DNA of 64,000 nt from Patescibacteria group bacterium. GTDB lineage: Bacteria > Patescibacteriota > Minisyncoccia > Phycocordibacterales > UBA1550. Both the position numbers and the translations under genes were made by a program. Positions within the stretch are counted from its first letter, which is position 1. Each line of letters starts with the position of its first letter. The notes below the pieces were generated by a model. That model had not been told where the DNA came from and did no database searches. It saw only the letters and a program-made list of their open reading frames with translations. Positions 1 through 64,000 of the stretch are shown here, one piece after another. The stretch spans positions 1,352 through 65,351 of the forward strand of contig JBBTUT010000003.1 of assembly GCA_038063615.1 (NCBI GenBank). Reading direction: 5' to 3'.

Positions 1-2238
1 TACTCGCGGTATTTGCGGATGAAAGGGTTTAATGTGATGCATCCGATCGGCTGGGATGCATTTGGGCTTCCGGCAGAAAACTATGCAATCAAAACGGGGA
101 TACATCCCGACCAGAGCACCCATCAAAATATCAAGAATTTTATCGCGCAGATGAAAGGGTTGGGTTTTTCGTCCGATTGGACGCGCGAGATCGATACATC
201 TTCACCTGAATATTATCGATGGACGCAATGGTTCTTTCTTCTTCTTTATAAAAATGGCTTGGCGTACAAAAAGAAAGCAAAAGTAAATTGGTGTGAGTCG
301 TGCAAGACGGGCCTTGCAAACGAGCAGGCCCAAGGGGGTCTTTGTGAGCGGTGTAAAAATACTGTGATCCAAAAAGATCTCGAACAGTGGTTTTTCAAGA
401 TCACTGATTATGCCGATGACCTTATCAATGATCTCGATAAGGTTGATTGGCCTTCGTCTACGGTCGCCCAGCAGCGCAATTGGATTGGCAGGAGTGAGGG
501 CGTTGAATTCAGTATGTCAATCGACGGGACAGATACATCGATAGCGGTGTACACCACGCGCATCGATACGGTTTTTGGGATGACCTATGTAGTGCTCGCG
601 CCGGAGCATCCGCTTGTTGAGACACTCTTGTCCGCGGTGAAAAATAAAAGCGAAGTTGAGGGATATATACAGGCGTCGACAAAGAAGACTGAGCTCGAAC
701 GCACCGAACTTGCGAAAGAAAAAACGGGAGTTGTCCTCGAGGGAATTCTCGCAATAAATCCGTTCACAAAAAAACCGGTACCAGTGTTTCTCGGCGACTA
801 TGTTTTGGGCAACTACGGTACGGGCGCGGTGATGGCGGTGCCAGCGCATGATGAACGGGATTTTGAATTTGCAAAAAAATATAATTTATCGATTGTTCCG
901 GTAATTGACGGATTTGACGGCAGTGAGGCATATATAAAAGACGGAACACTTATAAATTCTGGGGAATTTTCCGGCATGTTGTCTGAGGAAGCGCGAGAGA
1001 AGATGGCGTCGTGGCTCCTGTCAGAAGAGTCTGGTTTTAAGAAAGTGAATTATCGTCTTCGCGACTGGCTCATTTCGCGCCAGCGCTATTGGGGTGCGCC
1101 GATACCTGTTATTTACTGCACCATGTGTGGCGAAGTGCCGGTTCCGGAAAAAGATTTGCCGGTCTTGTTACCCAAGGATGTGGATTTTCATCCGACGGGG
1201 GAGTCACCACTCAGGCAATCAAAAAGTTTTCATGAAGTCTTGTGTCCAAAGTGCGGGATGAAAGCAACGCGCGAGTCGGACACGATGGATACTTTTGTAT
1301 GTTCGAGCTGGTACTATTTCCGCTTTGCAGATCCGAAGAATGACAAAGAATTCGCTTCGCGCGAAAAAATAGAGAAGTGGCTTCCCGTCGATATGTATAT
1401 GGGTGGAGCGGAGCATGCCGTCCTTCATCTTATGTATGCGCGTTTCTTCACAAAAGTTTTGAAAAAGCTTGATTACATTGATTTTGACGAGCCATTCTTG
1501 AAAGTTTGTCATCAAGGAATGATCCTCGCTTCCGACGGACGCAAGATGTCAAAGTCTCTTGGTAATGTGATCAACCCGAACGAGCTCGTAGAAAAGTTTG
1601 GAGCAGACACGCTTCGCCTGCATGAGATGTTTCTGGGACCGCTTGAGGATATGAAAGCGTGGAATTCGGATACGATCATCGGACCGCGCCGTTTCCTCGA
1701 GCGCGCGTGGAAGCTAAAAAATAAATTACAACAGACGACCGACAACGAACAACAAGAAAATCAAAAACTAGATACAATTCTTCACAAGACCATCAAAAAA
1801 GTCACCGATGACATCGAATCATTCAGTTTCAATACGGCGATTTCGGCGATGATGATGCTGATCAATGAGATGGAAAAGGCGCCGGTCGTTTCTAGTGAGC
1901 ATTATGAGATTTTTCTCAAGCTCCTCGCTCCGTTCGCTCCGCACATTTCAGAGGAGTTGTGGTCCGCTGTCGGCAACACAGAGTCGATTCACCTGTCCCC
2001 GTGGCCGGTGTTTGATGGTACAAAAATTGTTGAGAGCGAGGTGACGATCGCGATCCAAGTAAATGGCAAGATGCGCGACACGATCGTGGTGCCCGCTGAT
2101 GCTGAAGAAGATGTCATAAAGGGGATGGCGCTCGCACGACCCGCGGTCGCAAAATGGGTGGATGGCAAGGACATAAAGAAGGTTATCGTGGTAAAAGGAA
2201 AAATCATAAATATTGTGGTCGGTGAAACACCGTTGTAA
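1..2238 (+). CDS. leuS: Leucyl-tRNA synthetase, 5'-truncated by window edge
   Basis: Open frame runs from base 1. Class I aaRS motifs MHPIGWDAFGLP and KMSKSLGN. CP1 editing domain and C-terminal LeuRS region present. Confidence 0.9.
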   Translation, partial: YSRYLRMKGFNVMHPIGWDAFGLPAENYAIKTGIHPDQSTHQNIKNFIAQMKGLGFSSDWTREIDTSSPEYYRWTQWFFLLLYKNGLAYKKKAKVNWCESCKTGLANEQAQGGLCERCKNTVIQKDLEQWFFKITDYADDLINDLDKVDWPSSTVAQQRNWIGRSEGVEFSMSIDGTDTSIAVYTTRIDTVFGMTYVVLAPEHPLVETLLSAVKNKSEVEGYIQASTKKTELERTELAKEKTGVVLEGILAINPFTKKPVPVFLGDYVLGNYGTGAVMAVPAHDERDFEFAKKYNLSIVPVIDGFDGSEAYIKDGTLINSGEFSGMLSEEAREKMASWLLSEESGFKKVNYRLRDWLISRQRYWGAPIPVIYCTMCGEVPVPEKDLPVLLPKDVDFHPTGESPLRQSKSFHEVLCPKCGMKATRESDTMDTFVCSSWYYFRFADPKNDKEFASREKIEKWLPVDMYMGGAEHAVLHLMYARFFTKVLKKLDYIDFDEPFLKVCHQGMILASDGRKMSKSLGNVINPNELVEKFGADTLRLHEMFLGPLEDMKAWNSDTIIGPRRFLERAWKLKNKLQQTTDNEQQENQKLDTILHKTIKKVTDDIESFSFNTAISAMMMLINEMEKAPVVSSEHYEIFLKLLAPFAPHISEELWSAVGNTESIHLSPWPVFDGTKIVESEVTIAIQVNGKMRDTIVVPADAEEDVIKGMALARPAVAKWVDGKDIKKVIVVKGKIINIVVGETPL

Positions 2239-2367
2239 AATAAGGGTTTTTTGGAAAATTGTCGGGGGACTTGCAAAAAGCTTGACTCTATGCCCATTTA
2301 ATGATAGAAAGTAGTTACTTTGTGTTAGAAAATAAACAATTAATAATAGATTTTAAACAACGCACAT

Positions 2368-3396
2368 ATGTCTGTCATCACTTTTAAACCAAAACAGGTC
2401 GTCAAACGCTTACTCTCGTCTCTTTCGCCGCGCGCGCTCGATGTGATGACCAAGCGCTACGGTCTCGGCGAAGAAACAAACCGCATGACCTTGGAAGGTA
2501 TCGGCGGGACCTATGGTATTACTCGCGAACGCGTGCGCCAGATCGAAAATTTTGCATTGGGAACGATCAAGAAGTCGGACGCATTCAAAAAAGAAACGGC
2601 GGTGTTCGAGGAGCTCAATAAGCTCGTCATCTCCATGGGCGGCGTTGTGTGCGAAGAAGATTTTTTGATGCACATTTCCAAAGATGTAAGCACGCAGAAT
2701 CAGATCTATTTTCTCCTTGTGCTCGGCGAACAATTCAAGCGCGAAAAAGAAGACGAGCAGTTCAGACACCGCTGGATCGTCGATGACAAAACTTCGATGA
2801 AGGTTCACGATGCGATCAAAGAGCTTTACAAATCGCTCTCTCACGAAGACCTCGTTCCCGAGAGCGAGATTGTCGCCGCGTTCCTCAAGCACTTGAGAGA
2901 TGTGTCCGAGGAATACAAGAACGAAGAGGTCACGAAACGCTGGCTCTCTATTTCAAAAACTATTGCGAAAAATCCGCTCGGTGAGTGGGGTATCGCAGAA
3001 TCGCCGAATGTCAACGCGCGCGGTATGCGCGACTATGCGTACCTGATCATCCGCAAGCACGGATCACCGATGCATTTCACGGAGGTTGCAAAATCGATTA
3101 CGCAAGTTTTCGGCAAGAAAGCCCACATCGCCACCTGCCACAACGAACTCATCAAGGACAGCCGTTTCGTCCTCGTCGGTCGCGGACTGTACGCGCTCTC
3201 ATCGTGGGGATATGAAAAAGGCGTAGTGAGAGATGTCATCGCCAAGGTTCTCAAAAAAGAAGGTCCGCTCGCCAAAAAAGATATCATCGACCGCGTGCTC
3301 AAAGAGCGCTATGTAAAAGAGAATACGGTATTCGTAAATCTTCAAGACCCAAAGTTGTTCAAGAGGACGAAAGACGGGAGATATGCGTTGGCGTAA
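2368..3396 (+). CDS. HTH protein with sigma-70 region-4-like motif (GITRERVRQIE) and C-terminal HARE-HTH-like domain
   Basis: TRERVRQIEN is a classic sigma region 4.2 helix. LIIRKHGSPMHFTEVAKSI resembles HARE-HTH (RpoE delta-like). Confidence 0.45.
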   Translation: MSVITFKPKQVVKRLLSSLSPRALDVMTKRYGLGEETNRMTLEGIGGTYGITRERVRQIENFALGTIKKSDAFKKETAVFEELNKLVISMGGVVCEEDFLMHISKDVSTQNQIYFLLVLGEQFKREKEDEQFRHRWIVDDKTSMKVHDAIKELYKSLSHEDLVPESEIVAAFLKHLRDVSEEYKNEEVTKRWLSISKTIAKNPLGEWGIAESPNVNARGMRDYAYLIIRKHGSPMHFTEVAKSITQVFGKKAHIATCHNELIKDSRFVLVGRGLYALSSWGYEKGVVRDVIAKVLKKEGPLAKKDIIDRVLKERYVKENTVFVNLQDPKLFKRTKDGRYALA

Positions 3397-3413
3397 AAGA
3401 AGTCTATAAAGTC

Positions 3414-3475
3414 GAAAGTCCGTAAAGTCCATAAAGTAGATGCATTTGTATCCACTTTTGACTTTACGGACTTTT
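3414..3475 (+). terminator. Stem-loop with 15-nt perfect stem aaagtccgtaaagtc/gactttacggacttt
   Basis: Inverted repeat read directly, downstream of the 2368-3396 gene. Confidence 0.4.
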
Positions 3476-3530
3476 AGCTTTTAACTTGCGCGCGTTATGC
3501 GCGCGCGGTATGATATGGAGTATGAACATC

Positions 3531-4775
3531 TGGCAGACTCTCGGTTTTTCGGAACTTTTTCATCAGACCGTCGCAACCCTCGTCTCGGCTTTCGCTTGGT
3601 TCCCCTATTGGGGGCCGATATTTTTTGGGTATGTATTTTGGCATCAGTGGATGCACTTCGTGCAGGGGTACTTTATGTCGCGCACCAACTGGGTGCTCCT
3701 CGAGGTGAAAGTTCCCAAGGAAACTTTCAAATCACCGCTCGCTATGGAGATCGTGCTCAATGCGCTGTATCAAACAAGCGCGGGGAATTGGTACGATAAA
3801 ATGTGGAAAGGAAAAGTGAAAGATTATTTTTCCCTTGAAATGGTTTCTATCGACGGGCATATTAAGTTTTTCATTCGCGCCCCGGCACTTTATAAAAATG
3901 TCATTGAGGCCCAGCTCTATGGTCAGTACCCCGATGTAGAGATTTACGAGGTGCCGGACTATGTCCGCTATGTGGATTATCAAGGGAATGACGGAGACTG
4001 GAAAATTATTGCGGCCGAATACGGACTTACCAAGCCAGACCCATACCCGATAAAGACATATGTCGATTATGGTCTCGACAAAGATCCGAAAGAAGAATTT
4101 AAAATTGATCCGCTCACCTCTATCATTGAATACCTCGGCTCTGTCGGCAAAGGCGAGCAGATTTGGATCCAGATCATCGTGCAGGCGGCGGGGAATCGCT
4201 ACCATATTAAAGCAGGTAAAAAGGAGGGACAACTGGGGGATTGGAAGGATGAAGCAAAGGATATTGTAAAGAGTCTTACTACGAAAGAAAGTAAGGATAA
4301 GGATGGGAAAATGGTTATAGTATCTAAGGTACTGGAAATGACCGAAGGGGATCGCGATGTGGTCAAAGCTATCGAGCGGAGTACAGGCAAGCTTGGTTTT
4401 GATTGTGGTGTTCGCGCTATATACTTGTCTAAAAAGGATAAATACAATGTAAGCAATCTTCGGGCGCTCGGCGGACTTTTACGACCTTTTACCACAAACA
4501 ATTTAAACGGGTTCAAAACGGTAACTACGACCTTTGGCTGGAGTTATCCATGGCAGGATTATAAAGAGATGCGCCTAAACGCGAAGAGAAAGAAAATTTT
4601 CAAGGCGTACAAATATCGCTCGTGGTTTCATTTGCCGCGTAAGCTGAAGCCTTTCGTGCTCAATACCGAGGAGCTCGCGACCATCTATCACTTCCCCGGA
4701 GGTGTGGCTCAGACGCCGACATTTGGTCGTATCCCATCGCGCAAGTCAGAGGCGCCGGTCAATTTGCCAATATAG
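3531..4775 (+). CDS. Hypothetical membrane protein (two N-terminal TM helices plus large soluble domain)
   Basis: Long ORF. Start chosen at the first ATG after a GGTATGAT -10-like box; ORF track begins at TTG 3486. Hydrophobic N-terminus. No family recognised. Confidence 0.4.
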   Translation, partial: WQTLGFSELFHQTVATLVSAFAWFPYWGPIFFGYVFWHQWMHFVQGYFMSRTNWVLLEVKVPKETFKSPLAMEIVLNALYQTSAGNWYDKMWKGKVKDYFSLEMVSIDGHIKFFIRAPALYKNVIEAQLYGQYPDVEIYEVPDYVRYVDYQGNDGDWKIIAAEYGLTKPDPYPIKTYVDYGLDKDPKEEFKIDPLTSIIEYLGSVGKGEQIWIQIIVQAAGNRYHIKAGKKEGQLGDWKDEAKDIVKSLTTKESKDKDGKMVIVSKVLEMTEGDRDVVKAIERSTGKLGFDCGVRAIYLSKKDKYNVSNLRALGGLLRPFTTNNLNGFKTVTTTFGWSYPWQDYKEMRLNAKRKKIFKAYKYRSWFHLPRKLKPFVLNTEELATIYHFPGGVAQTPTFGRIPSRKSEAPVNLPI

Positions 4776-4778
4776 AGT

Positions 4779-4912
4779 TGAATGGGGAATGGGGAAGGGG
4801 GAATGAATATCGAATATCGAATGTTGAATATCGAATGTTGAATGTTGAATGTTGAATGTTGAATGTTGAATGTTGAATGTTGAATATCGAATGTTGAATG
4901 TTGAATGTTGAA
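4779..4912. repeat. Heptamer tandem repeat array (GAATGTT/GAATATC/GAATGGG units, about 17 copies)
   Basis: Direct reading: gaatggggaatgggg...gaatatcgaatgttgaatgttgaatgtt... Confidence 0.9.
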
Positions 4913-4915
4913 TTA

Positions 4916-4961
4916 GCAAAAACGCCTCCTATGTCCTATAGGACATAGGAGGCGTTTTTGC
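4916..4961. terminator. 46-nt perfect palindrome gcaaaaacgcctcctatgtcctataggacataggaggcgtttttgc
   Basis: Perfect inverted repeat with CTATAG centre, T-rich flank. Likely bidirectional intrinsic terminator. Confidence 0.7.
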
Positions 4962-5032
4962 TTCAAATATCAAATATCAAATAAACATAGATTTATTTCA
5001 GAATTACATTTGGCTATGTTATAATTTTATAC

Positions 5033-6127
5033 ATGGAACAAACACTGGGAGAACAACCAACAGCGGACACTGCTACTGAATTAACAAATTCAGCAACGGG
5101 TCAGACGATTGACAAAGAAGAAGAGAAAGCAGTAGAGAAGCTTCCTCGGACGGCTTTTCTCGCATCGCTCGGCATCGAAAATCGTTCGGCGAAAATCGTG
5201 CTCACAGGCGCGCTCGGAATCGTATTTTTTGCCACGCTCATTTCGTTTCTTTTGATGCCGCCACGCGACTTTCCCAAAGATAAAACGATTACGGTCAGGA
5301 GCGGTGTTTCTCTCGGGCAGGTGTCGCTCCTCCTAAAAGATGAGCACCTTATTCGCTCGCGCACTCTTTTTGAACTCTGCTCAAGGGCTGTCGGCGGGGA
5401 CAAACCGATTCTCGCGGGACAATACTTGTTCAAAGATTCCGCTTACGCATGCACCATCGCAATGCGTATCGCGCGCGGTATTTCGGGTATACCGAGCGTA
5501 CGCGTGACTATTCCCGAGGGAATGTCAAACAAGGAAGTTGCCGTGGTCATTGCGAAACTGCTTCCCGGCTTTGACTCCGCTTTTTTCCTTGAAAACGCGC
5601 GACAAAAAGAGGGGTATCTTTTCCCTGACACTTATTTGCTTTCCACGAGCGTGAATACCGAGAAGATCGTGTCGATAATGAGCGCAAATTTTGAGAAAAA
5701 GATAGAATCATGGATCCCGATCATCGAGTCCTCGGGACGCTCTCTCCGCGATACCATTATTATGGCGTCCATCCTCGAAAAAGAAGCAACTACCGACGAA
5801 GACAAAGAGCTCGTTTCAGGCATCCTTTGGAAGCGCATCAAGATCGGAATGCCACTTCAGGTTGACGCGACATTCATGTATCTTTTTAATAAAAAGTCGA
5901 GTGATATTACGCAAGCGGATCTCCAAATGAAATCAGTGTACAATACCTATCGCAACAAAGGTCTGCCGGGCGGCCCCATCGGCAATCCGGGTATCGCTGC
6001 CATCCGCGCGGCCATCCGCCCAAAAGATTCTCCATACCTCTACTATCTCTCCGACGACAAAGGCGTGATGCACTATGCGAAAACTTTTGCCGAGCATGTG
6101 GTGAATAAGGGGAAGTACTTAAGATAG
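5033..6127 (+). CDS. mltG: Endolytic murein transglycosylase MltG (YceG family)
   Basis: N-terminal TM segment. YceG-like motifs (EGYLFPDTY, GLPxGPIxNPG, YLYYL). TGTTATAAT extended -10 box 7 nt upstream of the ATG. Confidence 0.8.
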   Translation: MEQTLGEQPTADTATELTNSATGQTIDKEEEKAVEKLPRTAFLASLGIENRSAKIVLTGALGIVFFATLISFLLMPPRDFPKDKTITVRSGVSLGQVSLLLKDEHLIRSRTLFELCSRAVGGDKPILAGQYLFKDSAYACTIAMRIARGISGIPSVRVTIPEGMSNKEVAVVIAKLLPGFDSAFFLENARQKEGYLFPDTYLLSTSVNTEKIVSIMSANFEKKIESWIPIIESSGRSLRDTIIMASILEKEATTDEDKELVSGILWKRIKIGMPLQVDATFMYLFNKKSSDITQADLQMKSVYNTYRNKGLPGGPIGNPGIAAIRAAIRPKDSPYLYYLSDDKGVMHYAKTFAEHVVNKGKYLR

Positions 6128-6210
6128 AATATCGAATATGGAATGTTGAATATGGAATGGGTGTGTTAACCCGTATTTATTCAATATTCAATATTCGATA
6201 TTCGATATTC
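6127..6210. repeat. Heptamer repeat hairpin: gaatatcgaatatggaatgttgaatatggaatgg ... tcaatattcaatattcgatattcgatattc
   Basis: Forward and reverse-complement copies of the same GAATATC/GAATGTT units flank a 20-nt spacer between mltG and mnmA. Confidence 0.8.
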
Positions 6211-6215
6211 AGCAC

Positions 6216-7391
6216 ATGAAATTGCAGAAAAAATTAAAAAGATCCGCTAACTCAGCAAAAAAGAACAGTGTGGAAGGCAAGCGTGTCTTTGTCGGGATGT
6301 CGGGCGGGGTGGACTCGTCAGTTGCGGCGGCGCTTCTCAAAAAAGAGGGATATGAAGTGACGGGTGTTTTTATGAAGGTGTGGCAGCCGGATTTTTTGCC
6401 ATGCACTTGGCGCGAGGAACGACTGGATGCGATGCGCGTGGCGGCACAGCTCGGTATTCCGTTTTTGTCGTGGGATTTTGAGCGCGAATACAAGGAGGGA
6501 GTTGCGGACTATATGATTCGAGAATACCGTGCGGGCAGAACGCCGAATCCCGATGTCATGTGCAACAAGGAAGTGAAGTTCGGCGCGTTTTTCCGCAGGG
6601 CGATCGCAGAGGGTGCGGACTTTGTGGCGACGGGGCACTATTCGCGTACGGCGCGAATAGTGCGAGTCAAAAGTGTAAAGTCAAAAGTCAAAAGTCCGAA
6701 TGCAGAATACATGATGTTAAAGGGAGCAGACTCCACGAAAGACCAGTCGTACTTTTTGTGGACACTTGGACAGGAGCAATTGTCGAAGACTTTGTTTCCG
6801 ATCGGTGGGTTCAAAAAGTCACAAGTGCGCGCGCTTGCGAAAAAGTTTGGGCTTCCCGTTGCTGAGAAAAAAGACAGCCAAGGGCTTTGCTTCATGGGGA
6901 AGCTTGATATGAAAGATTTTCTCGCGCATTTTATGGAGGAGAAAGAGGGGAGTGTGGTCAATGAAAAAGGGGAGACTATTGGTACTCATCGCGGAGCATA
7001 TTTTTACACGCTCGGCGAGCGACACGGTTTTACTATCACGCAAAAAGGGACGGATAATGCGCCGTACTATGTCGTGGCGAAAGATCTGAGTACAAACATC
7101 ATTACCGTCGCGCATAAAGTAAAAAACACTCTCGAGTATGCTGTCAAAGAATTACAACTATCGCAAATAAATTTTTGCCGAGGAACCGTGCCTGACCTTG
7201 CCCGCGCATACACCGCGCAAGTACGCTATCACGGCGAACAATATTCTTGCCGTCTTGTTACACTTGGAGGTTCAACCTCCAAGTTGTCTTTCATGTTGCA
7301 ATTCAAAAAACCGGTTATGGCGGATGCCGGTCAATCAGTTGTGATTTATGATGGTATGGAATGTGTTGGTGGTGGGGTGATAGAAAAATAA
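6216..7391 (+). CDS. mnmA: tRNA-specific 2-thiouridylase MnmA
   Basis: PP-loop SGGVDSS. Conserved MnmA Cys residues. Contains an in-frame low-complexity insert VKSVKSKVKSP encoded by GTCAAAA-like heptad repeats (about 6660-6705). Confidence 0.85.
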   Translation: MKLQKKLKRSANSAKKNSVEGKRVFVGMSGGVDSSVAAALLKKEGYEVTGVFMKVWQPDFLPCTWREERLDAMRVAAQLGIPFLSWDFEREYKEGVADYMIREYRAGRTPNPDVMCNKEVKFGAFFRRAIAEGADFVATGHYSRTARIVRVKSVKSKVKSPNAEYMMLKGADSTKDQSYFLWTLGQEQLSKTLFPIGGFKKSQVRALAKKFGLPVAEKKDSQGLCFMGKLDMKDFLAHFMEEKEGSVVNEKGETIGTHRGAYFYTLGERHGFTITQKGTDNAPYYVVAKDLSTNIITVAHKVKNTLEYAVKELQLSQINFCRGTVPDLARAYTAQVRYHGEQYSCRLVTLGGSTSKLSFMLQFKKPVMADAGQSVVIYDGMECVGGGVIEK

Positions 7392-7398
7392 CGAGGGG

Positions 7399-7450
7399 CG
7401 CTTACTGGTATCTATTTCAAGCTATAGCTTGAAATAGATACCAGTAAGCG
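7399..7450. terminator. 52-nt perfect palindrome cgcttactggtatctatttcaagctatagcttgaaatagataccagtaagcg
   Basis: Perfect inverted repeat. Shares a 32-nt core (ATCTATTTCAAGCTATAGCTTGAAATAGAT) with the palindrome at 8980-9025. Confidence 0.7.
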
Positions 7451-7505
7451 AGTAAGCGACGAGAAGAGTTTTGTTTTGTGCTCGCGCGCATGGTAAACTT
7501 ATCAA

Positions 7506-8360
7506 ATGGTAAAAGAGCGAAATGCCGTCGCGTGGGTGATAAAGAGCACGGGGGAGCGGGAGCGGTTTTCTTTGACCAAGCTTCGGCGTTCACTCGTGCG
7601 TTCAGGCGCGGATAAAGAGACTGTTGAAACGGTCATATCGCACATCATTCCAGAGCTTCATGATGGGATGAAGACTTCGCAGATTTACAAGCATGCGTAC
7701 TCGATCCTCAAGAAGAGTAAATACCCAGTGGCTATCCGCTACTCGCTCCGCAAGGCGGTGATGGAGCTTGGACCGAGCGGATTTCCGTTTGAAAAATATG
7801 TAGCAGAGGTGCTGAGGCGCAAGGGGTACAGAGCGCAGACGGGCGTGATACTTCCCGGCTTTTGCGTATCGCATGAAGTGGATGTGCTCATGGAAAAAGA
7901 CAATCGTCATATTTTTGCCGAGTGCAAGTTCCACAATCAGCAGGGTATCAAGACCGATGTGAAGGTCGCGCTCTATGTGCACGCGCGGTTCCTCGATCTG
8001 CAAAAAGGGCACGATATGAAAGAGGGCGCGGTGCCGAAAATTCACGAGGGGTGGCTCATCACCAATACGAAACTCACGCTTGATGCTATCCAATATGCAC
8101 AATGCGCAGGACTCAATGTTATCGGGTGGGACTATCCCGAACAGGGCAACTTGCAAGACCTCATCTTGGAGACGGGGGTGCACCCGCTCACCTTCCTTTC
8201 GACGCTGAGCCAGAGTGATAAAAATAGTCTCCTCGAGCAGGGAATCGTGATGTGTCGTGATCTCAAAAATAGCCCCGCTCCGCTCAAATCAATAGGATTT
8301 TCGGACGAGCAGATAAAAAATGTCGTGAATGAGATCGACAAGGTGTGCCAAGAATTTTAA
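7506..8360 (+). CDS. ATP-cone domain protein fused to an Mrr-cat-like restriction-endonuclease fold domain
   Basis: N-terminal ATP-cone pattern (VIKSTGERERFSLTKLRRSL...). C-terminal FEKYVAEVLRRKGY...DVLME...ECKF...ITNTKLTLDAIQYA matches the Mrr catalytic-domain pattern. Confidence 0.55.
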   Translation: MVKERNAVAWVIKSTGERERFSLTKLRRSLVRSGADKETVETVISHIIPELHDGMKTSQIYKHAYSILKKSKYPVAIRYSLRKAVMELGPSGFPFEKYVAEVLRRKGYRAQTGVILPGFCVSHEVDVLMEKDNRHIFAECKFHNQQGIKTDVKVALYVHARFLDLQKGHDMKEGAVPKIHEGWLITNTKLTLDAIQYAQCAGLNVIGWDYPEQGNLQDLILETGVHPLTFLSTLSQSDKNSLLEQGIVMCRDLKNSPAPLKSIGFSDEQIKNVVNEIDKVCQEF

Positions 8361-8389
8361 GTTCTAGGAAGGGGAGTCCTTCCTAGAAC
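8361..8389. terminator. Hairpin gttctaggaagg-ggag-tccttcctagaac
   Basis: Perfect 12-nt stem immediately after the stop of the 7506-8360 gene. Confidence 0.6.
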
Positions 8390-8438
8390 TTCCTGAAATT
8401 TTTGAAATTACCAAAAGTTTGATACAATATAGTTATAT

Positions 8439-8912
8439 ATGATCACCGACATTTTTCCTCTCGATACTATTGATATGCTCCTCAAGCTGGTGGCGGCGCT
8501 TTTTTTGGGGATGTCGCTTGGAGTGGAGCGCGCAATAGCTGGCAAGACTGCCGGCATGCGCACCTATGGCTTGGTGACGATGGGGTCGGCGCTCTTTGTC
8601 ATTGTTTCAATTTCTGCCGCCGGCGGTCTGGCTTCCACAGAGGCGATCCGTGAGTCGCTCCGCTTTTCCGGTCAAATTTTGCCGGGGATTGGGTTTATCG
8701 GCGCCGGACTTATTATTTTCAGGGGTTCGAAAGTGAGCGGTATCACGACGGCAGCCGGTATTTGGGTCTCCGCCGGTGTCGGCGTTTCCGTCGGATATGG
8801 GCTATACACAGTCGCGGTCGCGACGACCATCATGGTACTCATTATTTTTACCGGATTTTGGTATGTTGAAAACAAAGTGAAGTCACTCGCGCATCTTTCT
8901 CAGGAGGACTAA
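8439..8912 (+). CDS. MgtC/SapB family membrane protein
   Basis: LKLVAALFLGMSLGVERAIAGKTAGMRTYGLV is the MgtC signature region. TGATACAAT extended -10 box just upstream; apparently leaderless. Confidence 0.75.
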   Translation: MITDIFPLDTIDMLLKLVAALFLGMSLGVERAIAGKTAGMRTYGLVTMGSALFVIVSISAAGGLASTEAIRESLRFSGQILPGIGFIGAGLIIFRGSKVSGITTAAGIWVSAGVGVSVGYGLYTVAVATTIMVLIIFTGFWYVENKVKSLAHLSQED

Positions 8913-8979
8913 TGGAGGAAAAGCGCCAGAGGGGGGGATGGGGAATAGTGAAGAGAACAGGGAAGATTTCATAATAAGT

Positions 8980-9025
8980 CCACTAACATCTATTTCAAGC
9001 TATAGCTTGAAATAGATGTTAGTGG
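8980..9025. terminator. 46-nt perfect palindrome ccactaacatctatttcaagctatagcttgaaatagatgttagtgg
   Basis: Perfect inverted repeat. Same 32-nt core as 7399-7450 but different outer stem. Confidence 0.7.
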
Positions 9026-9092
9026 ACTGTGATGGTTGACGGTATATAGTTGTGTTGGCGGAGGAAGGCAATTTGGTATAAGATAGGCGGAT

Positions 9093-10865
9093 ATGGATTC
9101 ACGAGAAATCAGGCGGCGATTCCTTTCATTTTTTGAGAAGCGCGGACATACGGTCATTCCTTCGGCGCCACTGGTGCCGGAGAATGATCCGTCGGTGCTT
9201 TTTAATACTGCGGGGATGCAGCCACTGGTGCCGTATCTCATGGGTGTCCCGCATCCGAGCGGTGCGCGTCTGGTGAATGCGCAAAAATGTGTGCGCACGC
9301 AGGACATCGACGAGGTCGGGGACAAGACGCATGACACTTTTTTTGAAATGCTCGGCAACTGGTCGCTGGGGGACTATTTCAAAGAAGATGCCATCAAATG
9401 GAGTTTTGAATTTTTGACCTCGAAAGAGGAAGGGCTCGGTCTCGACCCTGCGCGTCTCTATGTCACAGTATTCGAGGGCAACGATGATGCGCCGCGCGAT
9501 AATGAAGCGTTCGAGATCTGGAAAAAATATATGCCGGAGAAACGCATCTATTTTATGTCGGCAAAGTCAAACTGGTGGAGTCCGGGAGACAACGGTCCGT
9601 GCGGTCCCGATACGGAAATGTTTTATGATATTACCGAGCATGGACTTGGCGACATGACCAAAGAAGAATATATGGCTGCTGACGACCGACAGGATGTTGT
9701 CGAGATATGGAACGATGTGTTTATGGAGTATGAAAAAAAAGACGGCAAAGTCATCGGCAAGCTCGCAAAGAAAAATGTCGATACGGGCTCCGGTCTTGAG
9801 CGCGTGGCGATGGCGGTGCAGGGGAAAGATAATGTTTTTGATACTGATCTTTTTGAGCCACTGATGCACAGGATCCTTGATCTATCCGGCGGCACAATCA
9901 AAAGTGTTCGCGCGGCGCGTATTGTGGCGGATCATATTCGCACCTCGGTGATGATGATCGCGGACGGTGTGCGTCCCTCAAATACGGATCAGGGGTATAT
10001 TTTGCGCAGGCTTCTTCGTCGTGCGGTGCGTTTTGCGGATATTCTCGGGGTGGGACATGGGATGCTTTCCGAGCTCGTGCCAATCGTTGCCGAGAAATAT
10101 AAAGGTGTGTACGACAATGTCGCGGACATGGATGGCGCGATAGTCAAAGAGATATGGGAAGAAGAGGACAAATTCAGAAAGACGCTTGAGCGCGGGCTAA
10201 AAGAACTCACGCACCTCCTTAAGAAGGGAGCGGTTTCAAGTATCGATGCTTTTACTCTTTTTTCAACATACGGTTTTCCTATCGAGATGACTGAAGAGCT
10301 TGCAAAAGAGGAGGGAATCTCTGTCGACACGGCGGGATTTTATACTGAATTTAAAAAGCACCAAGAGCTCTCCCGTGCCGGCGCAGAGCAAAAGTTTAAA
10401 GGCGGGCTCGCGGATACAAGCGAGTCGTCGGTCAAGTACCATACCGCGACGCACATGCTCAATCAGGCGCTCCGCACGGTGCTCGGCGAGCATATCTCTC
10501 AAAAGGGTTCCAACATCACCGCCGAGAGGCTCCGCTTCGATTTTGCGCACGATGCGAAAATGACCGACGAACAAAAGAAAGCAGTCGAGGACTTGGTCAA
10601 TCAAAAGATCGCCGAAGCATTGCCGGTGACCTATGAGGATATTTCAATAGAAGAAGCAAAAAATCGCGGAGCCATTGGTGTCTTTGGCGAAAAATACGGA
10701 GAGGTGGTGCGCGTGTACCAAGTTGGCGAAGGCGACAAGCGGTTCAGTATCGAAATGTGCGGTGGTCCGCATGTGAAAAATACGAGCGAGCTTGGACATT
10801 TCAAAATTCAAAAAGAGGAGGCGGTCGCACAAGGAATTCGTAGAATTAAAGCGGTGCTGGAATAA
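9093..10865 (+). CDS. alaS: Alanyl-tRNA synthetase, short form lacking the C-terminal C-Ala domain
   Basis: N-terminus matches AlaRS class II core (LVPENDPSVLFNTAGM, FFEMLGNWSLGDYFK). HxxxH editing-domain motif (HTATHMLNQAL) near the C-terminus. 590 aa. Confidence 0.85.
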   Translation: MDSREIRRRFLSFFEKRGHTVIPSAPLVPENDPSVLFNTAGMQPLVPYLMGVPHPSGARLVNAQKCVRTQDIDEVGDKTHDTFFEMLGNWSLGDYFKEDAIKWSFEFLTSKEEGLGLDPARLYVTVFEGNDDAPRDNEAFEIWKKYMPEKRIYFMSAKSNWWSPGDNGPCGPDTEMFYDITEHGLGDMTKEEYMAADDRQDVVEIWNDVFMEYEKKDGKVIGKLAKKNVDTGSGLERVAMAVQGKDNVFDTDLFEPLMHRILDLSGGTIKSVRAARIVADHIRTSVMMIADGVRPSNTDQGYILRRLLRRAVRFADILGVGHGMLSELVPIVAEKYKGVYDNVADMDGAIVKEIWEEEDKFRKTLERGLKELTHLLKKGAVSSIDAFTLFSTYGFPIEMTEELAKEEGISVDTAGFYTEFKKHQELSRAGAEQKFKGGLADTSESSVKYHTATHMLNQALRTVLGEHISQKGSNITAERLRFDFAHDAKMTDEQKKAVEDLVNQKIAEALPVTYEDISIEEAKNRGAIGVFGEKYGEVVRVYQVGEGDKRFSIEMCGGPHVKNTSELGHFKIQKEEAVAQGIRRIKAVLE

Positions 10866-10904
10866 TTGAATTAAGATTTCTTCTCGTGCTATACTGAATG
10901 CACG

Positions 10905-12098
10905 ATGGCTTTTTCTTTTTTTACAAAACGCATACAGAACGAAGGTGTTGCCCTCCTTATAGACATTGGGTCGGCGAGCGTTGGGGGCGCGCTGGTGAAA
11001 ATTGAGAAAGGCAGAGCCCCGCACATTCTAGCGACGACGCGCGAAGATATTTCATTTCAAGAGGAGCTCTCCTCGACGCGTTTTGTGCTCGCGATGAATC
11101 ACGCTCTCGACCGAGCGCTGAAAACAGTTCAGGCAAAAATAAAAACAACAGGGGTTGGGGCTCCGGCACACATTTTCTGCACACTTTCATCGCCATGGTT
11201 CATTTTAAAAAGCCGTCATATCCATATTGCGCGAGAAAAAGCATTTGAAGTGTCTGAGCGTTCTCTTGAAGAATTTTTAAACGAGGAGATAGAGAAGTTG
11301 AAAGGGGAGCTCAAAGAAACGCTTCCGCCAAAGGATGTGCGGATCATCGAAAAGAATATCATCCAGATGAAGCTCAATGGCTATGAGGTGAAAAATCCTT
11401 ACGGGCGGGAAATATCGCAAATGGAGCTCACGATGACCGTCGGCGTCTCTTCTTTGCGGGTCATTCAGAGTATCGAAAGGAAATTGAGCAATTTTTTCCA
11501 CACGACTTCGCTTCATTTTGGCGTGTTTCCTCTCGCGGCGTTTAGCACTATTCGAGATATGTTCTCCGACGAAAAGAATTTTCTTTTTCTCGATATTACC
11601 GGCGAAGCGACCGATGTATCGTTGGTGAACAATGACCTTCTGGTGAGCACCATGTCGTTCCCCTATGGCAAAAACTTTTTCATCCGTGAAATATCCACGG
11701 GGCTCCATACTCCTCACGAGGAAGCGGTGTCATTGCTGAACATGTTTCTTGCGGGGACATTGGACGGCTCGAAGCATAACGATGTGAAAAACCTCGTCGA
11801 GTATGTAGAAAATAAATGGCTGGCGCGGTTTGAAAAAATACTCGCCTCGTTTTCGGGGCAGGGAGTCCTCCCGCGCACGGTGTTCTTTACGGCGGACACC
11901 GATATTGCAGAGCTTTTTTCGAAAATTATCGGCAGAGCGAAAATAGAACCTCGCACAAGTGAACCTCTCGATATCAAGCATCTCGACCAGTTTCTCGCGG
12001 CGAAGTTCGTCTCGTTCGAGAGCGAGGTCATTCGCGATCCGTTCATCGCGGTCGAAGCGCTTCTCGCGGCAAAGATCGTTTCATCATTAAAAAAATAA
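10905..12098 (+). CDS. Actin-fold ATPase-like protein (FtsA/PilM-like), hypothetical
   Basis: LLIDIGSASVGGALV and FLDITGEATDVSLV resemble the phosphate-1 and phosphate-2 motifs of the ASKHA fold. No firm family call. Confidence 0.35.
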   Translation: MAFSFFTKRIQNEGVALLIDIGSASVGGALVKIEKGRAPHILATTREDISFQEELSSTRFVLAMNHALDRALKTVQAKIKTTGVGAPAHIFCTLSSPWFILKSRHIHIAREKAFEVSERSLEEFLNEEIEKLKGELKETLPPKDVRIIEKNIIQMKLNGYEVKNPYGREISQMELTMTVGVSSLRVIQSIERKLSNFFHTTSLHFGVFPLAAFSTIRDMFSDEKNFLFLDITGEATDVSLVNNDLLVSTMSFPYGKNFFIREISTGLHTPHEEAVSLLNMFLAGTLDGSKHNDVKNLVEYVENKWLARFEKILASFSGQGVLPRTVFFTADTDIAELFSKIIGRAKIEPRTSEPLDIKHLDQFLAAKFVSFESEVIRDPFIAVEALLAAKIVSSLKK

Positions 12099-12102
12099 AA
12101 AT

Positions 12103-13437
12103 ATGGATGATATTATTCGAAAACCGATGAAAGATGTGATTGTACCGCACAATGAGATCGCGCGCCGACCGGCTATGGCTCCGGAACCCCGTCACGAGGA
12201 GGGGAAAGGAGAGGACCGCATCGAAAAGAATCCATTTTTTGAAAAAGGTCCGAGCAGGGGAGGATTTGCTCCTGAAGGAAAGAAGTCAGGTTCGCGGAAC
12301 ATTATTTGGATCTTTGCCGTCCTCGTTCTTCTCGGCGCCGTATTCCTTGTCGCAAACTATTTTTCGTCGGCGACGGTCGAGATCGCTCCCCTCACGCGCA
12401 ATGCGCGTATCGAGCACGACTTTGTCGCGACGGCGTTGAAAGGGGCCACCGAAGACGACCTCGCTTTCAATTTTACGAGTATCACCGAGGAGAAGACAAA
12501 AGAAGTGCCGGCGACGATAGAGAAAAAGATCCAAAAGAAAGCGTCGGGCAGGGTGCTTATTTTCAACGCGTACAATAGTAGTAGCCAGCGACTGATCAAA
12601 AATACGCGCCTCGAATCGGCGGACCGCAAGATCTTCCGCATCGATGAATCGGTGGTGGTCCCCGGAATGAAGGTTGTTGGCGGAAAAAGCGTACCGGGAT
12701 CGGTTGAAGCTATCGTATACGCCGATGTGCCGGGAAAAGAATACAACATCGGGCTCGGAGACTTCACGATTCCCGGGTTCAAGGGCGATCCGCGCTATGC
12801 GAAGTTTACCGCGCGTTCCAAAACGGAATTTCCCATCAGCGGGGGATTTTCGGGAACCATAAAAGTTCCCTCGGACGAAGCGGTTCTCTCCGCGCAGGAT
12901 GAGCTCAAGCAAGACCTCAAAAAAATTGCTGTTGAAAAAGTGCGCGCGGAAGTTCCCGAGGGCATGTCATTATTCCCGGGGAGCATGGTCATCAAGTTTG
13001 AAGAAGTACCGCAGGAGCTCACTGCGAGCGATGTGTCAAAGGTCATCGTGCGCGCCACCGCCTCGGTATTTTTCTTCGACACCGATCTGCTTGCGCGGAA
13101 GTTTGCCGAGGCGTCGCTGTCAGAATATAAAGGGAACCATCTTTCCGTTTCCAATATGTCCGCGCTCGCTTTTTCTTTCATTGACCCCGTGGACAATGTG
13201 ATTTTGTCCGACCTGTCAAAGATTCGTTTTCATATAGTTGGCGACGCGGTGTTTGTGGGACAGATCGACGAGCAAAAGATCCGCTCCGCGCTCATCGGGA
13301 AAAATAAAAAAGATTTCGGCAAGATCATCATCGACCAAAACAATGTCGGAAAAGCGGAGGCGGTGATCCGTCCGATGTGGAAGACGGCATTTCCACTTGA
13401 CCCCGCAAAGATCACGATAAAAATACTCAATGATTGA
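12103..13437 (+). CDS. Hypothetical membrane-anchored protein (single N-terminal TM helix)
   Basis: Long ORF, 4 nt after the previous gene. TM segment IIWIFAVLVLLGAVFLVANYF. Confidence 0.4.
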   Translation: MDDIIRKPMKDVIVPHNEIARRPAMAPEPRHEEGKGEDRIEKNPFFEKGPSRGGFAPEGKKSGSRNIIWIFAVLVLLGAVFLVANYFSSATVEIAPLTRNARIEHDFVATALKGATEDDLAFNFTSITEEKTKEVPATIEKKIQKKASGRVLIFNAYNSSSQRLIKNTRLESADRKIFRIDESVVVPGMKVVGGKSVPGSVEAIVYADVPGKEYNIGLGDFTIPGFKGDPRYAKFTARSKTEFPISGGFSGTIKVPSDEAVLSAQDELKQDLKKIAVEKVRAEVPEGMSLFPGSMVIKFEEVPQELTASDVSKVIVRATASVFFFDTDLLARKFAEASLSEYKGNHLSVSNMSALAFSFIDPVDNVILSDLSKIRFHIVGDAVFVGQIDEQKIRSALIGKNKKDFGKIIIDQNNVGKAEAVIRPMWKTAFPLDPAKITIKILND

Positions 13438-13473
13438 CGCCGGCATATACTTTTGGTATTATACAATCTCACA

Positions 13474-13689
13474 ATGGCAGAAATAGAAAAAGAAGAAATT
13501 GTCCAAGGGGAAGTCATCGAATCGCTTCCGAGTGCGATGTTTCGCGTAGAGTTTCCTGACGGGAAGGTCCTCATATCTTACCTTGCGGGCAAAATGCGCT
13601 TGCATCGTATCAAGGTGCTGGTGGGGGACAAGGTTTTGGTGAAGATTGACCCCTATGGCGGAAAGGGCAGGATCACCAAGAGATTGTAG
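13474..13689 (+). CDS. infA: Translation initiation factor IF-1
   Basis: S1-like IF-1 signature (VIESLPSAMFRVEFPDGKVLISYLAGKMR...IKVLVGDKVLVKIDPYGGKGRI). TGGTATTAT extended -10 box upstream. Confidence 0.85.
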   Translation: MAEIEKEEIVQGEVIESLPSAMFRVEFPDGKVLISYLAGKMRLHRIKVLVGDKVLVKIDPYGGKGRITKRL

Positions 13690-13720
13690 GGACAATTGTC
13701 AATTGTTTTTAGTCAATTGT

Positions 13721-13741
13721 GGCATCCGCTTCGCGGATGCC
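13721..13741 (+). terminator. Hairpin ggcatccgc-ttcg-gcggatgcc
   Basis: Perfect 9-nt stem after infA. Confidence 0.5.
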
Positions 13742-13790
13742 TTGCATTTAATTTCAAAATGCGGTAGAGTACTCAAATCGTTTTAAAAAT

Positions 13791-13904
13791 ATGAAAGTAC
13801 GAGCATCAGTAAAGAAAATCTGCGTGAAATGCAAGACGGTCAAGCGCGGTGATCGTATTCGCGTCATCTGCGCAGACCCGCGCCATAAGCAGCGCCAAGG
13901 ATAG
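13791..13904 (+). CDS. rpmJ: 50S ribosomal protein L36
   Basis: Translates to [37 protein letters not shown] (37 aa), the canonical L36 zinc ribbon. Absent from the ORF track because it is shorter than 60 aa. Confidence 0.9.
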
Positions 13905-13935
13905 ATATTTTTTCATTAATTATTCATTTTATATT

Positions 13936-14316
13936 ATGCGCATCCTAGGAGTAACTATACCGGACGAAAAGAGATTGGAGATCAGCTTGACCGCGGTGTA
14001 CGGTATCGGTCGTGCTCGCGCAAAGGAGCTTCTCGACAAAGCAAAGATCGAGCACGGCAAACGCGCCAAAGAGCTCTCCGCTGACGACGAGGCAAAGATC
14101 CGCAAGATGGTCGAAGGCCTCACGCTCGAAGGCGATCTCAAGCGTGAAATCTCGACCAATGTCAAACGGCTGAAGGAGATCAAATCCTACCGCGGTTCGC
14201 GCCATATGAAAAAGCTTCCTGCACGGGGACAGCGCACCAAGACGAACTCGCGCACGGTGCGTGGCAATGTGAGGAAGACGATGGGTAGCGGGCGTCGTAA
14301 GGCAGACAAGAAGTAA
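13936..14316 (+). CDS. rpsM: 30S ribosomal protein S13
   Basis: MRILGVTIPDEKRLEISLTAVYGIGRARAKEL is the S13 N-terminal signature. The ORF-track start at 13849 is an upstream in-frame extension. Confidence 0.9.
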   Translation: MRILGVTIPDEKRLEISLTAVYGIGRARAKELLDKAKIEHGKRAKELSADDEAKIRKMVEGLTLEGDLKREISTNVKRLKEIKSYRGSRHMKKLPARGQRTKTNSRTVRGNVRKTMGSGRRKADKK

Positions 14317-14412
14317 TTTAACAAACAACAAACAACTGACAACTAACAACAAGCACGGGGGAGAAGGCATTGATTGTAGAGAGTAAGTCGTGAGTTGTAA
14401 GTCAAAAACACC

Positions 14413-14847
14413 ATGGGCAAAAAACGAATTATCAAAAAAGAAGGACAGAGTGTTGATCAGGGATTGGTATCCCGCGCTCTTTCTCGCACCGCAAAAAAGA
14501 AGCTCGTTCAGGGAACGCTCTTTGTTCAGTCGACCTATAACAATACAAAGGTGCTCCTTGCCGACAATGTCGGGAACGCACTCGTATGGTCGTCGTCCGG
14601 TTCGCTCGGTTTCAAGGGGGCGAAGAAGGGGACCCCGTTTGCCGCCGCAAAGGTCGGCGAGCTCGTGGGAGAAAAGGCGGCGGCAATCGGTATCAAAGAA
14701 GTTGTCGTCGTCGTGAAAGGCGTTGGTGCCGGCCGTGAGAGCTCGATTCGCGGGTTCAATTCAAAAGGCATTGACATTACTTTGATCCGCGATGTGACTC
14801 CCGTCCCGCACAATGGACCGAAGCCAAAGAAGCCACGCAGAATCTAA
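14413..14847 (+). CDS. rpsK: 30S ribosomal protein S11
   Basis: VQSTYNNTKVLLADNVGNALVWSSSGSLGFKGAKKGTPFAA ... DVTPVPHNGPKPKKPRR. Confidence 0.9.
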   Translation: MGKKRIIKKEGQSVDQGLVSRALSRTAKKKLVQGTLFVQSTYNNTKVLLADNVGNALVWSSSGSLGFKGAKKGTPFAAAKVGELVGEKAAAIGIKEVVVVVKGVGAGRESSIRGFNSKGIDITLIRDVTPVPHNGPKPKKPRRI

Positions 14848-14883
14848 TTGTCCATTTTATTTTAATCGTTTTAGTATTTGCAT

Positions 14884-15516
14884 ATGATCACCGACCAGAA
14901 ATGTAAAAAATGCCGTCGTGCCGGAGAAAAACTCTTCCTCAAAGGAGAACGATGCTTCACGCCGAAATGCGCAATGGAGCGCAAGCCGTATCCTCCGGGA
15001 CGGCTTATCTCCGAGAAGAAGCATCGTTCGTCGGTGACCGAGTACGGTACGCAGATGAAGGAGAAGCAAAAGGTGCGCAATACCTATCGTGTTACCGAAA
15101 AACAGTTTTCAAACTATGTGAAAGAAGCTTCCGGCAAGCGCGGAGCAAACCCGGCAGAAAACCTTTTTGAGAGCTTGGAGTCGCGCCTCGACAGCGCCGT
15201 ATTCCGCGCTGGATTCGCGGGATCTCGTTCGCTTTCGCGCCAGATGGTGGCGCATGGGCATATTACGGTCAATGGGCGCCGTACCACCATCGCGTCTCGC
15301 CAGCTCAAAGTCGGCGATGTCCTCGCGATTCGCGCGGGAAGTGCCGGCTCGAAGCTTTTTGAAGGGTTGGGTGAGAAATGGAAGACCGCAACCGTGCCGA
15401 CATGGATCAAGACTGATGCCGGCAAGCTCACTGCAGTATTTCAGGGCAAGCCGAAGGTTGGACAAGGGGAGTCGTCGTTCAACCTCACTTCGGTCATTGA
15501 GTTTTACAGCCGTTAG
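14884..15516 (+). CDS. rpsD: 30S ribosomal protein S4 (with N-terminal Cys4 zinc ribbon)
   Basis: CKKCRRAGEKLFLKGERCFTPKC followed by an S4 domain (RLDSAVFRAGFAGSRSLSRQMVAHGHITVNGRR). ATG at 14884; ORF track starts at TTG 14878. Confidence 0.85.
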   Translation: MITDQKCKKCRRAGEKLFLKGERCFTPKCAMERKPYPPGRLISEKKHRSSVTEYGTQMKEKQKVRNTYRVTEKQFSNYVKEASGKRGANPAENLFESLESRLDSAVFRAGFAGSRSLSRQMVAHGHITVNGRRTTIASRQLKVGDVLAIRAGSAGSKLFEGLGEKWKTATVPTWIKTDAGKLTAVFQGKPKVGQGESSFNLTSVIEFYSR

Positions 15517-15585
15517 CCGTTAGCGTTTGCATTTATCAAGAAGATAATGTATAGTTTCCTCGTCTAATTTATATTTTAAATCACT

Positions 15586-16554
15586 ATGCTCGACTACAAC
15601 ATCACATTGCCATCGAAACCGAAAGTTCTCGCAGAGGACGGTTTTAAAGGGAGTTACGAGATTGAAGGCCTTTACCCGGGGTACGGACATACGCTTGGCA
15701 ATTCCCTCCGCCGCATCATCCTTTCTTCGCTTTTCGGCGCGGCTATTACGACGGTGAAGATTGACGGCGTATCGCACGAGTTCTCAACGCTCGAGGGCGT
15801 GAAAGAGGATGTCATCACCATTCTTCTCAATTTGAAAAAAGCGCGATTCAAGCTTTCGACGATGGAGCCACAGACGGTGACGCTTTCGGTCAAAGGGGCA
15901 AAAAATGTGACCGCCGGCGACATCAAAGTTTCCGGTCAGGTGGAAGTTTTGAATCCTGAACAGCACATCGCAACCTTGACCGACAAGAGCGCGTCGCTCA
16001 ATATCGAGATTGTGGTGGCAAAAGGCTTCGGATATGTTCCAAAGGAGGTGCATCAGAAGGAAAAGGTGGACATCGGCACTATCGCCGTGGATGCAATCTT
16101 TACGCCTATTCGCCGTGTAAACTACGAAGTGGACAACATGCGCGTAGGTGATCGTACCGACTACAATCGTTTGAGCATCAGCATCGAGACCGACGGGACT
16201 ATTTCTCCGCGCACCGCGCTCGAGGCATCGATTGAGATCATGATAAACCAGCTCAAGGCGATTATCGGTTTCGTCGAAAAAGAGGAAGTCGAGAAAAAGG
16301 AAGCTGCGACAAAAGCGGATGAGAAGCCGGCAAAGAAAGAAACGGCAGACAATGATTTCTTGAAGACGCGCGTAGAGAGTCTCGACCTTTCCGCTCGCAC
16401 GACGAACGCGCTTTCAAACGCAAACATCCGCACGATCGGCGGGCTTGCACGCAAGACCGAAGAGGACCTTTTGGAGATCGACGGTTTGGGCGACAAGGGC
16501 ATTCAGGAGATCAAGCGCGCACTCGGAGCACACGACATCACGCTCAAGGCATAA
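15586..16554 (+). CDS. rpoA: DNA-directed RNA polymerase subunit alpha
   Basis: GYGHTLGNSLRRILLSSL N-terminal domain motif. C-terminal alphaCTD (ARTTNALSNANIRTIGGL). Confidence 0.9.
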   Translation: MLDYNITLPSKPKVLAEDGFKGSYEIEGLYPGYGHTLGNSLRRIILSSLFGAAITTVKIDGVSHEFSTLEGVKEDVITILLNLKKARFKLSTMEPQTVTLSVKGAKNVTAGDIKVSGQVEVLNPEQHIATLTDKSASLNIEIVVAKGFGYVPKEVHQKEKVDIGTIAVDAIFTPIRRVNYEVDNMRVGDRTDYNRLSISIETDGTISPRTALEASIEIMINQLKAIIGFVEKEEVEKKEAATKADEKPAKKETADNDFLKTRVESLDLSARTTNALSNANIRTIGGLARKTEEDLLEIDGLGDKGIQEIKRALGAHDITLKA

Positions 16555-16591
16555 ACTATTGACTATTTACTACTAACTATCAACTGCTACC

Positions 16592-16954
16592 ATGAAACAT
16601 CACAAGTCGATTCGAAAATTTGGACGAGACCACGCAGGACGCATTGCGCTCCTCCGCTCCCTCGCGCTTGCGCTCATTACGCGCGAGCACATTCAGACGA
16701 CCGAGGCGCGCGCCAAGGAACTCCGTCCATTCATCGAAAAGCTCGTGACTCATGGTCGCGTAGCCGACCTCGCATCTCGCCGTCTTATCATTTCTCGCTT
16801 GGGCGGTGTGGATGGCGAGAGCGGTGCGAAAAAGATCATCGAAGAGATCGCGCCTCGCTACAAAGAGCGTGCGGGCGGGTACACTCGTGTTTTGAAACTC
16901 CCTCGTCGTCAAGGGGATGCAAGCAAAATGGCAATTATTGAATTTGTGAATTAA
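16592..16954 (+). CDS. rplQ: 50S ribosomal protein L17
   Basis: MKHHKSIRKFGRDHAGRIALLRSLALALITREHIQTTEARAKELRP. Confidence 0.9.
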   Translation: MKHHKSIRKFGRDHAGRIALLRSLALALITREHIQTTEARAKELRPFIEKLVTHGRVADLASRRLIISRLGGVDGESGAKKIIEEIAPRYKERAGGYTRVLKLPRRQGDASKMAIIEFVN

Positions 16955-16956
16955 CA

Positions 16957-17004
16957 GACAACAGACAACAGACAACAGACAACAGACAACAGACAACAGA
17001 TACG
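16957..17004. repeat. (CAGACAA)x7 tandem heptamer followed by GTCGTAAGTCGTAAGTTGTAGGTTGTAAG (about 17020-17050)
   Basis: Direct reading. The two blocks are roughly complementary. Confidence 0.85.
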
Positions 17005-17065
17005 GGTACGAAAGCAGAGCATCCGTCGTAAGTCGTAAGTTGTAGGTTGTAAGTTAAACTAAACC

Positions 17066-17410
17066 ATGACCTATAAAATTGACGCAAAAGGAAAATCCGT
17101 AGGACGCGTCGCCACCGAGGCGGCGAGTGTTCTCATGGGCAAAACTTCACCCGCATTTCAGAAGCACTTGGCCGCCGATGTCGAGGTGGTGATCGAGAAT
17201 GCATCGAAGGCGACGATCGCGCCAAGCAAGCTCGGTGAGGTTCGCACAAAATCATTCTCCGGCTATCCGGGAGGACTCAAGGAGCGCACGACAGCGCAAG
17301 TCATCGAGAAGAAAGGCTTTGGCGAGATTTTTATTCATGCTATTTCTCGTATGATCCCGCGCAATCGCTTGCACAAAGTGCGCATGAAGAATTTAACGAT
17401 CACCGAATAA
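17066..17410 (+). CDS. rplM: 50S ribosomal protein L13
   Basis: L13 family pattern. Position immediately upstream of rpsI. Confidence 0.85.
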   Translation: MTYKIDAKGKSVGRVATEAASVLMGKTSPAFQKHLAADVEVVIENASKATIAPSKLGEVRTKSFSGYPGGLKERTTAQVIEKKGFGEIFIHAISRMIPRNRLHKVRMKNLTITE

Positions 17411-17411
17411 T

Positions 17412-17915
17412 ATGACGACCAAAGATACTACAACAGAAAAAGAAGTTAAGGAGAAAGCGGCGGTAAAAAAGGCGCCTGTAGCAAAGGCAGTCGCTGGCAA
17501 GCCCGCTGTCGCAAAGGCGGTGGCTGGCAGGTACATCGAGGCTGTCGGTCGTCGCAAGACTTCGACCGCGCGCGTGCGTATTACAGAAGCCACAAAAGAA
17601 AGTGTCGTTGTGAACGACAAGGATGTAAAAACTTATTTTCCTACAGCAGAGCTTCAGAAGATCGTCGCCGAGGCAGTTGAAAAATCAAAGGTTGCAGGCA
17701 AGTTTGCCGTTTCGGTGCTCGTCAAGGGCGGAGGTATCCACTCGCAAGCCGAGGCAGTTCGTCACGGACTCTCCCGTACGATCATAAAGTTTGACGAAGA
17801 GACCAGAAAGCGCCTCAAGAAACTCGGCTTTCTCAAGCGCGACCCACGCATGAAAGAGCGCCGCAAGTTCGGCCTCAAAAAGGCGCGCAAGGCACCACAA
17901 TGGTCCAAGCGTTAA
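17412..17915 (+). CDS. rpsI: 30S ribosomal protein S9 (with Ala/Lys-rich repetitive N-terminal extension)
   Basis: C-terminus GLKKARKAPQWSKR is the S9 signature. N-terminal AVAKAVAGKPAVAKAVAG duplication. Confidence 0.9.
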   Translation: MTTKDTTTEKEVKEKAAVKKAPVAKAVAGKPAVAKAVAGRYIEAVGRRKTSTARVRITEATKESVVVNDKDVKTYFPTAELQKIVAEAVEKSKVAGKFAVSVLVKGGGIHSQAEAVRHGLSRTIIKFDEETRKRLKKLGFLKRDPRMKERRKFGLKKARKAPQWSKR

Positions 17916-18052
17916 AATATTGAGCGACTGCTTCGTTGCGACGCAGGAAATCTCTGTCAATGTACTCCGTGTACATCTCCGTCGATTTCCTTTCCGCGCC
18001 TCGCATTCATCTCAATATTTGAATGTTTAATTTAAAGATTTTACAAACACAA

Positions 18053-18089
18053 AGAGCGGGATTGCCTTCGGCAATCCCGCTCTTTGCTT
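18053..18089 (+). terminator. Hairpin agagcgggattgcc-ttcg-gcaatcccgctctt plus T-rich tail
   Basis: Perfect 14-nt stem after the r-protein operon. Confidence 0.75.
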
Positions 18090-18140
18090 TATCTCATAAA
18101 AGGTGATAAAATCTCATATATTAGATAATATCAGTAAATT

Positions 18141-19202
18141 ATGGACGATAACGCACGAAAATTTGACCACCGAGTAAAAAACCCCGAGCCCCATATCGTG
18201 GCGCTTTTGGCAGCGATAGACGAAGCGCGCGGCGTTTTCCGCGTTGGCGTTCGTATGACCCCGCAGGCAATCAGCACCCTCCGAAGGTCGATACTGGTGA
18301 CATCGGCCGGCGCATCGACTCGTATTGAAGGGTCGAAACTTTCAGATGAGGAGGTAAAGAAGATTATGCAGGGGCTCTCGATCTCAAAGTTTGCCGATCG
18401 TGATTCCCAAGAAGTGCAGGGGTACCTTGAGACGCTCCAAAATGTTTTCGACAGTTTTCAAACATTAGCACTTCGAGAAAGTACCATCCAAGCACTCCAC
18501 AAAGAGCTTCTCAAGTATTCAACCAAAGACGATCTTCATAGAGGCGAGTACAAAAAGAAAGAAAACATCGTTGGTGTCTTCGGCGAAGACGGCAAAGTTG
18601 CACGCATCGTATTTGAAACTACTCTTGCATGGCAAACACCCGCAGAGATGACCGAGCTCGTAGAGTGGACGCACGAGGCACTCGAAAAGAAACGATTTCA
18701 TCCGCTGCTCATTATCGGCAATTTTCTTATAGAATTTCTCAAGATTCATCCATTTGAAGATGGCAACGGGCGCCTCTCTCGCGTACTCACCAATATGCTT
18801 CTTCTTCGATCTGGTTATACATTTGTGCAGTTCGTTTCGCATGAGCAACTTGTCGAGAAGCGCAAGGATGAATACTATCTCGCACTGCGTGAGTCCCAGA
18901 AAACATTTAAAACGGAGAGCGAATCGATCGCGCCGTGGCTCAATTTCTTTTTGTCTATCGTAAAAGAACAAGCAACCAAAGCACTGGCACTTGTGGACAA
19001 GGAGCATGAAGAAGGCTTGTCGCCGAAGCAAAACGAGGTGCTTCAATTCTTTGCGTCGGTACCCGAAGCAAGCCCCGCCGAAATTGCGGCCGCAACTGGT
19101 ATGATTATTGTCACAGTGAGAAAATCGCTCGAACGGCTTCTTGAGCTTGGGAAAGTGAAGCGCATCGGTCGCGGGAGAGGAACGCGGTATGTGAGGATTT
19201 AA
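18141..19202 (+). CDS. Fic/DOC family protein (AMPylase-type) with C-terminal winged-helix
   Basis: Canonical Fic motif HPFEDGNGRLSRVLTNMLL. Confidence 0.85.
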   Translation: MDDNARKFDHRVKNPEPHIVALLAAIDEARGVFRVGVRMTPQAISTLRRSILVTSAGASTRIEGSKLSDEEVKKIMQGLSISKFADRDSQEVQGYLETLQNVFDSFQTLALRESTIQALHKELLKYSTKDDLHRGEYKKKENIVGVFGEDGKVARIVFETTLAWQTPAEMTELVEWTHEALEKKRFHPLLIIGNFLIEFLKIHPFEDGNGRLSRVLTNMLLLRSGYTFVQFVSHEQLVEKRKDEYYLALRESQKTFKTESESIAPWLNFFLSIVKEQATKALALVDKEHEEGLSPKQNEVLQFFASVPEASPAEIAAATGMIIVTVRKSLERLLELGKVKRIGRGRGTRYVRI

Positions 19203-19294
19203 ATTTATGACATCATTTTGGGAATTTAGTATAGGGGATGAATGTGGGAATCCAGTAGTTCATTATTGGTTCAAAAAGTGGTAGGATTACAAAA

Positions 19295-20251
19295 ATGGAA
19301 AAGAAATCTTTAAATAAAAACTTGCACAAGGCAAGCGCTGAAAAGAAAGACGAGTTTTACACTCAACTCGCTGATGTTGAAAAGGAACTCAGGCACTACA
19401 AAGACCAATTTCGTGGTAAGGTGGTATTTTGTAATTGTGATGATCCAAGAGAAAGCAACTTTGTTAAATATTTCAGTACAAATTTTGAACATTTGGGGCT
19501 GAAGAAATTAATCGCAACGCATTACAAAGATGCAAATTTGTTTACAAGGGAGACACCATATAAACTAGTGTACGCTGGCGACAAGAACGGGAATCGCATG
19601 CCTGATACGGATGAGTTTATGACCGAAATGATCGGCACGGGCGATTTCCGTAGCGAGGAATGTATTGAATTACTCAAAGAAGCCGATATAGTAGTAACCA
19701 ACCCACCATTTTCTTTGTTTCGTGAGTATGTCGCACAGCTGATGGAATACAATAAAAAGTTTTTGATTCTTGGCAATCAGAATGCCATTACATACAAGGA
19801 TACATTTAAGCTTATTAAAGAAAACAAATTGTGGCTGGGTTATGACAATGGTGGCACAAAGTGGTTTCAGGTTCCTGTGGGCTATGACATACAAACCGAA
19901 TCGAGAATAAAAGTCGAAAATGGTATTAAGTTTTTCAGCATGGGTAGCATAGTATGGTTTACAAACCTAGACACCACAAAGCGCCATGAAAAATTAGTGC
20001 TTTACAAAAAATACACGCCTGAAGAATACCCTAATTACGATTACCAAGACATTATAGAGGTTTCAAAAGTAGCAGAAATACCATTTGACTACGATGGAAC
20101 GATGGCGGTCCCGAAAACTTTTATTGATAAATATAACCCAAAACAATTTGAGTTGTTGGGTTTTTTGAACGGTGGTGGCAAGGACGAGACAGTACTAAGT
20201 AAACATCCATTCGCGAGAATCTTAATAAGAAATAAGGAAATAAAAAAATAA
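19295..20251 (+). CDS. N6-adenine DNA methyltransferase (gamma-class, NPPF motif IV)
   Basis: DEFYTQ motif-X-like N-terminus. IVVTNPPFSLF catalytic motif. AT-rich (about 36% GC). Confidence 0.6.
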   Translation: MEKKSLNKNLHKASAEKKDEFYTQLADVEKELRHYKDQFRGKVVFCNCDDPRESNFVKYFSTNFEHLGLKKLIATHYKDANLFTRETPYKLVYAGDKNGNRMPDTDEFMTEMIGTGDFRSEECIELLKEADIVVTNPPFSLFREYVAQLMEYNKKFLILGNQNAITYKDTFKLIKENKLWLGYDNGGTKWFQVPVGYDIQTESRIKVENGIKFFSMGSIVWFTNLDTTKRHEKLVLYKKYTPEEYPNYDYQDIIEVSKVAEIPFDYDGTMAVPKTFIDKYNPKQFELLGFLNGGGKDETVLSKHPFARILIRNKEIKK

Positions 20252-20252
20252 C

Positions 20253-21344
20253 ATGAAAATTGAACTTCATCGAATTTCTGTGCGCGAAGTTATTGTCGGC
20301 TACAAGGATAGTGCTGAAGAGGGCGTTGTAGCTTATGGTGGCAAACTCGATATTCGCCCAAAATATCAACGCGAATTTGTTTATAACGGCAAACAGCGCG
20401 ACGCTGTTATTGAGACAATTAAAAATGGTTTTCCGCTCAATGTGATGTATTGGGTTAAAACCGATGAGGGCAATTACGAAGTTTTAGACGGACAGCAACG
20501 CACTATTAGCATAGGACAATATATAAATGGTGATTTCTCATTAAATAATTTCAATTTTCATAACTTGACGGATGAAGAGCAAAAACAAATTTTGGATTAT
20601 GAATTGATGATTTATTTCTGCGAGGGTAATGATAGGGAAAAATTGAACTGGTTCAAAATCATCAACATTGCTGGAGAGAAACTGACCGAACAAGAATTGC
20701 GCAATGCGGTATATACTGGCCCATGGCTTTCTGACGCAAAGCTTAAATTCAGTAAATCAAGCTGCGCGGCGTACCTTTTAGCACACGACGGCGGGCAGTT
20801 AGTGAGTGGATCTCCCATCCGTCAAGAATATTTGGAGACCGCGCTTTCGTGGATCAATGATGGCAAAATAGAAGATTACATGGCAAAGCATCAGCATGAC
20901 ACGAACGCCGATGAATTGTGGAACTATTTCCAAAATGTAATTGCATGGGTGCGAGCGACTTTTACGAATTACCGCCGAGAAATGAACAGTGTAAAGTGGG
21001 GCGAGCTGTACAACAAATTCAAAGACAAGAAACTGAATGCTGGCAAACTGGAAACCGAGATCAATGAGTTGATGCAAGACGAGGATGTGACGAAAAAATC
21101 CGGCATTTATCCGTATGTTTTGACGAGGCAGGAAAAATATCTTTCAATTCGCGCTTTTACCGAGAAGCAAAAGAGGGAAGTATACGAAAAACAAAAAGGC
21201 ATCTGCGTAAAATGCAAGAAACATTTTGGAATAGAAGAAATGGAAGCAGACCATATAACACCTTGGCATGAGGGAGGAAAAACAAATGCCAAAAATTGCC
21301 AAATGTTGTGTAAACAAGACAATCGCACCAAATCTGGAAAATAA
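20253..21344 (+). CDS. DUF262 (ParB/GmrSD-N-like, DGQQR motif) plus C-terminal HNH nuclease domain protein
   Basis: YEVLDGQQRTISI (DUF262). C-terminal CVKCKKH...ADHITPWHEGGKTNAKNCQMLCKQDN (HNH). Starts 2 nt after the methyltransferase stop. Confidence 0.75.
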   Translation: MKIELHRISVREVIVGYKDSAEEGVVAYGGKLDIRPKYQREFVYNGKQRDAVIETIKNGFPLNVMYWVKTDEGNYEVLDGQQRTISIGQYINGDFSLNNFNFHNLTDEEQKQILDYELMIYFCEGNDREKLNWFKIINIAGEKLTEQELRNAVYTGPWLSDAKLKFSKSSCAAYLLAHDGGQLVSGSPIRQEYLETALSWINDGKIEDYMAKHQHDTNADELWNYFQNVIAWVRATFTNYRREMNSVKWGELYNKFKDKKLNAGKLETEINELMQDEDVTKKSGIYPYVLTRQEKYLSIRAFTEKQKREVYEKQKGICVKCKKHFGIEEMEADHITPWHEGGKTNAKNCQMLCKQDNRTKSGK

Positions 21345-21390
21345 TATGACGAGTAGTCTTTTTGCAAAGGTAGAATATGAATTTTTGTCA

Positions 21391-21412
21391 TACTGGGTCA
21401 GGTACCCTTTCC
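21391..21412. repeat. REP-like element tactgggtcaggtaccctttcc
   Basis: Same GGTCAGGTACCCTTTCC core as the hairpins flanking the IS200-like transposase at 35024-35098. Confidence 0.6.
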
Positions 21413-21470
21413 TAAAATTGAATCCAAAAACTAAAATTAAAAATTTTGATGAGGCGGGGGCTGTGGTAGA

Positions 21471-22016
21471 ATGAAATGCATGAAGAATAACAGTGGTAAA
21501 ATTTCAAAGGAGAAGATTTTACCAAACATTGTTTTGAGGTATTATCATTCGCCACAGAAACGGAGTGATAATAAATTATCGGGAATTACTTGCGCCTTCT
21601 GTCTTGAAAAAAACATAATAAATATCGGCGGTGGTTTCCATGACAAAAAGGGTAAACCCCATCAGATTTGCGAAAAATGCGCGGTATGGCGATATCGAGA
21701 TGATAACGGGTTCCGTACTCTGTCCGCAGCAAAAGCGCGCCGCCGTAGAATATTTGATGTTGGGTATATATTTAACGAAATGGTGATTGATAGGTATATA
21801 AGCATAAAGGGTGTTAAAAATTACGATGCCTTACCCACTGGGGTTGCGGATGTGATTTTTATAGATGCTGCTAATCTTTACAACTATCTTTTTAGTAAGG
21901 AGGATAAAATTAGAATCGAAGAAATTGAGAGGCAGGATGAGATTGCGGACGAATTGCGAAAGAGGATTGAAATTATTGATTTCAAAAAATATTTTACCGA
22001 AAAAGGACTTTTGTGA
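21471..22016 (+). CDS. Hypothetical Cys4 zinc-ribbon protein
   Basis: CAFC...CEKC zinc-ribbon-like motifs. Preceded by TGTGGTAGAATGAAATG (-10-like TAGAAT abutting the ATG); first residues MKCM shared with ORF 24356. Confidence 0.45.
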   Translation: MKCMKNNSGKISKEKILPNIVLRYYHSPQKRSDNKLSGITCAFCLEKNIINIGGGFHDKKGKPHQICEKCAVWRYRDDNGFRTLSAAKARRRRIFDVGYIFNEMVIDRYISIKGVKNYDALPTGVADVIFIDAANLYNYLFSKEDKIRIEEIERQDEIADELRKRIEIIDFKKYFTEKGLL

Positions 22017-22063
22017 TGTAACTTGGTTTGACGATATGGCGTGGTACATGGTAGTATTGTTGC

Positions 22064-22192
22064 ATGAAACAGCAATTTACTGCAGTATATAAAAAGAGTG
22101 GAAAATGGTATCTTGGGTGGGTTGAGGAAATTTCCGGCGTGAATACACAAGGTCGTACACTTGCTGAAGCGCGCGAAAATCTTAATGAATAG
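22064..22192 (+). CDS. HicB-like (UPF0150) antitoxin-family small protein, possibly C-terminally truncated
   Basis: MKQQFTAVYKKSGKWYLGWVEEISGVNTQGRTLAEARENLNE fits the UPF0150/HicB consensus (...pGcvtqGetleEAlenl.ea). 42 aa, below the ORF-track cutoff. Stop immediately followed by a REP-like element. Confidence 0.5.
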   Translation: MKQQFTAVYKKSGKWYLGWVEEISGVNTQGRTLAEARENLNE

Positions 22193-22222
22193 GTGTCAGG
22201 TACCTTTGACTTGAATTTGAGC
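22191..22222. repeat. REP-like element aggtgtcaggtacctttgacttgaatttgagc
   Basis: Related to 24249-24290 and to the RAYT-flanking hairpins. Confidence 0.55.
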
Positions 22223-22253
22223 AGAATCTTCCCCGGCATGTTATAGTTGCTGT

Positions 22254-22517
22254 ATGGTAACTTTTACCAAACACGCGAAAGATAAGTTTGGAATTCTGAA
22301 AAAACATAAATTTTCAGTATCTGAGGAGCAGGTTTTGGCGACTGTTGCGATGCCTGACCTGATTGATCATTCTCGAATTCCGCTCTTGGTAGCTCAACGA
22401 AAAATTGACAGGAACCTTGTATTGAGGGTAGTATATAAGCAAGAAAGAGGAACCGTAAAGATAATCACATTTTATCCGGGGAAATCTAAACAATATAAAA
22501 ATGAAAACAAAAGATAA
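22254..22517 (+). CDS. DUF4258-like small protein (putative toxin component)
   Basis: FTKHAKDKF...SEEQV...RVVY...IITFYP pattern resembles DUF4258. Overlaps the next gene by 17 nt. Confidence 0.4.
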   Translation: MVTFTKHAKDKFGILKKHKFSVSEEQVLATVAMPDLIDHSRIPLLVAQRKIDRNLVLRVVYKQERGTVKIITFYPGKSKQYKNENKR

Positions 22518-22743
22518 AGCAAAAATTTCATACGAGCCGGAATCCGATGTTTTAATGTGGGAAATATCTGGCAGTTCTATCGATTATGCTAAAGAAATTG
22601 GCAATTTTGTAGTGCATTTTACAAAAAACAATGTACCCGTTTTGATCGAGATATTGGAGGCGAGTAAATTTTTGGCAAAGACAAAAAATGTCGTAGAGAA
22701 AGGGAGCAGTGTTTTTATAAAAAGACACGCTTTGGCGGTGTAG
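22501..22743 (+). CDS. DUF2283-like small protein (putative antitoxin partner of DUF4258)
   Basis: ISYEPESDVLMWEISGSSIDYAKEIGNFVVHFTKNNVPVLIEILEAS matches the DUF2283 consensus. Confidence 0.45.
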   Translation: MKTKDKAKISYEPESDVLMWEISGSSIDYAKEIGNFVVHFTKNNVPVLIEILEASKFLAKTKNVVEKGSSVFIKRHALAV

Positions 22744-22889
22744 ATTTTGCATAATTGGGACAGTCACGATTGTTTCGTAAATTATGTGGTGTAGTTTGGG
22801 TGCAAACTCAATGCAGGTTACTTTTGTAGCATTATAGTAGTCAATTTACTCAAGAGAGGTGGCGTTTTGTAAATCTCAAAGACGCAGGA

Positions 22890-24182
22890 TTAGCATAATT
22901 GCTCATACAGCTCGAGTTCCTCGCGCGGGTCGCTCCACTCGACTTCGTTGATATCAAATCGTGTTACATCAGAAAGCTCTTTGCGTACGGCATCATCCAC
23001 TTCATCAGGACCGTACCCCGCTTGCTCTGCCGTCCACCAGAGAGTCTCCTCATGTTCAGGATGTTTCTTGTCTTTGAGAATGTCCATTTTTTCATAGTAC
23101 CCAAAAAGTGCGCCGGAATCTTCGTATGGGCAACGATTCTTGCCTGCGAGAATATCCGGTACTTTCATACCATCAGTGCGTGGAAGTATTTTTTCAAGTG
23201 TGATCCTATGCCCCCAACCGTCTCCGAAGTCATACATATACCATACCGCGTCTTTTTCTTTTTTCAGAAAATCTGATATCCCCGTATTCCTTTCGTCGAG
23301 CGACGCCTTGTCAGAAAAAATTTCATCGTCCGGATGCGGAATCTTGATGCTTGTTGCGTCTCTGCTGGTATATGGCGAGCAATCAAAAAATTCATGCAAG
23401 TGATACCCGAACCACCCCATCGCGTCTTGAATGGCAACATGCAAATCAAAGAAAGAATATTCCTCAGGTACAATAATCCTGCGCCAAATGAGTGGCTTTG
23501 AGCCGGAAAGCTCTATTTTGAGTCGCAGAATATTATTGCCGGTAATATGCTTGGCGGGTTTTGCGTGCGCGACATCCGTTTGAGGAGCCATACTTTTTCT
23601 TCTTTGCTCCAATTGTTCTTCCACATGCCGCATTGTTTCTTCTGTCGCGAAAGCTTGCGCGAGTTTAGTCGCATCGCCACCTTCACCTTTTCTTATTAAC
23701 TCACACATCGCGCACCCACCACATCCTTCAAATTCGGAAGTAACGGAAAAATGGGGGGACCCCGATAACCACTCTTCGGCAATTTGACCCGCTTCGTCCG
23801 CGAGATATTGATGCCAGCCATGAACCCAGCCGTCAGTGTTTTCTTTCAGGTGTCTCTCCATGGCGCGCCAATTCCCTGAACTAAGCGCCTTCACTGCTCC
23901 GCGCGCTTCATCTCCAGATGCCATGACTGACAGAATATCAGCGATAAAGTCGCGCGCAATCTGGTCGCGATATTCGTCATTGAGATGCTCGACGAGAAAA
24001 TATTGTTTTGAGTTTCCAATTTTTATCACCCAGTCGTGTAAACCTTTTACTGAGGAAACCGCAACCAGTGTGCCAGTCTTTATGTCCAAGTATTGCTGCG
24101 GGTAATCCTCGGTGGCAAGAATCGCATCTACGACTGCCTCAATATCCACTCGAACTCGGTTGGGGAGATACCATGCGTCCAT
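22890..24182 (-). CDS. pRiA4b ORF-3-like domain protein (N-terminal UPF0158-like region)
   Basis: ILRLKIELSGSKPLIWRRIIVP ... FFDLHVAIQDAMGW ... YMYDFGDGWGHRITLE matches the PRiA4_ORF3 family pattern. Confidence 0.5.
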   Translation of the reverse strand: MDAWYLPNRVRVDIEAVVDAILATEDYPQQYLDIKTGTLVAVSSVKGLHDWVIKIGNSKQYFLVEHLNDEYRDQIARDFIADILSVMASGDEARGAVKALSSGNWRAMERHLKENTDGWVHGWHQYLADEAGQIAEEWLSGSPHFSVTSEFEGCGGCAMCELIRKGEGGDATKLAQAFATEETMRHVEEQLEQRRKSMAPQTDVAHAKPAKHITGNNILRLKIELSGSKPLIWRRIIVPEEYSFFDLHVAIQDAMGWFGYHLHEFFDCSPYTSRDATSIKIPHPDDEIFSDKASLDERNTGISDFLKKEKDAVWYMYDFGDGWGHRITLEKILPRTDGMKVPDILAGKNRCPYEDSGALFGYYEKMDILKDKKHPEHEETLWWTAEQAGYGPDEVDDAVRKELSDVTRFDINEVEWSDPREELELYEQLC

Positions 24183-24248
24183 AATGTTGATAGTATGCTC
24201 GTATCGTTCATAATAATCAAGGCTCTAGACTAGTTAACCTAGGGGGGA

Positions 24249-24290
24249 TAGGTGTCAGGAGATACTGGGTCAGAGACCTTTGACTCAAAA
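24249..24290. repeat. Composite REP-like element ataggtgtcaggagatactgggtcagagacctttgactcaaaac
   Basis: Contains both the aggtgtcagg (as at 22191) and gatactgggtcag (as at 21391) variants. Confidence 0.55.
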
Positions 24291-24295
24291 CTTCC

Positions 24296-24338
24296 AACGG
24301 CTCATTTCCGCCCATTTGAGCCGTTGGGGTTTTGTTGA
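24296..24338 (+). terminator. Hairpin caacggctca-tttccgcccattt-gagccgttgg plus ggttttgtt
   Basis: Perfect 10-nt stem plus U-tract. Confidence 0.55.
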
Positions 24339-24355
24339 GGTAAGTCTGTGGTAGA

Positions 24356-24544
24356 ATGAAATGTATGACAGAAGAAGAAATCGCGGTTAAACAACTATCG
24401 GAGGAATACGCAGGACTCTCTGATTTTTTATTGCGTGCGTCGTCTGATGAAAAGAAGAAAATAATCACTGAAGCGGCTCGTCGTGCGAACGAGGATCAGT
24501 TCGAGGTTTTTACTAAAGCAAGGCTTAAGATTGGGGCGAATTAG
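24356..24544 (+). CDS. Hypothetical small protein (62 aa)
   Basis: Preceded by TGTGGTAGAATGAAATG, identical to the module at 21460. Starts MKCM like ORF 21471. Followed by a conserved terminator-like element. Confidence 0.4.
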   Translation: MKCMTEEEIAVKQLSEEYAGLSDFLLRASSDEKKKIITEAARRANEDQFEVFTKARLKIGAN

Positions 24545-24617
24545 TGATATTGAGTGTTAGCCCCACACCCGCACAGACTAAGAATAGTATAATGATGTGC
24601 GGGCAAAAATAGGCAAA

Positions 24618-24680
24618 AGAAAAGGGCTCCTTAGGTAATTAGCCGTTCGGAACCCTTTTCGTCTGAATATACTCATACTA
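24618..24680. repeat. Conserved terminator-like element aaaagggctccttagg...ccgttcggaacccttttcgtctgaatatac (second copy at 53749-53815)
   Basis: About 60-nt similarity between the two copies, with aaaggg/cccttt stem. Confidence 0.65.
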
Positions 24681-24743
24681 CCAAAGGAGACGAGAAAGTC
24701 AAGTTTCACCTATTCGCTTGATGTGATAAGATAGAAGCACATT

Positions 24744-25379
24744 ATGATAGACAAAGAACACGACGAAAAAGACGAGGAAGTGGTGGGGGCGGAAGCTCCT
24801 GCGGGGGCTCTTGACACGCAGGAGGATGCTCTGTATAGTAGCGAGGCTCCGGAGATAAGTTTTGAGAGTGAAGAGGATTTGGAGAGTCCGGCGCTTGCGC
24901 TCAAGAAGTTGCGCGAGAAACTGAAGGGCTGCGAGAAAGAAAAGAAGGAATATCTCGATGGATGGCAGAGGATGCGCGCGGACTTTGCAAATGCGCGCAA
25001 AGAAGAAGAGACTCGTCGCGGAGAGATGATCAAGTTTGCGGCAGAAGGGCTCGTCGACGACTTGCTACCCGTGCTCGATAGCTTTTCGATGGCGTTTTCA
25101 AACAAAGAGGCATGGGAAAAAGTGGACGCAAACTGGCGCAAAGGGGTTGAATATATTTACGCGCAAATGTATTCTGTCCTCGAGTCGAGGGGGCTCACGG
25201 AGATTGGGAAAGTGGGCGAGCAGATCGATCCGCGACTCTATGTTGCCGTCGAGGAAATACCGGCGACAGAACCTTCTCAAGCGAATACGGTCGCGGAGGT
25301 TGTCCAAAAAGGGTATCGTCTTCACAGTAAAGTTATCCGTCCGGCAAAAGTGAAAGTGTTTGGTTCCGCGAAGCCGTAA
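24744..25379 (+). CDS. grpE: Nucleotide exchange factor GrpE
   Basis: Coiled-coil N-terminus. GrpE core (DGWQRMRADFANARKE ... GYRLHSKVIRPAKVKV). Confidence 0.85.
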   Translation: MIDKEHDEKDEEVVGAEAPAGALDTQEDALYSSEAPEISFESEEDLESPALALKKLREKLKGCEKEKKEYLDGWQRMRADFANARKEEETRRGEMIKFAAEGLVDDLLPVLDSFSMAFSNKEAWEKVDANWRKGVEYIYAQMYSVLESRGLTEIGKVGEQIDPRLYVAVEEIPATEPSQANTVAEVVQKGYRLHSKVIRPAKVKVFGSAKP

Positions 25380-25427
25380 AAATAATGTGTCGAAATTTAT
25401 TAAATAATTAATCATCACAACAACATC

Positions 25428-27332
25428 ATGGCAAAAATTTTAGGCATTGACTTGGGTACAACGAATTCAGCGGTCGCTATCATCGAAGGTGGTGAACCGC
25501 GCATCGTAGAAAATATAGAAGGCGCGCGCACGACGCCGTCCATTGTCGCTGTTTCAAAGAGCGGCGAGCGTTTGGTGGGACTTCTTGCAAAACGGCAAGC
25601 GGTGACCAATCCGCAGAATACGCTTTTTGGCATCAAGCGCATGATCGGGCATACATTTGAAGACGAGGGTGTCCAGCGCGATAAAAAGACCGCGCCGTTT
25701 GCCATTGACCGCTCGACGACCGGCGGGGTGATGGTGAAGATGGGCGACCGACAGTATCGTCCGGAAGAAATTTCCGCAATGGTCCTCCAGAAGCTCAAGG
25801 CGGACGCGGAGGCGAAGCTCGGCGAGAAGATCACCGAGGCGGTCATCACCGTGCCTGCATATTTCAACGACTCACAGCGCCAAGCGACCAAAGACGCGGG
25901 GCAGATTGCGGGCTTCGATGTAAAGCGCATCATCAACGAGCCTACGGCGGCTGCTCTCGCATATGGTTTTAATAAAAAGAAAGATGAGAAGATCGTCGTC
26001 TATGATTTCGGCGGAGGCACCTTTGATGTGTCGGTGCTTGAAGTGGGTGGTGATGTTATCGAAGTGAAATCGACCGATGGTGATGTACATATGGGAGGCG
26101 AGGATATCGACCAGAAGATCATCAAGCACATTGCGAGCGAATTCAAAAAGGAATCAGGCATCGATGTGTCGACCGATGTGATGGCGCTTCAGCGCTTGAA
26201 GGAGGCGGCGGAAAAGGCAAAGCACGAGCTTTCGACGACGACAGAATCGGAGATAAACATCCCATTCATCACTTCCGGCGCAGAGGGTCCAAAGCATCTC
26301 CTTATGAAGCTTTCTCGCGCAACTCTCGATGACCTCGCACGCGAATACATCGACAAATCGATCGAGATCACCAAGCGCGCCATCGCGGCGTCGCCGTTCA
26401 AAAAAGAAGACATCAACGAAATCATTATGGTCGGCGGACAGACCCGTATGCCCGCTATCGTGAATGCGGTGAAGGAGCTTTTCGGCAAGGAGCCAAATCG
26501 CTCGATCAACCCCGATGAAGTGGTGGCGATCGGCGCGGCTATTCAGGCGGGAATTTTGCAGGGTGATGTGAAAGATGTGCTCTTACTCGATGTCATCCCA
26601 CTCTCGCTCGGCATTGAAACATTTGGCAATGTCGCGACGAAGCTCATCGAAAAGAATACGACGATTCCCGCATCGCGCTCGCAGGTGTTCTCGACAGCGG
26701 CGGATAATCAAACATCAGTCGAAATCCATGTTGTGCAGGGTGAGCGCCCAATGGCACCGGACAACAAGTCTCTCGGCAGATTTATTTTGGACGGCATTCC
26801 GCCGGCACACCGCGGTATGCCGCAAGTGGAAGTCTCTTTCGATGTGGACGCAAACGGCATCTTGCAGGTAAAGGCAAAGGAAAAGACGACCGGCAAAGAG
26901 CAATCGATACGCATCGAGGCAAGCTCGGGCCTTTCAAAAGATGATATCGCGCGCATGCAAAAAGAGGCGGAGATGAACGCAGAGGAGGATGCGAAAAAAC
27001 GCGATACAGCGGAAACTAAAAATGTACTTGAGCAGATGGTGTACACTGCTGAAAAAGCGCTCCGCGACAATGGCGACAAAGTTTCTGCGGAGATCAAAAC
27101 AGCAGTGGAAGAAAAGCTTGCGAATGCAAAGACGGCAAGCACGGGCACCGATATTGACGCGATGAAGAAAGCATCCACGGAGCTTTCAGAAGAGCTTTCA
27201 AAAATCGGTGAAGCGATGATGAAGAGTGCTGAGGGCGCGAAACCGGAAGGCGCCGGTGAAAATCCCGAAGGAGGCGACGGGAAAGTGCATGATGCGGAGT
27301 ACCGCGACGGGGAGGACAAGAAAGACAATTAA
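25428..27332 (+). CDS. dnaK: Chaperone DnaK (Hsp70)
   Basis: [31 protein letters not shown] Hsp70 signatures. Confidence 0.95.
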
Positions 27333-27410
27333 CATGTGACAATTGACATGTGACAAGGGCGAACCAGTATTTCGTCAATGGTCAAAAGTCAGTTGTCAAA
27401 TGTTCCCAGT

Positions 27411-28490
27411 ATGGCAAAGGATCACTACAAAACACTCGGCGTTGAAAAGGGCGCATCTCAAGACGAAATCAAAAAAGCGTTTCGCAAGCTTGCGCACCAG
27501 CATCATCCCGACAAGGGCGGTGATGAGAAGAAATTCAAAGAGGCGAGCGAGGCGTATCAAGTACTCTCTGACGAAAAGAAGCGTACCGAATATGACACCT
27601 ATGGAAGTGCTGGGCCTAGTCAGGGTTTTGGCGGTGGGCAAGGAGGAGGTTTTGACTATTCCGGCTTCGGTGGTTTTCAAGGCGGGCAAGGGTTTGAGGG
27701 GGTGGATCTGAACGACATTTTTGGTGACTTTTTCGGCGGGGGAAATGGTCGCGGGCGCACGCAAGCGCGCCGAGGGCGCGACATTTCAGTAGACCTCGAG
27801 ATCTCATTTTCCGAGGGCGTGTTTGGTGTGGAGCGCAAAGTGTTCATCACGAAAACTTCAGCGTGTGGTACCTGCCACGGCAGTGGTGCAAAGCCGGGCA
27901 CGAAAACGAAAACCTGCGCCGAGTGTAAAGGGCAGGGTCGCATCCAAGAAATGAAGCGCTCGTTCCTCGGCACTATTTCTCAGGTGCGCGAGTGTTCTGC
28001 GTGCGCGGGTACCGGCAAGATTCCCGAGGAAAAGTGCACGGACTGCAAAGGGCACGGCGTCCTCCGCAAGCAAGAGGAAATCACTATCCGTGTTCCATCT
28101 GGTATTCAAAACGGCGAGATGGTGCGCTTGATGGGCGCGGGCGAAGCGGTGCAAAACGGCACGGCGGGGGATTTGTATGTCAATATCCACATCGCACCGC
28201 ACAAAGTTTTCAAGCGCGAAGGGGTCAACCTCGTGATGAACCTCGGCGTGAAGCTTACCGACGCGCTCCTTGGTGCCGAGCACTCTATCGAAACTCTCGA
28301 CGGGCAGATAAAGGTCAAAATTCCGCGCGGAGTTTCCTCGGGAGAGACATTGCGCGTGCGAGAAAAAGGCGTACCGTTTGCTCAAAAACACCGCGGTGAC
28401 CTCCTCATCAAAGTCGAAGTGAAAACCCCCGCGAAACTTTCCCGCACAGCGGAAAAACTCATCGAGAATCTTCGTGAGGAGGGGATATAA
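27411..28490 (+). CDS. dnaJ: Chaperone DnaJ
   Basis: J-domain HYKTLGV...HHPDK. Gly/Phe region. Four CxxCxGxG zinc-finger repeats. ORF track starts at in-frame ATG 27378. Confidence 0.9.
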   Translation: MAKDHYKTLGVEKGASQDEIKKAFRKLAHQHHPDKGGDEKKFKEASEAYQVLSDEKKRTEYDTYGSAGPSQGFGGGQGGGFDYSGFGGFQGGQGFEGVDLNDIFGDFFGGGNGRGRTQARRGRDISVDLEISFSEGVFGVERKVFITKTSACGTCHGSGAKPGTKTKTCAECKGQGRIQEMKRSFLGTISQVRECSACAGTGKIPEEKCTDCKGHGVLRKQEEITIRVPSGIQNGEMVRLMGAGEAVQNGTAGDLYVNIHIAPHKVFKREGVNLVMNLGVKLTDALLGAEHSIETLDGQIKVKIPRGVSSGETLRVREKGVPFAQKHRGDLLIKVEVKTPAKLSRTAEKLIENLREEGI

Positions 28491-28495
28491 CTATT

Positions 28496-29191
28496 ATGAT
28501 TTTTTTTGCAATCACACCGTTCATCTTGCAGACGCTCGTATACCCATTCACTTGGGTTTCGCTCAGCTTTTTCGCAAAAATTCGCATTTTGGGTAAAGAG
28601 AATATTCGCGGGCATAAACACGGAGTGATATTTGCGGTCAATCATGCAAGCGAGCTTGACCCAATCCTCATCCCCGCAACACTCGATCCATTTTCGCGCC
28701 TAATGCCGATGTTTTATCTCGCGCGCGAGAGTGCATTCTACGAGAAGAGCGGGCTTGCGAAATATATCTACGGCGGACTTTTTTTCAAGATCTGGGGCGC
28801 GTACCCGGTGACCGTAGGAACAAGAGGCGACTATGAGCATGCACTCAGGCACCATATCAAAATTCTTGAACGCGGGAAGAGTATCTGTATTTTCCCTGAG
28901 GGAGGCAAAACAAAAAACGGCGAAATCGGCGAAGGAAAGCCGGGCGTCGCATACCTCCTCTGGCGCACCGGCAGACCCGTGATCCCTGTCGCCATCCGCG
29001 GCCACTATCAAATGAGTGCGCATAGATTCCTCACCCGCAAACACTCCATCACCGTTTCCTACGGCGCACCCATCACCAAAGAAGAGCTCTTTGGTGCGCG
29101 AGCAGATGCGATCTCGCCAACCCGCGAAGAATTAAAAGTAGCCACGCAAGTTATTATGTCGCGTATTCGGGAGATGTATGAGGGGATATAA
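28496..29191 (+). CDS. plsC: 1-acyl-sn-glycerol-3-phosphate acyltransferase
   Basis: NHASELD (HX4D) and FPEGG acyltransferase motifs. Confidence 0.8.
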   Translation: MIFFAITPFILQTLVYPFTWVSLSFFAKIRILGKENIRGHKHGVIFAVNHASELDPILIPATLDPFSRLMPMFYLARESAFYEKSGLAKYIYGGLFFKIWGAYPVTVGTRGDYEHALRHHIKILERGKSICIFPEGGKTKNGEIGEGKPGVAYLLWRTGRPVIPVAIRGHYQMSAHRFLTRKHSITVSYGAPITKEELFGARADAISPTREELKVATQVIMSRIREMYEGI

Positions 29192-29202
29192 GATTTTTTC
29201 TT

Positions 29203-31002
29203 ATGAAATCAAAACATTCCAATATCGAATATCCGGAAGTTCGCATGCGTGATGTGGCGTCTTCTTTGTGGCAAGGGATGAGCAAAAGCTGGGTTATGAT
29301 GCTCGCCATCCTCTTTGGTATTGGGGGAGCAAATGCTTTTGAAATTGTAATACCACTCTATTATAAAAAGTTTTTTGATACTCTTTTGTTGCCGGAGTCC
29401 AAGGCAGAGCTTTCGCCACAACTTGTTCATATCATTCTCTTTATTTTATTGCTTAACGGAGCTGGTTGGGTTTGTTGGCGTATTGGATCGTATGCGATCA
29501 TACGCGTTCAAGCAAGATCAATGGCGACTCTTCGCCAACAAGCTTATGACCGTCTTTTGCATCATTCATATAGTTTTTTTGCCAATAATTTCACTGGGGC
29601 ATTGGTTCAGCGTGTCGGGAGATATGCCCGTGCATTTGAACGCATCACAGACCGTATCACATGGGATATTCTCCCACTCATTGTGCGTATTTCCGGTGCG
29701 GTCATTATTACTGCGTACATCTTTCCAATGCTCGCCACTATCATTTTTGGGTGGGTGGTTTTGTATATGGCGGTCAATGTTGTTTATTCGAGGTGGCGCC
29801 TAAAATATAACCTGCAAATGGTAGAAGCGGACTCGCGCACGACTGCGGTGCTTGCCGATACTATTACCAATCAAAACAATATTGATATTTTCAGCCAACA
29901 CGCATACGAGCAGAAGTATTTTAAAGAGGTAACAGATGATCAGGCAAAAATTACTTTTCGTAATTGGGGTGTCGGTCAGGTGCTCGATGCCATGCAAGCG
30001 GCACTCATTGTCCTTATGGAGTTCGCAATTTTTTATCTCCTTATTCACTACTGGGAACAGGGGCCTGTTATGGTGGGGACATTTATCATGGTCCAGCTGT
30101 ATGTTTTGGGACTCGGAAAGAGATTATGGGATTTTGGACGCATCATCCGCGACGCTTATGAAGGATATGCGGATGCTAAAGAAATGGTGGAGATTATGAA
30201 ACTTCCATATGAAATAAAAGATGTGCCTGCTGCGGTACCGCTTCATGTTTCTGGCGGGGAGATTGTTTTCAGTGATGTTTCGTTCGCCTTCAACCAAACA
30301 CGCGAAGTTTTGCAAAATATAAACTTCACGATCAAGGCCGGTGAAAAGATTGCTCTCGTTGGTCCGTCTGGCGCAGGCAAGACGACATTCGTGCGCCTGC
30401 TTTTGCGGTTTTATGATGTGACGAGTGGCAAGATTTTGATTGATGGTCAGAACATTCGTTATGCAACACTTGAAACGCTTCGCAACAAGGTGAGTCTTGT
30501 CCCGCAGGACCCGCTTCTTTTCCACCGAACTATTATGGAGAACATTCGCTATGGCAAGCCCAGCGCGACAGAGGCCGAGGTCATGGAGGCCGCACGCCTA
30601 GCACATTGCGATGAGTTTATAAATGCATTGCCAAAACAATACGAAACATATGTGGGAGAGAGAGGGATAAAACTTTCCGGCGGGGAACGACAGCGGGTTG
30701 CCATTGCGCGTGCTATTTTGAAAAATGCACCAATACTCGTACTTGATGAAGCAACATCAAGCTTGGACTCGCATTCCGAAGCGCTCATTCAGGACGCGCT
30801 TGATACATTAATGAAAGGTAAGACTGTCGTTGTCGTTGCCCATCGTCTATCAACCATCCGCAAGATGGACCGCATTGCGGTACTCAAAGACGGGGCCATC
30901 ATCGAGGAAGGCACTCACGACGACCTAACCAAACAAAACGGCAGTCTCTACGCAAAGCTCTGGGACCTCCAAGCCGGCGGATTTTTACGCGAAGAGGATT
31001 GA
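29203..31002 (+). CDS. ABC exporter, fused permease/ATPase (MsbA-like), canonical signature
   Basis: 6-TM N-terminal domain. Walker A GPSGAGKTT, signature LSGGERQR, Walker B ILVLDEATS. Confidence 0.85.
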   Translation: MKSKHSNIEYPEVRMRDVASSLWQGMSKSWVMMLAILFGIGGANAFEIVIPLYYKKFFDTLLLPESKAELSPQLVHIILFILLLNGAGWVCWRIGSYAIIRVQARSMATLRQQAYDRLLHHSYSFFANNFTGALVQRVGRYARAFERITDRITWDILPLIVRISGAVIITAYIFPMLATIIFGWVVLYMAVNVVYSRWRLKYNLQMVEADSRTTAVLADTITNQNNIDIFSQHAYEQKYFKEVTDDQAKITFRNWGVGQVLDAMQAALIVLMEFAIFYLLIHYWEQGPVMVGTFIMVQLYVLGLGKRLWDFGRIIRDAYEGYADAKEMVEIMKLPYEIKDVPAAVPLHVSGGEIVFSDVSFAFNQTREVLQNINFTIKAGEKIALVGPSGAGKTTFVRLLLRFYDVTSGKILIDGQNIRYATLETLRNKVSLVPQDPLLFHRTIMENIRYGKPSATEAEVMEAARLAHCDEFINALPKQYETYVGERGIKLSGGERQRVAIARAILKNAPILVLDEATSSLDSHSEALIQDALDTLMKGKTVVVVAHRLSTIRKMDRIAVLKDGAIIEEGTHDDLTKQNGSLYAKLWDLQAGGFLREED

Positions 31003-31010
31003 GCGAAATA

Positions 31011-31053
31011 TAAATTCCCCAATTTAACCCTATAGGGCGCGATTGGGGAATTT
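31011..31053. terminator. Nested hairpin aaattccccaat-ttaaccctatagggcgcg-attggggaatttt
   Basis: Inverted repeat with CCCTATAGGG core. Confidence 0.55.
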
Positions 31054-31086
31054 TGAAGTTTCTTATTTTTCTGTGTTGGTAATTTT

Positions 31087-31132
31087 CCAAATCCGCCAGC
31101 TTGGACCTATAGGTCCAAGCTGGCGGATTTGG
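31087..31132. terminator. 46-nt perfect palindrome ccaaatccgccagcttggacctataggtccaagctggcggatttgg
   Basis: Perfect inverted repeat with CTATAG centre. Confidence 0.7.
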
Positions 31133-31191
31133 AATTTCGATTTTGCTACGCTATATCGTGATACGAGAGACTGTGATATAATGCTCAAAAT

Positions 31192-32997
31192 ATGGAGGAT
31201 AAAAATACAAAATTGTCATTTTTGAAATTTCTGGATACGCTGAGGTGGTTGTTTGTTTATAATATAAAACTGGCGCCTGTGGCGGCCAGCTTCAACGCGT
31301 TTGCCGCTATCTTTTCGACGGCGAGTCCTTTGGTCAATGCATATATTTTTGCGAGATTGTTGGATGATGTCATAAAGATTGCTACGGCGCATGGAGATCC
31401 GAAAGAAATCATCCCGATGCTCGGGGTGCTCCTTGCATATAATTTGATTAATTCAGCAATCAATGCCACAAACGGATATGCATCGCAGGTGATGAGTGCT
31501 GCAACTCAGTACAAGTCACCACAAATCTTATATCGCCACATTCATTCATTGGGCATTCAGACACTGGAAAATCCTGAAGTTGCCAATAAGATACAACGGT
31601 CAAAGGAAATCATCGGAGCATTATATGGTGATTTTGAACGGGCAGTAGCATTCTTCGCAAAAATCTTCACGCTGATTGCCGCGGCCTTTATTGTAGTCAA
31701 AGTGATGCCTGTAGTAATGGCGATCATTGCCATCTCGATACTTCCGGAGATGGCCTCAAATAAATTCCATATGAGGAAAGAATGGAAGCTATATAGAGAT
31801 GAGACCGAAAATAGACGGAGGGCGAATTTCATTTTTTCTTCGCTCATAGAAACTTCAAACCTCCAAGAGGTCACCATAACCTCCGCGTATGAATATCTGA
31901 ATAATGTATACAAAAAATTCGCTGACTGGTTTACAAAGGAGGACTTAAAGATTCTTAAGGGTTGGCAATTTTTTGGTTTTCTGTTTGGGTCAATAACAGA
32001 TGTCACCAGCATCTTTGGGTACTTCACCATTTTAAAAAACCTTTTTAGTGGAATTGCTTCCATTGGTACGGCGACATTTCAAATGAGGTCGTTAGACACT
32101 TTTGTCAACAACTTGCTGACCGTGGGGAATGCATATGTCGGGCTCACCGAGAGGTGTATCCGTATGAGCGAGATCAAAGAATTGTTCGAGATGAAGCCGA
32201 TGGTTTCTGATGGCGGTGTGGAGATGGCAGTCTCTGCGGATGCCCCGAACATATCATTGAAGGGAGTCAGTTTCAAATACCCAAACTCCGATCGGTTTAT
32301 TATCAATGACCTGAACCTCGAGATTAAGCCGGGAGAAAAGATTGCAATCGTCGGAGAAAACGGCGCGGGAAAGACTACGCTCGTGAAATTGTTGAGCAGA
32401 TTTTACAAGGTGGACAAGGGTGGTGTCTATTTGAACGATGAGAATATCAATGACATTAAGATAGACAGTTGGTACAAGAATCTGGGAGTGCTGTTTCAGG
32501 AATACAATACCTACGGGTCACTGACGCTGAAAGAAAATATCCTTTTGGGAGATGCGCACCGAGAGCCGGATGAGGCGAAAATGAAGATTGCGGCGGACAG
32601 GGCAAATGTCAATTCATTCATTTCCAATTATAAAAATGGGTACGATCAGGTGCTCAGCGAAAAATTCAAAGGAGGCACCCGCCCGAGTACGGGGCAGTGG
32701 CAGAAGATTGCCATCGCGCGGTTCTTTTATCGTGATTCGCCCGTTGTTATTTTCGACGAGCCCACGGCTTCCATTGATGCGGTTGCGGAGGCGGAGATCT
32801 TTGGGCAAATTTACGAATTTTTCAAAGACAAAACGGTGATTATTATCTCGCACCGATTCTCAACAGTGCGCAATGCGGACAAGATCTATGTCTTGGACGG
32901 CGGGAAAATAGCAGAAAGCGGCAATCATGACCAGCTGATGAAGCTGAAAGGGAAGTACCACAAAGCGTTTATCATTCAGGCCGAGGGGTATAAGTAA
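31192..32997 (+). CDS. ABC exporter, fused permease/ATPase, degenerate signature motif (probable heterodimer partner of 29203-31002)
   Basis: Walker A GENGAGKTT, Walker B VIFDEPTASID, but signature STGQWQK instead of LSGGQ. Confidence 0.8.
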   Translation: MEDKNTKLSFLKFLDTLRWLFVYNIKLAPVAASFNAFAAIFSTASPLVNAYIFARLLDDVIKIATAHGDPKEIIPMLGVLLAYNLINSAINATNGYASQVMSAATQYKSPQILYRHIHSLGIQTLENPEVANKIQRSKEIIGALYGDFERAVAFFAKIFTLIAAAFIVVKVMPVVMAIIAISILPEMASNKFHMRKEWKLYRDETENRRRANFIFSSLIETSNLQEVTITSAYEYLNNVYKKFADWFTKEDLKILKGWQFFGFLFGSITDVTSIFGYFTILKNLFSGIASIGTATFQMRSLDTFVNNLLTVGNAYVGLTERCIRMSEIKELFEMKPMVSDGGVEMAVSADAPNISLKGVSFKYPNSDRFIINDLNLEIKPGEKIAIVGENGAGKTTLVKLLSRFYKVDKGGVYLNDENINDIKIDSWYKNLGVLFQEYNTYGSLTLKENILLGDAHREPDEAKMKIAADRANVNSFISNYKNGYDQVLSEKFKGGTRPSTGQWQKIAIARFFYRDSPVVIFDEPTASIDAVAEAEIFGQIYEFFKDKTVIIISHRFSTVRNADKIYVLDGGKIAESGNHDQLMKLKGKYHKAFIIQAEGYK

Positions 32998-33039
32998 TTG
33001 GGAGGGGAAACAAACAACTGACAACTAACAATCGACAAT

Positions 33040-33149
33040 ATGAATCCCGTTAGAAGTTTTTCTGTAATTTTTACAGAAGACAAATAAGCAGATAATTGGT
33101 AAGATAATATTGATAATTAATTTTTAATAACTAAACTTCTAACGGGATG
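33040..33149. mobile_element. MITE-like miniature element with 15-nt terminal inverted repeats TCCCGTTAGAAGTTT, flanked by ATGAA/ATGAAAA, sitting on the eno start codon
   Basis: atgaaTCCCGTTAGAAG ... CTTCTAACGGGatgaaaat. Same termini as the GIY-YIG element at 56684-57019. Confidence 0.7.
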
Positions 33150-34436
33150 AAAATAAAATCAATCAATGCGCGAGAGGTATTAGATAGCAGGGGGAATCCA
33201 ACTGTCGAGGCGGTGGTCATTTTGGAAAATGGTTCGATTGGTTCTGCGATGGTGCCGTCGGGGGCTTCTACGGGGAAATACGAGGCGGTGGAGCTTCGCG
33301 ATGGTGATACAGAGAGGTACGGCGGACTCGGTGTATTGAAAGCGGTGGGGAATATCAAAAATGAGATTGCGGGAGCTTTGGTCGGGATGGATGCCGCAGA
33401 CCAGAGGGCTATCGATACCGCGATGATCGCGCTCGACGGGACGGAAAACAAAACCAAGCTTGGCGCGAATGCAATCTTGGCGGTGTCTCTCGCTGTTGCA
33501 AAAGCAGAGTCGGTGGCGGAGGGTAAGCCGTTGTATGACTATCTCACAAAATTCAATCCAGATTTCAACGGGAAATTCATCATGCCGATACCGATGATGA
33601 ATATAATGAACGGAGGCAAGCATGCGAGCTGGGCGACGGACATTCAGGAATATATGATCGTGCCTGTTGGTGCCGGCTCGGTCACTGAAGCAGTGAGAGT
33701 ATGCGCGGAAGTGTATGCGTGCCTCAAAAAGACATTGAAAGAAAAAGAATATGCTACCAATGTCGGTGACGAGGGTGGTTTTGCTCCCGCAGTGAAAGAC
33801 AATAAAGAGCCGTTTGAACTGATGTCCGAAGCTGTTGCGAAAGCCGGCTATACGCTTGGCAAAGATGTTTTCTTCGGCATCGACGCCGCCGCTTCTGAAT
33901 TTTTCGAGAACGGTTTGTACCAGCTCCGCAAAGAGGGGAAGAGCGTAAATGGCGAAGAGCTGTCTTCTTTCTATCGCGGGCTTGCAGAAGAGTACCCGAT
34001 CATTTCGATGGAGGATATTTTTGCCGAAGATGACTGGGAATCCTTTGGTAAGTTTACCACTGAGAATGGCAGTCACACGCAGATTGTCGGTGACGATTTG
34101 TATGTCACTAATATGAAGAGATTGGAGCGTGGTGTCGCGGAGAAAACGACCAACTCTATTTTGATCAAATTGAATCAGATCGGAACATTGACCGAAACGA
34201 TTGACACAATCCTTTTGGCGGAAAAGAATAATTTTACTTCGATTATCTCTCATCGGAGTGGCGAAACGGAAGATACTTTTATTGCCGACCTCGTCGTCGC
34301 GATGGGTACCGGACAGATCAAAACGGGTGCACCGTGTCGCAGTGAGCGCACCGCAAAGTACAATCGCTTGATGGCGATAGAAGAGGAAGTAGGCGACAAA
34401 GCAGAGTATGCGAAGTTTCCGTTTCTAAAAAAATAA
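33147..34436 (+). CDS. eno: Enolase
   Basis: Full-length enolase (SGETED, catalytic Lys/Glu regions, IKLNQIGTLTETI). Confidence 0.95.
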   Translation: MKIKSINAREVLDSRGNPTVEAVVILENGSIGSAMVPSGASTGKYEAVELRDGDTERYGGLGVLKAVGNIKNEIAGALVGMDAADQRAIDTAMIALDGTENKTKLGANAILAVSLAVAKAESVAEGKPLYDYLTKFNPDFNGKFIMPIPMMNIMNGGKHASWATDIQEYMIVPVGAGSVTEAVRVCAEVYACLKKTLKEKEYATNVGDEGGFAPAVKDNKEPFELMSEAVAKAGYTLGKDVFFGIDAAASEFFENGLYQLRKEGKSVNGEELSSFYRGLAEEYPIISMEDIFAEDDWESFGKFTTENGSHTQIVGDDLYVTNMKRLERGVAEKTTNSILIKLNQIGTLTETIDTILLAEKNNFTSIISHRSGETEDTFIADLVVAMGTGQIKTGAPCRSERTAKYNRLMAIEEEVGDKAEYAKFPFLKK

Positions 34437-34437
34437 A

Positions 34438-34462
34438 GGGACACCGGAATGTCCCTTTTGGT
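34438..34462 (+). terminator. Hairpin gggacaccggaatgtccc plus ttttgg
   Basis: Perfect stem after the eno stop. Confidence 0.7.
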
Positions 34463-34577
34463 CAGCGCCAGCGCCTACTCTTCTTGTTTGCCGGTTCAGG
34501 ATGATGCGAGGAATGATGCTCACACAGCGTGTGCAAACATTTTTTTTGGTCGCACGCCCCATTTTCTATCCATACCC

Positions 34578-34817
34578 TTAAATTAGTTTTACCATTTGGG
34601 CAATCTTGGTTTTCTGCCATTCCCATACCCACCTCCTTTTAAATTTTTTCCTCTCAGGGTTTCTGTCCTGCGGTGTACCGGAGATCATCCCCGCAAACAC
34701 ACGGACATTTCTGTGTGTCGTGCCGAAAGTTTCATCGATAGACTTTGCCGAAGGAAAATCATAATTGAAAATTTCCTTCTTGCTCATACCGAGTATTCTT
34801 CGAGCTACTATGCTCAT
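34578..34817 (-). CDS. Hypothetical small protein (79 aa) with strong Shine-Dalgarno
   Basis: AAAAAGGAGGcagacATG on the minus strand. No homology recognised. Confidence 0.3.
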   Translation of the reverse strand: MSIVARRILGMSKKEIFNYDFPSAKSIDETFGTTHRNVRVFAGMISGTPQDRNPERKKFKRRWVWEWQKTKIAQMVKLI

Positions 34818-35023
34818 GTCTGCCTCCTTTTTAAGAACTATGAATTTTATTCTTCCCTAAAACTACTCTTAAATCACCAAAAAGTCAAAAGTTGCGGGTT
34901 CTGCTATAATGCGGTTTGTATGTCTGACCAAAACAAAACAGAGGCAAATTCACTCGATCAAAAAGAACAGATGAAAAAAGGTTTGCGCGCGGTATGGCGC
35001 CATGTGCGACCGTTTAAAAAAGG

Positions 35024-35798
35024 GGGAAAGGGGGTCAGGTACCCTTTCCCTTTACTTCTGGGGAAAGGGGGTCAGGTACCCTTTCCCTTTACTTCTGATA
35101 TACTAACCATATGCCTCGCATCACTCGTACCGACATCGGCAATCATTGCTATCATGTCATAAACCGTGCCAACGCGCGTATGCCGATTTTCTTCGCAGAA
35201 AAGGACTATGTTTTGTTTGAGCAAGTCCTAGAGGAAGCGCAAGAAAAGTTCTCTATGAGAATCCTCGCATACTGCCTCATGCCAAACCATTTTCACCTTG
35301 TGTTGTATCCAAAAAATGATGGTGACATGGGAAAATTCATGCAATGGCTCACGCTCACCCATACCCAGCGCTGGCATCAGGCGAACAATACGAAAGGAAG
35401 TGGGCATCTCTACCAAGGAAGGTACAAATCTTTTTTGATACAGGGCGACAACCATCTTCTCTCTGTTATTCGTTATGTCGAGCGAAACTCGCTTCGCGCA
35501 AAACTTGTTAGAAAAGCAGAGAACTGGGGTTTTTGTAGTTTAGCACGACGACTATCAATCAACACAAGAAAAAAGAAACTCTTGTCAGCATGGCCGATAC
35601 CGGAGCCAAGAGATTATCTCTCATTTGTTAGCACCCCGCAAACAAAAGAAGAGGAAGAAAGCATCAGAGGATCTGTCGTAAGAGGGAAGCCGTTTGGTGC
35701 AGATGCATGGGCTACAAAAATGATCGAGAAGTTTGGACTTGAAGCTACCGTGCGCTCGACAGGGAGACCCAAAAAGGGTACCTGACCCCCTTTTTCTC
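35024..35798 (+). mobile_element. IS200/IS605-like (RAYT-like) element: two tandem 38-nt left hairpins, a Y1 transposase gene, and an inverted right hairpin
   Basis: Left: gggaaagggggtcaggtaccctttccctttacttctg twice (35024-35098). Right: aaaaagggtacctgaccccctttttctc (35771-35798), inverted. Transposase stop TGA lies inside the right hairpin. Confidence 0.7.
35111..35785 (+). CDS. IS200-like / REP-associated tyrosine transposase (Y1 HUH)
   Basis: HUH motif in CLMPNHFHLVLYP. Transposase_17-like N-terminus (YHVINRANARMPIF). Confidence 0.7.
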   Translation: MPRITRTDIGNHCYHVINRANARMPIFFAEKDYVLFEQVLEEAQEKFSMRILAYCLMPNHFHLVLYPKNDGDMGKFMQWLTLTHTQRWHQANNTKGSGHLYQGRYKSFLIQGDNHLLSVIRYVERNSLRAKLVRKAENWGFCSLARRLSINTRKKKLLSAWPIPEPRDYLSFVSTPQTKEEEESIRGSVVRGKPFGADAWATKMIEKFGLEATVRSTGRPKKGT

Positions 35799-36467
35799 AA
35801 AAGAGCGATGCGCGGGGTTGATATTCTGCGTCAATATGATATCCACCCGGGGGTGATTTGTACTGTTACCAAGAAAACGGTGAAATATGCCGAAGAAATC
35901 CTTCATGGGTTGGTTTCTGCCGGTTTCAAAAACATCGCTTTCAACGCCTTTTATAACACGGCATCGGAAAGTGGCGGAGACGAGTATGGGTTATCGGATA
36001 AAGACTGGTACGGTTTCCTTAGAGAAATCTTTGAATCATGGCTGGAAATTAATGATGAAACGATTCGTGTGCGCGAGCTGGATGCTATACTGGCGTGGAC
36101 GCTAGGGAAGTCAACAAACGAATGTTCTTTCCGCGGAAGTTGCGATAAATGGTTTGCGATTGACCACGCAGGTGATGTTTACCCTTGTGAAAGGTTTGGG
36201 AAGAAAGTCAATTTTGGAAGTCTTGATTCTCTTGGGGTCTACGGAAATCTCATTATGAGTCAAACTTTTCTTGAGTGGAAAGATTCAATCCAAGTATTAC
36301 CGAGTAAATGCAGGGCTTGCACTTTTCTATCATTGTGTAACAATGGTTGTAGTAGTCATAGGCAAGCTGATGATCAAGGGGTGCCTCTTTATACCTATTG
36401 TGAAAGTCGGCTGGATTTCTATGGTTTTGTACAAAATCGGATAAAGAAAGGAGGTGAGACGCTATGA
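35733..36467 (+). pseudogene. Radical-SAM/SPASM maturase (anSME-like) C-terminal fragment; N-terminal Cx3Cx2C core missing, interrupted by the IS element
   Basis: Twitch/SPASM Cys clusters (CSFRGSCDKWFAIDHAGDVYPCERF; CRACTFLSLCNNGC) align with the C-terminal half of anSME-type enzymes. No CxxxCxxC. The frame enters from the IS right hairpin. A separate 35-codon ORF upstream of the IS (34921-35025) has its own TATAAT. Confidence 0.6.
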
Positions 36468-36770
36468 ACAGTGGTTCTTTAGTATCAAGTAGTAAGGGAG
36501 GCAGATCTTTGCTTTCTTCAAATAGGGCACTTCAAGGTGCTTTTGGAAGGATTGAGAGTTTATCCGCAAGAGGAGAAACTGGTTACAGTGATTCTTCAGG
36601 AGAAGAAGGTGGCTGGGATGACGGCAAGCATTCAGATGGGTATGATGACTCAAGTGAACACAATGATTCATCTACTTAGTAATTGAAAGTGAATAGGTGG
36701 GTGATAATTAATTCACTATCATTAAAACGCGGGTTTGCAAAAATCCGCGTTTCTTTTTATTATATAAAAT

Positions 36771-37583
36771 ATGAATCATATAAACACAGACTTATTATTA
36801 TCAGACGAAGAGCATCTCGCGCTCCCAAAAGAAATAAGACAAAAAGTGCCGTACCTGTATTCTTTTGAGTGTAATGGTCAAATTCTTTACTACTTTGGTT
36901 CTAAACATGTGATGGACCCGAAACATCCCCAGTTTGAATTTCTGCACGAAAAATGGCAGGACTTTTTAGATAAAACGCGTGGCAGAAAATCGATAGTAAT
37001 CCATGAGGGAATCGTGAATGAAAAGAATTTAATATCTCTAGAGCGTGTGATTGAACAACATGGCGAATCCGGTGCCATTGTGTACTGGGCGGACAAGGAT
37101 AAGGTGCCTTGTTTTCGCCCTGAGCCAACGATAGCTGATGAGACCAGAGAATTATTGAAGGAATTTTCTCGAGAGGATATATTCTACTTTTTTATGATGA
37201 GAGGAACGGCAACATGGCAGAGAAAAGTTGCTCCTGAAAATTTTAACGAATTTATCACACGAAATATCCAACGCTATAAAAAAGAATTAGACTGGTCTGG
37301 TTTTGATTTTTCTTTTGAATCTGCAATTGGGAAAGTGCATAAAAAGATCTTTGGAAAAGAATTTAGTTTGGAAGACAAGGACTTTTTGGCACAAATCAAG
37401 AATCTTTCATTTTATGAATCTCACATTAATAAAGTAGCAAAAAGTTCTTTGAGAATAAGGGATGTTTTTATTTTGGAACACATAGGAAAGTATTGGTATG
37501 AAGGATATAATATTTTTATTGTTTACGGCTCGCACCATGCTAGAATTCAAGAACGAGCGATTAAGGATATGGTAGAAGCATAA
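36771..37583 (+). CDS. Hypothetical protein (270 aa)
   Basis: Long AT-rich ORF. No family recognised. Confidence 0.35.
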   Translation: MNHINTDLLLSDEEHLALPKEIRQKVPYLYSFECNGQILYYFGSKHVMDPKHPQFEFLHEKWQDFLDKTRGRKSIVIHEGIVNEKNLISLERVIEQHGESGAIVYWADKDKVPCFRPEPTIADETRELLKEFSREDIFYFFMMRGTATWQRKVAPENFNEFITRNIQRYKKELDWSGFDFSFESAIGKVHKKIFGKEFSLEDKDFLAQIKNLSFYESHINKVAKSSLRIRDVFILEHIGKYWYEGYNIFIVYGSHHARIQERAIKDMVEA

Positions 37584-37724
37584 AATTAAGGTCAATTGTA
37601 CCAAAACCCATAACTAGCATAAAAGATTTTTGTTCTTGTTGCTGGCATGGTATGATTGAATGGAAGAAAATGAGGTTGAGAGGGTTTTTGATTCTATCGC
37701 ATTAGGTATTTAAAAATATCATGA

Positions 37725-37967
37725 ATTCAGAATATTACTCTGTTGATGTGGATGTGTGTATAATTACTCGAAAAAAGCTTGACATTTTGTTCTTAGCGCG
37801 ATACTCTTTTGGTAGACAGTAGCGGATGCTTTGAGATTGGCTTGAGGTGACGCTAGGGTACTTTAAAAAGGGAGGTGATGCCACGCAACTTTGTAAGGTA
37901 TTAGGAGGTTCGGCTCGAGATTGGCTTGAGATGACTCCAAAGATTTCTTTAAAAAAGGAGATTTATT
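37725..37967 (+). promoter_or_regulatory. Promoter (TTGACA-N17-TACTCT) plus about 190-nt conserved 5' leader, copy A
   Basis: About 85% identical to 39200-39434. Contains two internal copies of GAGATTGGCTTGAG. Confidence 0.5.
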
Positions 37968-38189
37968 ATGAAAAAAAGTAAAAATGCTACACCCAGCCAT
38001 AACCCTTTTGCTTCTGAAGGGTTCAAACTATCTTCCTATACCCACAAATGCTGTTGCGTTGCGGTGCGTATAGGGGACACTGTGGACCTCCGTGACACCA
38101 AAAACCCAAATAGTCCCACGCTTTCTTTCAATAGGAAAGAGTGGAAGGCCTTTGTGAAAGGCGTGCAGTCCGGCGAGTTCAATGTCTGA
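37968..38189 (+). CDS. DUF397 (BldB-like) small protein, copy A
   Basis: FKLSSYTHKCCCVAVRIGDTVDLRDTKNPNSPTLSFNRKEWKAFVKGVQSGEFNV fits the DUF397 consensus (KSSYS..CVEVA...VRDSKDP.GP.L.F...EW.AF..GVK.GEFD). Confidence 0.55.
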   Translation: MKKSKNATPSHNPFASEGFKLSSYTHKCCCVAVRIGDTVDLRDTKNPNSPTLSFNRKEWKAFVKGVQSGEFNV

Positions 38190-38249
38190 GCTGAAGAAGC
38201 TTCGGAGGGGGTGTTTTTACACTCCCTCCGTTTTTATTTAAATAATAGT

Positions 38250-38993
38250 ATGGAAAAGAAACTAAAAATAAAAGTATCAGAAAAGAATTATATATACGGA
38301 CGACTGAGCGGATCATCTCGCCAACCGCTTTTTATCGTTGTCCACGGCCTTCCTGGGTCAATGGACGAAGATTTTTATCTAAACGCAACACGCTGGTTTG
38401 TAAAACGAGGGTATGCTTCGTTTCGTTTTAATCTTTATGGCACAGAGAAAAATTCTCGGCAAATGATGGACTCAACACTAAAAACACATGCATCCGATAT
38501 TGATGCGGCCGTGCGTTATTTCCGTGGGAAAAAATTTCAGAAGATATTTATTGCGGGGCACAGTTACGGTGGTCCAAGCATCTTACTTTCAAGTGAGCAA
38601 AAATTTGACGGAGCGGTCCTATGGGATCCTTCATATAAAGTATCATTCACAAAAACACAGCACGGTTTTCCTGCCGTAAAATATATCAAGGAGATAAAAG
38701 GGTATATTATGAATTGGGGAACAAATCTTATTGTCGGAAAGGCAATGGCTGACGAGGCAAATACGATAAACTGGAACGAACTCACCAAGAATTTTCATCT
38801 GCCCCTAAGAATCATCGCTGCTGGGAAAGGGCACTTGGTGCGCGGTGCGAAACATTATTTTAGGACGGCCAATGACCCCAAGGAACTGACAGTCATCAAA
38901 GACGCAACTCATTATTTTAATGATACGGAAGATATGCGCGAAAAAGTATTCAAAATTTCAGAAGATTGGTTCAAAAAAATATCAAATAGATAG
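38250..38993 (+). CDS. Alpha/beta-hydrolase fold protein (esterase/peptidase-like)
   Basis: Nucleophile elbow GHSYGG. ORF track starts at 38211. Confidence 0.6.
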   Translation: MEKKLKIKVSEKNYIYGRLSGSSRQPLFIVVHGLPGSMDEDFYLNATRWFVKRGYASFRFNLYGTEKNSRQMMDSTLKTHASDIDAAVRYFRGKKFQKIFIAGHSYGGPSILLSSEQKFDGAVLWDPSYKVSFTKTQHGFPAVKYIKEIKGYIMNWGTNLIVGKAMADEANTINWNELTKNFHLPLRIIAAGKGHLVRGAKHYFRTANDPKELTVIKDATHYFNDTEDMREKVFKISEDWFKKISNR

Positions 38994-38999
38994 AAGATA

Positions 39000-39050
39000 G
39001 CCGTGTTTTTTTGTTTTCTTTTTTTGTGCGGGGCGTGGTATGATTGGGGG
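39000..39050. repeat. 51-nt module gccgtgtttttttgttttctttttttgtgcggggcgtggtatgattggggg, duplicated exactly at 50127-50178
   Basis: Terminator tail plus GGCGTGGTATGAT extended -10 box. Identical copy upstream of the 50202 gene. Confidence 0.8.
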
Positions 39051-39199
39051 GAGAAGGGAAATTTAATTTAAAAAATCAATGGCAACAGATCATTTTGGGG
39101 AAGTTGTGCGAGCCGTGCGTAAGGAGGGACTTTATCCGGAAATCCCGATTGTTCAAAGTGCTGCAACGGAGACAAAAATTGTTGTCGACGGGAAAGACT

Positions 39200-39434
39200 T
39201 CTTACTCTGTTGATGTGGAGGTGTGTGGGTAATTACTCGAAAAAAGCTTGACAGTTTGTTCGTGGTGGGATACTCTGTGGGTAGACGGTAGTGGATGCTT
39301 TGAGGTGGGCTCGAGGTGGCGCTAGTGTACTTTAAAAAGAAAGGAGGTGATGAAAAATTGATATTGATTGGGAGGTTCGACTCGAGATTGGCTTGAGACG
39401 ACTCCAAAGAGCTCTTTAAAAAAGGAGATTTGCC
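39200..39434 (+). promoter_or_regulatory. Promoter plus conserved 5' leader, copy B
   Basis: Paralogous to 37725-37967. Confidence 0.5.
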
Positions 39435-39623
39435 ATGAAAAAGAGTAAGAACACTCGTGTGAGCAAGAATGAGCGTGGTGATAAAGTTATCACTCTGTGT
39501 GGGGTCAGTAACTGTTGCCCTACGGTGACGATTGATAGGGGAGGCAACCATGTCATCAAAGATGACTTCGGAGGTTCAGTCGTACTATCTAAAGAGCAGT
39601 TCGGGATGCTCAAAGAGGTTTAA
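39435..39623 (+). CDS. DUF397-like small protein, copy B (divergent)
   Basis: MKKSKN start shared with copy A. VITLCGVSNCCPTVTIDRGGNHVIKDDFGGSVVLSKEQFGML resembles the DUF397 core. Confidence 0.4.
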   Translation: MKKSKNTRVSKNERGDKVITLCGVSNCCPTVTIDRGGNHVIKDDFGGSVVLSKEQFGMLKEV

Positions 39624-39680
39624 CCGTAGTTCCACTGCATCAAGACGCCTCAAGCTTTACTGTGCGAGGCGTCTATTTTT

Positions 39681-40682
39681 ATGAAAAAACAACATACAGA
39701 ACTTTTATTTGTTCAGATTACCCCTGAGTGTAATATGGGTTGTCGATATTGTCCTTTTTCTAACCAAAATAATCTTATAAATAGACAAAATAATTTTAGT
39801 GCGCAGATCAATTCAATCAAAAACACTTTTGACTCAAAATCTTTCACAGAGAGTTCTTTCGGTGAGTTAATTGTATATGGAGGAGAGGCGCTTCTTTACT
39901 TTGACCAAGTTAAAAGAATAATTAATGAATATAAAAATTTCCGACATTACGGAAAAATAACAGTATGCACTAACGGCATTCTTATTAATCAAGATGTCAT
40001 TACCTATTGTAAAACCAACAAGATAAATGTGACTATAAATATGGATGGGGATTTTAATTTAGTCGCAAGTAATAAATTTTTTTCTAAAACAGATTGGGCT
40101 AAACTCACTGGTAATATAAAAGGACTTCATTCAGAGGGAATACCATATGATTTCTCTACGACCATTACACCTCACTTTATTGAAAATTTTAATTCACAAG
40201 TAAAATTTTTAGAATCTTTGCACCCGAGAATGATAGGTTTTAATTTTTTGAGGGATACTCAAGCACAAAAAGAATTTGGAATAAGCAACCCTGATAATTA
40301 TTTGCAAGATGCTACTTCTTTGGTGTTTAAATATAACTCAGTTGTGAATTTTAATCGAAATAAAAAACTGAGAGCTTTTAAAGAGAAAAAACAGATTTCT
40401 GATTGTATATGTTCTGGGATGGGTATAACTATCCTCGCAACCGGTGAATATACGACATGCGGAATATTTCCATCTCAAAGATGCAGGACATCAAGAGAGG
40501 TAATCAGCATCATGAAGGAAAATTATAAAAAATTATTTTTAGACATAGAACTAGGACAAAACATAAAAGACTTACCAACTTTTGGAGGAGGTTGTTCAAA
40601 GCTCTTGCGAGAGGACAATAAAAGATTTTCTTATTATAATGCTTGGGTAAGTTTTGAACAGTTTAATTATGAAAAATTATAA
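39681..40682 (+). CDS. Radical SAM enzyme with C-terminal SPASM domain
   Basis: CNMGCRYC (Cx3Cx2C) at residues 17-24. C-terminal Cys clusters (CICSGMG...CGIFPSQRC...GGGC). Confidence 0.75.
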   Translation: MKKQHTELLFVQITPECNMGCRYCPFSNQNNLINRQNNFSAQINSIKNTFDSKSFTESSFGELIVYGGEALLYFDQVKRIINEYKNFRHYGKITVCTNGILINQDVITYCKTNKINVTINMDGDFNLVASNKFFSKTDWAKLTGNIKGLHSEGIPYDFSTTITPHFIENFNSQVKFLESLHPRMIGFNFLRDTQAQKEFGISNPDNYLQDATSLVFKYNSVVNFNRNKKLRAFKEKKQISDCICSGMGITILATGEYTTCGIFPSQRCRTSREVISIMKENYKKLFLDIELGQNIKDLPTFGGGCSKLLREDNKRFSYYNAWVSFEQFNYEKL

Positions 40683-41457
40683 AATAGGGGTTATTGGCGG
40701 CTCTGGGATATACACTCTGCAAGACTATAAGTTTTTTGCAGGTAATTTTGACAATGAGTACAAAGATAGTGAGTTGGGAATAGAAAAATATAAATTTAGT
40801 AATTGTGAAATATATTTTTTATCTAGACATGGCAAAAATCATATGATCCTACCTCACGAGATAGATTATTTGACCAATATTAAGGCATTTGATGATTTGA
40901 AAGTTGATTGCATCATATCTTTTTGCACTGTTGGTTCATTAGATTCTAATTTCCAGCCCGGCTTGTATGTTACCCCAAAAGATATCATTGATTTTACCTA
41001 CAACAGGAAAGGATGGAACTACACCAAAGAAAACAAGCATGTTGATATACAGCCAGTTTTTGGCGAGGATTTAATGAGAGTTTGTAAGCAACTGTTTAAT
41101 AATATTAATGTTCCATTGAATAATGAGGGAACACTTGTTGTAATTGAAGGACCAAGGTTTGCTACTCTGGCAGAGCAAAATATGTACAAAATATTCGGTG
41201 GTAGTTTTTTGAATATGACCCAAGCGCAAGAAATTTATTTGTCGCATGTTTTCCAAATCCCATTTATTTCTCTGTGCCACATAACCGACCTGACCTCAAT
41301 CGTAAATAAAAACTATGACCTAACTTCAAGTGATGCGATATCGGTATTCAAAAGCAATTACAGTAAAGTGGAGAGGATATTGAGCGCGCTGGTCAAATAT
41401 TTAAGTGAAAATAAACCAGAAATAAAGTATCATAGTGATAAGCAAACTTTCGTGTAA
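40672..41457 (+). CDS. Purine nucleoside/5'-methylthioadenosine phosphorylase family protein (MTAP-like)
   Basis: IGVIGGSGIY N-terminus, SRHGKNHMILPHEIDY, VIEGPRFATLAE, HITD: PNP_UDP_1/MTAP pattern. Overlaps the radical-SAM gene end. Confidence 0.65.
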   Translation, partial: KNYKIGVIGGSGIYTLQDYKFFAGNFDNEYKDSELGIEKYKFSNCEIYFLSRHGKNHMILPHEIDYLTNIKAFDDLKVDCIISFCTVGSLDSNFQPGLYVTPKDIIDFTYNRKGWNYTKENKHVDIQPVFGEDLMRVCKQLFNNINVPLNNEGTLVVIEGPRFATLAEQNMYKIFGGSFLNMTQAQEIYLSHVFQIPFISLCHITDLTSIVNKNYDLTSSDAISVFKSNYSKVERILSALVKYLSENKPEIKYHSDKQTFV

Positions 41458-41550
41458 CTGCTTGCTATTTTTTACAATATGTTGTACTCTATCCTGAGGA
41501 TAAGTACCTTAACAATGGTATAATAAATTAGCAACAAAAGGAGGCCGATT

Positions 41551-43227
41551 ATGATAAAAGTACAAAATCTTCAGAAAAGCTACGGTTCATTAACAGTGCT
41601 CTCCGATATTTCTTTTTCACTTGGAAGAGGACAGAAGGTGGCATTGGTTGGACTCAATGGAACCGGGAAAACAACTCTGCTTAAAATTGTGGCCGGTCTT
41701 GAGGAGCAGGATGCTGGAAAGATCGACCTTGCAACGGATGCCTGTATCGGTTATCTACCTCAAGATACGGGCCTTTCGGGGAACGAACCCATTATGGACT
41801 ATCTGAGGAAAGTGTCTGGCATTGATGTGCTCGAGAAAGAAATAGGAATTTTGTCTTCTGAGCTGGGTGACCCTGAAAAGGTCAAGCGTTACGGTGATGT
41901 TCGCAGTAAATATGAGCATCTCGACGGTTACTCTTTTGCTCACAGAGCAGAAGTGATGCTTTCAGGATTCGGGCTTGAAGATGTTGGGCTTGACCGCCCA
42001 CTGTCTAATCTGAGCAGTGGGCAGAAAAGCAAAGTGGTACTTGCGGGTATTTTGCTTAAGGGTGTTGATTTGCTTTTGCTTGATGAGCCTACGAACAACC
42101 TCGATCTCCCTGCTCTCATTTGGCTCGAGGATTTTCTGCAAAAATCCAAGGCATCATGCATCGTTGTTTCGCATGACCGCAGATTTCTCGACAAAGTTGT
42201 AAGAAAGATCTTCGAAATTGATTGGCGTACACGCGCACTTACCATCACTGGAGGCACATATAGTGATTATCTGGAAATGGTGGCAAAGCGTGTTGCATGT
42301 CAAAAGGAAGAGTACCGGCTTCAACAGGAGGAAATCGAGCGTCTGAACGAACGGGCGCGCGAAAAGAAGGCGGATGCTACTCGAGGATCACACTGGTCTC
42401 CACGCGACAATGACAAGTTTTTAAAGGGGTTTAAGCGTGATCGTGCTACGAAGTCTTCGAAGGCGGCAAAGGCTATTGAAAAGCGGGTAGAACAAATGGA
42501 TAAGATTGAAAAGCCAATAGAAAGAAAGCCGTTTGAGATACCTCTCAATGCTGAAGTTGATTCTGGTACGCTTGATGTTCGTCTCTCAGATGTTGTGATT
42601 GAATACCCAAACACTTTCCGTATTGGCCCACTGTCTTTTGAGGCACGCTATGGTAGCAGGGTCGGCATAATGGGTCTAAACGGATCAGGAAAATCGACAT
42701 TGCTAAAGACCATAACTGGACAGATGGCGCCTACTCACGGGAAAATTGAGGTTGGTTCTGGTCTCAGGATTGGCAATATGATGCAGGAGCACGAAACGCT
42801 TCCTCGCGAACGCACATTGCTTGAGTTTCTTGAAGAACGGGCACATCTAAGCAAGCAGGATTCATATGCCAAACTGTCAAAGTTTGGGTTCGATGAAAGA
42901 CAGGTCAAGTTGCCTATCAGCACCTTAAGTCCGGGTGGGCGCGCGCGCCTCCTGCTAGCTTTATTCTCAGCCCAGTCGGTCAATATGCTTGTTTTGGATG
43001 AGCCAACAAACCATCTCGATATCGAAGCACTGAATGCCCTTGAAGAAACACTGAGAACTTATCGTGGCACGGTACTGCTCGTCTCTCATGACAGATATTT
43101 CATCGAAAAAGCTTCGCTGGATACAACTTATGTTTTGTCTGACGGAGCTCTGACAAAGATTCCTGATTTTAAGACTTATGTTAAAACAGCAGAAGAGAAA
43201 GCACGAAAGTTGCTTAAACTGTTATGA
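41551..43227 (+). CDS. ABC-F family ATPase (two ABC domains, no TM domain)
   Basis: GLNGTGKTTLLK / LSSGQKSKVVLA / LLLDEPTNNLD, then GLNGSGKSTLLK / LSPGGRARLLLA / LVLDEPTNHLD with an inter-domain linker. Confidence 0.85.
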   Translation: MIKVQNLQKSYGSLTVLSDISFSLGRGQKVALVGLNGTGKTTLLKIVAGLEEQDAGKIDLATDACIGYLPQDTGLSGNEPIMDYLRKVSGIDVLEKEIGILSSELGDPEKVKRYGDVRSKYEHLDGYSFAHRAEVMLSGFGLEDVGLDRPLSNLSSGQKSKVVLAGILLKGVDLLLLDEPTNNLDLPALIWLEDFLQKSKASCIVVSHDRRFLDKVVRKIFEIDWRTRALTITGGTYSDYLEMVAKRVACQKEEYRLQQEEIERLNERAREKKADATRGSHWSPRDNDKFLKGFKRDRATKSSKAAKAIEKRVEQMDKIEKPIERKPFEIPLNAEVDSGTLDVRLSDVVIEYPNTFRIGPLSFEARYGSRVGIMGLNGSGKSTLLKTITGQMAPTHGKIEVGSGLRIGNMMQEHETLPRERTLLEFLEERAHLSKQDSYAKLSKFGFDERQVKLPISTLSPGGRARLLLALFSAQSVNMLVLDEPTNHLDIEALNALEETLRTYRGTVLLVSHDRYFIEKASLDTTYVLSDGALTKIPDFKTYVKTAEEKARKLLKLL

Positions 43228-43230
43228 GCA

Positions 43231-43275
43231 TAGAACCCAACAAGCATAAAAGCTTGTTGGGTTCTATTTATTTCG
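43231..43275 (+). terminator. Hairpin agaacccaacaagc-ataaa-gcttgttgggttct plus atttatttc
   Basis: Perfect 14-nt stem after the ABC-F stop. Confidence 0.7.
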
Positions 43276-43414
43276 GCATGGATTTTAGTATGCCGATGTA
43301 TTCAATGCAAAATTTCTTTCATTTTTCGCATCGGGCGTGGTATAATTGAAATGTAAAAGTTCGTACAAATACTGATTCGAGCGTTGGGTATGAGAAAAAT
43401 AGTTTGTTTTTAAA

Positions 43415-44182
43415 ATGATAAAATTAACTTTTATTGGAAGTGGCTGTTGGCAGGGTATTCCAGCGCCTTTTGGTGCGGATAAAATTAGCCAGAATGTAGA
43501 ATGGGGTTCAAAAGATTTTCGCTTTAGGACATCTCTCCATATTGAAACTGAAAATGGGAAAAGTATTGTAGTTGAGGCAACACCTGATATTAGGTTGCAA
43601 TCATGGAAGTTTAAGTTAGGAAAACCTGATGCTATTCTTGTTTCTCATTGGCACTGGAATCATTTATTTGGGTTGCTCGATTTAGATTGGTTTGCTAAAA
43701 AGAACCCACTTATTGTCTATGGGAATAGTGTGACGAAAGAGTGGTACGAAGAAAGGATGAATCATGTGAATGTTAATTTTCAAACATTTAAGTCGTATGA
43801 GCCGTTTGAAATTGATAATCTTAGGATTACTCCTGTTGCCGTTGAACATGTCAGCGGTACAGATGGGTTTCTGTTTGAAGATTTAAATAGTGGCAAAAGA
43901 TTTGCGTATCTTTCTGATTTAAGTGGGATACCCGATGATACCGTTGGAATGATTAGAGATATTGATTTAATCATCACCGATGTCACATACATTGAATCAG
44001 ATATAAATGATGACCCTACTCATTTAAAGAAGGATCAAATTATTCCGTTTCTCAAGAATCTCAAAGCAAAGGAAATAGTTCTAGTAAACATAGGGTCGTA
44101 TCAAAAGCTTACGCACGATGACCTCGAACAAAAATTTCCTCAATATGCTATTGCGTATGACGGAATGGAGCGATGGTTTTAA
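43415..44182 (+). CDS. MBL-fold metallo-hydrolase-like protein (variant HWHWNH motif)
   Basis: VSHWHWNHLFGL sits where HxHxDH normally is (Asp replaced by Asn). TGGTATAAT box at about 43330. Confidence 0.55.
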   Translation: MIKLTFIGSGCWQGIPAPFGADKISQNVEWGSKDFRFRTSLHIETENGKSIVVEATPDIRLQSWKFKLGKPDAILVSHWHWNHLFGLLDLDWFAKKNPLIVYGNSVTKEWYEERMNHVNVNFQTFKSYEPFEIDNLRITPVAVEHVSGTDGFLFEDLNSGKRFAYLSDLSGIPDDTVGMIRDIDLIITDVTYIESDINDDPTHLKKDQIIPFLKNLKAKEIVLVNIGSYQKLTHDDLEQKFPQYAIAYDGMERWF

Positions 44183-44221
44183 TAGCTATCTAAAAAAGAA
44201 ATTAATATTAAACTATATATT

Positions 44222-45343
44222 ATGAAGTTAAAATCAAATCTCATAGACCAGTTGGACAAGGCAGACAGCCTATTTAAAAACGAAATAATATCCGAATTTG
44301 GAATTCCTGTTTATAATCCAGAATCTCATTATTTGGAGCTAACAAAATCAAAGTATTATTGGGCGTTACTTACCCTCCGCCATTGCCTCAAGGTCTCATC
44401 TGACCAGTACTTTAGTGTTGATGTTGGGGCTACTAACATAGATTTATTTATGATGACACCAAGTGTTTCTTCTCCAATGGGACCAGGTTCTGATTCTGAG
44501 GCAATACCGATAAAGTTTGGGAACCTGGTTACTTTTCTTGTTGATTCGTCCCAGTTTGGTTTTGAGCCACTACTAATTAATAATTTTGATAAAGTATATT
44601 GCTACCTCCCTTCAATGCGTGGTGAAGATCACGACAAGAGGCATCTTAATCAATTTTATCATTGTGAAGCAGAAATAAGAGGAGAATTAGGTGATTTAAC
44701 CCCAATCATAGAAAAATATATTAAGATTTTGGCCGAGACATTAAAAGCTTTGCCAAATCTAACTGAAAAAATTAGTGCTAATATGTCCGCCACAAATAGT
44801 GCAATAGAAGCTATAATATCGGCTGATAAATTCCCTGTGATTACTTTTGACGAAGCGATTGTGTTGTTGGAAGAAAACGGGCATCAGTCACTTGTCAATT
44901 ATTCCGAACATGGGCGGGACATTACTTCTTATGGGGAAATTATTTTATCAAAGATGTTAGGATTTAAAACACCTTTTTGGGTGCACGGCTATGATCGTGG
45001 CAGAGTTGCTTTTTATCAAAAGCCAGACCCTAATAACCTTGACAAGGTTATTAATGCTGACTTAATCTTCCCACCACTTTTTGAAGGGGCATTTGGTGGG
45101 GAAATTGTTGGATGCGGACAGAGACAGGACAATAAAAGTGAGATACTTGAGTCATTGAGAATTCAAAATATATCATCTGAGCCATACGAATGGTATATAA
45201 ATTTGAGAGAGTTACCAGAGTACAAAACCACTTCCGGTTTTGGGCTTGGCATAGAAAGATTTATAACATGGGCACTCGGTCATGATGATATTAGAAATTC
45301 TATTCCGTACCCTCGTCTGAAGAATGTACTAACCTTACCATAA
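44222..45343 (+). CDS. Class II aaRS-like catalytic-core protein (AspRS/AsnRS paralog lacking anticodon-binding domain; AsnA / AS-AR-like)
   Basis: Motif 2-like MRGEDHDKRHLNQFYHCEAEI and motif 3 GFGLGIERFITW. Homologous to the C-terminal half of the aspS at 58349. No OB-fold N-terminus. Confidence 0.65.
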   Translation: MKLKSNLIDQLDKADSLFKNEIISEFGIPVYNPESHYLELTKSKYYWALLTLRHCLKVSSDQYFSVDVGATNIDLFMMTPSVSSPMGPGSDSEAIPIKFGNLVTFLVDSSQFGFEPLLINNFDKVYCYLPSMRGEDHDKRHLNQFYHCEAEIRGELGDLTPIIEKYIKILAETLKALPNLTEKISANMSATNSAIEAIISADKFPVITFDEAIVLLEENGHQSLVNYSEHGRDITSYGEIILSKMLGFKTPFWVHGYDRGRVAFYQKPDPNNLDKVINADLIFPPLFEGAFGGEIVGCGQRQDNKSEILESLRIQNISSEPYEWYINLRELPEYKTTSGFGLGIERFITWALGHDDIRNSIPYPRLKNVLTLP

Positions 45344-45347
45344 AAAT

Positions 45348-46208
45348 ATGAAAAATATGCCAAACTACTACAATAAAGTTACTGAATATTTTAACGAGAA
45401 AGCATCTAGTTATGATGAAGTTGACAACCAAAAATATTGGGTGTTGTCCGATATGTTCTTTAAAGAAATTCTACGAAGAGAACTCCCGGCACTTATTGGG
45501 GACAAAAAACATATCAACCTTTTAGATGCTGGAGCTGGCACTGGTCGCTGGACAATTTTTTTTGATGAAATATTTAAAGATCAATATGATATAACAGGCA
45601 CCCTTGTAGATATTTCAAGTAAAATGCTTGATGAGGCATCTAAAAAATTAAAGGCAAGTGGCGCAGACACCCGCTTTAAGATTAAGAACACTAATATTGA
45701 AAATCTCGAAGATTTCCCCAATAAGAATTTTGATTTAAGTTTATCTTTCTATAATGTCATAAGCTTCGTGGAAGATCCTAAACGGGCACTTACTGAAATA
45801 CATCGAGTTTTGAGTGATGATGGTGTGCACATAAGTATTGTAGCTAATAAATATCATGCATACTACTTTTCGTTCCTTACTAACCGGCTCTCATCAATAG
45901 ATTCAATAAAAAAAGACTCGAAGGTTCGTTTCAATGACCTCATGCCGGCTATCCACTGCTTTACCCCAGAAGAACTAAAAGATCTTTATCTCTCGGCTGG
46001 TTTTAAAACCTGTAGGGTTATTGGTGGCCCAAATTTTATTTATCCTGGAATGGAAGAAACTTATGTGCACGGCAGCACCCCCTCATTGCAAGAGAAGCTT
46101 GCTGAGGCTGATAATTTCCAAAAAATACTAGAAGCCGAACTTGAGTACTACAACATGCCTGATATTGTGGGAAGAGGGAATGTATTACTCGCAATTGCCA
46201 CTAAATAG
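45348..46208 (+). CDS. Class I SAM-dependent methyltransferase
   Basis: Motif I LLDAGAGTGRWT. Confidence 0.65.
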   Translation: MKNMPNYYNKVTEYFNEKASSYDEVDNQKYWVLSDMFFKEILRRELPALIGDKKHINLLDAGAGTGRWTIFFDEIFKDQYDITGTLVDISSKMLDEASKKLKASGADTRFKIKNTNIENLEDFPNKNFDLSLSFYNVISFVEDPKRALTEIHRVLSDDGVHISIVANKYHAYYFSFLTNRLSSIDSIKKDSKVRFNDLMPAIHCFTPEELKDLYLSAGFKTCRVIGGPNFIYPGMEETYVHGSTPSLQEKLAEADNFQKILEAELEYYNMPDIVGRGNVLLAIATK

Positions 46209-46218
46209 AAACATTCTT

Positions 46219-47259
46219 ATGTCTACTCTCTCACTAAAACCACACTATTTGGAAAAAGGGGATACCGTCGGGCTAATAAGCCCAGCTGCCCCCCTTGCTG
46301 GGTTGGTGCCTCACCGTACTGACCAAGGAATCAAAATGTTGGAAGAGCTTGGTTTTAAGATAAAAATTGGATTGAACGCTATGAATATAACTGGCTATAC
46401 TGCTGGCACTGCAGAAGAAAGGGCGTCAGATATAAATAACTTTTTTGCTGACCCAGAAGTAAAAGGAATTGTTTCTTTTATAGGGGGGAATCATTCGAAT
46501 CAAATTTTAGAATATCTTGATTTTGATATTATTAAAAAAAACCCGAAAGTATTTATTGGGTACTCTGATATTACTGTTCTGCATTTAGCCATATATGCAA
46601 TGACTGAGCTAACTACTTTTTATGGTCCAGCAGTTTTGACACAGTTTGCTGAAAATCCTGCAATAATGGAATATACAAAAAAATATTTTTTGAAAGCAGT
46701 TACACAAAAAAGTCCAATTGGCGTGATCGAGCAATCAGTAGAGTGGACAGATGAAACTCTAAATTGGTTCACAAAAGAAGATTTGCAAGGAGCACGCCAG
46801 ATGAAGCTTAATTCCGGATGGAGATGGCTTAAGAGTGGTACGGCTCAGGGGAAATTACTCGGTGGGTGTCTTGCCTCAATGATGCATCTTCGTGGAACAA
46901 AGTATTGGCCAGATTTTGAAAAGGCAATTTTATTTTGGGAAATCTCCGAGGGTGAGGCAGATTTTCGTTTAGGAGAGAGTGTGTCAACAATAGATGCGCA
47001 TTTAACCGATTTGGAGTTGTCTGGCGTCTTCACCTCTATTCAGGGAATGATAGTCGGTCGTCCTTTTGGATATGACTCAGGCCAAGAACAAAAATTAATA
47101 GAAAAAATTTTAGAGAGAACAAAAAAGTATTCATTCCCAATTCTTTATGGTGTTGATATCGGACACACAGACCCGATGATCACTCTTCCTATTGGGGTAA
47201 AAGTAATGATTAATTCAGACAAGAATATTTTTGAAATTTTAGAGAGTGGCGTAATGTAG
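46219..47259 (+). CDS. Peptidase S66 family (LD-carboxypeptidase LdcA / microcin C immunity MccF-like)
   Basis: GYSDITVLH nucleophile motif. C-terminal DIGHTDP catalytic His region. ORF track begins at 46141. Confidence 0.7.
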   Translation: MSTLSLKPHYLEKGDTVGLISPAAPLAGLVPHRTDQGIKMLEELGFKIKIGLNAMNITGYTAGTAEERASDINNFFADPEVKGIVSFIGGNHSNQILEYLDFDIIKKNPKVFIGYSDITVLHLAIYAMTELTTFYGPAVLTQFAENPAIMEYTKKYFLKAVTQKSPIGVIEQSVEWTDETLNWFTKEDLQGARQMKLNSGWRWLKSGTAQGKLLGGCLASMMHLRGTKYWPDFEKAILFWEISEGEADFRLGESVSTIDAHLTDLELSGVFTSIQGMIVGRPFGYDSGQEQKLIEKILERTKKYSFPILYGVDIGHTDPMITLPIGVKVMINSDKNIFEILESGVM

Positions 47260-47379
47260 AACCTCATGGTTGAATGTACCACCGGGGCACTTGACAAATT
47301 ACAAGAACTAATATACATTGTTGCTAGTTTAGTTTTTTGAAATTTCACAAAGGAAACAAACAAATAAGGAGGTGCTAAG

Positions 47380-48675
47380 ATGACACATACAATGTTTGTC
47401 CAGGCGCATTTGGGTGCTGAGTTTTCCGGGATGGCTAGAGTTTTATCCAAGAGGCATATCGGCAAGATTTTATTTTGTGGGGCACGCCTTTTGGAAGAAA
47501 ACATTCAGTTAGTATTTAGAGAGGAACACCTCGCAAACTATCGACACATCGTTAGTCTGCCGAGAGGGAGTTTGCTCAAGGTCTCTGGGAATAAAATACA
47601 TACTCGGAGCGGCACACCATCACTGGAAATAACTTCCGCAGACATTATCCATATCGTCAAAGAAAACTTACCAGATAAACAAAATTGCCTGAGTAGGTCG
47701 CTTCGATATCGTCGCCGAACGATTGATCTTATGACGAACGACACATCTTTCGTCTTTTTTAGGAGGCAATCAGAGGTCTTGATGATAATAAGGAAGTTTC
47801 TTTATGATTTGGGGTATCATGAGTTCATTACTGGCACATTGCAGGAAGTGTTTGAAGGTGGACAGTCTGTGTCTTTCGACACATACTGCAAGGCGACTGG
47901 TAAAAATGTTACTCTTAGCTTAACAAGTGAACTGAAGCTTAGGCGGTTGCTTGTCTCTGGGTTTGATCGTGTGTTTGAGATTGCTCAATCATTTCGAAAT
48001 GAAGGTTCTGACAAACTACATTCTCCTGAGTTTACTCTTTTGGAAATGTATGCTCGCAGTTCTGGACATTTAGAAATGATGGAATTGCTTGAGTCAATGG
48101 TTTCAGAAATTGCTGGGAAAATACAAGATGATTCCGATGTCCTGTTTACTCCAGAAAGATACCGTGCTCCGTTTCAGCGTATTCTTTTTCGAGAGGTATT
48201 CGAAAATCATTTTGGTGATTTTAGCAGATTTAACATTCAGTATTTCTCAGAATTAATGCCAGAGATGTTCAATGTGGCAATGTCTCATTTCACTTGGACA
48301 ATGAAGCTCATTGAAAAAGTGATTCTTCCAACTATTCGTGGACCAGCATTTCTTGTTGAGTTACCAGTTGGAATGTCTCCATTCGTTAAAAATTCAAGCG
48401 ATGGTGTAACCACACAGAGAGCATTCTTTGTCGCTGATGGATTATTTGTCGCCGATATTTATTCTGACGAGAATAATCCAGACATAATACAAAAGAATCT
48501 CGAACAGCAATCAATGGCGGTTGGGAATGTCTTAAATAAAGATTATGTTGAGATATTATCGCTTGGGCTTGGCGAGTCAGCCGGTCTAGGCATGGGCTTA
48601 AATCGTTTATCGATGCTCTTTTTGGGCACTTTGCCTCGCGATATTAAAGAAACTATATTGTACCCAATTCTCTAA
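47380..48675 (+). CDS. Lysyl-tRNA synthetase-like paralog (class IIb, divergent)
   Basis: OB-fold-like N-terminus. Motif 2 FRNEGSDKLHSPEFTLLEMY. Degenerate motif 3 GLGMGLNRLSMLF (Asn in place of the conserved Asp). Confidence 0.6.
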   Translation: MTHTMFVQAHLGAEFSGMARVLSKRHIGKILFCGARLLEENIQLVFREEHLANYRHIVSLPRGSLLKVSGNKIHTRSGTPSLEITSADIIHIVKENLPDKQNCLSRSLRYRRRTIDLMTNDTSFVFFRRQSEVLMIIRKFLYDLGYHEFITGTLQEVFEGGQSVSFDTYCKATGKNVTLSLTSELKLRRLLVSGFDRVFEIAQSFRNEGSDKLHSPEFTLLEMYARSSGHLEMMELLESMVSEIAGKIQDDSDVLFTPERYRAPFQRILFREVFENHFGDFSRFNIQYFSELMPEMFNVAMSHFTWTMKLIEKVILPTIRGPAFLVELPVGMSPFVKNSSDGVTTQRAFFVADGLFVADIYSDENNPDIIQKNLEQQSMAVGNVLNKDYVEILSLGLGESAGLGMGLNRLSMLFLGTLPRDIKETILYPIL

Positions 48676-48689
48676 AAAGGAGGTCTATC

Positions 48690-50090
48690 ATGAACCGTTA
48701 CCCCGATTCTTTTTACAAGAGTCACTCTATTCTTCAAGTAATATCTGAGCATGAAGATTTAGTTAAGGATGTAACCGAAGTCACTACTGCAGGGAGAGTG
48801 CTTGCGCGACGAGCTTTTGGTAAAATCATATTCCTCGATATCCAGGATTTTTCTTCAAAGATCCAGTGCTATGCGAGGGAGGATATCTTAGGTTCGACTA
48901 AACAGGTATTTATTGCGAAGCAACTCAAAGTTGGAGATGTTGTTGGCGTGCGTGGCACAGCGTTCCTCCCAAAATCAGGAGAAAAGTCTATTAAGCTTAC
49001 TGATATATTTTTGCTTTCGGAAACAACTCTTCCGTTCCCAGAAAAATATCACAGGCTAGTAGACCAAGAGGCCCGTTATCGCCAGCGTTATCTTGATCTC
49101 ATTATGAATTCTGATACGCGGAAGATTTTCCAGACACGGTTCTTGTTGTTGAAAGAACTGCGCCGTTTCCTTGATGGTCGTGGCTTTATTGAGGTAGAAA
49201 CACCGATATTCCAACATACCCCTTGCGGTGCATCGGCGAACCCATTTCGGACACGGCACGACGCAAAAGGAATTGATCTTTATCTTCGTATCTCACCAGA
49301 GACATATCTTAAGCAGTTGATAGTAGCTGGGATAGATAGGGTGTATGAGATTGGTAAAAACTTTCGAAACGAGGGGGTTGACCCGACACATCTTCAAGAG
49401 TTTACGATGCTCGAGTTCTATGTCTCCTATTGGAGCTATCGTGAGAATATCGTGTTTGTTCAAGAGCTGTTGCGAGAAATCATTCAGAGGAGCACTGGCG
49501 GGCTGTCTATCCCATGCAACGAGATAACACTCGATTTTGGCGCAGAATGGAGCCATGTGAAATATCGAGATGTTTTACTTTCTGGAACGGGGATAGATGT
49601 TCTTGAGATGCGGAATACTACGGAGCTTCTGGCTGAAATGAAGCGGTGTGGTGTTGAAATTGAGCATGAGAAAGTGGAGTCGCTGGGTTCGATGGTTGAT
49701 AAGCTGTACAAGCGTTTTGTACGACCAAATCTTGTTCAGCCAACAATCTTAATGCAGCATCCAGCATATTTACTGCCTCTTGCTCGCCCAAGTGATGAAG
49801 ACCCTCGTGTTGCGGACTCATTTCAGGTACTGGTTAACGGGTGGGAGATAGTCAAAGCGTATTCGGAACTGGCTGACCCGGAGCTACAACGGTCACTCCT
49901 CGAAGGTCAATCTCAGTCTCGTAAAGACGGCGACAAAGAAGCCATGTTTTTAGATGAAGATTTTCTTCTTTCTTTAAAGTATGGCATGCCACCTGTCTCT
50001 GGGGTTGGAATTGGTATTGATCGGCTTCTCGCGATTCTTACTAATCAACGAAACCTCAATGAAGTTGTTTTGTTCCCTTTGATGAAGTAG
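48690..50090 (+). CDS. lysS: Lysyl-tRNA synthetase (class IIb), canonical motifs
   Basis: Motif 1 region, motif 2 FRNEGVDPTHLQEFTMLEFY, motif 3 GVGIGIDRLLAIL. N-terminal anticodon-binding OB fold. Confidence 0.75.
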   Translation: MNRYPDSFYKSHSILQVISEHEDLVKDVTEVTTAGRVLARRAFGKIIFLDIQDFSSKIQCYAREDILGSTKQVFIAKQLKVGDVVGVRGTAFLPKSGEKSIKLTDIFLLSETTLPFPEKYHRLVDQEARYRQRYLDLIMNSDTRKIFQTRFLLLKELRRFLDGRGFIEVETPIFQHTPCGASANPFRTRHDAKGIDLYLRISPETYLKQLIVAGIDRVYEIGKNFRNEGVDPTHLQEFTMLEFYVSYWSYRENIVFVQELLREIIQRSTGGLSIPCNEITLDFGAEWSHVKYRDVLLSGTGIDVLEMRNTTELLAEMKRCGVEIEHEKVESLGSMVDKLYKRFVRPNLVQPTILMQHPAYLLPLARPSDEDPRVADSFQVLVNGWEIVKAYSELADPELQRSLLEGQSQSRKDGDKEAMFLDEDFLLSLKYGMPPVSGVGIGIDRLLAILTNQRNLNEVVLFPLMK

Positions 50091-50099
50091 CATAGTTCT

Positions 50100-50140
50100 T
50101 CTTTGTTTCCTTGCACGGCTATTGATTTTAAAATCAATAG
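50100..50140 (+). terminator. Hairpin acggctattgatttt-aaaatcaatagccgt plus U-tract, followed by the duplicated 51-nt module
   Basis: Perfect stem after lysS. Confidence 0.7.
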
Positions 50141-50201
50141 CCGTGTTTTTTTGTTTTCTTTTTTTGTGCGGGGCGTGGTATGATTGGGGGAACGGAACGA
50201 T

Positions 50202-51275
50202 ATGGAATTCGCTTTTTTAGTACACCCAAGGGATTTGTCGGATGTTTTTAAAAAATATCCGTTGCTTAAGTTTTTCCCTGTATCATTGACCGAATTCTTT
50301 CTATTAAAATTTTGGCCACCTGTTTTTGTTGCAAAAATAACAGGGTTAAAATTGGTGGGTGGTGGTAATTCTACAAATGGGTGTGTTCTTAGCATTCCTT
50401 TAACCGCAAGGCAGATGATGGAGAATAGGACTGTTGCTTCGAAAAAGATATTAGATGCGACAATTTTTGCTAAAAACATTGGTGTGAAAATTATTGGATT
50501 GGGGGCTCTGACTTCCTCCCTTAGTAAAGGCGGGTTAGATTTAATAGATAAAGTAGATATCAATATAACGACAGGGCATGCTTATACCGCATACAATGTA
50601 ACAAAAAATATATTTGAACTTTGTCGTATTCTCGATCTTGATAAAACAAAAATAACTGTTGCAATTGTTGGGGCGGCTGGGTCTATTGGTTCTACCTCAG
50701 CTCGAGTTCTTGCTCGTGCTGGGTACCAGAATCTACTACTGGTTGATCTTGAAAGAAAGCGACACTTTTTTGAAAAACTCGAAAGCGAACTTAGGAATTT
50801 TAATAGTGGGATTAATATTAAGTTTTCACATCAAATCAAAGATATTATTAATGCTGATGTTGTCATTACTGCAACAAACGCTCCAGAGGCTTTGGTAGAA
50901 GCAGGAGACCTTAAGGTTGGAGCTATCGTTGTTGATGATGCTCAACCATCTGATATTTCAGAAAATGTTTTTGAGAGAGAAGATGTTCTAGTTGTTTCTG
51001 CTGGAGTTGTACATACTCCAAATATCGAAACTCATTTTAATTTCGGGTTAGCAGATAAGTTTGATAATTTTTGTTGCCTTGCCGAGTTGCTGATTTTGGC
51101 ATCGCATAAATGGGACAAACATTATATAATTGATCGAGCAACTCTTGAATCAGTTGATGAAATAGCTGAGTGGGGGGAAGCACTTGGTTTTCATTTGGCA
51201 AAGTTTCAAAACCCAAGAGGGCTAATCTCCACGGAAAAACTCAGTGAAATAAAAAGAATAATTCATCAAAAATAA
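50202..51275 (+). CDS. Acyl-ACP-reductase-like NAD(P)-dependent thioester reductase (AAR / glutamyl-tRNA-reductase superfamily)
   Basis: Architecture parallels cyanobacterial AAR: N-terminus FAFLVHP, W-PP...ITG block, GLGALTS, Rossmann VAIVGAAGSIGS, and conserved catalytic-Cys context NFCCLAELLIL (AAR: MFACFAEAMLL). ORF track begins at TTG 50184. Confidence 0.55.
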   Translation: MEFAFLVHPRDLSDVFKKYPLLKFFPVSLTEFFLLKFWPPVFVAKITGLKLVGGGNSTNGCVLSIPLTARQMMENRTVASKKILDATIFAKNIGVKIIGLGALTSSLSKGGLDLIDKVDINITTGHAYTAYNVTKNIFELCRILDLDKTKITVAIVGAAGSIGSTSARVLARAGYQNLLLVDLERKRHFFEKLESELRNFNSGINIKFSHQIKDIINADVVITATNAPEALVEAGDLKVGAIVVDDAQPSDISENVFEREDVLVVSAGVVHTPNIETHFNFGLADKFDNFCCLAELLILASHKWDKHYIIDRATLESVDEIAEWGEALGFHLAKFQNPRGLISTEKLSEIKRIIHQK

Positions 51276-51276
51276 A

Positions 51277-53061
51277 ATGATACTTAACCTTGATATCAAA
51301 AATACATTAATATTGATTATCGCGGTAATCAATATTACATACGGCGCAATCATTTATTTAAAAGATAAAAAGAGCGCTACCAGTAGCTGGTTTTTCCTTT
51401 TGGCCGTCTCGGTGGGATTATGGGGAGTAAGTATGTTTTTATTTCGATCTGCTCAAGAAGAGTATTTGGCCAGTATTTTTTCAAGAATTTTGTATTTCTC
51501 AGCAGCGGTTATCCCCATCGTGTTTATTTATTTTTCAGCTGTCTTCCCAAGTGTTTCATCTGTATTTGGTTTTCGACAAAAATATATTCTGCCAATCCCA
51601 TTTTTTATAATAGCTTTATTCTCCTTAACTCCTGATTATCTGGTAAAGAGTACGCAGATTCTAGTAGGTGAAGAAACACACATTTTATTTAATAATTTTT
51701 ATCATACACTTTATGTTTTTTACATAAATATTTTTTTCGCATACGGATATTTTTTATTGGTTAAAAAATATTTTGTAAGCAGATTTCAAGATGTTGTTTT
51801 AAGTAAGCAAATTATTTATATTATCGCAGGAACATTTATTTCGACAATGATTGGTGTTTTTACAAACCTGCTTGGACCATATATGGGTATATTTAAGTTT
51901 AATTGGGTTGGTCAAATTGGAAATGTCGTTATGATTTCAGCTATCTCATATGCAATAGCTAAACATCAGTTGTTTAACATCAAACTCATCCTCGTTGAAT
52001 TGGCGATTTTGTTGCTTAATATGTTTCTTTTGTTCAATGTGTTTACTTCGCATGCGACGGTGGACTTTGTGCTCAATATCTCGGTGTCATTGTTTGTCTT
52101 TATCTTCAGCATCATCCTTATGCGCGGTATTTACAAGGATATTCGGGACAGAGAGCGGATCGAGGGATTGGCGAAAGAGATGGCGGTGACGAACGAGAAG
52201 CTCCATATACTGGAACAACAAAAGACGGAGTTTGTGTCCATCGCTTCGCACCAGCTCCGCACTCCGCTGACAGTCATCAAGGGCTATGCGTCGATGATCC
52301 TCGAGGGGACTTTTGGCACCATTGCCACTCCGGTGCACGATGCTATGGACAAGCTGTACAAGTCGAGCGAGAGGATCGTGGCACTGGTGGAGGACCTGCT
52401 GACGGTGTCGCGACTGGAGCAGGGGAGAGGCGCGCTTCATTTTGAGACGGTGGACCTCGTGAGAGTCATTCAAATGGTGACGATGGAAATGGATGAAGAT
52501 ATCAAGAGGTCAAATCTCGACTTCTCGTTTACGGTGGAAGAGGGGGGAGAATTCCCCGTCGCAATCGACGAGAAAAAGTTCAAGCAAGTGGTGAAGCACA
52601 TCCTCGACAATGCCATCGAGTACACAAACGCCCCCGGCAGAGTGCGTATCGCTATCAATGAAGACAACATCGCCGACAAAATCCGTCTCACGGTTTCTGA
52701 TACCGGGGTGGGGATGACCGCGGAGCAGATCCAGAGTATTTTTGAGAGGTTTAATTTGAAGATTAAAGAGCAGACGACAAACGACGGACAACAGACGACG
52801 GGGGAAGGGGAAAGGAAAAAGGAAGGAAAGTTTTTATGGCCGAGCCACGAATCAGCTGATTCGAAGTTGAAAGTGGAAAGTGGAATACAAGAATCAAAAT
52901 CAGAAGAACCAGAGACAGAGGCGCCAAACCAGCGCACGCCCGGTATCGGGCTCTACATTGCGCAGGAAATTATCGAAGCCCACCACGGCACCCTGCACAT
53001 CGAGTCCGCCGGCATGAACGAAGGCACGACGGTGATCGTGGAGTTGCCGAGGGCTAAATAA
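51277..53061 (+). CDS. Membrane sensor histidine kinase (multi-TM sensor, HisKA, HATPase_c with low-complexity insertion)
   Basis: H-box SIASHQLRTPLTVIKGY. G1 DTGVGM and G2 GIGLYIA are separated by an about 45-aa Gly/Glu/Lys-rich insert. Confidence 0.8.
   Translation: MILNLDIKNTLILIIAVINITYGAIIYLKDKKSATSSWFFLLAVSVGLWGVSMFLFRSAQEEYLASIFSRILYFSAAVIPIVFIYFSAVFPSVSSVFGFRQKYILPIPFFIIALFSLTPDYLVKSTQILVGEETHILFNNFYHTLYVFYINIFFAYGYFLLVKKYFVSRFQDVVLSKQIIYIIAGTFISTMIGVFTNLLGPYMGIFKFNWVGQIGNVVMISAISYAIAKHQLFNIKLILVELAILLLNMFLLFNVFTSHATVDFVLNISVSLFVFIFSIILMRGIYKDIRDRERIEGLAKEMAVTNEKLHILEQQKTEFVSIASHQLRTPLTVIKGYASMILEGTFGTIATPVHDAMDKLYKSSERIVALVEDLLTVSRLEQGRGALHFETVDLVRVIQMVTMEMDEDIKRSNLDFSFTVEEGGEFPVAIDEKKFKQVVKHILDNAIEYTNAPGRVRIAINEDNIADKIRLTVSDTGVGMTAEQIQSIFERFNLKIKEQTTNDGQQTTGEGERKKEGKFLWPSHESADSKLKVESGIQESKSEEPETEAPNQRTPGIGLYIAQEIIEAHHGTLHIESAGMNEGTTVIVELPRAK
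52801..52885. repeat. 85-nt element (ggggaagggg...aagtttttatggccgagc...aatcagctgattcgaagt.gaaagt) inserted in-frame in the kinase ATP-lid; second copy at 56216-56300
   Basis: Shared 19-nt and 24-nt blocks between the two loci, read directly. Confidence 0.7.
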
Positions 53062-53242
53062 TTTTGTGGATATGTTTTTTGCAAAATTATCGCCCGAACA
53101 TTTGTAAACAAATGTTTTAGAGGGAGGGGCAGTTAAATAGCCAATAGTGAATAGTCAATAATATTACGCGGCGACCCCTCTGTTTTTGTGTTTGGTGTGG
53201 TAGAATGATATGGAGGAAAAAGATTCTAGTATATATTGGTAT

Positions 53243-53764
53243 ACAAACATGTCTCAAGAAAAAAATTTAGCGTTTATTGACGGACAAAACTTACACCTAG
53301 GAACCACGCAAAATGGGTGGAAAGTTGATCATAATAAATTGAGAGTGTATTTGAAAGATAAGTATCATGTAACGGAAGCATATTATTTTTTGGGGTATGT
53401 CTCAGAAGAAGAACAAGACCTCTACAATAATCTGCAAAAAGCAGGATTCATTGTTTTGTTCAAGGAACACAACTCAAATCTGAAAGCAAAAAAGAAAGGG
53501 AATGTTGATACCGATATTGTGTTTGAAATAATGAAACACCTTGTTGACAATAAAGATTTTGACAAGTTTCTTTTGGTTTCTGGTGATGGTGATTATAAAA
53601 AGGTGGTTGATTATTTGATAAAGAAAAACAAATTTAGAAAGATCCTTTTCTCAAATAAAAAATTCGCTTCTTCTTTGTTTAAAAGCCTAGGATCTGAATT
53701 CTTCGATTACATGGAAAACTTCAAAACATACATAGAGTGGTCTAAAAAAGAAAAGGGCTCCTAA
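53243..53764 (+). CDS. NYN/LabA-like domain protein
   Basis: KNLAFIDGQNLHLGT, GNVDTDIV, LVSGDGDY motifs. An upstream in-frame ATG at 53210 follows a GGTAGAAT box. The stop lies inside the conserved terminator-like element. Confidence 0.7.
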   Translation, partial: TNMSQEKNLAFIDGQNLHLGTTQNGWKVDHNKLRVYLKDKYHVTEAYYFLGYVSEEEQDLYNNLQKAGFIVLFKEHNSNLKAKKKGNVDTDIVFEIMKHLVDNKDFDKFLLVSGDGDYKKVVDYLIKKNKFRKILFSNKKFASSLFKSLGSEFFDYMENFKTYIEWSKKEKGS

Positions 53765-53815
53765 GGCACTAACACCTTTCGGATCCCTTTTCGTCTGGAT
53801 ACACAGCCATTATAT
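53749..53815. repeat. Second copy of the terminator-like element (aaaagggctcctaagg...cggatcccttttcgtctggatacac)
   Basis: See 24618-24680. Confidence 0.65.
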
Positions 53816-53861
53816 AGTATCTGTAGTCGAAAAGTCAAGCGTTTTGTGTTATATTACTTTT

Positions 53862-54206
53862 ATGATTATTAAGATCGTTGAAGATACTATCAGTGTAGAC
53901 GAGCTACGGGAAATAGCTACGGAATACTATATCGATATGGTAAAGGGCGTGGTGGATATTTCAAAGGGGACAGTTGCTTTCGGTGGAGAATACCATATGG
54001 ACGCGAATGTGAAGATCTTGGAAAATGGGTCTGTTCAGCGTGATGTGTGGGGATTTAATATCTTTTTTGACCGACCGCAAGAGGAACGAATTGAGTTTAC
54101 TTCGCTTATCAATATCCGACCGCAAGCGGGGAATAGATCGATGGAAGTGGAAGATGAGATGACCCGCAAGAAAATGCGTGATATTATTGACCGCAAAATT
54201 ACTTGA
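53862..54206 (+). CDS. Hypothetical protein
   Basis: ORF only. Start chosen at MIIKIVED. Confidence 0.3.
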   Translation: MIIKIVEDTISVDELREIATEYYIDMVKGVVDISKGTVAFGGEYHMDANVKILENGSVQRDVWGFNIFFDRPQEERIEFTSLINIRPQAGNRSMEVEDEMTRKKMRDIIDRKIT

Positions 54207-54210
54207 TACC

Positions 54211-54504
54211 ATGGAACGAACTCCTCTTTTTTATTTGGCAAATCTTGGCAGTGAAGTGAATAGGATTTTTGTATTGAAGGAGAAAGGGCTATTGAAGGAA
54301 GCGGGGGAAGCGCATACTCGGGCAAATGGCATTATAGAAAAACTTTTGAGTCATCCAGAGCTCGAAGGCAGGACGGAGGAGGTCAGAATGTTGAAGGATT
54401 ATTTGGAGCAGTCTCTGGGGAGCGAGCGAACCGAATTTTTGAAGAAGGAATGGCAGGGGTATTTTTCTCCGTATGCGAATAGGTTGTTTTCTGTGAGCTC
54501 GTAG
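54211..54504 (+). CDS. Hypothetical helical protein
   Basis: ORF only. Start chosen at MERTPLFY. Confidence 0.3.
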   Translation: MERTPLFYLANLGSEVNRIFVLKEKGLLKEAGEAHTRANGIIEKLLSHPELEGRTEEVRMLKDYLEQSLGSERTEFLKKEWQGYFSPYANRLFSVSS

Positions 54505-54556
54505 GGTTGTGGATATTTGAGTAAAATTTTTTGCCGGGGCGTGGTATACTTTTCGT

Positions 54557-56215
54557 ATGTCCGTTACGGTACTTGCAATTGTGCAAAATATTTCGATTGA
54601 GGGATGGGGTGTCTCGGCTGCGGGACTGCTCGCGGTATTTTTTTCGAGCATTGTCTTTTGGCAGGATCCTGCGAAGCGCAGTAACAGAACTTTTTTATTT
54701 TTTGGGGCGGCTGTCAGCGTGTGGGGCATTGCGTTCGCGGTCTTCACGGGGACATACGGCACTCCCGCTATCCATGGCGCGCTGTCGATGATTTATCTTG
54801 TCGCGCCACTCGTGCCTCTCTCGCTATTCCTTTTTTTGTATGATTTTTCAATAAAAGGAAGCCCATTTTCATTTTGGAAATTTGCTGGAATTTTCACTCC
54901 TTATTTGTGTCTTGCGGGATTGCTTTCTATTCCCAATTTCATCACCGGTTACGACGAAACGCTGGATGGTGGCTTGGGGGGCAGGGTTTTTGGAAAAGGA
55001 TACCCGATCTATAGCTTCTACATGCTCGCATTCCTTTCTGCGGGGGTCATTGTCCTCATTAAAAAATATCGCGAGAGTGCGGGGATATTCAAATTTGCAA
55101 TCAGAAATATTCTGCTTGCGTTTTTCGCGATGAGCGTTCTTGCTACCACGGTGATGCTCCTTTTTCCTCTTTTTTGGGTAGGGTACGACTTGTTTTGGGT
55201 CGGGCTCCTCGGCGTAATCATCTTTGAGTTTGTCATCGCACTCATCCTTATCAAATATAATTTTTTGAGCTTGAAGGTCATTGCGACCGAGTTTTTCATT
55301 TCAATCATTGCTCTGGTTTTGGTTGTGGAGCTTTTCCTCGCGACTTCGACGCTCGACTTGCTCATCAAGGCGGGTATCGCGATGCTCATTATTTTTTCAA
55401 GTTCATTTCTCGTCGGAAGCATCAAGCGCGAGATCCAGTCCAGCGACAAAATCGCGCGCCTCTTGGGCGACCTCGACTATATGCACAAACAGCTCAAGGT
55501 GCTCGACAAGAAAAAGTCTGATTTCCTCTCTATCGCTTCACACCACTTGCGCGATCCGCTGACCGCTATCAGGGGGTATGCCTCGATGCTCACCGAGGGT
55601 TCCTTTGGTGAGCTCTCGGTATCCTTGAGAGAAGCTGTTGAAAAAATCCTCGATTCGAGCGAACGCCTCATCACGATGATCTCTGATTTTATGGATATTT
55701 CGCGCATCGAGAGCGGGGATATGAATTATAAGTTTGTTGATGTCGATATGAAGAAGCTGGTGCTCGACCTTGCTGATGAAATGAAGTTCAACGCCGAGCG
55801 CGCACATCTTGGGTTTAATGTTGCGGTAGGCAAGGACTTGTTGAAAGATGAATCGTTCGTGACGGTGGGAGATGCGGGCAAGTTGCGTCAAGTGGTTTCA
55901 AATATCATTGATAACTCGATCAAATACACTCCGCAGGGTGAACTGTCGCTCCTGCTTTCCAAGAGTCCGGACCGAAAGAAAATACTTTTCAGTGTCTCGG
56001 ATACGGGTATCGGCATGAATGCAAGCACGCTCGAAAAGATTTTCAGAAAATTCAGCCGTGCCGATGGGGTAAGCAAAGTCTATACCGAGGGCACCGGTCT
56101 GGGTCTCTATGTGGCAAAGGAGATCATCAAAAAACACGAAGGGCGCATCTGGGCGGAGTCCAAAGGCGAGGGTATGGGTTCGAGTTTCTATATGGAGTTG
56201 GAGGCGAAGGTGTAG
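54557..56215 (+). CDS. Membrane sensor histidine kinase (second copy)
   Basis: H-box SIASHHLRDPLTAIRGY. N, G1 (DTGIGM) and G2 (GTGLGLYVA) boxes. GGCGTGGTATACT box directly upstream; likely leaderless. Confidence 0.8.
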   Translation: MSVTVLAIVQNISIEGWGVSAAGLLAVFFSSIVFWQDPAKRSNRTFLFFGAAVSVWGIAFAVFTGTYGTPAIHGALSMIYLVAPLVPLSLFLFLYDFSIKGSPFSFWKFAGIFTPYLCLAGLLSIPNFITGYDETLDGGLGGRVFGKGYPIYSFYMLAFLSAGVIVLIKKYRESAGIFKFAIRNILLAFFAMSVLATTVMLLFPLFWVGYDLFWVGLLGVIIFEFVIALILIKYNFLSLKVIATEFFISIIALVLVVELFLATSTLDLLIKAGIAMLIIFSSSFLVGSIKREIQSSDKIARLLGDLDYMHKQLKVLDKKKSDFLSIASHHLRDPLTAIRGYASMLTEGSFGELSVSLREAVEKILDSSERLITMISDFMDISRIESGDMNYKFVDVDMKKLVLDLADEMKFNAERAHLGFNVAVGKDLLKDESFVTVGDAGKLRQVVSNIIDNSIKYTPQGELSLLLSKSPDRKKILFSVSDTGIGMNASTLEKIFRKFSRADGVSKVYTEGTGLGLYVAKEIIKKHEGRIWAESKGEGMGSSFYMELEAKV

Positions 56216-56300
56216 GGAGGGGTAAAAAAGTTTTTATGGCCGAGCTTGCGCCCAAGGCGTGAACCTGCTGATTCAGAATCAGCTGATTCGAAGTGGAAAG
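56216..56300. repeat. Copy of the 85-nt element immediately after the kinase stop codon
   Basis: See 52801-52885. Confidence 0.7.
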
Positions 56301-56340
56301 TATGGTGTAGGAGCCGGCAAGAAGGAGATACAAAAAAACA

Positions 56341-56360
56341 CGGAGAACTTTTGTTCTCCG
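56341..56360. terminator. Hairpin cggagaac-tttt-gttctccg
   Basis: Perfect 8-nt stem. Confidence 0.5.
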
Positions 56361-56396
56361 TGAGAATGATCTAGTTTCCGCGAAATTCAGACATGG

Positions 56397-56573
56397 TTAC
56401 CGTCCGGCTAATTTTTTTCGGAATTCCTCGCGCCCATGGAGCAATCCTTTCATGTATTCTTCATTGTCTTTTTCCTGTGCCTTACCTTTTGGTATAGGGT
56501 AAGGTGGTTTAGACGGCAACCCATTACTACCATCGTTGAAACCTTTTCCCCTAGGACTCTTTTTTTGGTTCAT
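56397..56573 (-). CDS. Hypothetical small protein (58 aa) with strong Shine-Dalgarno
   Basis: Minus-strand ATG preceded by AAGGAGGAGAAAA. Translates MNQKKSPRGKGFNDGSNGLPSKPPYPIPKGKAQEKDNEEYMKGLLHGREEFRKKLAGR. Confidence 0.3.
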   Translation of the reverse strand: MNQKKSPRGKGFNDGSNGLPSKPPYPIPKGKAQEKDNEEYMKGLLHGREEFRKKLAGR

Positions 56574-56683
56574 TTTTCTCCTCCTTTGTTTTTTGTACGA
56601 TTTAACATCCTCAGTGTATTCTACATACGAAATAATAAAATGTCAATATCTCCGCAATTTCATTTTTCTGCTATTATACAGAA

Positions 56684-57019
56684 ATGAATCCCGTTAGAGA
56701 TTCCCTGCCCACTTTCGCCAGAACACAAATTTGAGCTCAAGTGATGGCGGGCGGGCTCAGTTATGTATTATGTTTATGTTATTCAGAATGACAAAGGTAC
56801 ATGGTATACTGGCAGCACAGGAGACCTACGGAAACGCTTGAGGGAGCATAACACTGGCAGGTCAACTTGGACAAAAGGTAAGGGGGCGTGGGAGGTTATT
56901 TATTACGAAGCATGTCTTAATGAGCAAGATGCTCGGTCGAGAGAAATGTATTTAAAATCGGGAATGGGTAAGCGCTATCTAAAAACTAGACTCAAGCGTT
57001 TCCTATCTCTAACGGGATG
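56684..57019. mobile_element. GIY-YIG nuclease-encoding element with 12-nt terminal inverted repeats TCCCGTTAGAGA/TCTCTAACGGGA, flanked by ATGAA/ATGAAAA, on the trpS start codon
   Basis: atgaaTCCCGTTAGAGA ... TCTCTAACGGGatgaaaaag. The nuclease stop TGA overlaps the trpS ATG (gggATGA). Gene-less derivative at 33040-33149. Confidence 0.7.
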
Positions 57020-57020
57020 A
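56763..57020 (+). CDS. GIY-YIG nuclease domain protein (UPF0213-like, 85 aa)
   Basis: MYYVYVIQNDKGTWYTGSTGDLRKRLREHN matches the GIY...YIG motif. Confidence 0.75.
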   Translation: MYYVYVIQNDKGTWYTGSTGDLRKRLREHNTGRSTWTKGKGAWEVIYYEACLNEQDARSREMYLKSGMGKRYLKTRLKRFLSLTG

Positions 57021-57988
57021 AAAAGACGCTGCTTTCGGGGGTCAAGCCGACGGGTACGGCTCATATCGGCAACTATTTTGGCGCGATGCGCCAGTTTGTG
57101 GATTTTCAGGATGAGTACCGTCAGTTTATTTTTATTGCAAACTATCACGCGCTCACGAGCGTGTCTGATGGCGCGCTTTTGCGCAAGCTTTCGCTCGAGC
57201 TCGCGATGGACTATCTCGCTGTCGGCGTCGACCCGAAAAAAACGACGATGTTCCTCCAGTCTGATGTGCCCGAGGTGACCGAGCTCGCGTGGATATTCAA
57301 CACCATCACGACGGTGCCGTACCTCATGCGCGCGCATGCGTACAAAGACGCCGAGGCGAAAAACAAAGAGGTGAATGTCGGGCTTTTTGATTACCCTATT
57401 CTCATGGCGGCGGATATTTTGATATACGGCGCGGATGTCGTGCCCGTCGGTCTCGACCAGAAACAGCACATCGAGATCGCGCGCGATACGGCGCAAAAAT
57501 TCAATCGCACATTTGGCGAGACATTCACCGTGCCCGAACCACTCATTCTCGAAGAGGTGCAGACTATCATGGGCACCGACGGGCGCAAGATGAGCAAGAG
57601 CTATGGAAACGGGATTGGACTTTTTGCTTCAGATGAGGAGATCCGAAAAGCGGTGATGAGTATCCCGACTGATTCAAAAGGGGTAGAAGAACCGAAAGAC
57701 CCGGAGGTCTGCAAGGTATTTTATTTCCACAAATTGGTGAGTGGCAATGATTTGGAAAGTATCCGCGCACGCTACCTCGCGGGGGGCATTGGGTATAAAG
57801 AGTCGAAAGATATTTTGTTCGAGAATATGCGCGCATTCATCGCGCCGATGCGCGCGCGGAGAGATGAGATCGCGCGCGACCCGGAGGCGGTCATCCGCAT
57901 TCTCCGCGAGGGGGGAGAGGTCGCGCGGGCGGAAGCGCGAAAGAAAATGAATGAGGTGCGGGAGAAGGCGGGGCTGATATTAAAATAA
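57017..57988 (+). CDS. trpS: Tryptophanyl-tRNA synthetase
   Basis: Class I motifs TGTAHIGNYFG (HIGH-like) and KMSKS. 323 aa. Confidence 0.9.
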   Translation: MKKTLLSGVKPTGTAHIGNYFGAMRQFVDFQDEYRQFIFIANYHALTSVSDGALLRKLSLELAMDYLAVGVDPKKTTMFLQSDVPEVTELAWIFNTITTVPYLMRAHAYKDAEAKNKEVNVGLFDYPILMAADILIYGADVVPVGLDQKQHIEIARDTAQKFNRTFGETFTVPEPLILEEVQTIMGTDGRKMSKSYGNGIGLFASDEEIRKAVMSIPTDSKGVEEPKDPEVCKVFYFHKLVSGNDLESIRARYLAGGIGYKESKDILFENMRAFIAPMRARRDEIARDPEAVIRILREGGEVARAEARKKMNEVREKAGLILK

Positions 57989-57993
57989 ATACC

Positions 57994-58257
57994 ATGGGAT
58001 TTTTGGAAAGAATTATAAATAGAACAGAAAAGCTGATCAATCCGAAGCAACATTCGTTCGATATCAAGCAGTCGGCGCAGACAGAGCTCATACAAAAGGC
58101 GGGCGGAGATGATTTCGCGGGGACTTGGATCGATGCGAATGGAAGACGGTTTGAAGAGCTGGTAAATGACCCGAGGTACAACTTTATCGAACGACTGGGG
58201 GATGAGAAGACGCACGCCGAGGCGCTCAAAGAGATAGATAGTAAACTTTATCACTAA
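57994..58257 (+). CDS. Hypothetical small protein (87 aa)
   Basis: ORF only. Confidence 0.3.
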   Translation: MGFLERIINRTEKLINPKQHSFDIKQSAQTELIQKAGGDDFAGTWIDANGRRFEELVNDPRYNFIERLGDEKTHAEALKEIDSKLYH

Positions 58258-58263
58258 CGGGGA

Positions 58264-58314
58264 TAGAATGTTGAATATCGAATATCGAATATTGAATATG
58301 GAATGGGGAATGGG
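58264..58314. repeat. Heptamer repeat block gaatgttgaatatcgaatatcgaatattgaatatggaatggggaatggg
   Basis: Same unit family as 4779-4912 and 6127-6210. Confidence 0.85.
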
Positions 58315-58348
58315 TACGCTAACTTTATTAACTTTACAAACTAAATTC

Positions 58349-59686
58349 ATGGAACGCACATACATAAAAGATTTAAAGGAGCACATAGGTACGGAAGTTG
58401 TTGTCGCTGGCTGGGTGGATATTCGCCGCGACCACGGCAAGCTCATTTTTCTCGACCTCCGCGATATGTCCGGCAAGGTGCAGATGGTAGCGCTCCCGAA
58501 CCATCCCGAGGCTGTAGCTCTCGCCAGCACGGTGCGTTCCGAATGGGTCATCGAGGTGCGCGGCATGGTGAATGCGCGCCCGCCGAAGATGGTGAAAGAG
58601 GGTGTGTTGAATGGCGAGCTTGAGATCGAGATGCTTGAGGTCAAAGTGCTTTGCAAAGCGCAGGAGCTTCCTTTTGAGCTCGGCACAGAACTTAATCTCG
58701 ATACCTATCTCGACAATCTTCCGCTAACGCTTCGCGAAGAAAAAGCGCATGCGGTGTTCAAGGTGCAGGCAATGATTATTCACGCATTCCGTAATTTTCT
58801 CGTTGGCGAGGGCTTCACCGAGTTTCAAGCACCGAAGCTCATTGGTGAGGATGCCGAGGGCGGCGCAAACTCGTTTAATGTGGAATATTTTGGTCATACC
58901 GCGCACCTTGCGCAGAGTCCACAGCTCTACAAACAAATAATGGTCGGCGTGTTTGAGCGCGTGTTTACGACGGGCAATGTATACCGCGCAGAAAAGCACA
59001 GCACAACGCGACATATCAATGAATACACGAGCCTCGACATAGAGATGGGATTCATCAAAGACCATACTGATGTGATGAATATGGAAAATCGAATTCTTGC
59101 CTATATCGTGAAAGAGCTCAAAGAAAAATGCTCTGATGAATTTGCACTTTTTGGTGCCACAATACCCGAAGTGCCGGAGAAAATTCCCGCAATGAAACTC
59201 CGTGAAGCGCAGGAAATCATCAAGAAAGAAACAGGGGAGGACTGCACAAAAGAGCTCGACCTCGAGCCGGCACACGAGCGCTTCCTTTGCGAATATGCGA
59301 AGAAAGAATTCAATTCAGATTTTATTTTTATCACGCATTTCCCAATTTCAAAGCGACCATTCTATACTTATGAGGATGAAAATGACATTGGCTATGCAAA
59401 GGGCGGAGACCTGCTTTTCCGCGGTGTTGAGATCACTACGCTCGCACAACGCATCCACGACTACGACACTCTCGTCGCGTCGATGAAGACAAAAGGCCTC
59501 GACCCTGAAAAATTCCGCTTCTACCTGCAAGCCTTCAAGTATGGTATGCCTCCGCATGGCGGCTTTGGTCTCGGCCTCGAGCGCCTCACCGCAAAGCTCC
59601 TCGGCCTCGAAAATGTGAAAGAAGCGACTTTGTTCCCCCGCGACCTGAATCGGATTGATACCTTGTTGTCGACTAAATTGGGATAA
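58349..59686 (+). CDS. aspS: Aspartyl-tRNA synthetase, archaeal/eukaryotic type (probably non-discriminating)
   Basis: EYFGHTAHLAQSPQLYKQ, YRAEKHSTTRHINEY, FRFYLQAFKYGMPPHGGFGLGLERL, LFPRD match archaeal-type AspRS. ORF-track start at 58268 reads through the repeat block. Confidence 0.8.
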   Translation: MERTYIKDLKEHIGTEVVVAGWVDIRRDHGKLIFLDLRDMSGKVQMVALPNHPEAVALASTVRSEWVIEVRGMVNARPPKMVKEGVLNGELEIEMLEVKVLCKAQELPFELGTELNLDTYLDNLPLTLREEKAHAVFKVQAMIIHAFRNFLVGEGFTEFQAPKLIGEDAEGGANSFNVEYFGHTAHLAQSPQLYKQIMVGVFERVFTTGNVYRAEKHSTTRHINEYTSLDIEMGFIKDHTDVMNMENRILAYIVKELKEKCSDEFALFGATIPEVPEKIPAMKLREAQEIIKKETGEDCTKELDLEPAHERFLCEYAKKEFNSDFIFITHFPISKRPFYTYEDENDIGYAKGGDLLFRGVEITTLAQRIHDYDTLVASMKTKGLDPEKFRFYLQAFKYGMPPHGGFGLGLERLTAKLLGLENVKEATLFPRDLNRIDTLLSTKLG

Positions 59687-59708
59687 AGTACCTAACCATG
59701 TTGGTATT

Positions 59709-60254
59709 ATGTTAAACAAAATTAATAAAAACCAAGGAATCCCAGCTCTTTTTGCACTGATCTTGTCTGGCGCAACTTTCTTTTTCTCCGATCAAAAATG
59801 GTGGGTTCTAGTTATTATTATGATAACTATTTTGCTTATGGTCAGTATTCATTTGTATGAAAAAAGGAAGCCAAAAAATTTCAAAGACACACAAAAAGCA
59901 TCTAGAATTCTCTTTGTTGATGACAAGGAGTGTCAAATTGTAACAAATCTACGGCGGAATAATTTTGATGTTAGAAAAATCGATGACATTTTATCACCGG
60001 CGACGGACATTGATGTGCAGTGGGCGAATATAATTTTTGTTGATTATAAAGATGTTGGTAAAAAACTTTGTGGCAAAAAAGAAGGGCTTGGGCTCATCAG
60101 TGAATTGAAGCGTGTTTATGGAGACAAAAAACGCTATATTATTTATTCATCAGTGCAGGATTTTGACGGGCTGGTCGAATTTCCTTATATTAGGAAAAAT
60201 GCCTCTTATGATGAGTTTATTTCATTAATTACCGCAGAAATAACCAAATTATGA
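59709..60254 (+). CDS. Hypothetical membrane protein with REC-like cytoplasmic domain
   Basis: Two TM helices, then ILFVDDKECQIV... resembling a receiver-domain start. Confidence 0.3.
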   Translation: MLNKINKNQGIPALFALILSGATFFFSDQKWWVLVIIMITILLMVSIHLYEKRKPKNFKDTQKASRILFVDDKECQIVTNLRRNNFDVRKIDDILSPATDIDVQWANIIFVDYKDVGKKLCGKKEGLGLISELKRVYGDKKRYIIYSSVQDFDGLVEFPYIRKNASYDEFISLITAEITKL

Positions 60255-61252
60255 TTTGCTTGAAGGTTACAGTTCCAACCAGCGGTGTGGTAGTGAATTC
60301 ATTTCCAGATGACTTTACTGTGCCAAAACAAGAAAGTCAAAAGAACAAAAAGTCTCGTTATTTTCGTAAAAATACCTCATTCGGTATTTTGGAATTTTTG
60401 TTGATTGAAGAGGAGAGAGTCGCTAATAGCAATAAGGTCTTCAATGCTTTTGTCGTTGCAATCGAAACGGCGTTAGAAAAATCTATCTCCCATAATTTAG
60501 AAAAAGCTCGGGAGATGGCAGATGATTACCTCCATAATATAATAAAGATCCACGGGAATCAGAAAAGTATAGTAGAACGATGTGTCTTTGGGGCGGAAGG
60601 ACAGGAAAGTTATACCGATTTTGTTTCAGTGGTTAAAGAAAATGTGCAAAGAAACCCTGATATGTTCGCTGAAGATATTTGCGCTCTTTCGAAGGAGATA
60701 AGATTGGTAGATTACCACATCGGTGGCTACAATCTCCTTCGTGACGCATCTTCAAGAGTTACGATTACAGATAACCATAACCTCAAGAAGTTTTTACTCG
60801 GACTTTCTCATTTGTTTTTCGAGTTTTTTAGAAAGAACAATGTGGTGGTGAGTCTTCATGATATTAGCGAAAGTTTTCTTTGCTCCTTTGAATATGAGAC
60901 ATTTAATATTGCAATGCATAGCTTTCTTGAAAACACGGTTAAGTACTCAAAACCCTATTCTAGAATAATAGTTTATACACGGACTGAGTCAGGTGAGTTA
61001 ATATTTCAAATGGAAAGTGTTCGCATTGAGAAAGATGAAATTATTAAGATCTTTGAAAGAGGGGTTTTTGGTCGCTGTGTGCCGGAAGATTTGAGAGGAA
61101 GTGGTATTGGTATGTATCAATTAAAAAAAGCTTTGGATAGGAGTAGGATATCAGTTACTGTTTCTCCGGATCATTCCCAAAGCTCGGAAGTGAACGGAGT
61201 TAGATATACAAAAAATACTTTTTCTTTTCGTTTTCCAAAATACTCGAACTAA
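60251..61252 (+). CDS. Histidine-kinase-like ATPase domain protein (non-canonical)
   Basis: C-terminal HATPase_c-like region (LENTVKYSKP...GSGIGMYQLK). Confidence 0.4.
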   Translation: MICLKVTVPTSGVVVNSFPDDFTVPKQESQKNKKSRYFRKNTSFGILEFLLIEEERVANSNKVFNAFVVAIETALEKSISHNLEKAREMADDYLHNIIKIHGNQKSIVERCVFGAEGQESYTDFVSVVKENVQRNPDMFAEDICALSKEIRLVDYHIGGYNLLRDASSRVTITDNHNLKKFLLGLSHLFFEFFRKNNVVVSLHDISESFLCSFEYETFNIAMHSFLENTVKYSKPYSRIIVYTRTESGELIFQMESVRIEKDEIIKIFERGVFGRCVPEDLRGSGIGMYQLKKALDRSRISVTVSPDHSQSSEVNGVRYTKNTFSFRFPKYSN

Positions 61253-61323
61253 GTGCTATTTTATAAGTACTGTTGGTATGTTTTGTATTAAAAAACGATT
61301 GGCGGTATACTGAGCTTGTTAAT

Positions 61324-62985
61324 ATGTCCAAATTAAAAGATACCCCCATTGTTGATAGACCCCGAGAAAAATTCTTGGAAAAGGGTGCCGACGCGCTTAC
61401 CAAGAGCGAGCTTTTGGCCATTCTTCTCGGAAGTGGTATCAAGGGAACGAATGTCAAAAAACTTTCCGAGCAAATTCTCAGAAAATTCGGGAAAAAGTTT
61501 TTTGATGTGACGGTTGACGATCTTTGCCAGGTTAACGGAATAGGGCAGGCGAAAGCTTTGCAAATAGTTTCCGCGATTTCTCTGACAAAAAGAATTTATG
61601 AGGAACAAAAACCTCAAGAAAATCTGGTGCTTTCCGCAAACGATGCCGCTTTGCTTGTTTCCGATTTAAAAAATAAAAAACAGGAGCATCTCGTTTGTTT
61701 GTATTTAAACGCTCGGAATGTTTTGCTTCAAAAAGAAACTGTTTCAATCGGAACGCTCGACAGAAGCATCGTGCATCCGAGAGAAATTTTTGCTCCCGGA
61801 TTGAAATTGCACGCAGCGGGGGTAATTTTGATTCACAACCATCCGTCCGGCGATCCGACTCCAAGCAATCAAGACAAAGAGATTGCTTGGAAAGTCGTGG
61901 AAGCTGGGAAATTGATGGGCGTTAATGTTATTGATTTTATTATTGTTGCGGAAAACGGCATTCACAGTGTTTTGGGTGAAATAAAGAAAAAAAAGGATTT
62001 TTCAAGTGTCGAGTATGTCGCGGACGGCGAGCAAGCGTCTTTGTTCGACATGTTGGTGGATGAAAGATCTTTTATGAGCTACAAAGTGTCAGCACTGCAA
62101 AAAGCGACGAGCAAAAATGACAAAATAAAAGTTATAGATCTGTTCGCGGGGATAGGGGGCTTTCATTTGGCATTTCACAATGCTGGGGCGGAGTGCGTGT
62201 TTGCTTCCGAGTGGGATACTCCGGCGCGTAAAACTTACCAGCATAATCTTTACAACATATCCCCGGAACTTTTTGACTCGGGAAGTTTTGTCGGCGATAT
62301 TACAAAAGTCAATCCAAAAGATATACCCGATTTCAATATTTTATGCGCAGGGTTCCCGTGCCAGCCGTTTTCGCAAGCGGGTTTTAAAAAGGGGTTCAAC
62401 GAAACAAAAGGGACGCTTTTCTTTGATATCGTAAACATAATCAACGAGAAAAAACCCCAAGCGTTTTTCTTAGAAAATGTTCGGCATTTGTTTAAGCACG
62501 ATAACGGTCGCACATTTGAAACAATAAAAAAAATTATTGAAGAAGATTTGGGGTATTCTTTTTTCTATAAAATAATTAAGGCTTCCGACTATGGATTACC
62601 GCAACACAGGCCACGCCTTTTTATGGTTGGGTTCAAAGATAAAAGTATAGATTTTAAGTTTCCGGATCCAGTACCGTTGAAATATACGCTTTCGGATGTT
62701 TTTGGTGGAAAATGCGAAAAAGATGTCGGCTTTACTCTCCGCGTAGGTGGTCGTGGCAGTAGAATTGAGGATAGGCACAACTGGGATGCGTATATTGTTG
62801 ACGGAAAGGCCAGAAGGCTCGGTTCGAAAGAGGGAATAAAGATGCAAGGATTTCCCAACGATTTCGAGTTCCCTGTTACAGAGGTTCAAGCTATGAAGCA
62901 ACTGGGAAATTCTGTTGCGGTTCCCGCCATACAAATGGTGGCGGAGGAAATCGTCAAACAACTTAAAAAACATGGAAAACAATAA
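61324..62985 (+). CDS. RadC-like JAB/MPN domain fused to DNA (cytosine-5)-methyltransferase
   Basis: N-terminus has HhH and JAMM motif (HNHPSGDPTPSNQD). C-terminus has C5-MTase motifs I (DLFAGIGGF), IV (GFPCQPFS), ENV and QLGNSVAVP. One continuous ORF. Confidence 0.7.
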   Translation: MSKLKDTPIVDRPREKFLEKGADALTKSELLAILLGSGIKGTNVKKLSEQILRKFGKKFFDVTVDDLCQVNGIGQAKALQIVSAISLTKRIYEEQKPQENLVLSANDAALLVSDLKNKKQEHLVCLYLNARNVLLQKETVSIGTLDRSIVHPREIFAPGLKLHAAGVILIHNHPSGDPTPSNQDKEIAWKVVEAGKLMGVNVIDFIIVAENGIHSVLGEIKKKKDFSSVEYVADGEQASLFDMLVDERSFMSYKVSALQKATSKNDKIKVIDLFAGIGGFHLAFHNAGAECVFASEWDTPARKTYQHNLYNISPELFDSGSFVGDITKVNPKDIPDFNILCAGFPCQPFSQAGFKKGFNETKGTLFFDIVNIINEKKPQAFFLENVRHLFKHDNGRTFETIKKIIEEDLGYSFFYKIIKASDYGLPQHRPRLFMVGFKDKSIDFKFPDPVPLKYTLSDVFGGKCEKDVGFTLRVGGRGSRIEDRHNWDAYIVDGKARRLGSKEGIKMQGFPNDFEFPVTEVQAMKQLGNSVAVPAIQMVAEEIVKQLKKHGKQ

Positions 62986-64000
62986 TACAAAAGCAAACAA
63001 GGGCGAGTGGTCCGAATTCTATGCTTTCCTGAAAATTCTGGAGCAAAAACAACTTCCGGCCGCTGATAAAAATCTTAACCCGATAGCAGGGAAATTTTTC
63101 GTATTTCATAAAGTTATCAGAGAAGAAAAGGATGAGCCGATAAAAATATACGATATTTCCGCTGGGACGGAGATACTTATTACGAGTGAAGACGGTTCCG
63201 TATTAAAGAAAGTTTCAGACGAAAATCTAAACTCAAAAATCTTTAATATTTTTGAGAAAATAAGAAACGGACAGAGCGCATCCTTTGAGATTTCTGAAGC
63301 AAAAGCCGTCATGGAAGAATTTTTGTGCACAAAAGTTAAAGCAAGCAATGATAAAAAAGCCGATATCGTTGCGGTCATTTATGATAGAATCTCCGAAACG
63401 ATGCCGATGTTAGGGTTTTCGGTAAAGTCCATGATTGGCGGTGCATCAACACTACTCAACGCGGGGAAGACGACGAATTTTGTTTTTAAAGTTGGAGGGT
63501 TTAGCGGGGAAATTGGAGAAGTAAACGGTATCGACAGTAAGTCAAAAATCAGAGATCGCCTGTCCGCAATTATTGAGAAAGGTGGGGTTTTGTCGTTTGA
63601 TCATGTTTTGAGTGAGGCGTTTGCCTCGAATCTGAAAAACATAGATACCGCTTTTCCGAAATTTGTTGCGCAAATGCTACTCGATTTTTTTCTCGGAAAA
63701 GAGTCAACGGTTAGCGGGCTTATAAATGAACTGACAAAAAATAGCGAATTCAACAAAGAGTTCGGGCTTTCTCTTTCCGGTTATGAACTGAAGTTTAAAA
63801 ACTTTCTTGATGCGATTGCGCTCGGTATGGTGCCAAGCGTGGAATGGGACGGGTTTACGAAGGCGCACGGCGGATATATTGTAGTAAAAGAAAACGGCGA
63901 TGTCCTCTGTTACCACCTCTACAATAGAGACGAATTTCGCTCCTACCTGTATGAAAATACAAAATTTGAAAGTGCAAGCAGTACGAGACATGATTATGGA
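62972..64000 (+). CDS. Hypothetical protein, 3'-partial (runs off window); candidate type II restriction endonuclease partner of the C5-MTase
   Basis: Open frame with no stop to the window end. Start overlaps the MTase stop by 14 nt. Functional call rests on position only. Confidence 0.3.
   Translation, partial: MENNNTKANKGEWSEFYAFLKILEQKQLPAADKNLNPIAGKFFVFHKVIREEKDEPIKIYDISAGTEILITSEDGSVLKKVSDENLNSKIFNIFEKIRNGQSASFEISEAKAVMEEFLCTKVKASNDKKADIVAVIYDRISETMPMLGFSVKSMIGGASTLLNAGKTTNFVFKVGGFSGEIGEVNGIDSKSKIRDRLSAIIEKGGVLSFDHVLSEAFASNLKNIDTAFPKFVAQMLLDFFLGKESTVSGLINELTKNSEFNKEFGLSLSGYELKFKNFLDAIALGMVPSVEWDGFTKAHGGYIVVKENGDVLCYHLYNRDEFRSYLYENTKFESASSTRHDYG

Follow-up and report, generated by a model that had tools for sequence, protein, structure and literature searches.

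Paralogues of the aminoacyl-tRNA synthetases (aaRS) that have acquired a new chemistry are rare, and each of the known cases, i.e., EpmA, AsnA, HisZ, the amino-acid:carrier-protein ligases, and the cyclodipeptide synthases, opened a field of its own. For example, EpmA (also known as PoxA or GenX) is a paralogue of the lysyl-tRNA synthetase (LysRS) which beta-lysylates EF-P, a non-canonical acceptor, and which lacks the anticodon-binding domain while keeping both of the glutamates that bind Mg2+, so that it provides a precedent for the neofunctionalisation of the LysRS fold. HisZ is an aaRS paralogue that has lost an essential catalytic feature and works together with partner enzymes, having neither the catalytic arginines of motifs 2 and 3 nor the anticodon function. 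The cyclodipeptide synthases, which produce diketopiperazines, are class I proteins (TyrRS/TrpRS-like) without an anticodon domain that receive their aminoacyl donor from a genuine aaRS, and to our knowledge no class II counterpart has been described. One other system that is relevant here is microcin C (MccB, MccD, MccE, MccF, MccH, and MccY), as the immunity and tailoring set known from mcc-like clusters includes MccF, MccD (a class I methyltransferase), and GNAT, HIT, and carbamoyltransferase proteins (PMC8323819).

In the window, i.e., the whole stretch of 64,000 nucleotides analysed here, two LysRS-type genes are found in tandem on the forward strand at 47380-50090, separated by a 14 bp gap and each preceded by an AAGGAGG-type ribosome-binding site. 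The upstream gene (47380..48675) encodes a LysRS-like paralogue of 431 aa, in which an OB-fold (residues 14-91) precedes a class II core, and the downstream gene (48690..50090) encodes a class II LysRS of 466 aa. The Pfam tRNA-synt_2 model and the NCBIfam LysRS models match both proteins, which share 27% identity along their entire length (BLASTP E 8e-45). The preliminary description of this DNA, which had reported two full-length class IIb LysRS-type genes in tandem, is thus borne out, and its proviso that the copies might be near-identical recent duplicates falls away at this level of identity. The two proteins are separated clearly by the curated cut-offs, given that the downstream one exceeds them (518.4 bits for NF001756, with a cut-off of 468 bits, and 480.7 bits for TIGR00499, with a cut-off of 427.6 bits) and reaches 378 bits against the E. 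coli LysS (1bbu), whereas the LysRS-like protein attains only about half of these thresholds (230.9 and 211.2 bits, respectively).

The downstream protein has the arginines of motifs 2 and 3 and the residues E240, E278, Y280, E421, and E428 (E. coli LysS numbering), with Q in place of E414 and K in place of N424. Since the same Q414/K424 pair is present in all five of the other Patescibacterial LysRS that adjoin the cassettes described below and cover this region, these replacements are read as a lineage trait of the Patescibacterial LysRS rather than as a lesion, and the change from HNPEF to HLQEF in the loop of motif 2 is also a substitution of this lineage. The earlier view of this copy as canonical therefore holds for its scores and has to be qualified for these three lineage-wide features. 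The dN/dS of this gene in comparison with a close relative (locus L089) is 0.075, and the gene is the ordinary housekeeping LysRS of the organism.

The two genes form the end of a longer unit which is bracketed by two strong terminator-like hairpins on the forward strand. The first of these (43230..43267, a 16-bp stem followed by a T-run) closes the preceding ABC-F gene and is likely to mark the upstream boundary of the operon, while the second (50113..50146, a 15-bp stem followed by a T-run), located 23 nt past the stop codon of the LysRS, is its likely end. All genes between them are also on the forward strand, beginning with an MBL-fold (PhnP/RNase Z-like) metallo-hydrolase (43415..44182), which is found in the near-identical locus L089 and is not a conserved cassette member elsewhere. 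It is followed by an AsnRS-catalytic-core paralogue of 373 aa without an anticodon-binding domain (44222..45343), a class I SAM-dependent methyltransferase-fold protein of 286 aa, UbiE/COQ5-like (45348..46208), and an MccF-type S66 serine peptidase (46219..47259), with a probable start at the ATG of 46219 and a longest ORF that begins at the TTG of 46141. The first reading of this operon overlooked two genes that alter its interpretation, namely the one for a third aaRS-like protein (44222-45343) and the MccF-type one. The best sigma-70-like promoter match of the region (TTGACA-17-TACATT, 47291..47319, forward strand), which falls within the 120 bp that precede the LysRS-like gene, represents a match to the consensus only, and such sites are no more numerous here than shuffled sequence would lead one to expect. 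No dedicated tRNA gene was found to accompany the cassette.

The LysRS-like protein has relatives in 69 clusters of 420-445 aa, all of them from Patescibacteria and all scoring above 210 bits, a level from which the canonical LysRS drop to approximately 160 bits. Many of these members have been annotated as 'lysyl-tRNA synthetase' by JGI. The AF2 model of the protein (pLDDT 91) has the T. thermophilus LysRS:tRNALys complex as its top structural match (TM 0.86), and the five-stranded barrel formed by residues 14-91 corresponds to the N-terminal OB-fold anticodon-binding domain. Given this, the divergent N-terminus noted in the preliminary description is real insofar as the N-terminal helix is absent, although the OB-fold is retained together with its conserved R/F/Q residues. 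In a neighbour-joining tree, the paralogues form a clade apart from the canonical LysRS, with a bootstrap value of only 0.55, and distinct from the clade of the neighbouring Patescibacterial LysRS. A comparison of the gene with its relative in L089 resulted in a dN/dS of 0.139, and it is under purifying selection. The upstream gene belongs to an old, conserved, and hitherto undescribed family of LysRS-derived paralogues that is restricted to the Patescibacteria.

The strong divergence of the two copies, the missing catalytic glutamates, and the splitting of one relative (L101) into two ORFs could be taken as signs of a pseudogene that has been decaying since a tandem duplication. This explanation, and with it the pseudogene lesions that the preliminary description had considered, is effectively refuted by the data on selection and conservation, as the reading frame is intact and follows a strong ribosome-binding site, the dN/dS is 0.14, the approximately 70 clusters of the family share 33 invariant columns, and the AF2 model is a confident one. 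The separate clade of the paralogues and the motif 2 loop, which reads H-S-P-E-F in the LysRS-like protein and H-L-Q-E-F in the neighbouring LysRS, also argue against it.

The residues of 64 members of the family were compared with those of 46 canonical LysRS, using the E. coli LysS numbering, which was checked. The LysRS-like protein retains R20/R25/F32/Q43, E184, R206/E208/H214/F218/E222/Y224, and R409 (its own numbering), including most of the residues of the lysine pocket. The anticodon-domain residues, R20 included, are invariant in the family or almost so (R25 in 62 of the 64 members, F32 and Q43 in all of them), with the same spacing of 7 and 11 residues as in the canonical LysRS, and the motif 2 pattern FRNEG..H.PEF..E.Y, the motif 3 Arg, and E240 are invariant, as are the catalytic arginines R206 and R409, the adenine-stacking F218, and the equivalents of H270 and R480, which contact the ATP phosphates in LysU. 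By contrast, the canonical Mg2+-ligand glutamates E414 and E421 are replaced by F349 and F356 in this protein, which also has D359, D363, E364, and N408. At position 414, F is found in 50 members and A in eight (E in 36 of the 46 canonical LysRS), and at position 421 there are 41 members with F, ten with D, and seven with N (E in 43 of the 46); when the penumbra of the family is included, the former varies among F, A, V, I, S, and W, and the latter among F, D, N, S, H, and L. Other substitutions are N424 to D (57/64), E428 to D (63/64), L429 to E (61/64), R236 to S, and the change of the motif 1 Pro, a residue of the dimer interface, to Gly (61/64), and the insertion domain contains a motif of its own, FTWxMKxIEK, at residues 304-313.

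In motif 3, the segment GLGMGLNRL (residues 402-410), which had already been noted, is confirmed in the upstream protein, with GVGIGIDRL as its downstream counterpart. To call this motif degenerate is an overstatement, however, given that only the D479 to N change separates it from the standard form, the G-x-G-x-G and the invariant Arg being intact, and N is the consensus of the family (60/64). The change is a minor, family-wide feature, and the loss of both Mg2+ glutamates is the more telling one. The LysRS-like family resembles the class II LysRS (LysS/LysU; TIGR00499, NF001756) in its OB-fold and class II core, in the motif 2 and 3 arginines, in the lysine contacts E240/E278/Y280, and in the class IIb anticodon triad, and it differs in the substitutions above, in its own insertion-domain motif, and in its location in a four-gene cassette rather than a translation operon. 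In comparison with EpmA, the situation is reversed on both counts, as the OB-fold is present and the Mg2+ glutamates are lost. An identity with EpmA/PoxA was rejected on the score for TIGR00462 (89.7 bits, with a cut-off of 286.9) and on the presence of the OB-fold, and no epmB or efp genes were found in the context of the LysRS-like loci examined.

These residues bear directly on the possibility that the protein continues to act as an ATP-dependent amino-acid ligase, its metal site having moved, in which case D359 (at N424) and E364 (at L429) would act as the Mg2+ ligands and lysine or a related cationic amino acid would be transferred to tRNA or to a non-tRNA acceptor supplied by the partner enzymes. 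All of the non-metal ATP contacts (the equivalents of R262, E264, H270, F274, and R480) are invariant, two acids have been lost and two gained on the same strand-loop, the new ones being 89-95% conserved, and D or N is kept at position 421 in a minority of the members. The change of E428 to D, together with the extra E179(DN)/E364, would also make the pocket more acidic, as would suit a cationic substrate. On the other hand, positions 414 and 421 vary across the family and its penumbra as expected once a constraint has been released, the Phe residues are placed, by alignment only, at the phosphate-Mg cluster of LysU, and adenylating enzymes of the class II aaRS type that lack these Mg2+-ligand acids are not known to us. 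This ligase is considered possible, if somewhat unlikely.

In the AsnRS-like protein, the active-site residues (R133/E135 of motif 2, the Mg ligands D280/E294, R301, and R346 of motif 3) are invariant in 127-128 of 128 homologues, so that the class IIb active site is fully conserved and the enzyme is predicted to be catalytically intact. This protein scores 114 bits against the P. horikoshii AsnRS (1x54) and 34 bits against the archaeal AS-AR (3p8t), and falls well under every NCBIfam AsnA cut-off. Like AsnA and the AS-AR, it is a class IIb core that lacks the anticodon domain and has an intact adenylation site, but it is closer to the genuine AsnRS, and it is always paired with the S66 hydrolase at the loci examined. 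The AsnRS-like protein and the methyltransferase both reach the level of conservation of housekeeping aaRS, with approximately 60-65% identity across classes.

The S66 protein scores approximately 200 bits against the MccF of E. coli and B. anthracis, and 40-72 bits against LdcA, whose matches skip the region of the W-loop. It keeps the Ser-His-Glu triad and the equivalent of the EcMccF W186, the adenine-stacking Trp of the MccF-specific loop, and its GYSD, GHTDP, FWE, and W..DE..NW segments align with BaMccF and EcMccF. In EcMccF, the positions that we take to read the acidic side chain of processed microcin C are N220 and R246/K247, two of which are occupied by Ala in the deposited variant 3tly. 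In the S66 protein, these presumed specificity residues are absent, with Ala at the N220 position and an acid-rich insert, SEGEAD, after the catalytic Glu (EDDDxE in most of the cassette homologues), so that the cassette hydrolases differ from the microcin C MccF in having these positions replaced, mostly by acidic residues.

This acid-rich segment would suit the free epsilon-amine of a Lys at P1, which is one of the arguments for a module that remodels the stem peptide or cross-bridge of the peptidoglycan, with the S66 protein as an LD-carboxypeptidase acting on L-Lys-D-Ala and the Lys-, Ala-, and Asn-type paralogues attaching these amino acids to the wall, with or without the use of tRNA. 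Stems and bridges of the Lys type have Lys, Ala, and Asn/Asp as their amino acids, LdcA belongs to the S66 family, and the high conservation of the partners fits a housekeeping role. Such a module is nevertheless distinctly unlikely, given that the scores of the S66 genes against MccF are three to five times those against LdcA, that these genes keep the MccF-specific loop with its Trp, that Mur/Fem genes are not conserved beside the cassette at the loci examined, and that the methyltransferase would have no obvious role in it. LdcA itself is, in addition, inactive on microcin C (PMC8323819).

Of the 24 non-redundant loci, 21 have the S66 hydrolase beside the LysRS-like family, 18 the methyltransferase, 17 the AsnRS-like gene, and seven a class II LysRS, and the association with the cassette also holds in the presence of a housekeeping LysRS of class I. 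The AsnRS-like/S66 pair has a far wider distribution than the LysRS-like gene, which is absent from four loci that have the pair (L110-L112 and L116), and in three of these a divergent AlaRS-core paralogue adjoins the S66 gene in its place, aligning with only approximately the first 320 residues of AlaRS and without most of the tRNA-binding domains. The core of the module would thus be formed by two proteins, the AsnRS-core paralogue, predicted to be catalytically intact, and the MccF-type S66 hydrolase. A class I SAM methyltransferase-fold enzyme usually goes with them, and the LysRS-like family would be accessory to this core. Genes for HIT, GNAT, S51, carbamoyltransferase, and AdoMet decarboxylase proteins adjoin individual cassettes at single loci. 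The HIT, GNAT, and HD families are very common, and their presence near single loci may be due to chance.

Given this arrangement, the two options offered in the preliminary description for the upstream gene can be weighed. A spare or antibiotic-resistant LysRS, which would charge tRNA(Lys) while the main enzyme is inhibited, is compatible with a full-length protein that has an intact anticodon triad, is probably co-transcribed with the LysRS in the window, and adjoins an immunity-type hydrolase. It is poorly supported in other respects, and very unlikely, as both canonical Mg2+ glutamates are gone, the score is half of the LysRS cut-off, a class II LysRS is adjacent in only 7/24 loci compared with 21/24 for the cassette, the family also occurs beside a class I LysRS, and the same slot is taken in other genomes by the AlaRS-core paralogue. 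The constant partner, the AsnRS-like gene, cannot itself be a spare synthetase because it has no anticodon domain. The other option, neofunctionalisation, fits a conserved paralogue family under purifying selection whose chief partner is the AsnRS-core/methyltransferase/MccF-type cassette rather than the LysRS.

A non-catalytic role is another reading, in which the protein binds tRNA or an adenylate as a subunit or decoy, either as a HisZ-like regulator or scaffold of the AsnRS-like enzyme or the LysRS, or as an immunity protein that sequesters a toxin mimicking an aminoacyl-adenylate beside the MccF-type hydrolase. The loss of the Mg2+ ligands with the binding residues kept, the constant association with an immunity-type hydrolase, and the motif 1 Pro to Gly change, which hints at an altered dimerisation, are all consistent with this. 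Unlike HisZ, however, the family keeps the arginines of motifs 2 and 3, and the catalytic R262 and R480 and the lysine pocket are better retained than in such a pseudo-aaRS, while the FTWxMKxIEK motif suggests a surface for a specific substrate or partner rather than mere sequestration. A decoy would also be unexpected if the compound of the module were an Asx-adenylate, as LysRS would not then be the target. A subunit or decoy is, on balance, unlikely.

The explanation that is tentatively preferred, without being rated as probable, is that the LysRS-like protein is no spare synthetase, and may be a neofunctionalised accessory that handles lysyl groups within a module of aaRS paralogues and an MccF-type protein, a module that resembles the aminoacyl-nucleotide chemistry of microcin C. 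Because its active site is invariant, the AsnRS-like enzyme would perform the ATP-using, adenylate-forming step. Given the loss of both Mg2+ glutamates and the retention of the anticodon triad, the adenosine and lysine pockets, and the motif arginines, the LysRS-like protein has most likely given up the canonical activation of lysine. It would instead bind tRNA(Lys) or a pre-activated lysyl group, and then pass on or hold the lysyl moiety, with either Lys-tRNA(Lys) from the often-adjacent LysRS or a lysyl-adenylate-type ligand as the donor. A parallel may be drawn with the cyclodipeptide synthases, which are derived from aaRS, have lost the activation and binding of ATP, keep the amino-acid pocket and the interaction with tRNA, and use aminoacyl-tRNA, although the likeness is one of logic rather than ancestry, and the use of aminoacyl-tRNA by the LysRS-like family is conjectural. 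The methyltransferase-fold enzyme would decorate the product, as MccD does, and the MccF-type hydrolase would cleave an aminoacyl-nucleotide or aminoacyl-amide bond, either for editing or, as in the case of MccF, for self-protection.

The likeness to microcin C lies in the combination of a predicted adenylate-forming Asn/Asp-type enzyme, a class I SAM methyltransferase fold, and an MccF-type S66 protein, and the HIT, GNAT, carbamoyltransferase, and SAM decarboxylase genes of the single cassette loci belong to the classes listed for these clusters (PMC8323819). The cassette differs in that its adenylating candidates are class II aaRS paralogues and its methyltransferase has no specific similarity to mccD. 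In the approximately 30 loci, MccB (ThiF/E1-like), the MccA precursor, and the MccC exporter were not conserved, among ORFs longer than the short, mccA-like ones; the only ThiF-type matches were weak Rossmann-fold ones in the gene at 50184-51275, and no mcc locus was recovered when plasmids were searched with tblastn. The lack of conservation of a MccB/ThiF-type enzyme, a precursor peptide, and an exporter with the cassette counts against the preferred reading, as does the possibility that the invariant H270/R480 and the new conserved acids D359/E364 could rebuild a metal site, in which case the protein may still adenylate. The conservation of the AsnRS-like and methyltransferase proteins is also more in keeping with a core cellular function than with an antibiotic role. 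The low bootstrap value of the tree, the absence of a dedicated tRNA gene, the missing likeness to mccD, the negative result for plasmids, and the commonness of the HIT, GNAT, and HD families weigh in the same direction.

A bolder version of the preferred explanation is a good deal less likely, namely that Patescibacteria build an aminoacyl- or dipeptidyl-nucleotide, i.e., an adenylate mimic similar to microcin C or ascamycin, wholly by means of class II aaRS paralogues, with self-protection and with no MccB-type enzyme. The AsnRS-core protein would here produce an Asx-nucleotide warhead, to which the N-terminal residue would be added by interchangeable paralogues, either the AlaRS-core protein or the LysRS-like one, which would take Lys-tRNA(Lys) from the adjacent LysRS and be the first class II counterpart of the cyclodipeptide synthases. 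The SAM enzyme would decorate this product, and the MccF-type hydrolase would provide the self-immunity.

Finally, the automatic annotation of the LysRS-like genes as 'lysyl-tRNA synthetase' inflates the counts of aaRS in genomes of the candidate phyla radiation (CPR), to which this bacterium belongs. Throughout the lineage, a major radiation of uncultured bacteria, the module is conserved and under selection, and it unites as many as three types of class II aaRS paralogue with a hydrolase that is otherwise known for immunity to microcin C, one of these paralogues having kept its tRNA-reading domain and lost the metal ligands for the activation of the amino acid. Four small soluble proteins are enough for a direct test of the hypotheses proposed here. 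If the module does make or handle aminoacyl-nucleotides, it would represent a new biosynthetic route to compounds of the aaRS-inhibitor type, and would bear on the interaction of the episymbiotic CPR bacteria with their hosts, and if it forms part of a housekeeping pathway instead, it would represent an unknown step in the translation or envelope biology of the CPR.

The two LysRS-type genes lie back to back in this contig of the Patescibacteria (CPR), as had been proposed in the preliminary description. Both are on the plus strand, the upstream paralogue at 47380-48675 (431 aa) and the downstream gene at 48690-50090 (466 aa), with 14 bp between them and an AAGGAGG-type ribosome-binding site ahead of each, and both match Pfam tRNA-synt_2 and the NCBIfam LysRS models. 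The motif GLGMGLNRL reported there was also read in the upstream product, at residues 402-410, where the downstream protein has GVGIGIDRL. The two proteins align from end to end with 27% identity (E 8e-45), and the NCBI entry identical to the upstream one is named 'MAG: amino acid--tRNA ligase-related protein [Patescibacteria group bacterium]'.

The downstream product exceeds both curated cut-offs (NF001756, 518 bits vs 468; TIGR00499, 481 vs 427.6), scores 378 bits against E. coli LysS, has a dN/dS of 0.075 when compared with a close relative, and clusters with other Patescibacterial LysRS within the canonical clade of a simple neighbour-joining tree (bootstrap 0.95). In the 64 kb of the organism in view, it is the housekeeping LysRS. 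Its earlier description as canonical is borne out by these scores, but not by every active-site residue, given that E414 is replaced by Q, N424 by K, and H-N-P-E-F by H-L-Q-E-F. The same substitutions are found in all five other Patescibacterial LysRS that adjoin the cassette discussed below and cover this region, which makes them a lineage trait rather than damage. In the LysRS that share this variant (window 48690-50090; L007 1877-3385; L008 6409-7983; L091 3-1283; L098 5926-7326; L109 3699-5096), the Gln stands at the first Mg2+ ligand, the H-L-Q-E-F is the motif 2 loop, and R412 is S, Q or M. In HisRS, an arginine stands in for one metal ion, and by analogy it may be speculated that the lysine amine replaces one in the Patescibacterial variant.

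The upstream gene belongs to a LysRS-like family of which 69 clusters were found in a search of 5.8 billion proteins, mostly 420-445 aa long and from Patescibacteria wherever named, with scores of 210-958 bits that then drop to approximately 160 bits, the level of canonical LysRS in the same search. When 1.84 billion representatives were searched with a profile, only about 20-35 clusters (at 50% identity) rose above the canonical plateau, with a penumbra of related paralogues beneath. In a crude neighbour-joining tree of modest bootstrap support, the family and its penumbra form a clade apart from all canonical LysRS (weakly supported, 0.55), and, given this position and the retention of H-S-P-E-F where its neighbour has H-L-Q-E-F, the upstream gene is an old paralogue. 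The near-identical recent duplicates considered in the preliminary description are thus ruled out by the 27% identity, the separate clade and the difference in the motif 2 loop.

A pseudogene, also considered there, is effectively excluded by the dN/dS of 0.139 against the homologue in L089, a near-identical locus (27 non-synonymous and 49 synonymous changes), and by the conservation of the family, whose alignment has 33 invariant columns. The AF2 model is a confident one (pLDDT 91, pTM 0.89), with residues 14-91 folded into an OB barrel and a class II core besides, and the structure it resembles most is that of T. thermophilus LysRS bound to tRNALys (TM 0.86). At one locus, L101 (LZQN01000016.1), the LysRS-like gene is broken into a 242-aa and a 131-aa ORF that overlap (123-851 and 827-1222), with the cassette genes absent from the 4.7 kb to its right; this copy may be frameshifted or decaying, or the split may come from an error of assembly.

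A comparison of 64 LysRS-like family members with 46 canonical LysRS, in the E. coli numbering checked on the 1bbu alignment, separates what has been kept from what has been lost. The class IIb anticodon-domain residues R20, R25, F32 and Q43 (numbered as in the upstream protein) are kept in 62-64 of the 64 members, at the R-7-F-11-Q spacing with which U35 is read in Asp/Asn/LysRS, a role known from AspRS and LysRS-tRNA structures. E240, the contact to the alpha-amino group, is also retained, as are the full motif 2 signature FRNEG-x4-H-x-PEF-x3-E-x-Y (R262, E264, H270, F274, E278, Y280) and the motif 3 arginine R480. On the other hand, E414 and E421, which were reportedly identified as Mg2+ ligands in the LysU-ATP structures of Desogus and co-workers in 2000, are glutamate in 36 and 43 of the 46 canonical enzymes, respectively, and have been replaced in the family, the former by F in 50/64 or A in 8/64 (F349 in the upstream protein), the latter by F in 41/64, D in 10/64 or N in 7/64 (F356). 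Nearby, N424 has become D (57/64; D359), E428 has become D (63/64; D363) and L429 has become E (61/64; E364), while further changes are R236 to S (51/64), the motif 1 Pro to G (61/64), one Gly of the GG(A/S)A loop to E (60/64), and D479 to N (60/64); a new conserved insertion-domain motif, FTWxMKxIEK, lies at residues 304-313.

As judged from these residues, the key lesion is the loss of the canonical metal site, the contacts to tRNA, adenosine and lysine being otherwise predicted to persist. The degenerate motif 3 emphasized in the preliminary description is real, in the form of D479 to N, but it is the smallest of the differences. Overall, the upstream protein shares the fold and most of the contacts of class II LysRS, while failing the curated score and the Mg ligands. 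A relocated site, rebuilt from D359 and E364, would make the protein a genuine ligase that adenylates lysine or some related cation, a reading favoured by the invariance of H270 and R480. Positions 414 and 421, however, vary in a way that speaks against metal binding there, and we consider this reading rather unlikely.

The genomic context was examined in 24 non-redundant loci, assembled from contigs encoding family members and from 21 metagenome loci retrieved with a family-specific degenerate DNA pattern (which matched 8/8 family loci and 0/80 canonical ones), and annotated by ORF calling and phmmer. In this sample, which is biased to what the pattern and the protein index retrieve, the LysRS-like gene stands beside an S66 peptidase gene in 21 loci, a UbiE-like class I SAM methyltransferase in 18, and an AsnRS-like protein of some 372-384 aa in 17, with a canonical class II LysRS in seven (window/L089, L007, L008, L091, L092, L098/L107 and L109). 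The loci that lack cassette neighbours are mostly truncated contigs, and the gene set persists where the gene order shifts (L004, L006, L093, L104). The cassette is also still there in the penumbra locus L113 (1082-2653 and 5753-6178), where the nearby housekeeping enzyme is a class I LysRS (PF01921), encoded at a distance of 4 kb from the LysRS-like gene of class II. Two strong hairpins of terminator type (43230-43267 and 50113-50146) flank, in the window, the genes of an MBL hydrolase, the AsnRS-like protein (44222-45343), the methyltransferase (45348-46208), the S66 protein (46219-47259), the LysRS-like protein and LysRS, and the best promoter-like site of the region is directly upstream of the LysRS-like gene. 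No Rfam family matched anywhere in the window at gathering thresholds, so neither LysRS gene is preceded by a T-box or riboswitch. By ARAGORN, the window is free of tRNA genes and 29 related loci hold a single, unrelated tRNA-Tyr, so that no dedicated tRNA partner was found, and PADLOC assigned no defence system in the window, returning a generic methyltransferase match and Rossmann-fold E1 matches only.

The AsnRS-like gene, a third class IIb aaRS-like gene that had been left out of the preliminary description, encodes an AsnRS catalytic core without the anticodon domain, falls under every NCBIfam cut-off, and is nearest to genuine AsnRS (114 bits to P. horikoshii 1x54 vs 34 bits to the archaeal asparagine synthetase 3p8t). 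Across 128 homologues, the residues of its active site are practically invariant (127-128 of 128), comprising the AsnRS-type S-x-Q...E, R133 and E135 of motif 2, the Mg ligands D280 and E294, R301, and R346 of motif 3, and for this reason it is probably the member of the module that is competent to catalyse adenylation. The family is much larger than the LysRS-like one, with 941 matches, the best 120 of which, at 60-92% identity to the query, span Staskawicz-, Andersen-, Nomura-, Wolfe- and Moranbacteria; it falls into two sequence subtypes, separated by only some 60-90 bits. The S66 peptidase is its constant neighbour, and adjoins it in 4/4 sampled loci without the LysRS-like gene (L110, L111, L112, L116). 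An obligate heterodimer of the AsnRS-like and LysRS-like proteins was rejected, given that the AsnRS-like gene mostly occurs without the other.

The S66 protein is of MccF type, scoring approximately 200 bits against the MccF proteins of E. coli and B. anthracis vs 40-72 bits against LdcA. The Ser-His-Glu triad is intact in it, and so is the W..DE..NW loop with its counterpart of EcMccF W186, a residue that stacks on adenine (PMC8323819). Its LdcA matches miss this central loop. The MccF positions N220 and R246/K247, presumably those that read an acidic side chain (the deposited variant 3tly has Ala at two of them), are Ala or Asn in the cassette proteins, together with an acid-rich stretch, EDDDxE (SEGEAD in the window), and these changes suggest a basic or neutral P1 residue. 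A role of the module in peptidoglycan, to which Lys, Ala, Asn and an LD-carboxypeptidase would be suited, is improbable in view of these MccF-specific features and of the lack of conserved Mur or Fem neighbours. The methyltransferase has a generic class I fold, with weak scores to its nearest solved relatives, which include the carboxyl-methylating CmoM and LahSB. A tblastn search of plasmids with it recovered no mccD, and its lone full-length match, on a Streptomyces tendae plasmid beside NRPS genes, was uninformative.

On the other side of the S66 gene, in three of the four loci without the LysRS-like gene, there is a 'hypothetical protein' of some 365 aa (L116 4897-6000; L110 4866-5954; L112 4041-5132) with no counterpart in the window. 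By profile comparison, it proves to be a very divergent paralogue of the AlaRS catalytic core: Pfam tRNA-synt_2c is matched at E 0.008 and 0.031, A. aeolicus AlaRS (1riq) at E 0.011, and the window AlaRS at 5.6e-6 with the family HMM, which matches no LysRS-like locus, and with 93% probability in hhalign (E 2.4e-7, 264 columns). This family has at least 211 clusters, all from Patescibacteria, some 20 of them with a precomputed PF01411 match. Given the S66/AsnRS-like pairs that lack the LysRS-like gene and have the AlaRS-core gene beside S66, the core of the module is the AsnRS-like and MccF-like pair, usually with the methyltransferase, and the second slot for an aaRS paralogue is, from gene content, taken by the AlaRS-core protein in many genomes and the LysRS-like protein in a minority. 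This interchangeability, like the missing metal ligands, the sub-threshold score and the primary association with the cassette, counts against a spare or resistant LysRS, which is very improbable; of the two roles that the preliminary description had offered, it is the neofunctionalised one that fits the evidence.

The surroundings of the cassette hold five genuine aaRS genes in 64 kb, that is, the housekeeping LysRS, a LeuRS cut at the window start (13-2238), a 590-aa AlaRS that ends at the second additional domain (9093-10865), a TrpRS (57017-57988), and a non-discriminating AspRS (58268-59686; NF003483, 514 bits vs a cut-off of 353), which implies a tRNA-dependent route to Asn, with AsnRS possibly absent. 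The gene next to the cassette operon on its upstream side, beyond the strong terminator-like hairpin, encodes an ABC-F protein (41551-43227; NCBIfam 'ribosomal protection-like ABC-F family protein', 421.5 vs a cut-off of 380), and further upstream are a radical SAM/SPASM-like protein of peptide-maturase type (39681-40682), radical SAM genes also being found beside cassettes in L110 and L114, and an IS200-type Y1 transposase (35111-35785). Directly after the operon terminator is a 363-aa NAD(P)-binding protein (50184-51275), related to the N-terminal part of PigE (142 bits) and to acyl-ACP reductase (77 bits), both far below cut-off, followed by a 7TM-receptor histidine kinase (51277-53061), of a kind that also flanks cassettes in L004 and L111. 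A low-GC stretch at 18141-24182 (0.385-0.43 vs approximately 0.47-0.52 in its flanks) probably represents a mobile island for restriction or defence, with a Fic-domain protein, an EcoRI-type adenine methylase, a GmrSD-N/HNH endonuclease, and a PRiA4_ORF3-like protein, whose gene is, in this part of the window, the only one of any size on the minus strand. A 570-aa ORF at 61273-62985 joins a RadC-family domain (29-233) to a Dcm-type cytosine-5 DNA methyltransferase (287-480).

Within the module, the ATP-dependent activation step would fall to the AsnRS-like enzyme, while the LysRS-like protein would have given up canonical Mg-ATP chemistry and kept the binding of a U35 tRNA and a lysyl/adenosine ligand. 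It would then most plausibly handle a lysyl group that has been activated beforehand, whether as Lys-tRNA(Lys) made by LysRS, a potential source that adjoins the gene in about a third of the loci (7/24), or as a compound of the lysyl-adenylate type. The cyclodipeptide synthases, which derive from class I aaRS, have lost ATP binding and use aminoacyl-tRNA, follow the same logic of an activated donor made elsewhere. EpmA is the opposite case, with its metal site still in place but no anticodon domain left, and a role in EF-P modification was rejected on the presence of the anticodon domain and the absence of efp and epmB nearby. A non-catalytic subunit or decoy, which would bind tRNA or adenylate without turnover, is doubtful; the protein is unlike HisZ in that it has the catalytic arginines.

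An adenylating enzyme, a class I SAM enzyme and an MccF-type hydrolase mirror MccB, MccD and MccF, and this points to aminoacyl-nucleotide chemistry in which the hydrolase would serve editing or self-protection. Among the extra genes at single loci, which encode HIT (L001), GNAT (L116), S51 (L008) and HD (L004, L116) proteins, a carbamoyltransferase and a SAM decarboxylase (L113), and the MBL hydrolase (window), the HIT, GNAT and carbamoyltransferase genes mirror MccH, MccE2 and MccY, their counterparts in mcc clusters (PMC8323819). In L113, the decarboxylase, a small S-adenosylmethionine decarboxylase, lies between the AsnRS-like and methyltransferase genes, with the carbamoyltransferase and a CN-hydrolase downstream, and these genes hint at an aminopropyl or polyamine-type decoration. 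The cassette resembles the mcc clusters in its enzyme classes, while being without MccA, MccB and MccC. The handling of a pre-activated lysyl group within an aminoacyl-nucleotide module is proposed tentatively, as the best of the readings considered, though held with less than even confidence, and its specific tRNA-dependent, microcin-like version is decidedly unlikely.

Finally, the members of the family are named 'amino acid--tRNA ligase-related', 'lysyl-tRNA synthetase class 2' or 'hypothetical' in the databases, and searches of the literature on MccF, aaRS paralogues, Patescibacteria/CPR and LD-carboxypeptidase turned up neither the family nor the module. The upstream gene is probably a neofunctionalised aaRS paralogue, a kind already known, that belongs to an apparently undescribed module.

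Follow-up and report, generated by a model that had tools for sequence, protein, structure and literature searches.

The locus considered here raises the question of how far the neighbours of a gene can be trusted as a guide to its function. In the 64,000-nt stretch of Patescibacteria DNA that was analysed (hereafter the window), a putative reductase gene, here called RED, lies directly 3' of two genes of the lysyl-tRNA synthetase (LysRS) type, both of them tRNA-synt_2 genes and both immediately upstream, as the preliminary description had reported. That description went further and proposed that RED, which it likened to cyanobacterial acyl-ACP reductase (AAR) and to glutamyl-tRNA reductase (GluTR, HemA), reduces an aminoacyl-tRNA or an aminoacyl thioester to an amino-aldehyde, and that a duplicated promoter links it to the radical-SAM region upstream. 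The best explanation of the locus as a whole, held with a probability of about 0.7, is that RED is instead a native reductase of lipid-type acyl thioesters and that its adjacency to LysRS is due to a block of extra DNA. The features concerned are collected in Table 1.

Table 1. Features of the RED locus, in window coordinates.
Feature	Coordinates	Strand	Remarks
PlsC/LPLAT-type acyltransferase	28496..29191	+	HX4D at H50, FPEGG; ancestral RED upstream neighbour
Extra block	29086..50199		~21.1 kb; absent at the equivalent position in the closest long relative
54-nt element, copy 1	38997..39050	+	Exact repeat of copy 2, lacking the 5' hairpin arm
Four-gene aaRS-paralog module	44222..48675	+	Also present in other genomes, with no RED ortholog there
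AsnRS-like core without anticodon domain	44222-45343	+	Module gene
SAM methyltransferase	45348-46208	+	Module gene
S66 peptidase	46216-47259	+	Module gene
Divergent LysRS paralog	47380..48675	+	231 bits against the lysS model, under the 468 cutoff
Class II LysRS	48690..50090	+	Above curated lysS cutoffs (518.4 vs 468 bits; 480.7 vs 427.6)
Intrinsic-terminator hairpin	50113..50146	+	15-bp stem, 4-nt loop, then T-run; pattern scan
54-nt element, copy 2	50137..50190	+	RED upstream region; exact repeat
AAR-superfamily thioester reductase (RED)	50202..51275	+	357 aa from ATG; profiles, alignment, model, fold
HisKA_7TM histidine kinase	51277..53061	+	Starts 1 nt past the RED stop (TAA-A-ATG); conserved operon partner

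When considered from the point of view of sequence and fold, RED belongs to the acyl-ACP-reductase superfamily, which includes AAR, the thioester-reductase (TR) domain of PigE and TamH, and the TAD domain of non-ribosomal peptide synthetases (NRPSs). Its reading frame is intact, with alternative starts at TTG 50184 and ATG 50202; the ATG agrees with where the closest homologs begin (M[EK]FAFLVHPR), and the public gene call for an identical protein (P0002) is N-terminally truncated, at 306 aa. Among NCBIfam profiles, the PigE N-terminal TR domain matches RED with 142 bits (residues 55-356) and AAR with 77 bits, and phmmer and profile searches find PDB entries 4PPM, 6JZQ and 9E4X; a profile built for the RED family scores 103 bits against PigE, 88 against AAR and 66 against TAD. 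The AlphaFold model (pLDDT 93.2, pTM 0.91) has the N-terminal domain, Rossmann domain and Cys-bearing C-terminal helical segment of the superfamily (COG5322-type), and Foldseek superposes it on AAR and TAD with a TM score of ~0.8, every other match staying at or below 0.41; GluTR fits only in part. All motifs first quoted for the protein are present (FAFLVHPR 3-10, W38-P39-P40, ITG 46-48, VGAAGSIGS 156-164, NFCCLAELL 289-297), and profiles placed RED not in an unrelated dehydrogenase family but closest to PigE TR and AAR. The AAR-like identity proposed at the outset is thus borne out by profile hits, fold, an invariant Cys and the TTG motif, which together support RED as an AAR-type, Cys-dependent thioester-reductase homolog. 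Literature searches on AAR-like enzymes in Patescibacteria/CPR and on COG5322 returned nothing relevant to the RED clade, and we know of no characterized member either of this clade or of its Bacillota/Armatimonadota sister clade.

The residues expected at the active site are equally well kept. Cys292, the second Cys of "FCC", is aligned with Cys294 of AAR and with the Cys of PigE, and is invariant among 38 family members (51-90% identity), in some of which Cys291 is S or A; the conservation of the Cys suggested earlier is confirmed. Cys292 stands where the C-terminal helix begins, and the TTG motif where the domains meet, as is typical of the AAR superfamily. T123-T124-G125, the Rossmann glycines G157-x-x-G160-x-x-G163 and Asp182 are also invariant in these 38 sequences. 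What the Cys, TTG and Asp positions do has been described for AAR, PigE, TamH and TAD (PMC7089970, PMC8341465, PMC9594044, bioRxiv 10.1101/2024.10.28.620694). Asp182 sits at the end of β2, in a 2-residue insertion relative to AAR; from the AAR pocket for the 2'-phosphate of NADPH (R189, R193, R314; PMC7089970), R189 corresponds to the nearly invariant R185 of RED, and R193 is replaced by Phe. This Phe and the invariant Asp182 suggest a preference for NADH over NADPH, and it is because of the invariance of Asp182 at this position that NADH appears the likelier cofactor. The TR domain of TamH, which converts acyl-ACP to an aldehyde, is NADH-specific (PMC9594044). By analogy with these relatives, an acyl group would pass from a thioester donor of the acyl-ACP or acyl-CoA type (4'-phosphopantetheine) to Cys292, and hydride from NAD(P)H, more likely NADH, would then release the aldehyde from the acyl-enzyme.

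The neighbourhood of RED was compared over 44 non-redundant Patescibacteria loci, with the kinase scored on 41 and the acyltransferase on 33. The kinase starts no more than 250 nt downstream of RED in 37 of the 41, the two genes overlapping in several relatives, and an acyltransferase lies less than 1 kb upstream in about two thirds (21/33). The order acyltransferase - RED - HisKA_7TM, without LysRS, is found in relatives at 75%, 65% and ~40-57% identity, and none of the 44 loci has LysRS or a gene of the aaRS-paralog module. The best explanation is that RED, which has a large family of relatives in the Patescibacteria, belongs to the core genes that these Paceibacteria-type CPR bacteria pass on by vertical descent.

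LysRS enters this arrangement only by way of the extra block. The spacer between acyltransferase and RED, 162 nt in the closest long relative (L002, 75% identity), is 21.1 kb here: according to blastn, positions 5562-9837 of L002 correspond to 24810-29085 of the window, and 9999-12252 to 50200-52454. RED adjoins LysRS genes in this strain because the block fills that spacer with two ABC transporters, an enolase, an IS200-type transposase, rSAM/SPASM genes, DUF397-like ORFs, an alpha/beta hydrolase, MTAP-like, ABC-F and MBL genes, the aaRS-paralog module and LysRS. These genes are surroundings and do not belong to the RED unit. In other relatives the same spacer holds an ABC transporter, an M23 peptidase and a Y1 transposase (L005), an S9 peptidase (L091) or an extra kinase (L007 and L008), so that gene content varies repeatedly at this site. 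The possibility that the LysRS-RED junction is an assembly chimera was considered and rejected, the same gene order being present on several public contigs (including ones of 82 kb and 123 kb).

Of the two synthetase-type genes, the one next to RED looks, by its scores, like a bona fide LysRS, and the divergent paralog closes the four-gene module. This module occurs in three other genomes (L092, L093 and L094), in different surroundings and never with a RED ortholog (0/3), and in L092 the paralog is likewise paired with LysRS. In L094, an AAR-superfamily gene of remote similarity lies 5-7 kb from the module, with a 7TM kinase and a response regulator after it, so that two of the four module loci, the window included, are near an AAR-superfamily gene and 7TM kinase pair; the association may be non-random, or it may arise because both tend to reside in variable regions. 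A metagenome scan with an alignment of the LysRS paralog did not retrieve the module and returned only ordinary LysRS genes (27-32% identity), since the motifs used, once back-translated, are common to class II enzymes. The combination of AsnRS-like core, methyltransferase, S66 peptidase and LysRS paralog is conserved, and may be the more novel object of the region.

The DNA between the LysRS stop (50090) and RED carries the terminator hairpin, with a minimum free energy of -22.4 kcal/mol (z = -8.5 against shuffles), followed by its T-run and a conserved promoter-like element. Copy 2 of the 54-nt element comprises the 3' arm of the terminator, the T-run, an extended -10-like TGGTATGAT and GGGGG; TGGTATGATTGGGGGAA is kept upstream of RED in relatives at 89% and 78%, and copy 2 is the native upstream region of RED. 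The element may act as a promoter, although a promoter scan called no canonical -35/-10 pair there. Terminator and promoter-like element, as read from the sequence, argue against co-transcription of RED with LysRS. Instead, RED would be expressed from its own promoter-like region and co-transcribed with the 7TM sensor histidine kinase, probably with translational coupling.

The element had been described as a 51-nt duplicated promoter module; the duplication is indeed exact (100% identity, far above chance in 64 kb), but it spans 54 nt. Less can be kept of the link that was drawn from it to the radical-SAM region, since copy 1 lies inside the variable region and precedes only the remnant of a gene, a 44-aa ORF (39079-39213) that stops exactly where another local duplication starts (39202). 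Its surroundings are a patchwork of a transposase, a truncated SPASM gene and a local duplication of ~230-250 nt with copies 1467-1469 nt apart. In an exact search of JGI metagenomes, a 25-nt core of the element gave 0 hits. As copy 1 precedes only this remnant, the repeat looks like a product of recombination or duplication in a variable region, not a sign of a shared pathway; in the preferred explanation, the native upstream region of RED has been duplicated within the block. The common sequence may still bring about some passive co-regulation.

Two of the alternatives to be weighed concern these neighbours. The repeat could be a functional regulatory module shared by RED and the radical-SAM cluster upstream, which would then form a single regulon. 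In favour of this idea are the identity of all 54 nt and the conservation of the extended -10-like motif upstream of RED in relatives; with identical promoter sequences, RED and whatever genes follow copy 1 would respond alike. It is nevertheless unlikely, given that copy 1 lacks the 5' hairpin arm and has only the remnant behind it, that the region is a patchwork, that no independent occurrence was found in the JGI metagenomes and that the promoter scan called no canonical pair. The other alternative is that RED acts with the LysRS paralogs in a reaction resembling that of GluTR, in which Lys-tRNA(Lys), lysyl-AMP or a lysyl thioester would be reduced to an amino-aldehyde. Besides the adjacency itself, Cys-thioester chemistry is common to AAR and GluTR (PMC8341465), a remote AAR-like gene lies within 7 kb of the module in L094, and distant RED homologs are found upstream of greA-lysS in some Bacillota, Armatimonadota and Actinobacteria-labelled loci. 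The last point was examined and rejected as support for LysRS: greA intervenes, and the proximity is that of a housekeeping dusB-...-greA-lysS block, the RED homologs lying between dusB and greA-lysS, genes that are frequent beside lysS in a control of 80 ordinary lysS loci retrieved by the metagenome scan. In this control, 27 loci had greA next to lysS and only 1 had a RED homolog there. Against this alternative stand also the lack of conserved co-localisation across genomes in either direction (0/44 and 0/3), the 21.1-kb block, absent from relatives, that accounts for the adjacency, the presence in relatives without the block of an intact RED under purifying selection, the strong terminator and native promoter-like element between LysRS and RED, and a likeness to GluTR that spans just 184 residues in structure and the Rossmann domain in sequence. 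Moreover, all characterized members of the family reduce alkyl or fatty acyl thioesters on 4'-phosphopantetheine carriers, and none takes a tRNA-bound substrate (PMC7089970, PMC8341465, PMC9594044, bioRxiv 10.1101/2024.10.28.620694). A general coupling to LysRS is thus highly improbable, and the narrower idea that in this strain the aaRS-paralog module next door has recruited RED for the synthesis of an amino-aldehyde deserves just as little credence. The aminoacyl reduction first proposed rested on an adjacency specific to this strain and does not survive a comparison of orthologous loci; that genes adjoin at a hypervariable insertion site does not show that they share a function.

What remains most likely is that RED is an NADH-dependent thioester reductase that works through a Cys acyl-enzyme on lipid-type acyl thioesters. 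Homology, fold, conserved residues, synteny, the extra block and the terminator hairpin are established, while the chemistry, the cofactor, the class of substrate and the promoter activity are deduced. The most likely substrates are lipid or fatty acyl thioesters that take part in the handling of membrane lipids, because a PlsC-type acyltransferase is the ancestral upstream neighbour and a 7TM kinase the partner. The source of the acyl thioesters is a difficulty for this reading, because CPR bacteria are, to our knowledge, thought to lack fatty-acid synthesis and to be unable to make lipids de novo; neither an ACP gene nor an acyl-activating enzyme was seen in the window. A more specific proposal, to be regarded as tentative and rather unlikely, is that RED and PlsC take acyl thioesters obtained by scavenging and make from them fatty aldehydes or alcohols, destined for ether-type or remodelled lipids, the kinase sensing the state of membrane or lipids, which, if true, would constitute a lineage-wide lipid-remodelling unit not yet described. 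Other functions have been considered within the same family. RED might mainly serve signalling, by making or removing a small aldehyde or acyl signal sensed by the 7TM kinase, and not bulk lipid metabolism. Its pairing with the kinase, by overlap or 1-nt spacing, is tighter than its link to the acyltransferase, and the remote AAR-superfamily gene of L094 also precedes a 7TM kinase, there with a response regulator; adjacent to RED and its kinase, however, no response regulator is present in the window or in most relatives' loci. This possibility, for which all the evidence comes from gene context, has a small probability, but is compatible with thioester-reductase chemistry and does not exclude the preferred reading. 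It is also improbable, and somewhat more so, that RED resembles TAD rather than AAR in its chemistry and uses NAD and the Cys for something else, such as amidation or oxidation of a bound acyl group: although Asp182 recalls the NAD-selecting Asp of TAD, and the TTG motif and Cys are invariant in both (bioRxiv 10.1101/2024.10.28.620694), the PigE and AAR profiles are closer, the TAD match stops short of the Cys segment, RED is stand-alone without NRPS, PKS or carrier protein nearby, and the chemistry of TAD is itself still unproven (bioRxiv 10.1101/2024.10.28.620694). Seen as a lipid-type acyl-thioester reductase, RED is a concrete candidate for acyl-chain processing in the CPR/Patescibacteria and bears on how these organisms acquire and tailor membrane lipids; the candidacy rests on its wide conservation and on its place, with a lipid acyltransferase on one side and a membrane sensor kinase on the other.

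Comparison with characterized systems helps to delimit RED further. GluTR (PDB 4N7R, 1GPJ), like the AAR-type enzymes, uses NAD(P)H to reduce an activated acyl group by way of a Cys thioester, but RED can be superposed on it over only 184 (4N7R) or 150 (1GPJ) residues, and the HemA model TIGR01035 matches residues 145-266 of RED only, with 31 bits against a cutoff of 209.55. In GluTR, the catalytic Cys belongs to the N-terminal domain, and the enzyme also possesses a dimerization domain and a long spinal helix, both presumably missing from RED; no heme-pathway genes were found near RED. The TAD of the NRPS CarI (PDB 9E4S/9E4X/9E50) has the invariant Cys, the TTG motif and the NAD-selecting Asp in common with RED, yet is only 18-21% identical to it, with a sequence match limited to the central residues 61-273. 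TAD forms the C-terminal domain of an NRPS module, beside a carrier, and its substrates are peptides tethered to a PCP, whereas RED is encoded by an ORF of its own, and its neighbourhood contains no NRPS, PKS or PCP genes. Cyanobacterial AAR (Synechococcus elongatus, PDB 6JZQ/6JZU, TIGR04058) aligns with RED at C294/Cys292, TTG, GxxGxxG and R189/R185, at an identity of only 22-24% and with 76.7 bits against the TIGR04058 equivalog cutoff of 449.7; Y247 of AAR corresponds to an invariant Gln248 (DDAQPSD) in the RED family. The conserved neighbours also differ from those of AAR, being a PlsC-like acyltransferase and a 7TM kinase for RED, and no ferritin-like aldehyde-deformylating oxygenase (ADO), the partner of AAR in the alkane pathway, was found among the neighbours within ~7 kb on either side of RED or among those in nine related loci. 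The TR domain of PigE and TamH, from prodigiosin and tambjamine formation (PDB 4PPM sequence; NF053554), is the best sequence match of RED and shares with it the catalytic Cys and, at the N-terminus, the segment M-x-F-x-F-[IL]-x-H-P. PigE and TamH are, however, fusions to a class III aminotransferase in pigment clusters, whereas RED covers only positions 58-359 of the 837 of NF053554 (142 bits against a cutoff of 850) and, as a stand-alone protein, has no aminotransferase or pigment genes nearby. Finally, stand-alone AAR-like proteins of Bacillota, Armatimonadota and Anaerolineae occur in the order dusB - [HTH] - 300-aa protein - RED - greA - lysS, without acyltransferase or 7TM kinase, the 300-aa upstream partner having no Pfam, NCBIfam or PDB match. 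In spite of this different context, these proteins, such as that of Neomoorella stamsii (L064), are 32-37% identical to RED over the full length and have the same PigE and AAR profile matches (221 and 124 bits).

The reductase gene is an intact reading frame (coordinates in the table), and its ATG start, shared with the closest homologs (M[EK]FAFLVHPR), gives a protein of 357 aa. The public call for the identical protein (P0002, 306 aa) starts 51 codons late, skipping 50202-50354 of the window, and so is without the FAFLVHPR N-terminal segment that all homologs have. Every motif listed in the preliminary description is found in the protein. Pfam recognizes only a Shikimate_DH-type Rossmann domain; the model of the PigE N-terminal thioester-reductase domain matches residues 55-356 (142 bits), that of cyanobacterial acyl-ACP reductase (AAR) residues 44-330 (77 bits), and that of HemA only the Rossmann segment 145-266 (31 bits). 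The top PDB-sequence matches are PigE (4PPM), AAR (6JZQ/6JZU) and the NRPS terminal amidation domain, TAD (9E4X/9E4S), with the match to GluTR (HemA; 1GPJ) being confined to residues 152-265. Structure prediction and superposition, as proposed earlier, gave a confident AlphaFold model from 38 homologs (pLDDT 93.2, pTM 0.91), which Foldseek superposed on both AAR and TAD with TM-scores of about 0.8 and on everything else with at most 0.41. Thus, the resemblance to AAR noticed earlier is full-length homology, and that to HemA is partial, in sequence holding for the Rossmann segment. Homologs amount to 591 matches among the scored candidates, the best 120 being 52-100% identical, with at least 347 matches in GTDB species representatives; they are mostly Patescibacteria (Paceibacterota, Kaiser-, Nomura-, Zambryskii-, Azam- and Portnoybacteria).

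In the NFCC motif it is the second Cys, Cys292, that aligns with Cys294 of AAR and with the Cys of PigE, and it is unchanged across 38 homologs (51-90% identity), as expected of the predicted catalytic residue; Cys291 varies, being Ser or Ala in some. Likewise invariant in this set are H8, R10, T123-T124-G125, G157/G160/G163, D182 and the D246-A247-Q248-P249 block. In this superfamily the acyl-enzyme intermediate is carried on the Cys (PMC7089970, PMC8341465, PMC9594044), and in TAD the TTG motif positions the Cys, while an Asp after β2 selects NAD over NADP (bioRxiv 10.1101/2024.10.28.620694). Asp182 of the reductase directly follows model strand 177-181, within a two-residue insertion relative to AAR, and AAR R189 and R193 align with R185 and a Phe, respectively. 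Because of the Asp182 position and the R193-to-Phe difference, the enzyme would be expected to prefer NADH, as shown for TamH. Acting as a stand-alone AAR-superfamily thioester reductase, it would accept the acyl moiety of a phosphopantetheine-type thioester on Cys292, where NAD(P)H, probably NADH, would reduce it to an aldehyde. Its substrates are presumably of the lipid or fatty acyl class, since the characterized relatives all use alkyl or fatty acyl thioesters (PMC7089970, PMC8341465, PMC9594044), a PlsC-type acyltransferase drawing on the same kind of acyl donor is the ancestral neighbour, and the N-terminal segment at residues 19-44 (YPLLKFFPVSLTEFFLLKFWPPVFV) is strongly hydrophobic; that the substrate is specifically a fatty acyl is a tentative proposal, with slightly less than an even chance of being right.

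Overall, with a probability of about 0.7, the protein is an AAR-type reductase encoded by a core gene and functionally not tied to LysRS. In seven contexts picked by exact protein, the core order is PF01553 acyltransferase, reductase and HisKA_7TM histidine kinase, often located after GrpE-DnaK-DnaJ and before TrpRS and AspRS. Synteny counts over 44 non-redundant Patescibacteria loci place the kinase start at most 250 nt downstream of the reductase in 37 of 41, with frequent overlaps (1 nt separates stop and start in the window), and the acyltransferase at most 1 kb upstream in 21 of 33. This context is of interest for lipid handling in CPR bacteria, about whose lipid metabolism little is understood. 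As a side observation, an NYN-domain protein, a DUF5674 protein and a small ORF (53210-54504) are inserted between tandem HisKA_7TM kinases in the window; the closest relative has the two kinases adjacent.

Coordinates of the features discussed (window positions unless a relative's locus is named)
Feature	Position	Strand	Description
Reductase ORF	50184 (TTG) or 50202 (ATG) to 51275	+	Intact reading frame
Acyltransferase	28496-29191		HX4D and FPEGG, motifs of active PlsC/LPLAT enzymes
LysRS	48690-50090		Passes curated lysS cutoffs (518 bits vs 468; 481 vs 428)
Divergent LysRS paralog	47380-48675		231 bits vs 468; weak OB domain
aaRS-paralog module	44222-48675		AsnRS-like catalytic core without anticodon domain, UbiE-like SAM methyltransferase, S66 (LdcA/MccF-type) peptidase, LysRS paralog
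Module elsewhere	L092 8206-14215; L093 6991-11317; L094 7788-13366		Same four genes
Remote AAR-type locus	L094 16042-21150		FadL/Toluene_X-type gene, remote AAR-superfamily gene, 7TM-GAF histidine kinase, response regulator
HTH/300-aa/reductase unit	L064 (Neomoorella stamsii) 6333-11250		Also in about 15 further non-CPR loci
Small ORF	37968-38189		73 aa, DUF397 match
Small ORF	39435-39623		62 aa, similar Cys-containing core
Hairpin and T-run	50113-50146		Between LysRS stop (50090) and reductase; 15-bp stem, pattern scan

Two tRNA-synt_2 genes do sit immediately upstream of the reductase, and from this it had been suggested that the enzyme reduces an aminoacyl-tRNA or aminoacyl thioester to an amino-aldehyde. 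Across the 44 Patescibacteria loci, no LysRS (≥35% identity) or gene of the aaRS-paralog module occurs near the reductase. Moreover, blastn of L002, the closest long relative (reductase 75% identical), against the window aligns 5562-9837 with 24810-29085 (GrpE to acyltransferase) and, collinearly, 9999-12252 with 50200-52454 (reductase and kinase), so that a 162-nt spacer in L002 corresponds to 21.1 kb in the window. A functional tie to LysRS is therefore not supported, and an aminoacyl-tRNA or lysyl substrate appears very improbable. The block comprises two ABC transporters, enolase, an IS200-type transposase, a truncated SPASM gene, a gene of unknown function, two DUF397-like small ORFs, an alpha/beta hydrolase, a radical-SAM maturase-like gene, an MTAP-like phosphorylase, an ABC-F protein, an MBL hydrolase, the aaRS-paralog module and LysRS; as housekeeping-type genes (enolase, bona fide LysRS) lie inside, it is termed absent in relatives rather than foreign DNA. 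The acyltransferase-reductase spacer is a hot spot for gene-content change, since relatives hold differing genes there: an ABC transporter, an M23 peptidase and a Y1 transposase in L005, an S9 peptidase in L091, and an extra kinase in L007 and L008.

Outside the CPR bacteria, in Bacillota, Armatimonadota and Actinobacteria-labelled MAGs, LysRS does lie 0.75-3.7 kb downstream of distant homologs (32-37% identity) at 14 of 43 loci. The Neomoorella order is coaX - dusB - ... - HTH protein - unknown 300-aa protein - reductase - greA - lysS, and the 300-aa partner (no match in Pfam, NCBIfam or PDB) and dusB/greA recur across these phyla. Of 80 ordinary lysS loci from metagenomes, taken as a control, 27 have greA as a neighbour, 11 have dusB and one has a reductase homolog; a reductase-LysRS unit in Bacillota-type loci was rejected on these counts, and the proximity is that of a small reductase operon inserted into a common dusB/greA/lysS neighbourhood. 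Conversely, the divergent paralog belongs to a Patescibacteria family of its own (about 70 clusters, 36-53% identity; NCBI label ‘amino acid--tRNA ligase-related protein’), and the order and surroundings of the module genes vary among Patescibacteria loci, a bona fide LysRS (ortholog) standing beside them in the window and L092. When all ORFs of the three other module loci were searched with a profile, no reductase ortholog came up; L094 does carry a distant member of the AAR superfamily at 5-7 kb from the module (Pfam CER1-like_C; 47 bits; hhalign 96% at 23% identity, with the Cys aligned), which is followed by a 7TM-GAF kinase, so that AAR-type and 7TM-kinase pairing recurs outside the reductase family. 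The L094 pair stands beside a hydrophobic-compound transporter. Such a pair is thus near the module in two of four module loci, the window included; both may simply share residence in variable regions, and a weak association between them is conceivable. The module may be the more novel object of the region.

The hairpin upstream of the reductase (MFE -22.4 kcal/mol, z = -8.5 against shuffles), a predicted terminator that would insulate the gene from transcription of LysRS, leads into an exact 54-nt repeat (38997-39050 = 50137-50190), which starts within the 3' arm and takes in the T-run, then an extended -10-like TGGTATGAT, then GGGGG; the duplication reported earlier is exact, at 54 rather than 51 nt. 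Since ...GTGGTA[TG][GA]ATTGGGGGAA is kept upstream of the reductase in the 89% and 78% relatives, copy 2 (50137-50190) is the native upstream region. Copy 1 has no 5' hairpin arm and is followed by a 44-aa ORF (39079-39213), probably a gene remnant, ending where a further local duplication begins (39202). Its likeness to the N-terminus of a Kbl/AONS-type alpha-oxoamine synthase (EGLY...I.QSA...V.DG; BLOSUM62 local score 44), obtained with what we take to be the E. coli Kbl sequence, is a lead only. In our reading, the repeat arose by duplication or recombination inside a patchwork region, by which two transcription units may incidentally have been given the same promoter; promoter function is presumed, because the pattern scan called no canonical -35/-10 pair at the element. 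With copy 1 preceding the 44-aa ORF in this patchwork, the repeat indicates no shared pathway between the reductase and the radical-SAM region, contrary to the earlier suggestion.

Within the same region, the two small ORFs of the table share a duplicated leader of about 230-250 nt (37735-37984 and 39202-39451; 84-96% identical, 1467-1469 nt apart), in which a promoter-like TTGACA/GATACT pair is combined with a long 5' region. As the second small ORF precedes the radical-SAM maturase-like gene (39681-40682), the set may represent either a cassette for peptide modification or an RNA leader element. An IS200-type Y1 transposase (35111-35785) overlaps the start of an ORF (35733-36467) that has just the C-terminal SPASM portion of a radical-SAM enzyme, which suggests a truncated gene and recent rearrangement within the variable block. 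Just upstream of the module (40654-43227) lie the MTAP-like phosphorylase (171 bits, under the curated cutoff) and the ABC-F gene, passing the NCBIfam ‘ribosomal protection-like ABC-F’ cutoff (421 vs 380); together with the S66 peptidase, they could serve a small-molecule pathway in self-protection or salvage. L002 also lacks a second block (17917-24809), a defence-island-like insertion between the ribosomal protein cluster and grpE that carries, on the minus strand, a Fic-domain protein, an EcoRI-type adenine methylase, a GmrSD/HNH endonuclease and a PRiA4_ORF3-like gene. Finally, one 570-aa ORF (61273-62985) fuses RadC-like JAB/UPF0758 domains to a C-5 cytosine DNA methylase domain, an unusual combination.

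When compared with known systems, the reductase has the features that define the superfamily, namely the fold, the Cys and TTG. It nevertheless does not belong to any of the specific families: it departs from AAR proper in its score and in having no ADO partner among its annotated neighbours, from PigE/TamH in not being a fusion, from TAD in having no NRPS context, and also from GluTR. It is best described as an uncharacterized variant, with a distinctive and conserved context of acyltransferase and 7TM kinase.

Follow-up and report, generated by a model that had tools for sequence, protein, structure and literature searches.

A two-hairpin DNA element of about 32 nt is translated within the ATP lid of a histidine kinase (HK1) of a Patescibacteria bacterium, and the same unit is dispersed over unrelated loci of Parcubacteria. 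Occupied and empty alleles of the same site occur, copies are read in frame and the hairpins covary. The most probable explanation is a dispersed family of mini-hairpins in Parcubacteria, of which the HK1 copy would be a translated insertion of the main type and the related sequence behind the paralogous kinase HK2 a separate composite. The HK1 copy illustrates that very small repeats can turn into protein sequence. In the window, that is, the whole stretch of 64,000 nt that was analysed, the HK1 region comprises:

51277..53061, plus strand: HK1, histidine kinase of 594 aa (open reading frame; Pfam HisKA_7TM, HisKA and a split HATPase_c)
52762..52935, plus strand: ATP-lid linker of HK1, residues 496-553 (58 residues), pLDDT <50
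52771..52801, plus strand: AACAGAC-type heptamer array in the lid (EQTTNDGQQTT; TRF rows 52771-52797 and 52773-52801)
52832..52863, minus strand: main-type two-hairpin element, 32 nt (covariance-model match of 55.1 bits)
52864..52885, plus strand: GAAAGTG-type heptamer array beside the element (TRF period 7, 3.1 copies)

HK1 has a 7TM sensor and is the host gene of the translated element. Its HATPase_c match in Pfam is broken into two. Residues H325, N445, D475, G477, G479, G556 and G558 do not vary among 60 HK1 orthologues, and the H box, N box, G1, F and G2 motifs appear intact despite the insert. The HK1 segment translates as KFLWPSHESADSK, with the G1 and F boxes (SDTGVGM, IFERF) before it and the G2 box (PGIGLY) after it. 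The sequence-only reading had placed a translated element between the G1 and G2 boxes, in agreement with the open reading frame and the motif positions. The copy reads CGAATCAGCTGATTCG-TGGCTCGGCCA-TAAAA on the minus strand; on the plus strand, nucleotides 52831-52863 form 11 codons (FLWPSHESADS) in the middle of the linker. The predicted HK1 model has pLDDT values <50 at residues 496-553 and of ~90 on both sides, with the element inside the low segment. The linker is predicted to be disordered and thus a structurally permissive site. It is hypervariable in length and sequence among the closest homologues. Since all catalytic motifs are intact, the HK1 copy is most likely a near-neutral passenger.

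The HK1 lid is filled with the element in the window and in L005, L027 and L009, and empty at the same spot in L002, L003, L004 and L006. The two nearest outgroups L006 and L002, with core identities of 89% and 83%, lack the 33-nt core. All of the closest HK1 homologues listed (about the best 40, 38-100% identical) have a long charged linker between IFERFNLK and PGIGLY, and the more distant homologues among the matches listed have a short lid. The long, hypervariable, charged linker is therefore ancestral to the whole HK1 orthologue group, and the 33-nt core is not. The lineage-specific insert of the earlier reading is thereby upheld for the core and not for the long linker. The GAAAGTG array also appears to be ancestral lid sequence outside the insertion, because L002 has GAAGTTGAAAGTGGAAAGTTGAAAGTGGAAAGT without the element. 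L006 has AACAGAC AACAAGC AACGAAC AACAAAC at the position of the other heptamer array. The Gly/Glu/Lys-rich loop that had been taken for the insert is mostly this ancestral, heptameric and purine-rich lid, with counterparts in element-free orthologues. One extra A in the L009 lid copy leads to another reading frame (YGRATKSADS). The presence of the element in the lid does not follow core-domain similarity, and allele recombination, rather than fresh insertion, could have carried it there.

The recurring unit consists of two adjacent hairpins and a short A-rich tail, CGAATCAGCTGATTCG-TGGCTCGGCCA-TAAAC on the minus strand, and ranges from ~28 to 46 nt across copies. Hairpin 1 has a 6-bp stem with the palindrome core GAATCAGCTGATTC. 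In hairpin 2, a stem of 4 bp closes a loop of 3 nt; main-type copies read TGGC-TCG-GCCA there and variant-type copies CGYC-TTG-GRCG. In the covariation analysis, which covers only ~11 distinct sequences, 99% of the cells were paired, three of the four pairs of hairpin 2 had changes on both sides, and the observed score was reached in 0 of 500 shuffles. The fold is predicted for RNA and DNA, and the unit is a short imperfect palindrome. An Rfam search at the element gave no match and no tRNA, and ARAGORN found no tRNA within the 64-kb window. The palindrome core did not occur in the literature searched, and no resemblance of the element to a described family was found in Rfam and the literature text searched. 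A tRNA-derived origin was rejected after comparison with 9 tRNAs of related loci, which gave nothing above a 15-nt chance match. A CRISPR repeat was also rejected: each genome or metagenome locus had one match, and the window contains no array. The covariance model detected 3 family units in the window.

A strict pattern search retrieved 16 metagenome loci and, in a single GTDB genome (a MAG), 2 copies; the patterns fix 22-23 of ~32 positions, and part of the near-identity of the 'main' copies is therefore built into the search. The flanks differ in 14 of the 16 metagenome loci; L031 and L032 repeat the DnaG locus of L028. The covariance model added 10 variant-type copies in the metagenome and genome DNA examined. 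Every copy was on a Parcubacteria-like contig, the hosts being Yonathbacteria and related Minisyncoccia, very small groundwater bacteria.

In-frame copies are present in at least 8 different genes. The isoleucyl-tRNA synthetase (IleRS) gene has one of exactly 11 residues in 1 of 61 orthologues (L023). It carries the same left and right ends as HK1, AAAAAGTTTTTATGG...GATTCGAAGTT, which are therefore traits of a subfamily. The N-terminus of transketolase has an in-frame copy with filled and empty alleles in one 90%-identity cluster: the left 70 nt are identical, the right flank is near-identical, and a difference of 28-30 nt lies between them. A main-type copy is located in frame in a DnaG linker, and variant-type relatives are in DprA, HolB, PolA and the tail of RpoD. 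Main-type DNA is read as LWPSHESADS in HK1 and IleRS and as NQLIHGSAIN in DnaG and transketolase; the variant-type copy gives ESADSGLGPS in DprA and DSAESRLGRG in HolB. Because main-type DNA is read in different frames and as different peptides, selection does not act on the encoded peptide. The proposal of a small dispersed repeat taken into coding sequence at a permissive ATP-lid site thus gained support from the filled and empty orthologues and the low pLDDT; the description of HK1 as a rare visible case did not survive the copies in IleRS, transketolase, DnaG, DprA, HolB and others.

Heptamers accompany the element. The window has 17 period-7 arrays, compared with ~1.5 TRF rows in shuffles. 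The AACAGAC array of the lid belongs to repeat family D3, whose other members are intergenic (1730, 14320, 16953 and 33009). Heptamer arrays also lie downstream of the HK2 orthologues of L007 and L009, and translated arrays were found in HK1, LeuRS and MnmA. Judged by sequence, hairpin elements and heptamer arrays appear to be translated repeatedly in linkers of housekeeping proteins of this lineage.

Other copies of the element lie in spacers after stop codons, in the vicinity of tRNA genes or within heptanucleotide tandem arrays; several are 20-210 nt from a tRNA gene or directly behind a stop. At two loci, the start of a tRNA-Lys gene (its first 11-13 nt) is copied exactly beside the element. 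In one MAG, the element is central in a ~190-nt unit with imperfect terminal inverted repeats of ~43 nt.

The second site in the window follows HK2:

54557..56215, plus strand: HK2, paralogous histidine kinase of 552 aa whose ATP lid has the normal short length (open reading frame, Pfam)
56228..56245, minus strand: tail of a main-type element plus one half of its hairpin 2 (plus strand: AAGTTTTTATGGCCGAGC; exact 18-mer)
56244..56275, minus strand: complete variant-type ('B') element TGAATCAGCAGGTTCA-CGCCTTGGGCG-CAAGC (covariance model, 27.5 bits, E = 3e-7)
56276..56290, no strand assigned: lone extra hairpin-1 palindrome GAATCAGCTGATTCG (exact-match and covariance-model searches)
56339..56362, minus strand: intrinsic-terminator-like hairpin of a convergent small gene (terminator scan)

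HK1 and HK2 are indeed paralogues, as had been proposed, with the same domain set and 34% identity over the cytoplasmic part. Among the 120 HK2 homologues listed, ~100 have nearly the full length at 526-564 aa and the others are fragments (307-497 aa); none is near the 594 aa of HK1. Two exact blocks are shared: the 18-mer AAGTTTTTATGGCCGAGC occurs in the window only at 52828 and 56228, and the 19-mer GAATCAGCTGATTCGAAGT only at 52849 and 56276 (chance expectation 0.04 for each). The blocks are 3 nt apart in HK1 versus 30 nt after HK2. The claim of a shared repeat holds for these blocks and fails for a colinear 85-nt unit. With ~160-170 nt taken around either copy, a pairwise alignment of 191 columns had a mean column identity of only 69%, and the rest of the '85-nt' resemblance is generic G-rich and GAAAGT-heptamer sequence of the genome. 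The second copy had been placed 1 nt after the stop of HK2 (TAG, 56213-56215). This position is occupied by a generic GGGAGGGG box, which also follows other stop codons in the window; the conserved element starts 13 nt after the stop. It is also a different family member from the one in HK1, not the same element as had been supposed: the sequence after HK2 is a separate composite, in which the tail of a main-type unit is followed by a complete variant-type element and one more palindrome. The predicted fold of the variant-type element retains both hairpins on the minus strand. Joined with the preceding 56228-56245, it gives a 'long form', which likewise occurs in L007 (at 1012, CGAATCAGTAGGTTCA-CGCCTTGGGCA-CAAGCTCGGACATAGAC). 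A heptamer-like AAGTGGAAAGT at 56291-56301 directly follows the extra palindrome. The terminator-like hairpin belongs to a convergent small gene on the minus strand (56397-56573, gene call in L001); the composite therefore sits in a convergent intergenic spacer.

The conserved hairpins may instead be mainly a host cis-acting signal under selection and not mobile, serving either as the 16-bp palindromic target of a dimeric protein or as a signal for RNA processing, stability or termination, with the intragenic copies accidental or regulatory. Hairpin covariation, the few copies per genome and the positions near tRNA genes or right after stops agree with such a role. So do the lone palindrome at L021 6241, which tips a terminator-like hairpin behind a tRNA-Ser gene, and the apparently orthologous loci L019 and L029, where the flanks have diverged and the element is unchanged. 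However, copies have both orientations relative to genes and lie within essential proteins, in linkers of HK1, IleRS, DnaG, DprA, HolB, RpoD and transketolase; alleles with near-identical flanks differ by clean presence or absence; the hairpins are not followed by a T-run; and the Rfam search gave no family match. A host signal as the main explanation is considered unlikely, and it would be compatible with mobility of the element. The two sites in the window could also stem from a local event, in which ~85 nt moved between the 3' flank of HK2 and the HK1 lid by ectopic recombination or gene conversion with the aid of heptamers. The module order is equal at both sites (G-rich box, element, GGAAAGT), the left block is identical including its run of five T, and both the HK1 lid and the sequence behind HK2 of L009 have GAAAGT-type arrays. 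This transfer is improbable, given the subfamily ends in the IleRS gene of another organism, the variant-type composite at HK2 versus the canonical short form in HK1 (35 of 35 nt identical to that of a different genus) and the different downstream spacer of the 97% identical HK2 orthologue in L007.

Two further explanations dispense with an insertion. Very improbably, the whole segment including KFLWPSHESADS is ancestral lid linker that resembles the repeat by chance. The long charged linker of the closest homologues, the short lids of more distant ones and the heptamer flanks common to orthologues without the core fit this idea, and it holds for the remaining linker. For the core it is largely refuted by the two nearest outgroups, by the other reading frame in L009 and by the presence of the core in unrelated genes and spacers. 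An assembly artefact or adapter-like contaminant is hardly conceivable. That so short a sequence recurs almost unchanged in many unrelated contexts might raise this suspicion, and all data are metagenome assemblies. They come, however, from independent projects and assemblers (Hainich in ENA, JGI metagenomes, Logan assemblies and a Danish MAG), all copies are on Parcubacteria-like contigs, reading frames stay open through the copies, diverged variants show compensatory changes, and the element sequence was absent from the literature searched.

For the favoured mini-hairpin family, we infer mobility from the filled and empty sites. Copies would be gained and lost site by site over short evolutionary times and would land in post-stop spacers, tRNA neighbourhoods, heptamer arrays and open reading frames where the frame stays open and the protein is tolerant. 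One main-type copy would have entered the heptamer-rich part of an already long, disordered HK1 lid linker. The spread may depend on the hairpins, by a cut-or-copy process that leaves no target duplication; a possible route is single-stranded DNA or a templated patch. No target-site duplication of fixed length was found: direct repeats of ≥7 nt flank 6 of 24 copies, mostly within tandem arrays, and the transketolase pair allows a duplication of ≤2 nt. No common target sequence was found among the copies. The copy number seems low, with 3 units per 64 kb and 2 strict copies in the sole GTDB representative genome that has any. No mobilising gene was found for the element. The only transposase-like gene in the window is a RAYT-like Y1_Tnp homologue (35111..35785). 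It is preceded by two 37-nt units GGGGAAAGGGGGTCAGGTACCCTTTCC... of the GGGTCAGGTACCC type, a different repeat, and the covariance-model search gave no element beside this gene.

More speculatively, and rather unlikely, hairpin elements and heptamer arrays would both arise from a single undescribed DNA-insertion process of Parcubacteria, templated or hairpin-guided, without target duplication and with a preference for heptamer arrays. Short new peptide segments would then be written continually into linkers of essential proteins, and the copied tRNA-Lys start at two loci would be the footprint of a copy-type mechanism. Such a process might also account for the long-unsolved mobility of cyanobacterial small dispersed repeats (SDRs). 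The responsible enzyme could be traced by phyletic profiling because the genomes are only ~1 Mb in size.

MITEs such as Correia and ERIC are small, non-autonomous dispersed repeats. The element shares small size and dispersal with them, and the ~190-nt unit with terminal inverted repeats in one MAG is MITE-like. Unlike MITEs, the 32-nt unit has internal hairpins in place of terminal inverted repeats and no fixed target-site duplication. The heptanucleotide tandem repeats (STRRs) of heterocystous cyanobacteria reportedly comprise several families located mostly in spacers; to our knowledge, STRRs have not been reported in Patescibacteria. The likeness concerns the flanks only, where the 'Gly/Glu/Lys' and 'QTT' stretches of the HK1 lid consist of tandem heptamers, and unlike STRRs some arrays are translated here. 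REP/REPIN sequences are short imperfect palindromes, often right after stops, extragenic, in hundreds of copies and with a flanking RAYT gene (PMC3116915). Palindrome, post-stop sites and a RAYT-like gene in the window recur here, but the copies are few and often intragenic, and the RAYT-like gene is flanked by another repeat.

Rickettsia palindromic elements (RPEs) are said to be inserted in frame in genes, including essential ones, and translated in tolerant surface or linker regions; reportedly they are 100-150 nt long, lengthen the protein by 30-50 residues and occur in Rickettsia only. In-frame insertion at permissive sites is shared, whereas the present element differs in length and family, adds 10-11 residues and is common in spacers too. 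Nostocaceae SDR4-6 are described as dispersed, near-identical repeats of 21-27 nt with hairpin potential. SDRs reportedly show presence or absence at conserved sites including genes, nested or composite copies and the company of heptanucleotide arrays, and no enzyme is known to mobilise them. SDR-like repeats were not found outside Nostocaceae (PMC5861425), and SDR5 has the HIP1 octamer as its precise insertion target (PMC4390886). The Parcubacteria element differs from SDRs in its unrelated host phylum, its much lower apparent copy number and the lack of a fixed target; it is set apart from SDR1-8 by host and target and, by description, in sequence. Near-identical units of ~32 nt in unrelated contexts, filled and empty orthologous sites, nested or composite copies and nearby heptamer arrays are common to both. 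Overall, the element most resembles cyanobacterial SDRs and the RPEs of Rickettsia.

Within the ATP-lid of HK1, the first of two paralogous histidine kinases on this Yonathbacteria-like contig of Hainich groundwater Parcubacteria, a repeat element is translated as KFLWPSHESADSK. It lies between IFERF (F box) and PGIGLY (G2 box), bearing out its proposed translation between conserved boxes, and the HATPase_c match in Pfam is split at this segment. The sequence-only reading of a repeat in the HK1 lid holds in part, but its unit, its second copy and the extent of the insertion need correcting.

Kinases and element units in the window
51277..53061, HK1, 594 aa, 7TM sensor, HisKA and HATPase_c domains
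54557..56215, HK2, 552 aa, 7TM sensor, HisKA and HATPase_c domains
52832-52863, element unit, main type (covariance model)
56244-56275, element unit, variant type (covariance model, 27.5 bits)
56276-56289, palindrome (covariance model)

An 85-nt unit had been proposed, with a second copy 1 nt after the HK2 stop. Two exact blocks are shared: the 18-mer AAGTTTTTATGGCCGAGC occurs in the window only at 52828 and 56228, the 19-mer GAATCAGCTGATTCGAAGT only at 52849 and 56276 (chance expectation 0.04 each). The blocks are separated by 3 nt in HK1 and by 30 nt after HK2, and when the two copies are aligned with their surroundings (about 160-170 nt each), mean column identity is only 69%, which speaks against an 85-nt unit. 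The conserved part after HK2 begins 13 nt beyond the stop codon. It is not the same element: the covariance-model units make the HK2-side sequence a composite, in which the tail of a main-type element is combined with a complete variant element and one additional palindrome. The model found three units in the window and no more. A 'long form' homologous to this composite is present in the related locus L007. Spacers after close HK2 orthologues differ, with AATAGTC heptamers in L007 (97% identical) and GAAAGT heptamers in L009. The GGGAGGGG box and GGAAAGT units are generic in the window.

The element belongs to a family. Among GTDB genomes, one scan located two copies of the core, both in a single Minisyncoccia MAG: in the HK1-HK2 spacer and after an NYN gene. 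Both copies match the HK1 copy in 35/35 nt, though the kinases are only 45-56% identical. One metagenome scan yielded 16 loci, 14 with different flanks; L031 and L032 repeat the DnaG locus of L028. Part of the identity among the main copies is built in, since the strict patterns leave few of their positions free. A further 10 variant-type copies were added by nhmmer and the covariance model. Read on the minus strand of the window, the consensus starts with hairpin 1, whose stem has 6 bp (core GAATCAGCTGATTC). Hairpin 2 follows, with 4 bp and a loop of 3 nt, and the A-rich tail comes last. Main-type copies have TGGC-TCG-GCCA as hairpin 2, variant-type copies CGYC-TTG-GRCG; 3/4 of its pairs show changes on both sides. 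In all, 99% of cells are paired, and the observed covariation score was not reached by any shuffle, in a sample that is small. Folding predictions give the two hairpins for RNA as well as DNA. A strand asymmetry of wobble pairs, which would hint at an RNA or single-stranded DNA form, was rejected: a manual count of aligned copies gave about 5 T·G versus 3 C·A, not significant.

In the Minisyncoccia MAG (L012 about 870-1060, L016 about 3355-3545), the element is the centre of a two-copy unit of about 190 nt with imperfect terminal inverted repeats of about 43 nt. The inverted-repeat ends resemble extended -10 promoters that point outwards (GGGGATGGTATAA).

All closest HK1 homologues (roughly the top 40 hits, 38-100% identical) have a linker at the lid position that is long, charged and hypervariable, and in the same listing the lid of more distant homologues is short. 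The lid is not expanded in HK2 homologues; of the 120 listed, about 100 come close to full length (526-564 aa), the others being fragments. In an AlphaFold model of HK1 made from 60 orthologues, pLDDT is <50 for residues 496-553, with the element-encoded residues mid-segment and confident structure on both sides. H325, N445, D475/G477/G479 and G556/G558 are invariant in these orthologues. It follows that the long lid is an ancestral, disordered feature and that the kinase appears intact.

The insertion itself is only about 33 nt. Orthologue DNA in L002-L004 reads GGAGGAGGAAG directly followed by AAGTTGAAAGTGGAAAGT, without the 33 nt TTTTTATGGCCGAGCCACGAATCAGCTGATTCG; the purine-rich left flank and GAAAGTG heptamers are kept despite this absence. 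The same 33 nt are missing from L006. Orthologue alignment supports a lineage-specific insert for this stretch, but not for the rest of the long lid.

Element in the HK1 lid and core-domain identity to the window
L005 and L027, 99-100%, present
L006, 89%, absent
L002, 83%, absent
L009, 79%, present, with one extra A, read as VYGRATKSADS

This distribution requires two insertions, repeated clean loss or recombination of the lid. The two halves of the lid are mosaic between alleles.

The 3' 1.1 kb of HK1 is common to the window and the co-occurring close relatives L005 and L027 (95-98% nt identity), as is the start of HK2. The 7TM sensor half (51277-51930) is unrelated in both, and the NYN-DUF5674-orf97 block between the kinases (53062-54520) is absent. 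A swap of the sensor domain and an indel of 1.45 kb are indicated.

By ORF analysis, Pfam and cluster look-ups, family members were placed in frame in several genes.

Genes with a family member in frame
HK1
IleRS-phosphatase fusion
DnaG, linker
RpoD, N-terminal tail
DprA
HolB-like protein
PolA, C-terminus
Transketolase, N-terminus

The HolB-like contig is probably from the same genome as the window, since it shares the sample and has near-equal coverage (46x versus 45x for the HK1 contig). The 11 element residues are absent from 60/61 IleRS orthologues. Filled and empty transketolase alleles fall together in one 90%-identity cluster and differ by a clean 28-30 nt at the DNA level. Their left flank is identical over 70 nt; the right flank has one mismatch, adjoining the junction, in about 60 nt. 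No duplication >2 nt was found at this pair. The element is read in differing frames and orientations across host genes, so the encoded peptide is not what is conserved. Open frames (4/6 in the 33-nt unit, about 3.5 by chance) do not indicate adaptation to coding. In HK1 the copy is most probably carried as a tolerated passenger.

At the IleRS site of the L023 element, L034 (P0289, about 9130-9180) carries a different, hairpin-containing insert of 51 nt with AAAATCA heptamers on its flanks. Coding stretches that resemble heptamers may act as hot spots where small insertions occur.

Neither a fixed target duplication (element copies, transketolase pair) nor a target sequence common to the copies was found. 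Target-site duplication was considered, as flanking direct repeats are in excess; the excess stems from copies within tandem arrays and the cleanest filled/empty pair has none. Long-range duplication of the 5' flank is present only at two tRNA-Lys loci and was rejected as well. About 5-6 of 24 copies lie within heptamer arrays, an enrichment given that arrays make up about 1% of the sequence, and several lie near tRNA genes. Insertion is inferred to proceed by a hairpin-dependent process without target duplication. At L024 8021-8065 and L033 3047-3091, the element is joined directly to a copy (12/13 and 13/13) of tRNA-Lys positions -2 to +11; the tRNA-Lys genes start 43 and 68 nt away, respectively, and controls never exceeded 10/13.

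The window contains 17 period-7 arrays, most of them directly behind stop codons; shuffled sequence gives about 1.5 TRF rows.

Heptamer arrays in the window
4780-4913, 4963-4983, 6127-6211, 14320-14352, 16554-16585
16953-17054, 27324-27356, 33009-33038, 53136-53160, 58266-58314

Array families are TGAATGT, AACAGAC, AATAGTC and GAAAGTC, often in inverted arm pairs that form long imperfect hairpins. LeuRS (13..2238) translates an array (1717-1760) as KNKLQQTTDNEQQENQ between the catalytic and anticodon-binding domains, and MnmA (6216..7391) another (6665-6696) as RVKSVKSKVKSP; these repeat types are the same as in spacers and the HK1 lid. Spacers also hold four perfect palindromes, 48-52 nt long (4915-4962, 7399-7450, 8977-9028, 31085-31134), two with a common 30-nt centre. 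In an exact 54-nt duplicate (38997-39050, 50137-50190), a T-rich terminator tail is joined to a GGGGCGTGGTATGAT promoter-like box; boxes related to it lie at 37627, 43317 and immediately upstream of HK2 (54540).

The window gene for a RAYT-like Y1 transposase (35111..35785) has a 91%-identical counterpart that adjoins the HK1 orthologue of L002. Two 37-nt hairpin units in tandem (GGGGAAAGGGGGTCAGGTACCCTTTCCCTTTACTTCT; region 35023-35785) come before the window gene, and related hairpins occur at 21390-21417 and 24262-24289. These hairpins suggest another family of small repeats, distinct from the element.

The filled and empty alleles, documented for a sensor kinase, an aminoacyl-tRNA synthetase and transketolase, give a single-nucleotide view of how a repeat of about 30 nt turns into protein sequence. 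This accounts for odd low-complexity insertions in proteins of the candidate phyla radiation, and such inserts should not be taken for functional motifs. The element is usable as a strain-level marker. Reduced Patescibacteria genomes hold few candidate genes, so the mobility mechanism is more tractable there.

Assignment to the REP/RAYT elements, to MITEs or to CRISPR repeats breaks down at a defining test in each case, as does a tRNA origin. The repeat flanking the RAYT-like transposase gene (35111..35785) differs from the element, which is thus not its cognate repeat. A CRISPR-like solitary repeat was rejected for lack of arrays in the GTDB genome and metagenome scans. A tRNA origin was considered because of the likeness of TGGCCGAGC to a type II D-arm and of GCTGA-TTCAGAA-TCAGC to the anticodon arm of Leu-CAG, but ARAGORN and Rfam returned nothing, nor did direct alignments with host tRNAs. 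A known RNA family was dismissed, as Rfam returned no match with E up to 5 around the HK1 site or at the gathering threshold in the 16 loci. Viral contigs held no match to the element, and the palindrome appears in no paper of the literature searched (Elhai 2008 lay outside that search). The heptanucleotide arrays resemble the STRR repeats of cyanobacteria. The pattern of a very small mobile repeat plus heptamer array, described only in Nostocaceae so far, reaches the reduced genomes of Patescibacteria. Closest to the element as analogues stand the SDRs of cyanobacteria, with their STRR heptamers, and the Rickettsia palindromic elements.
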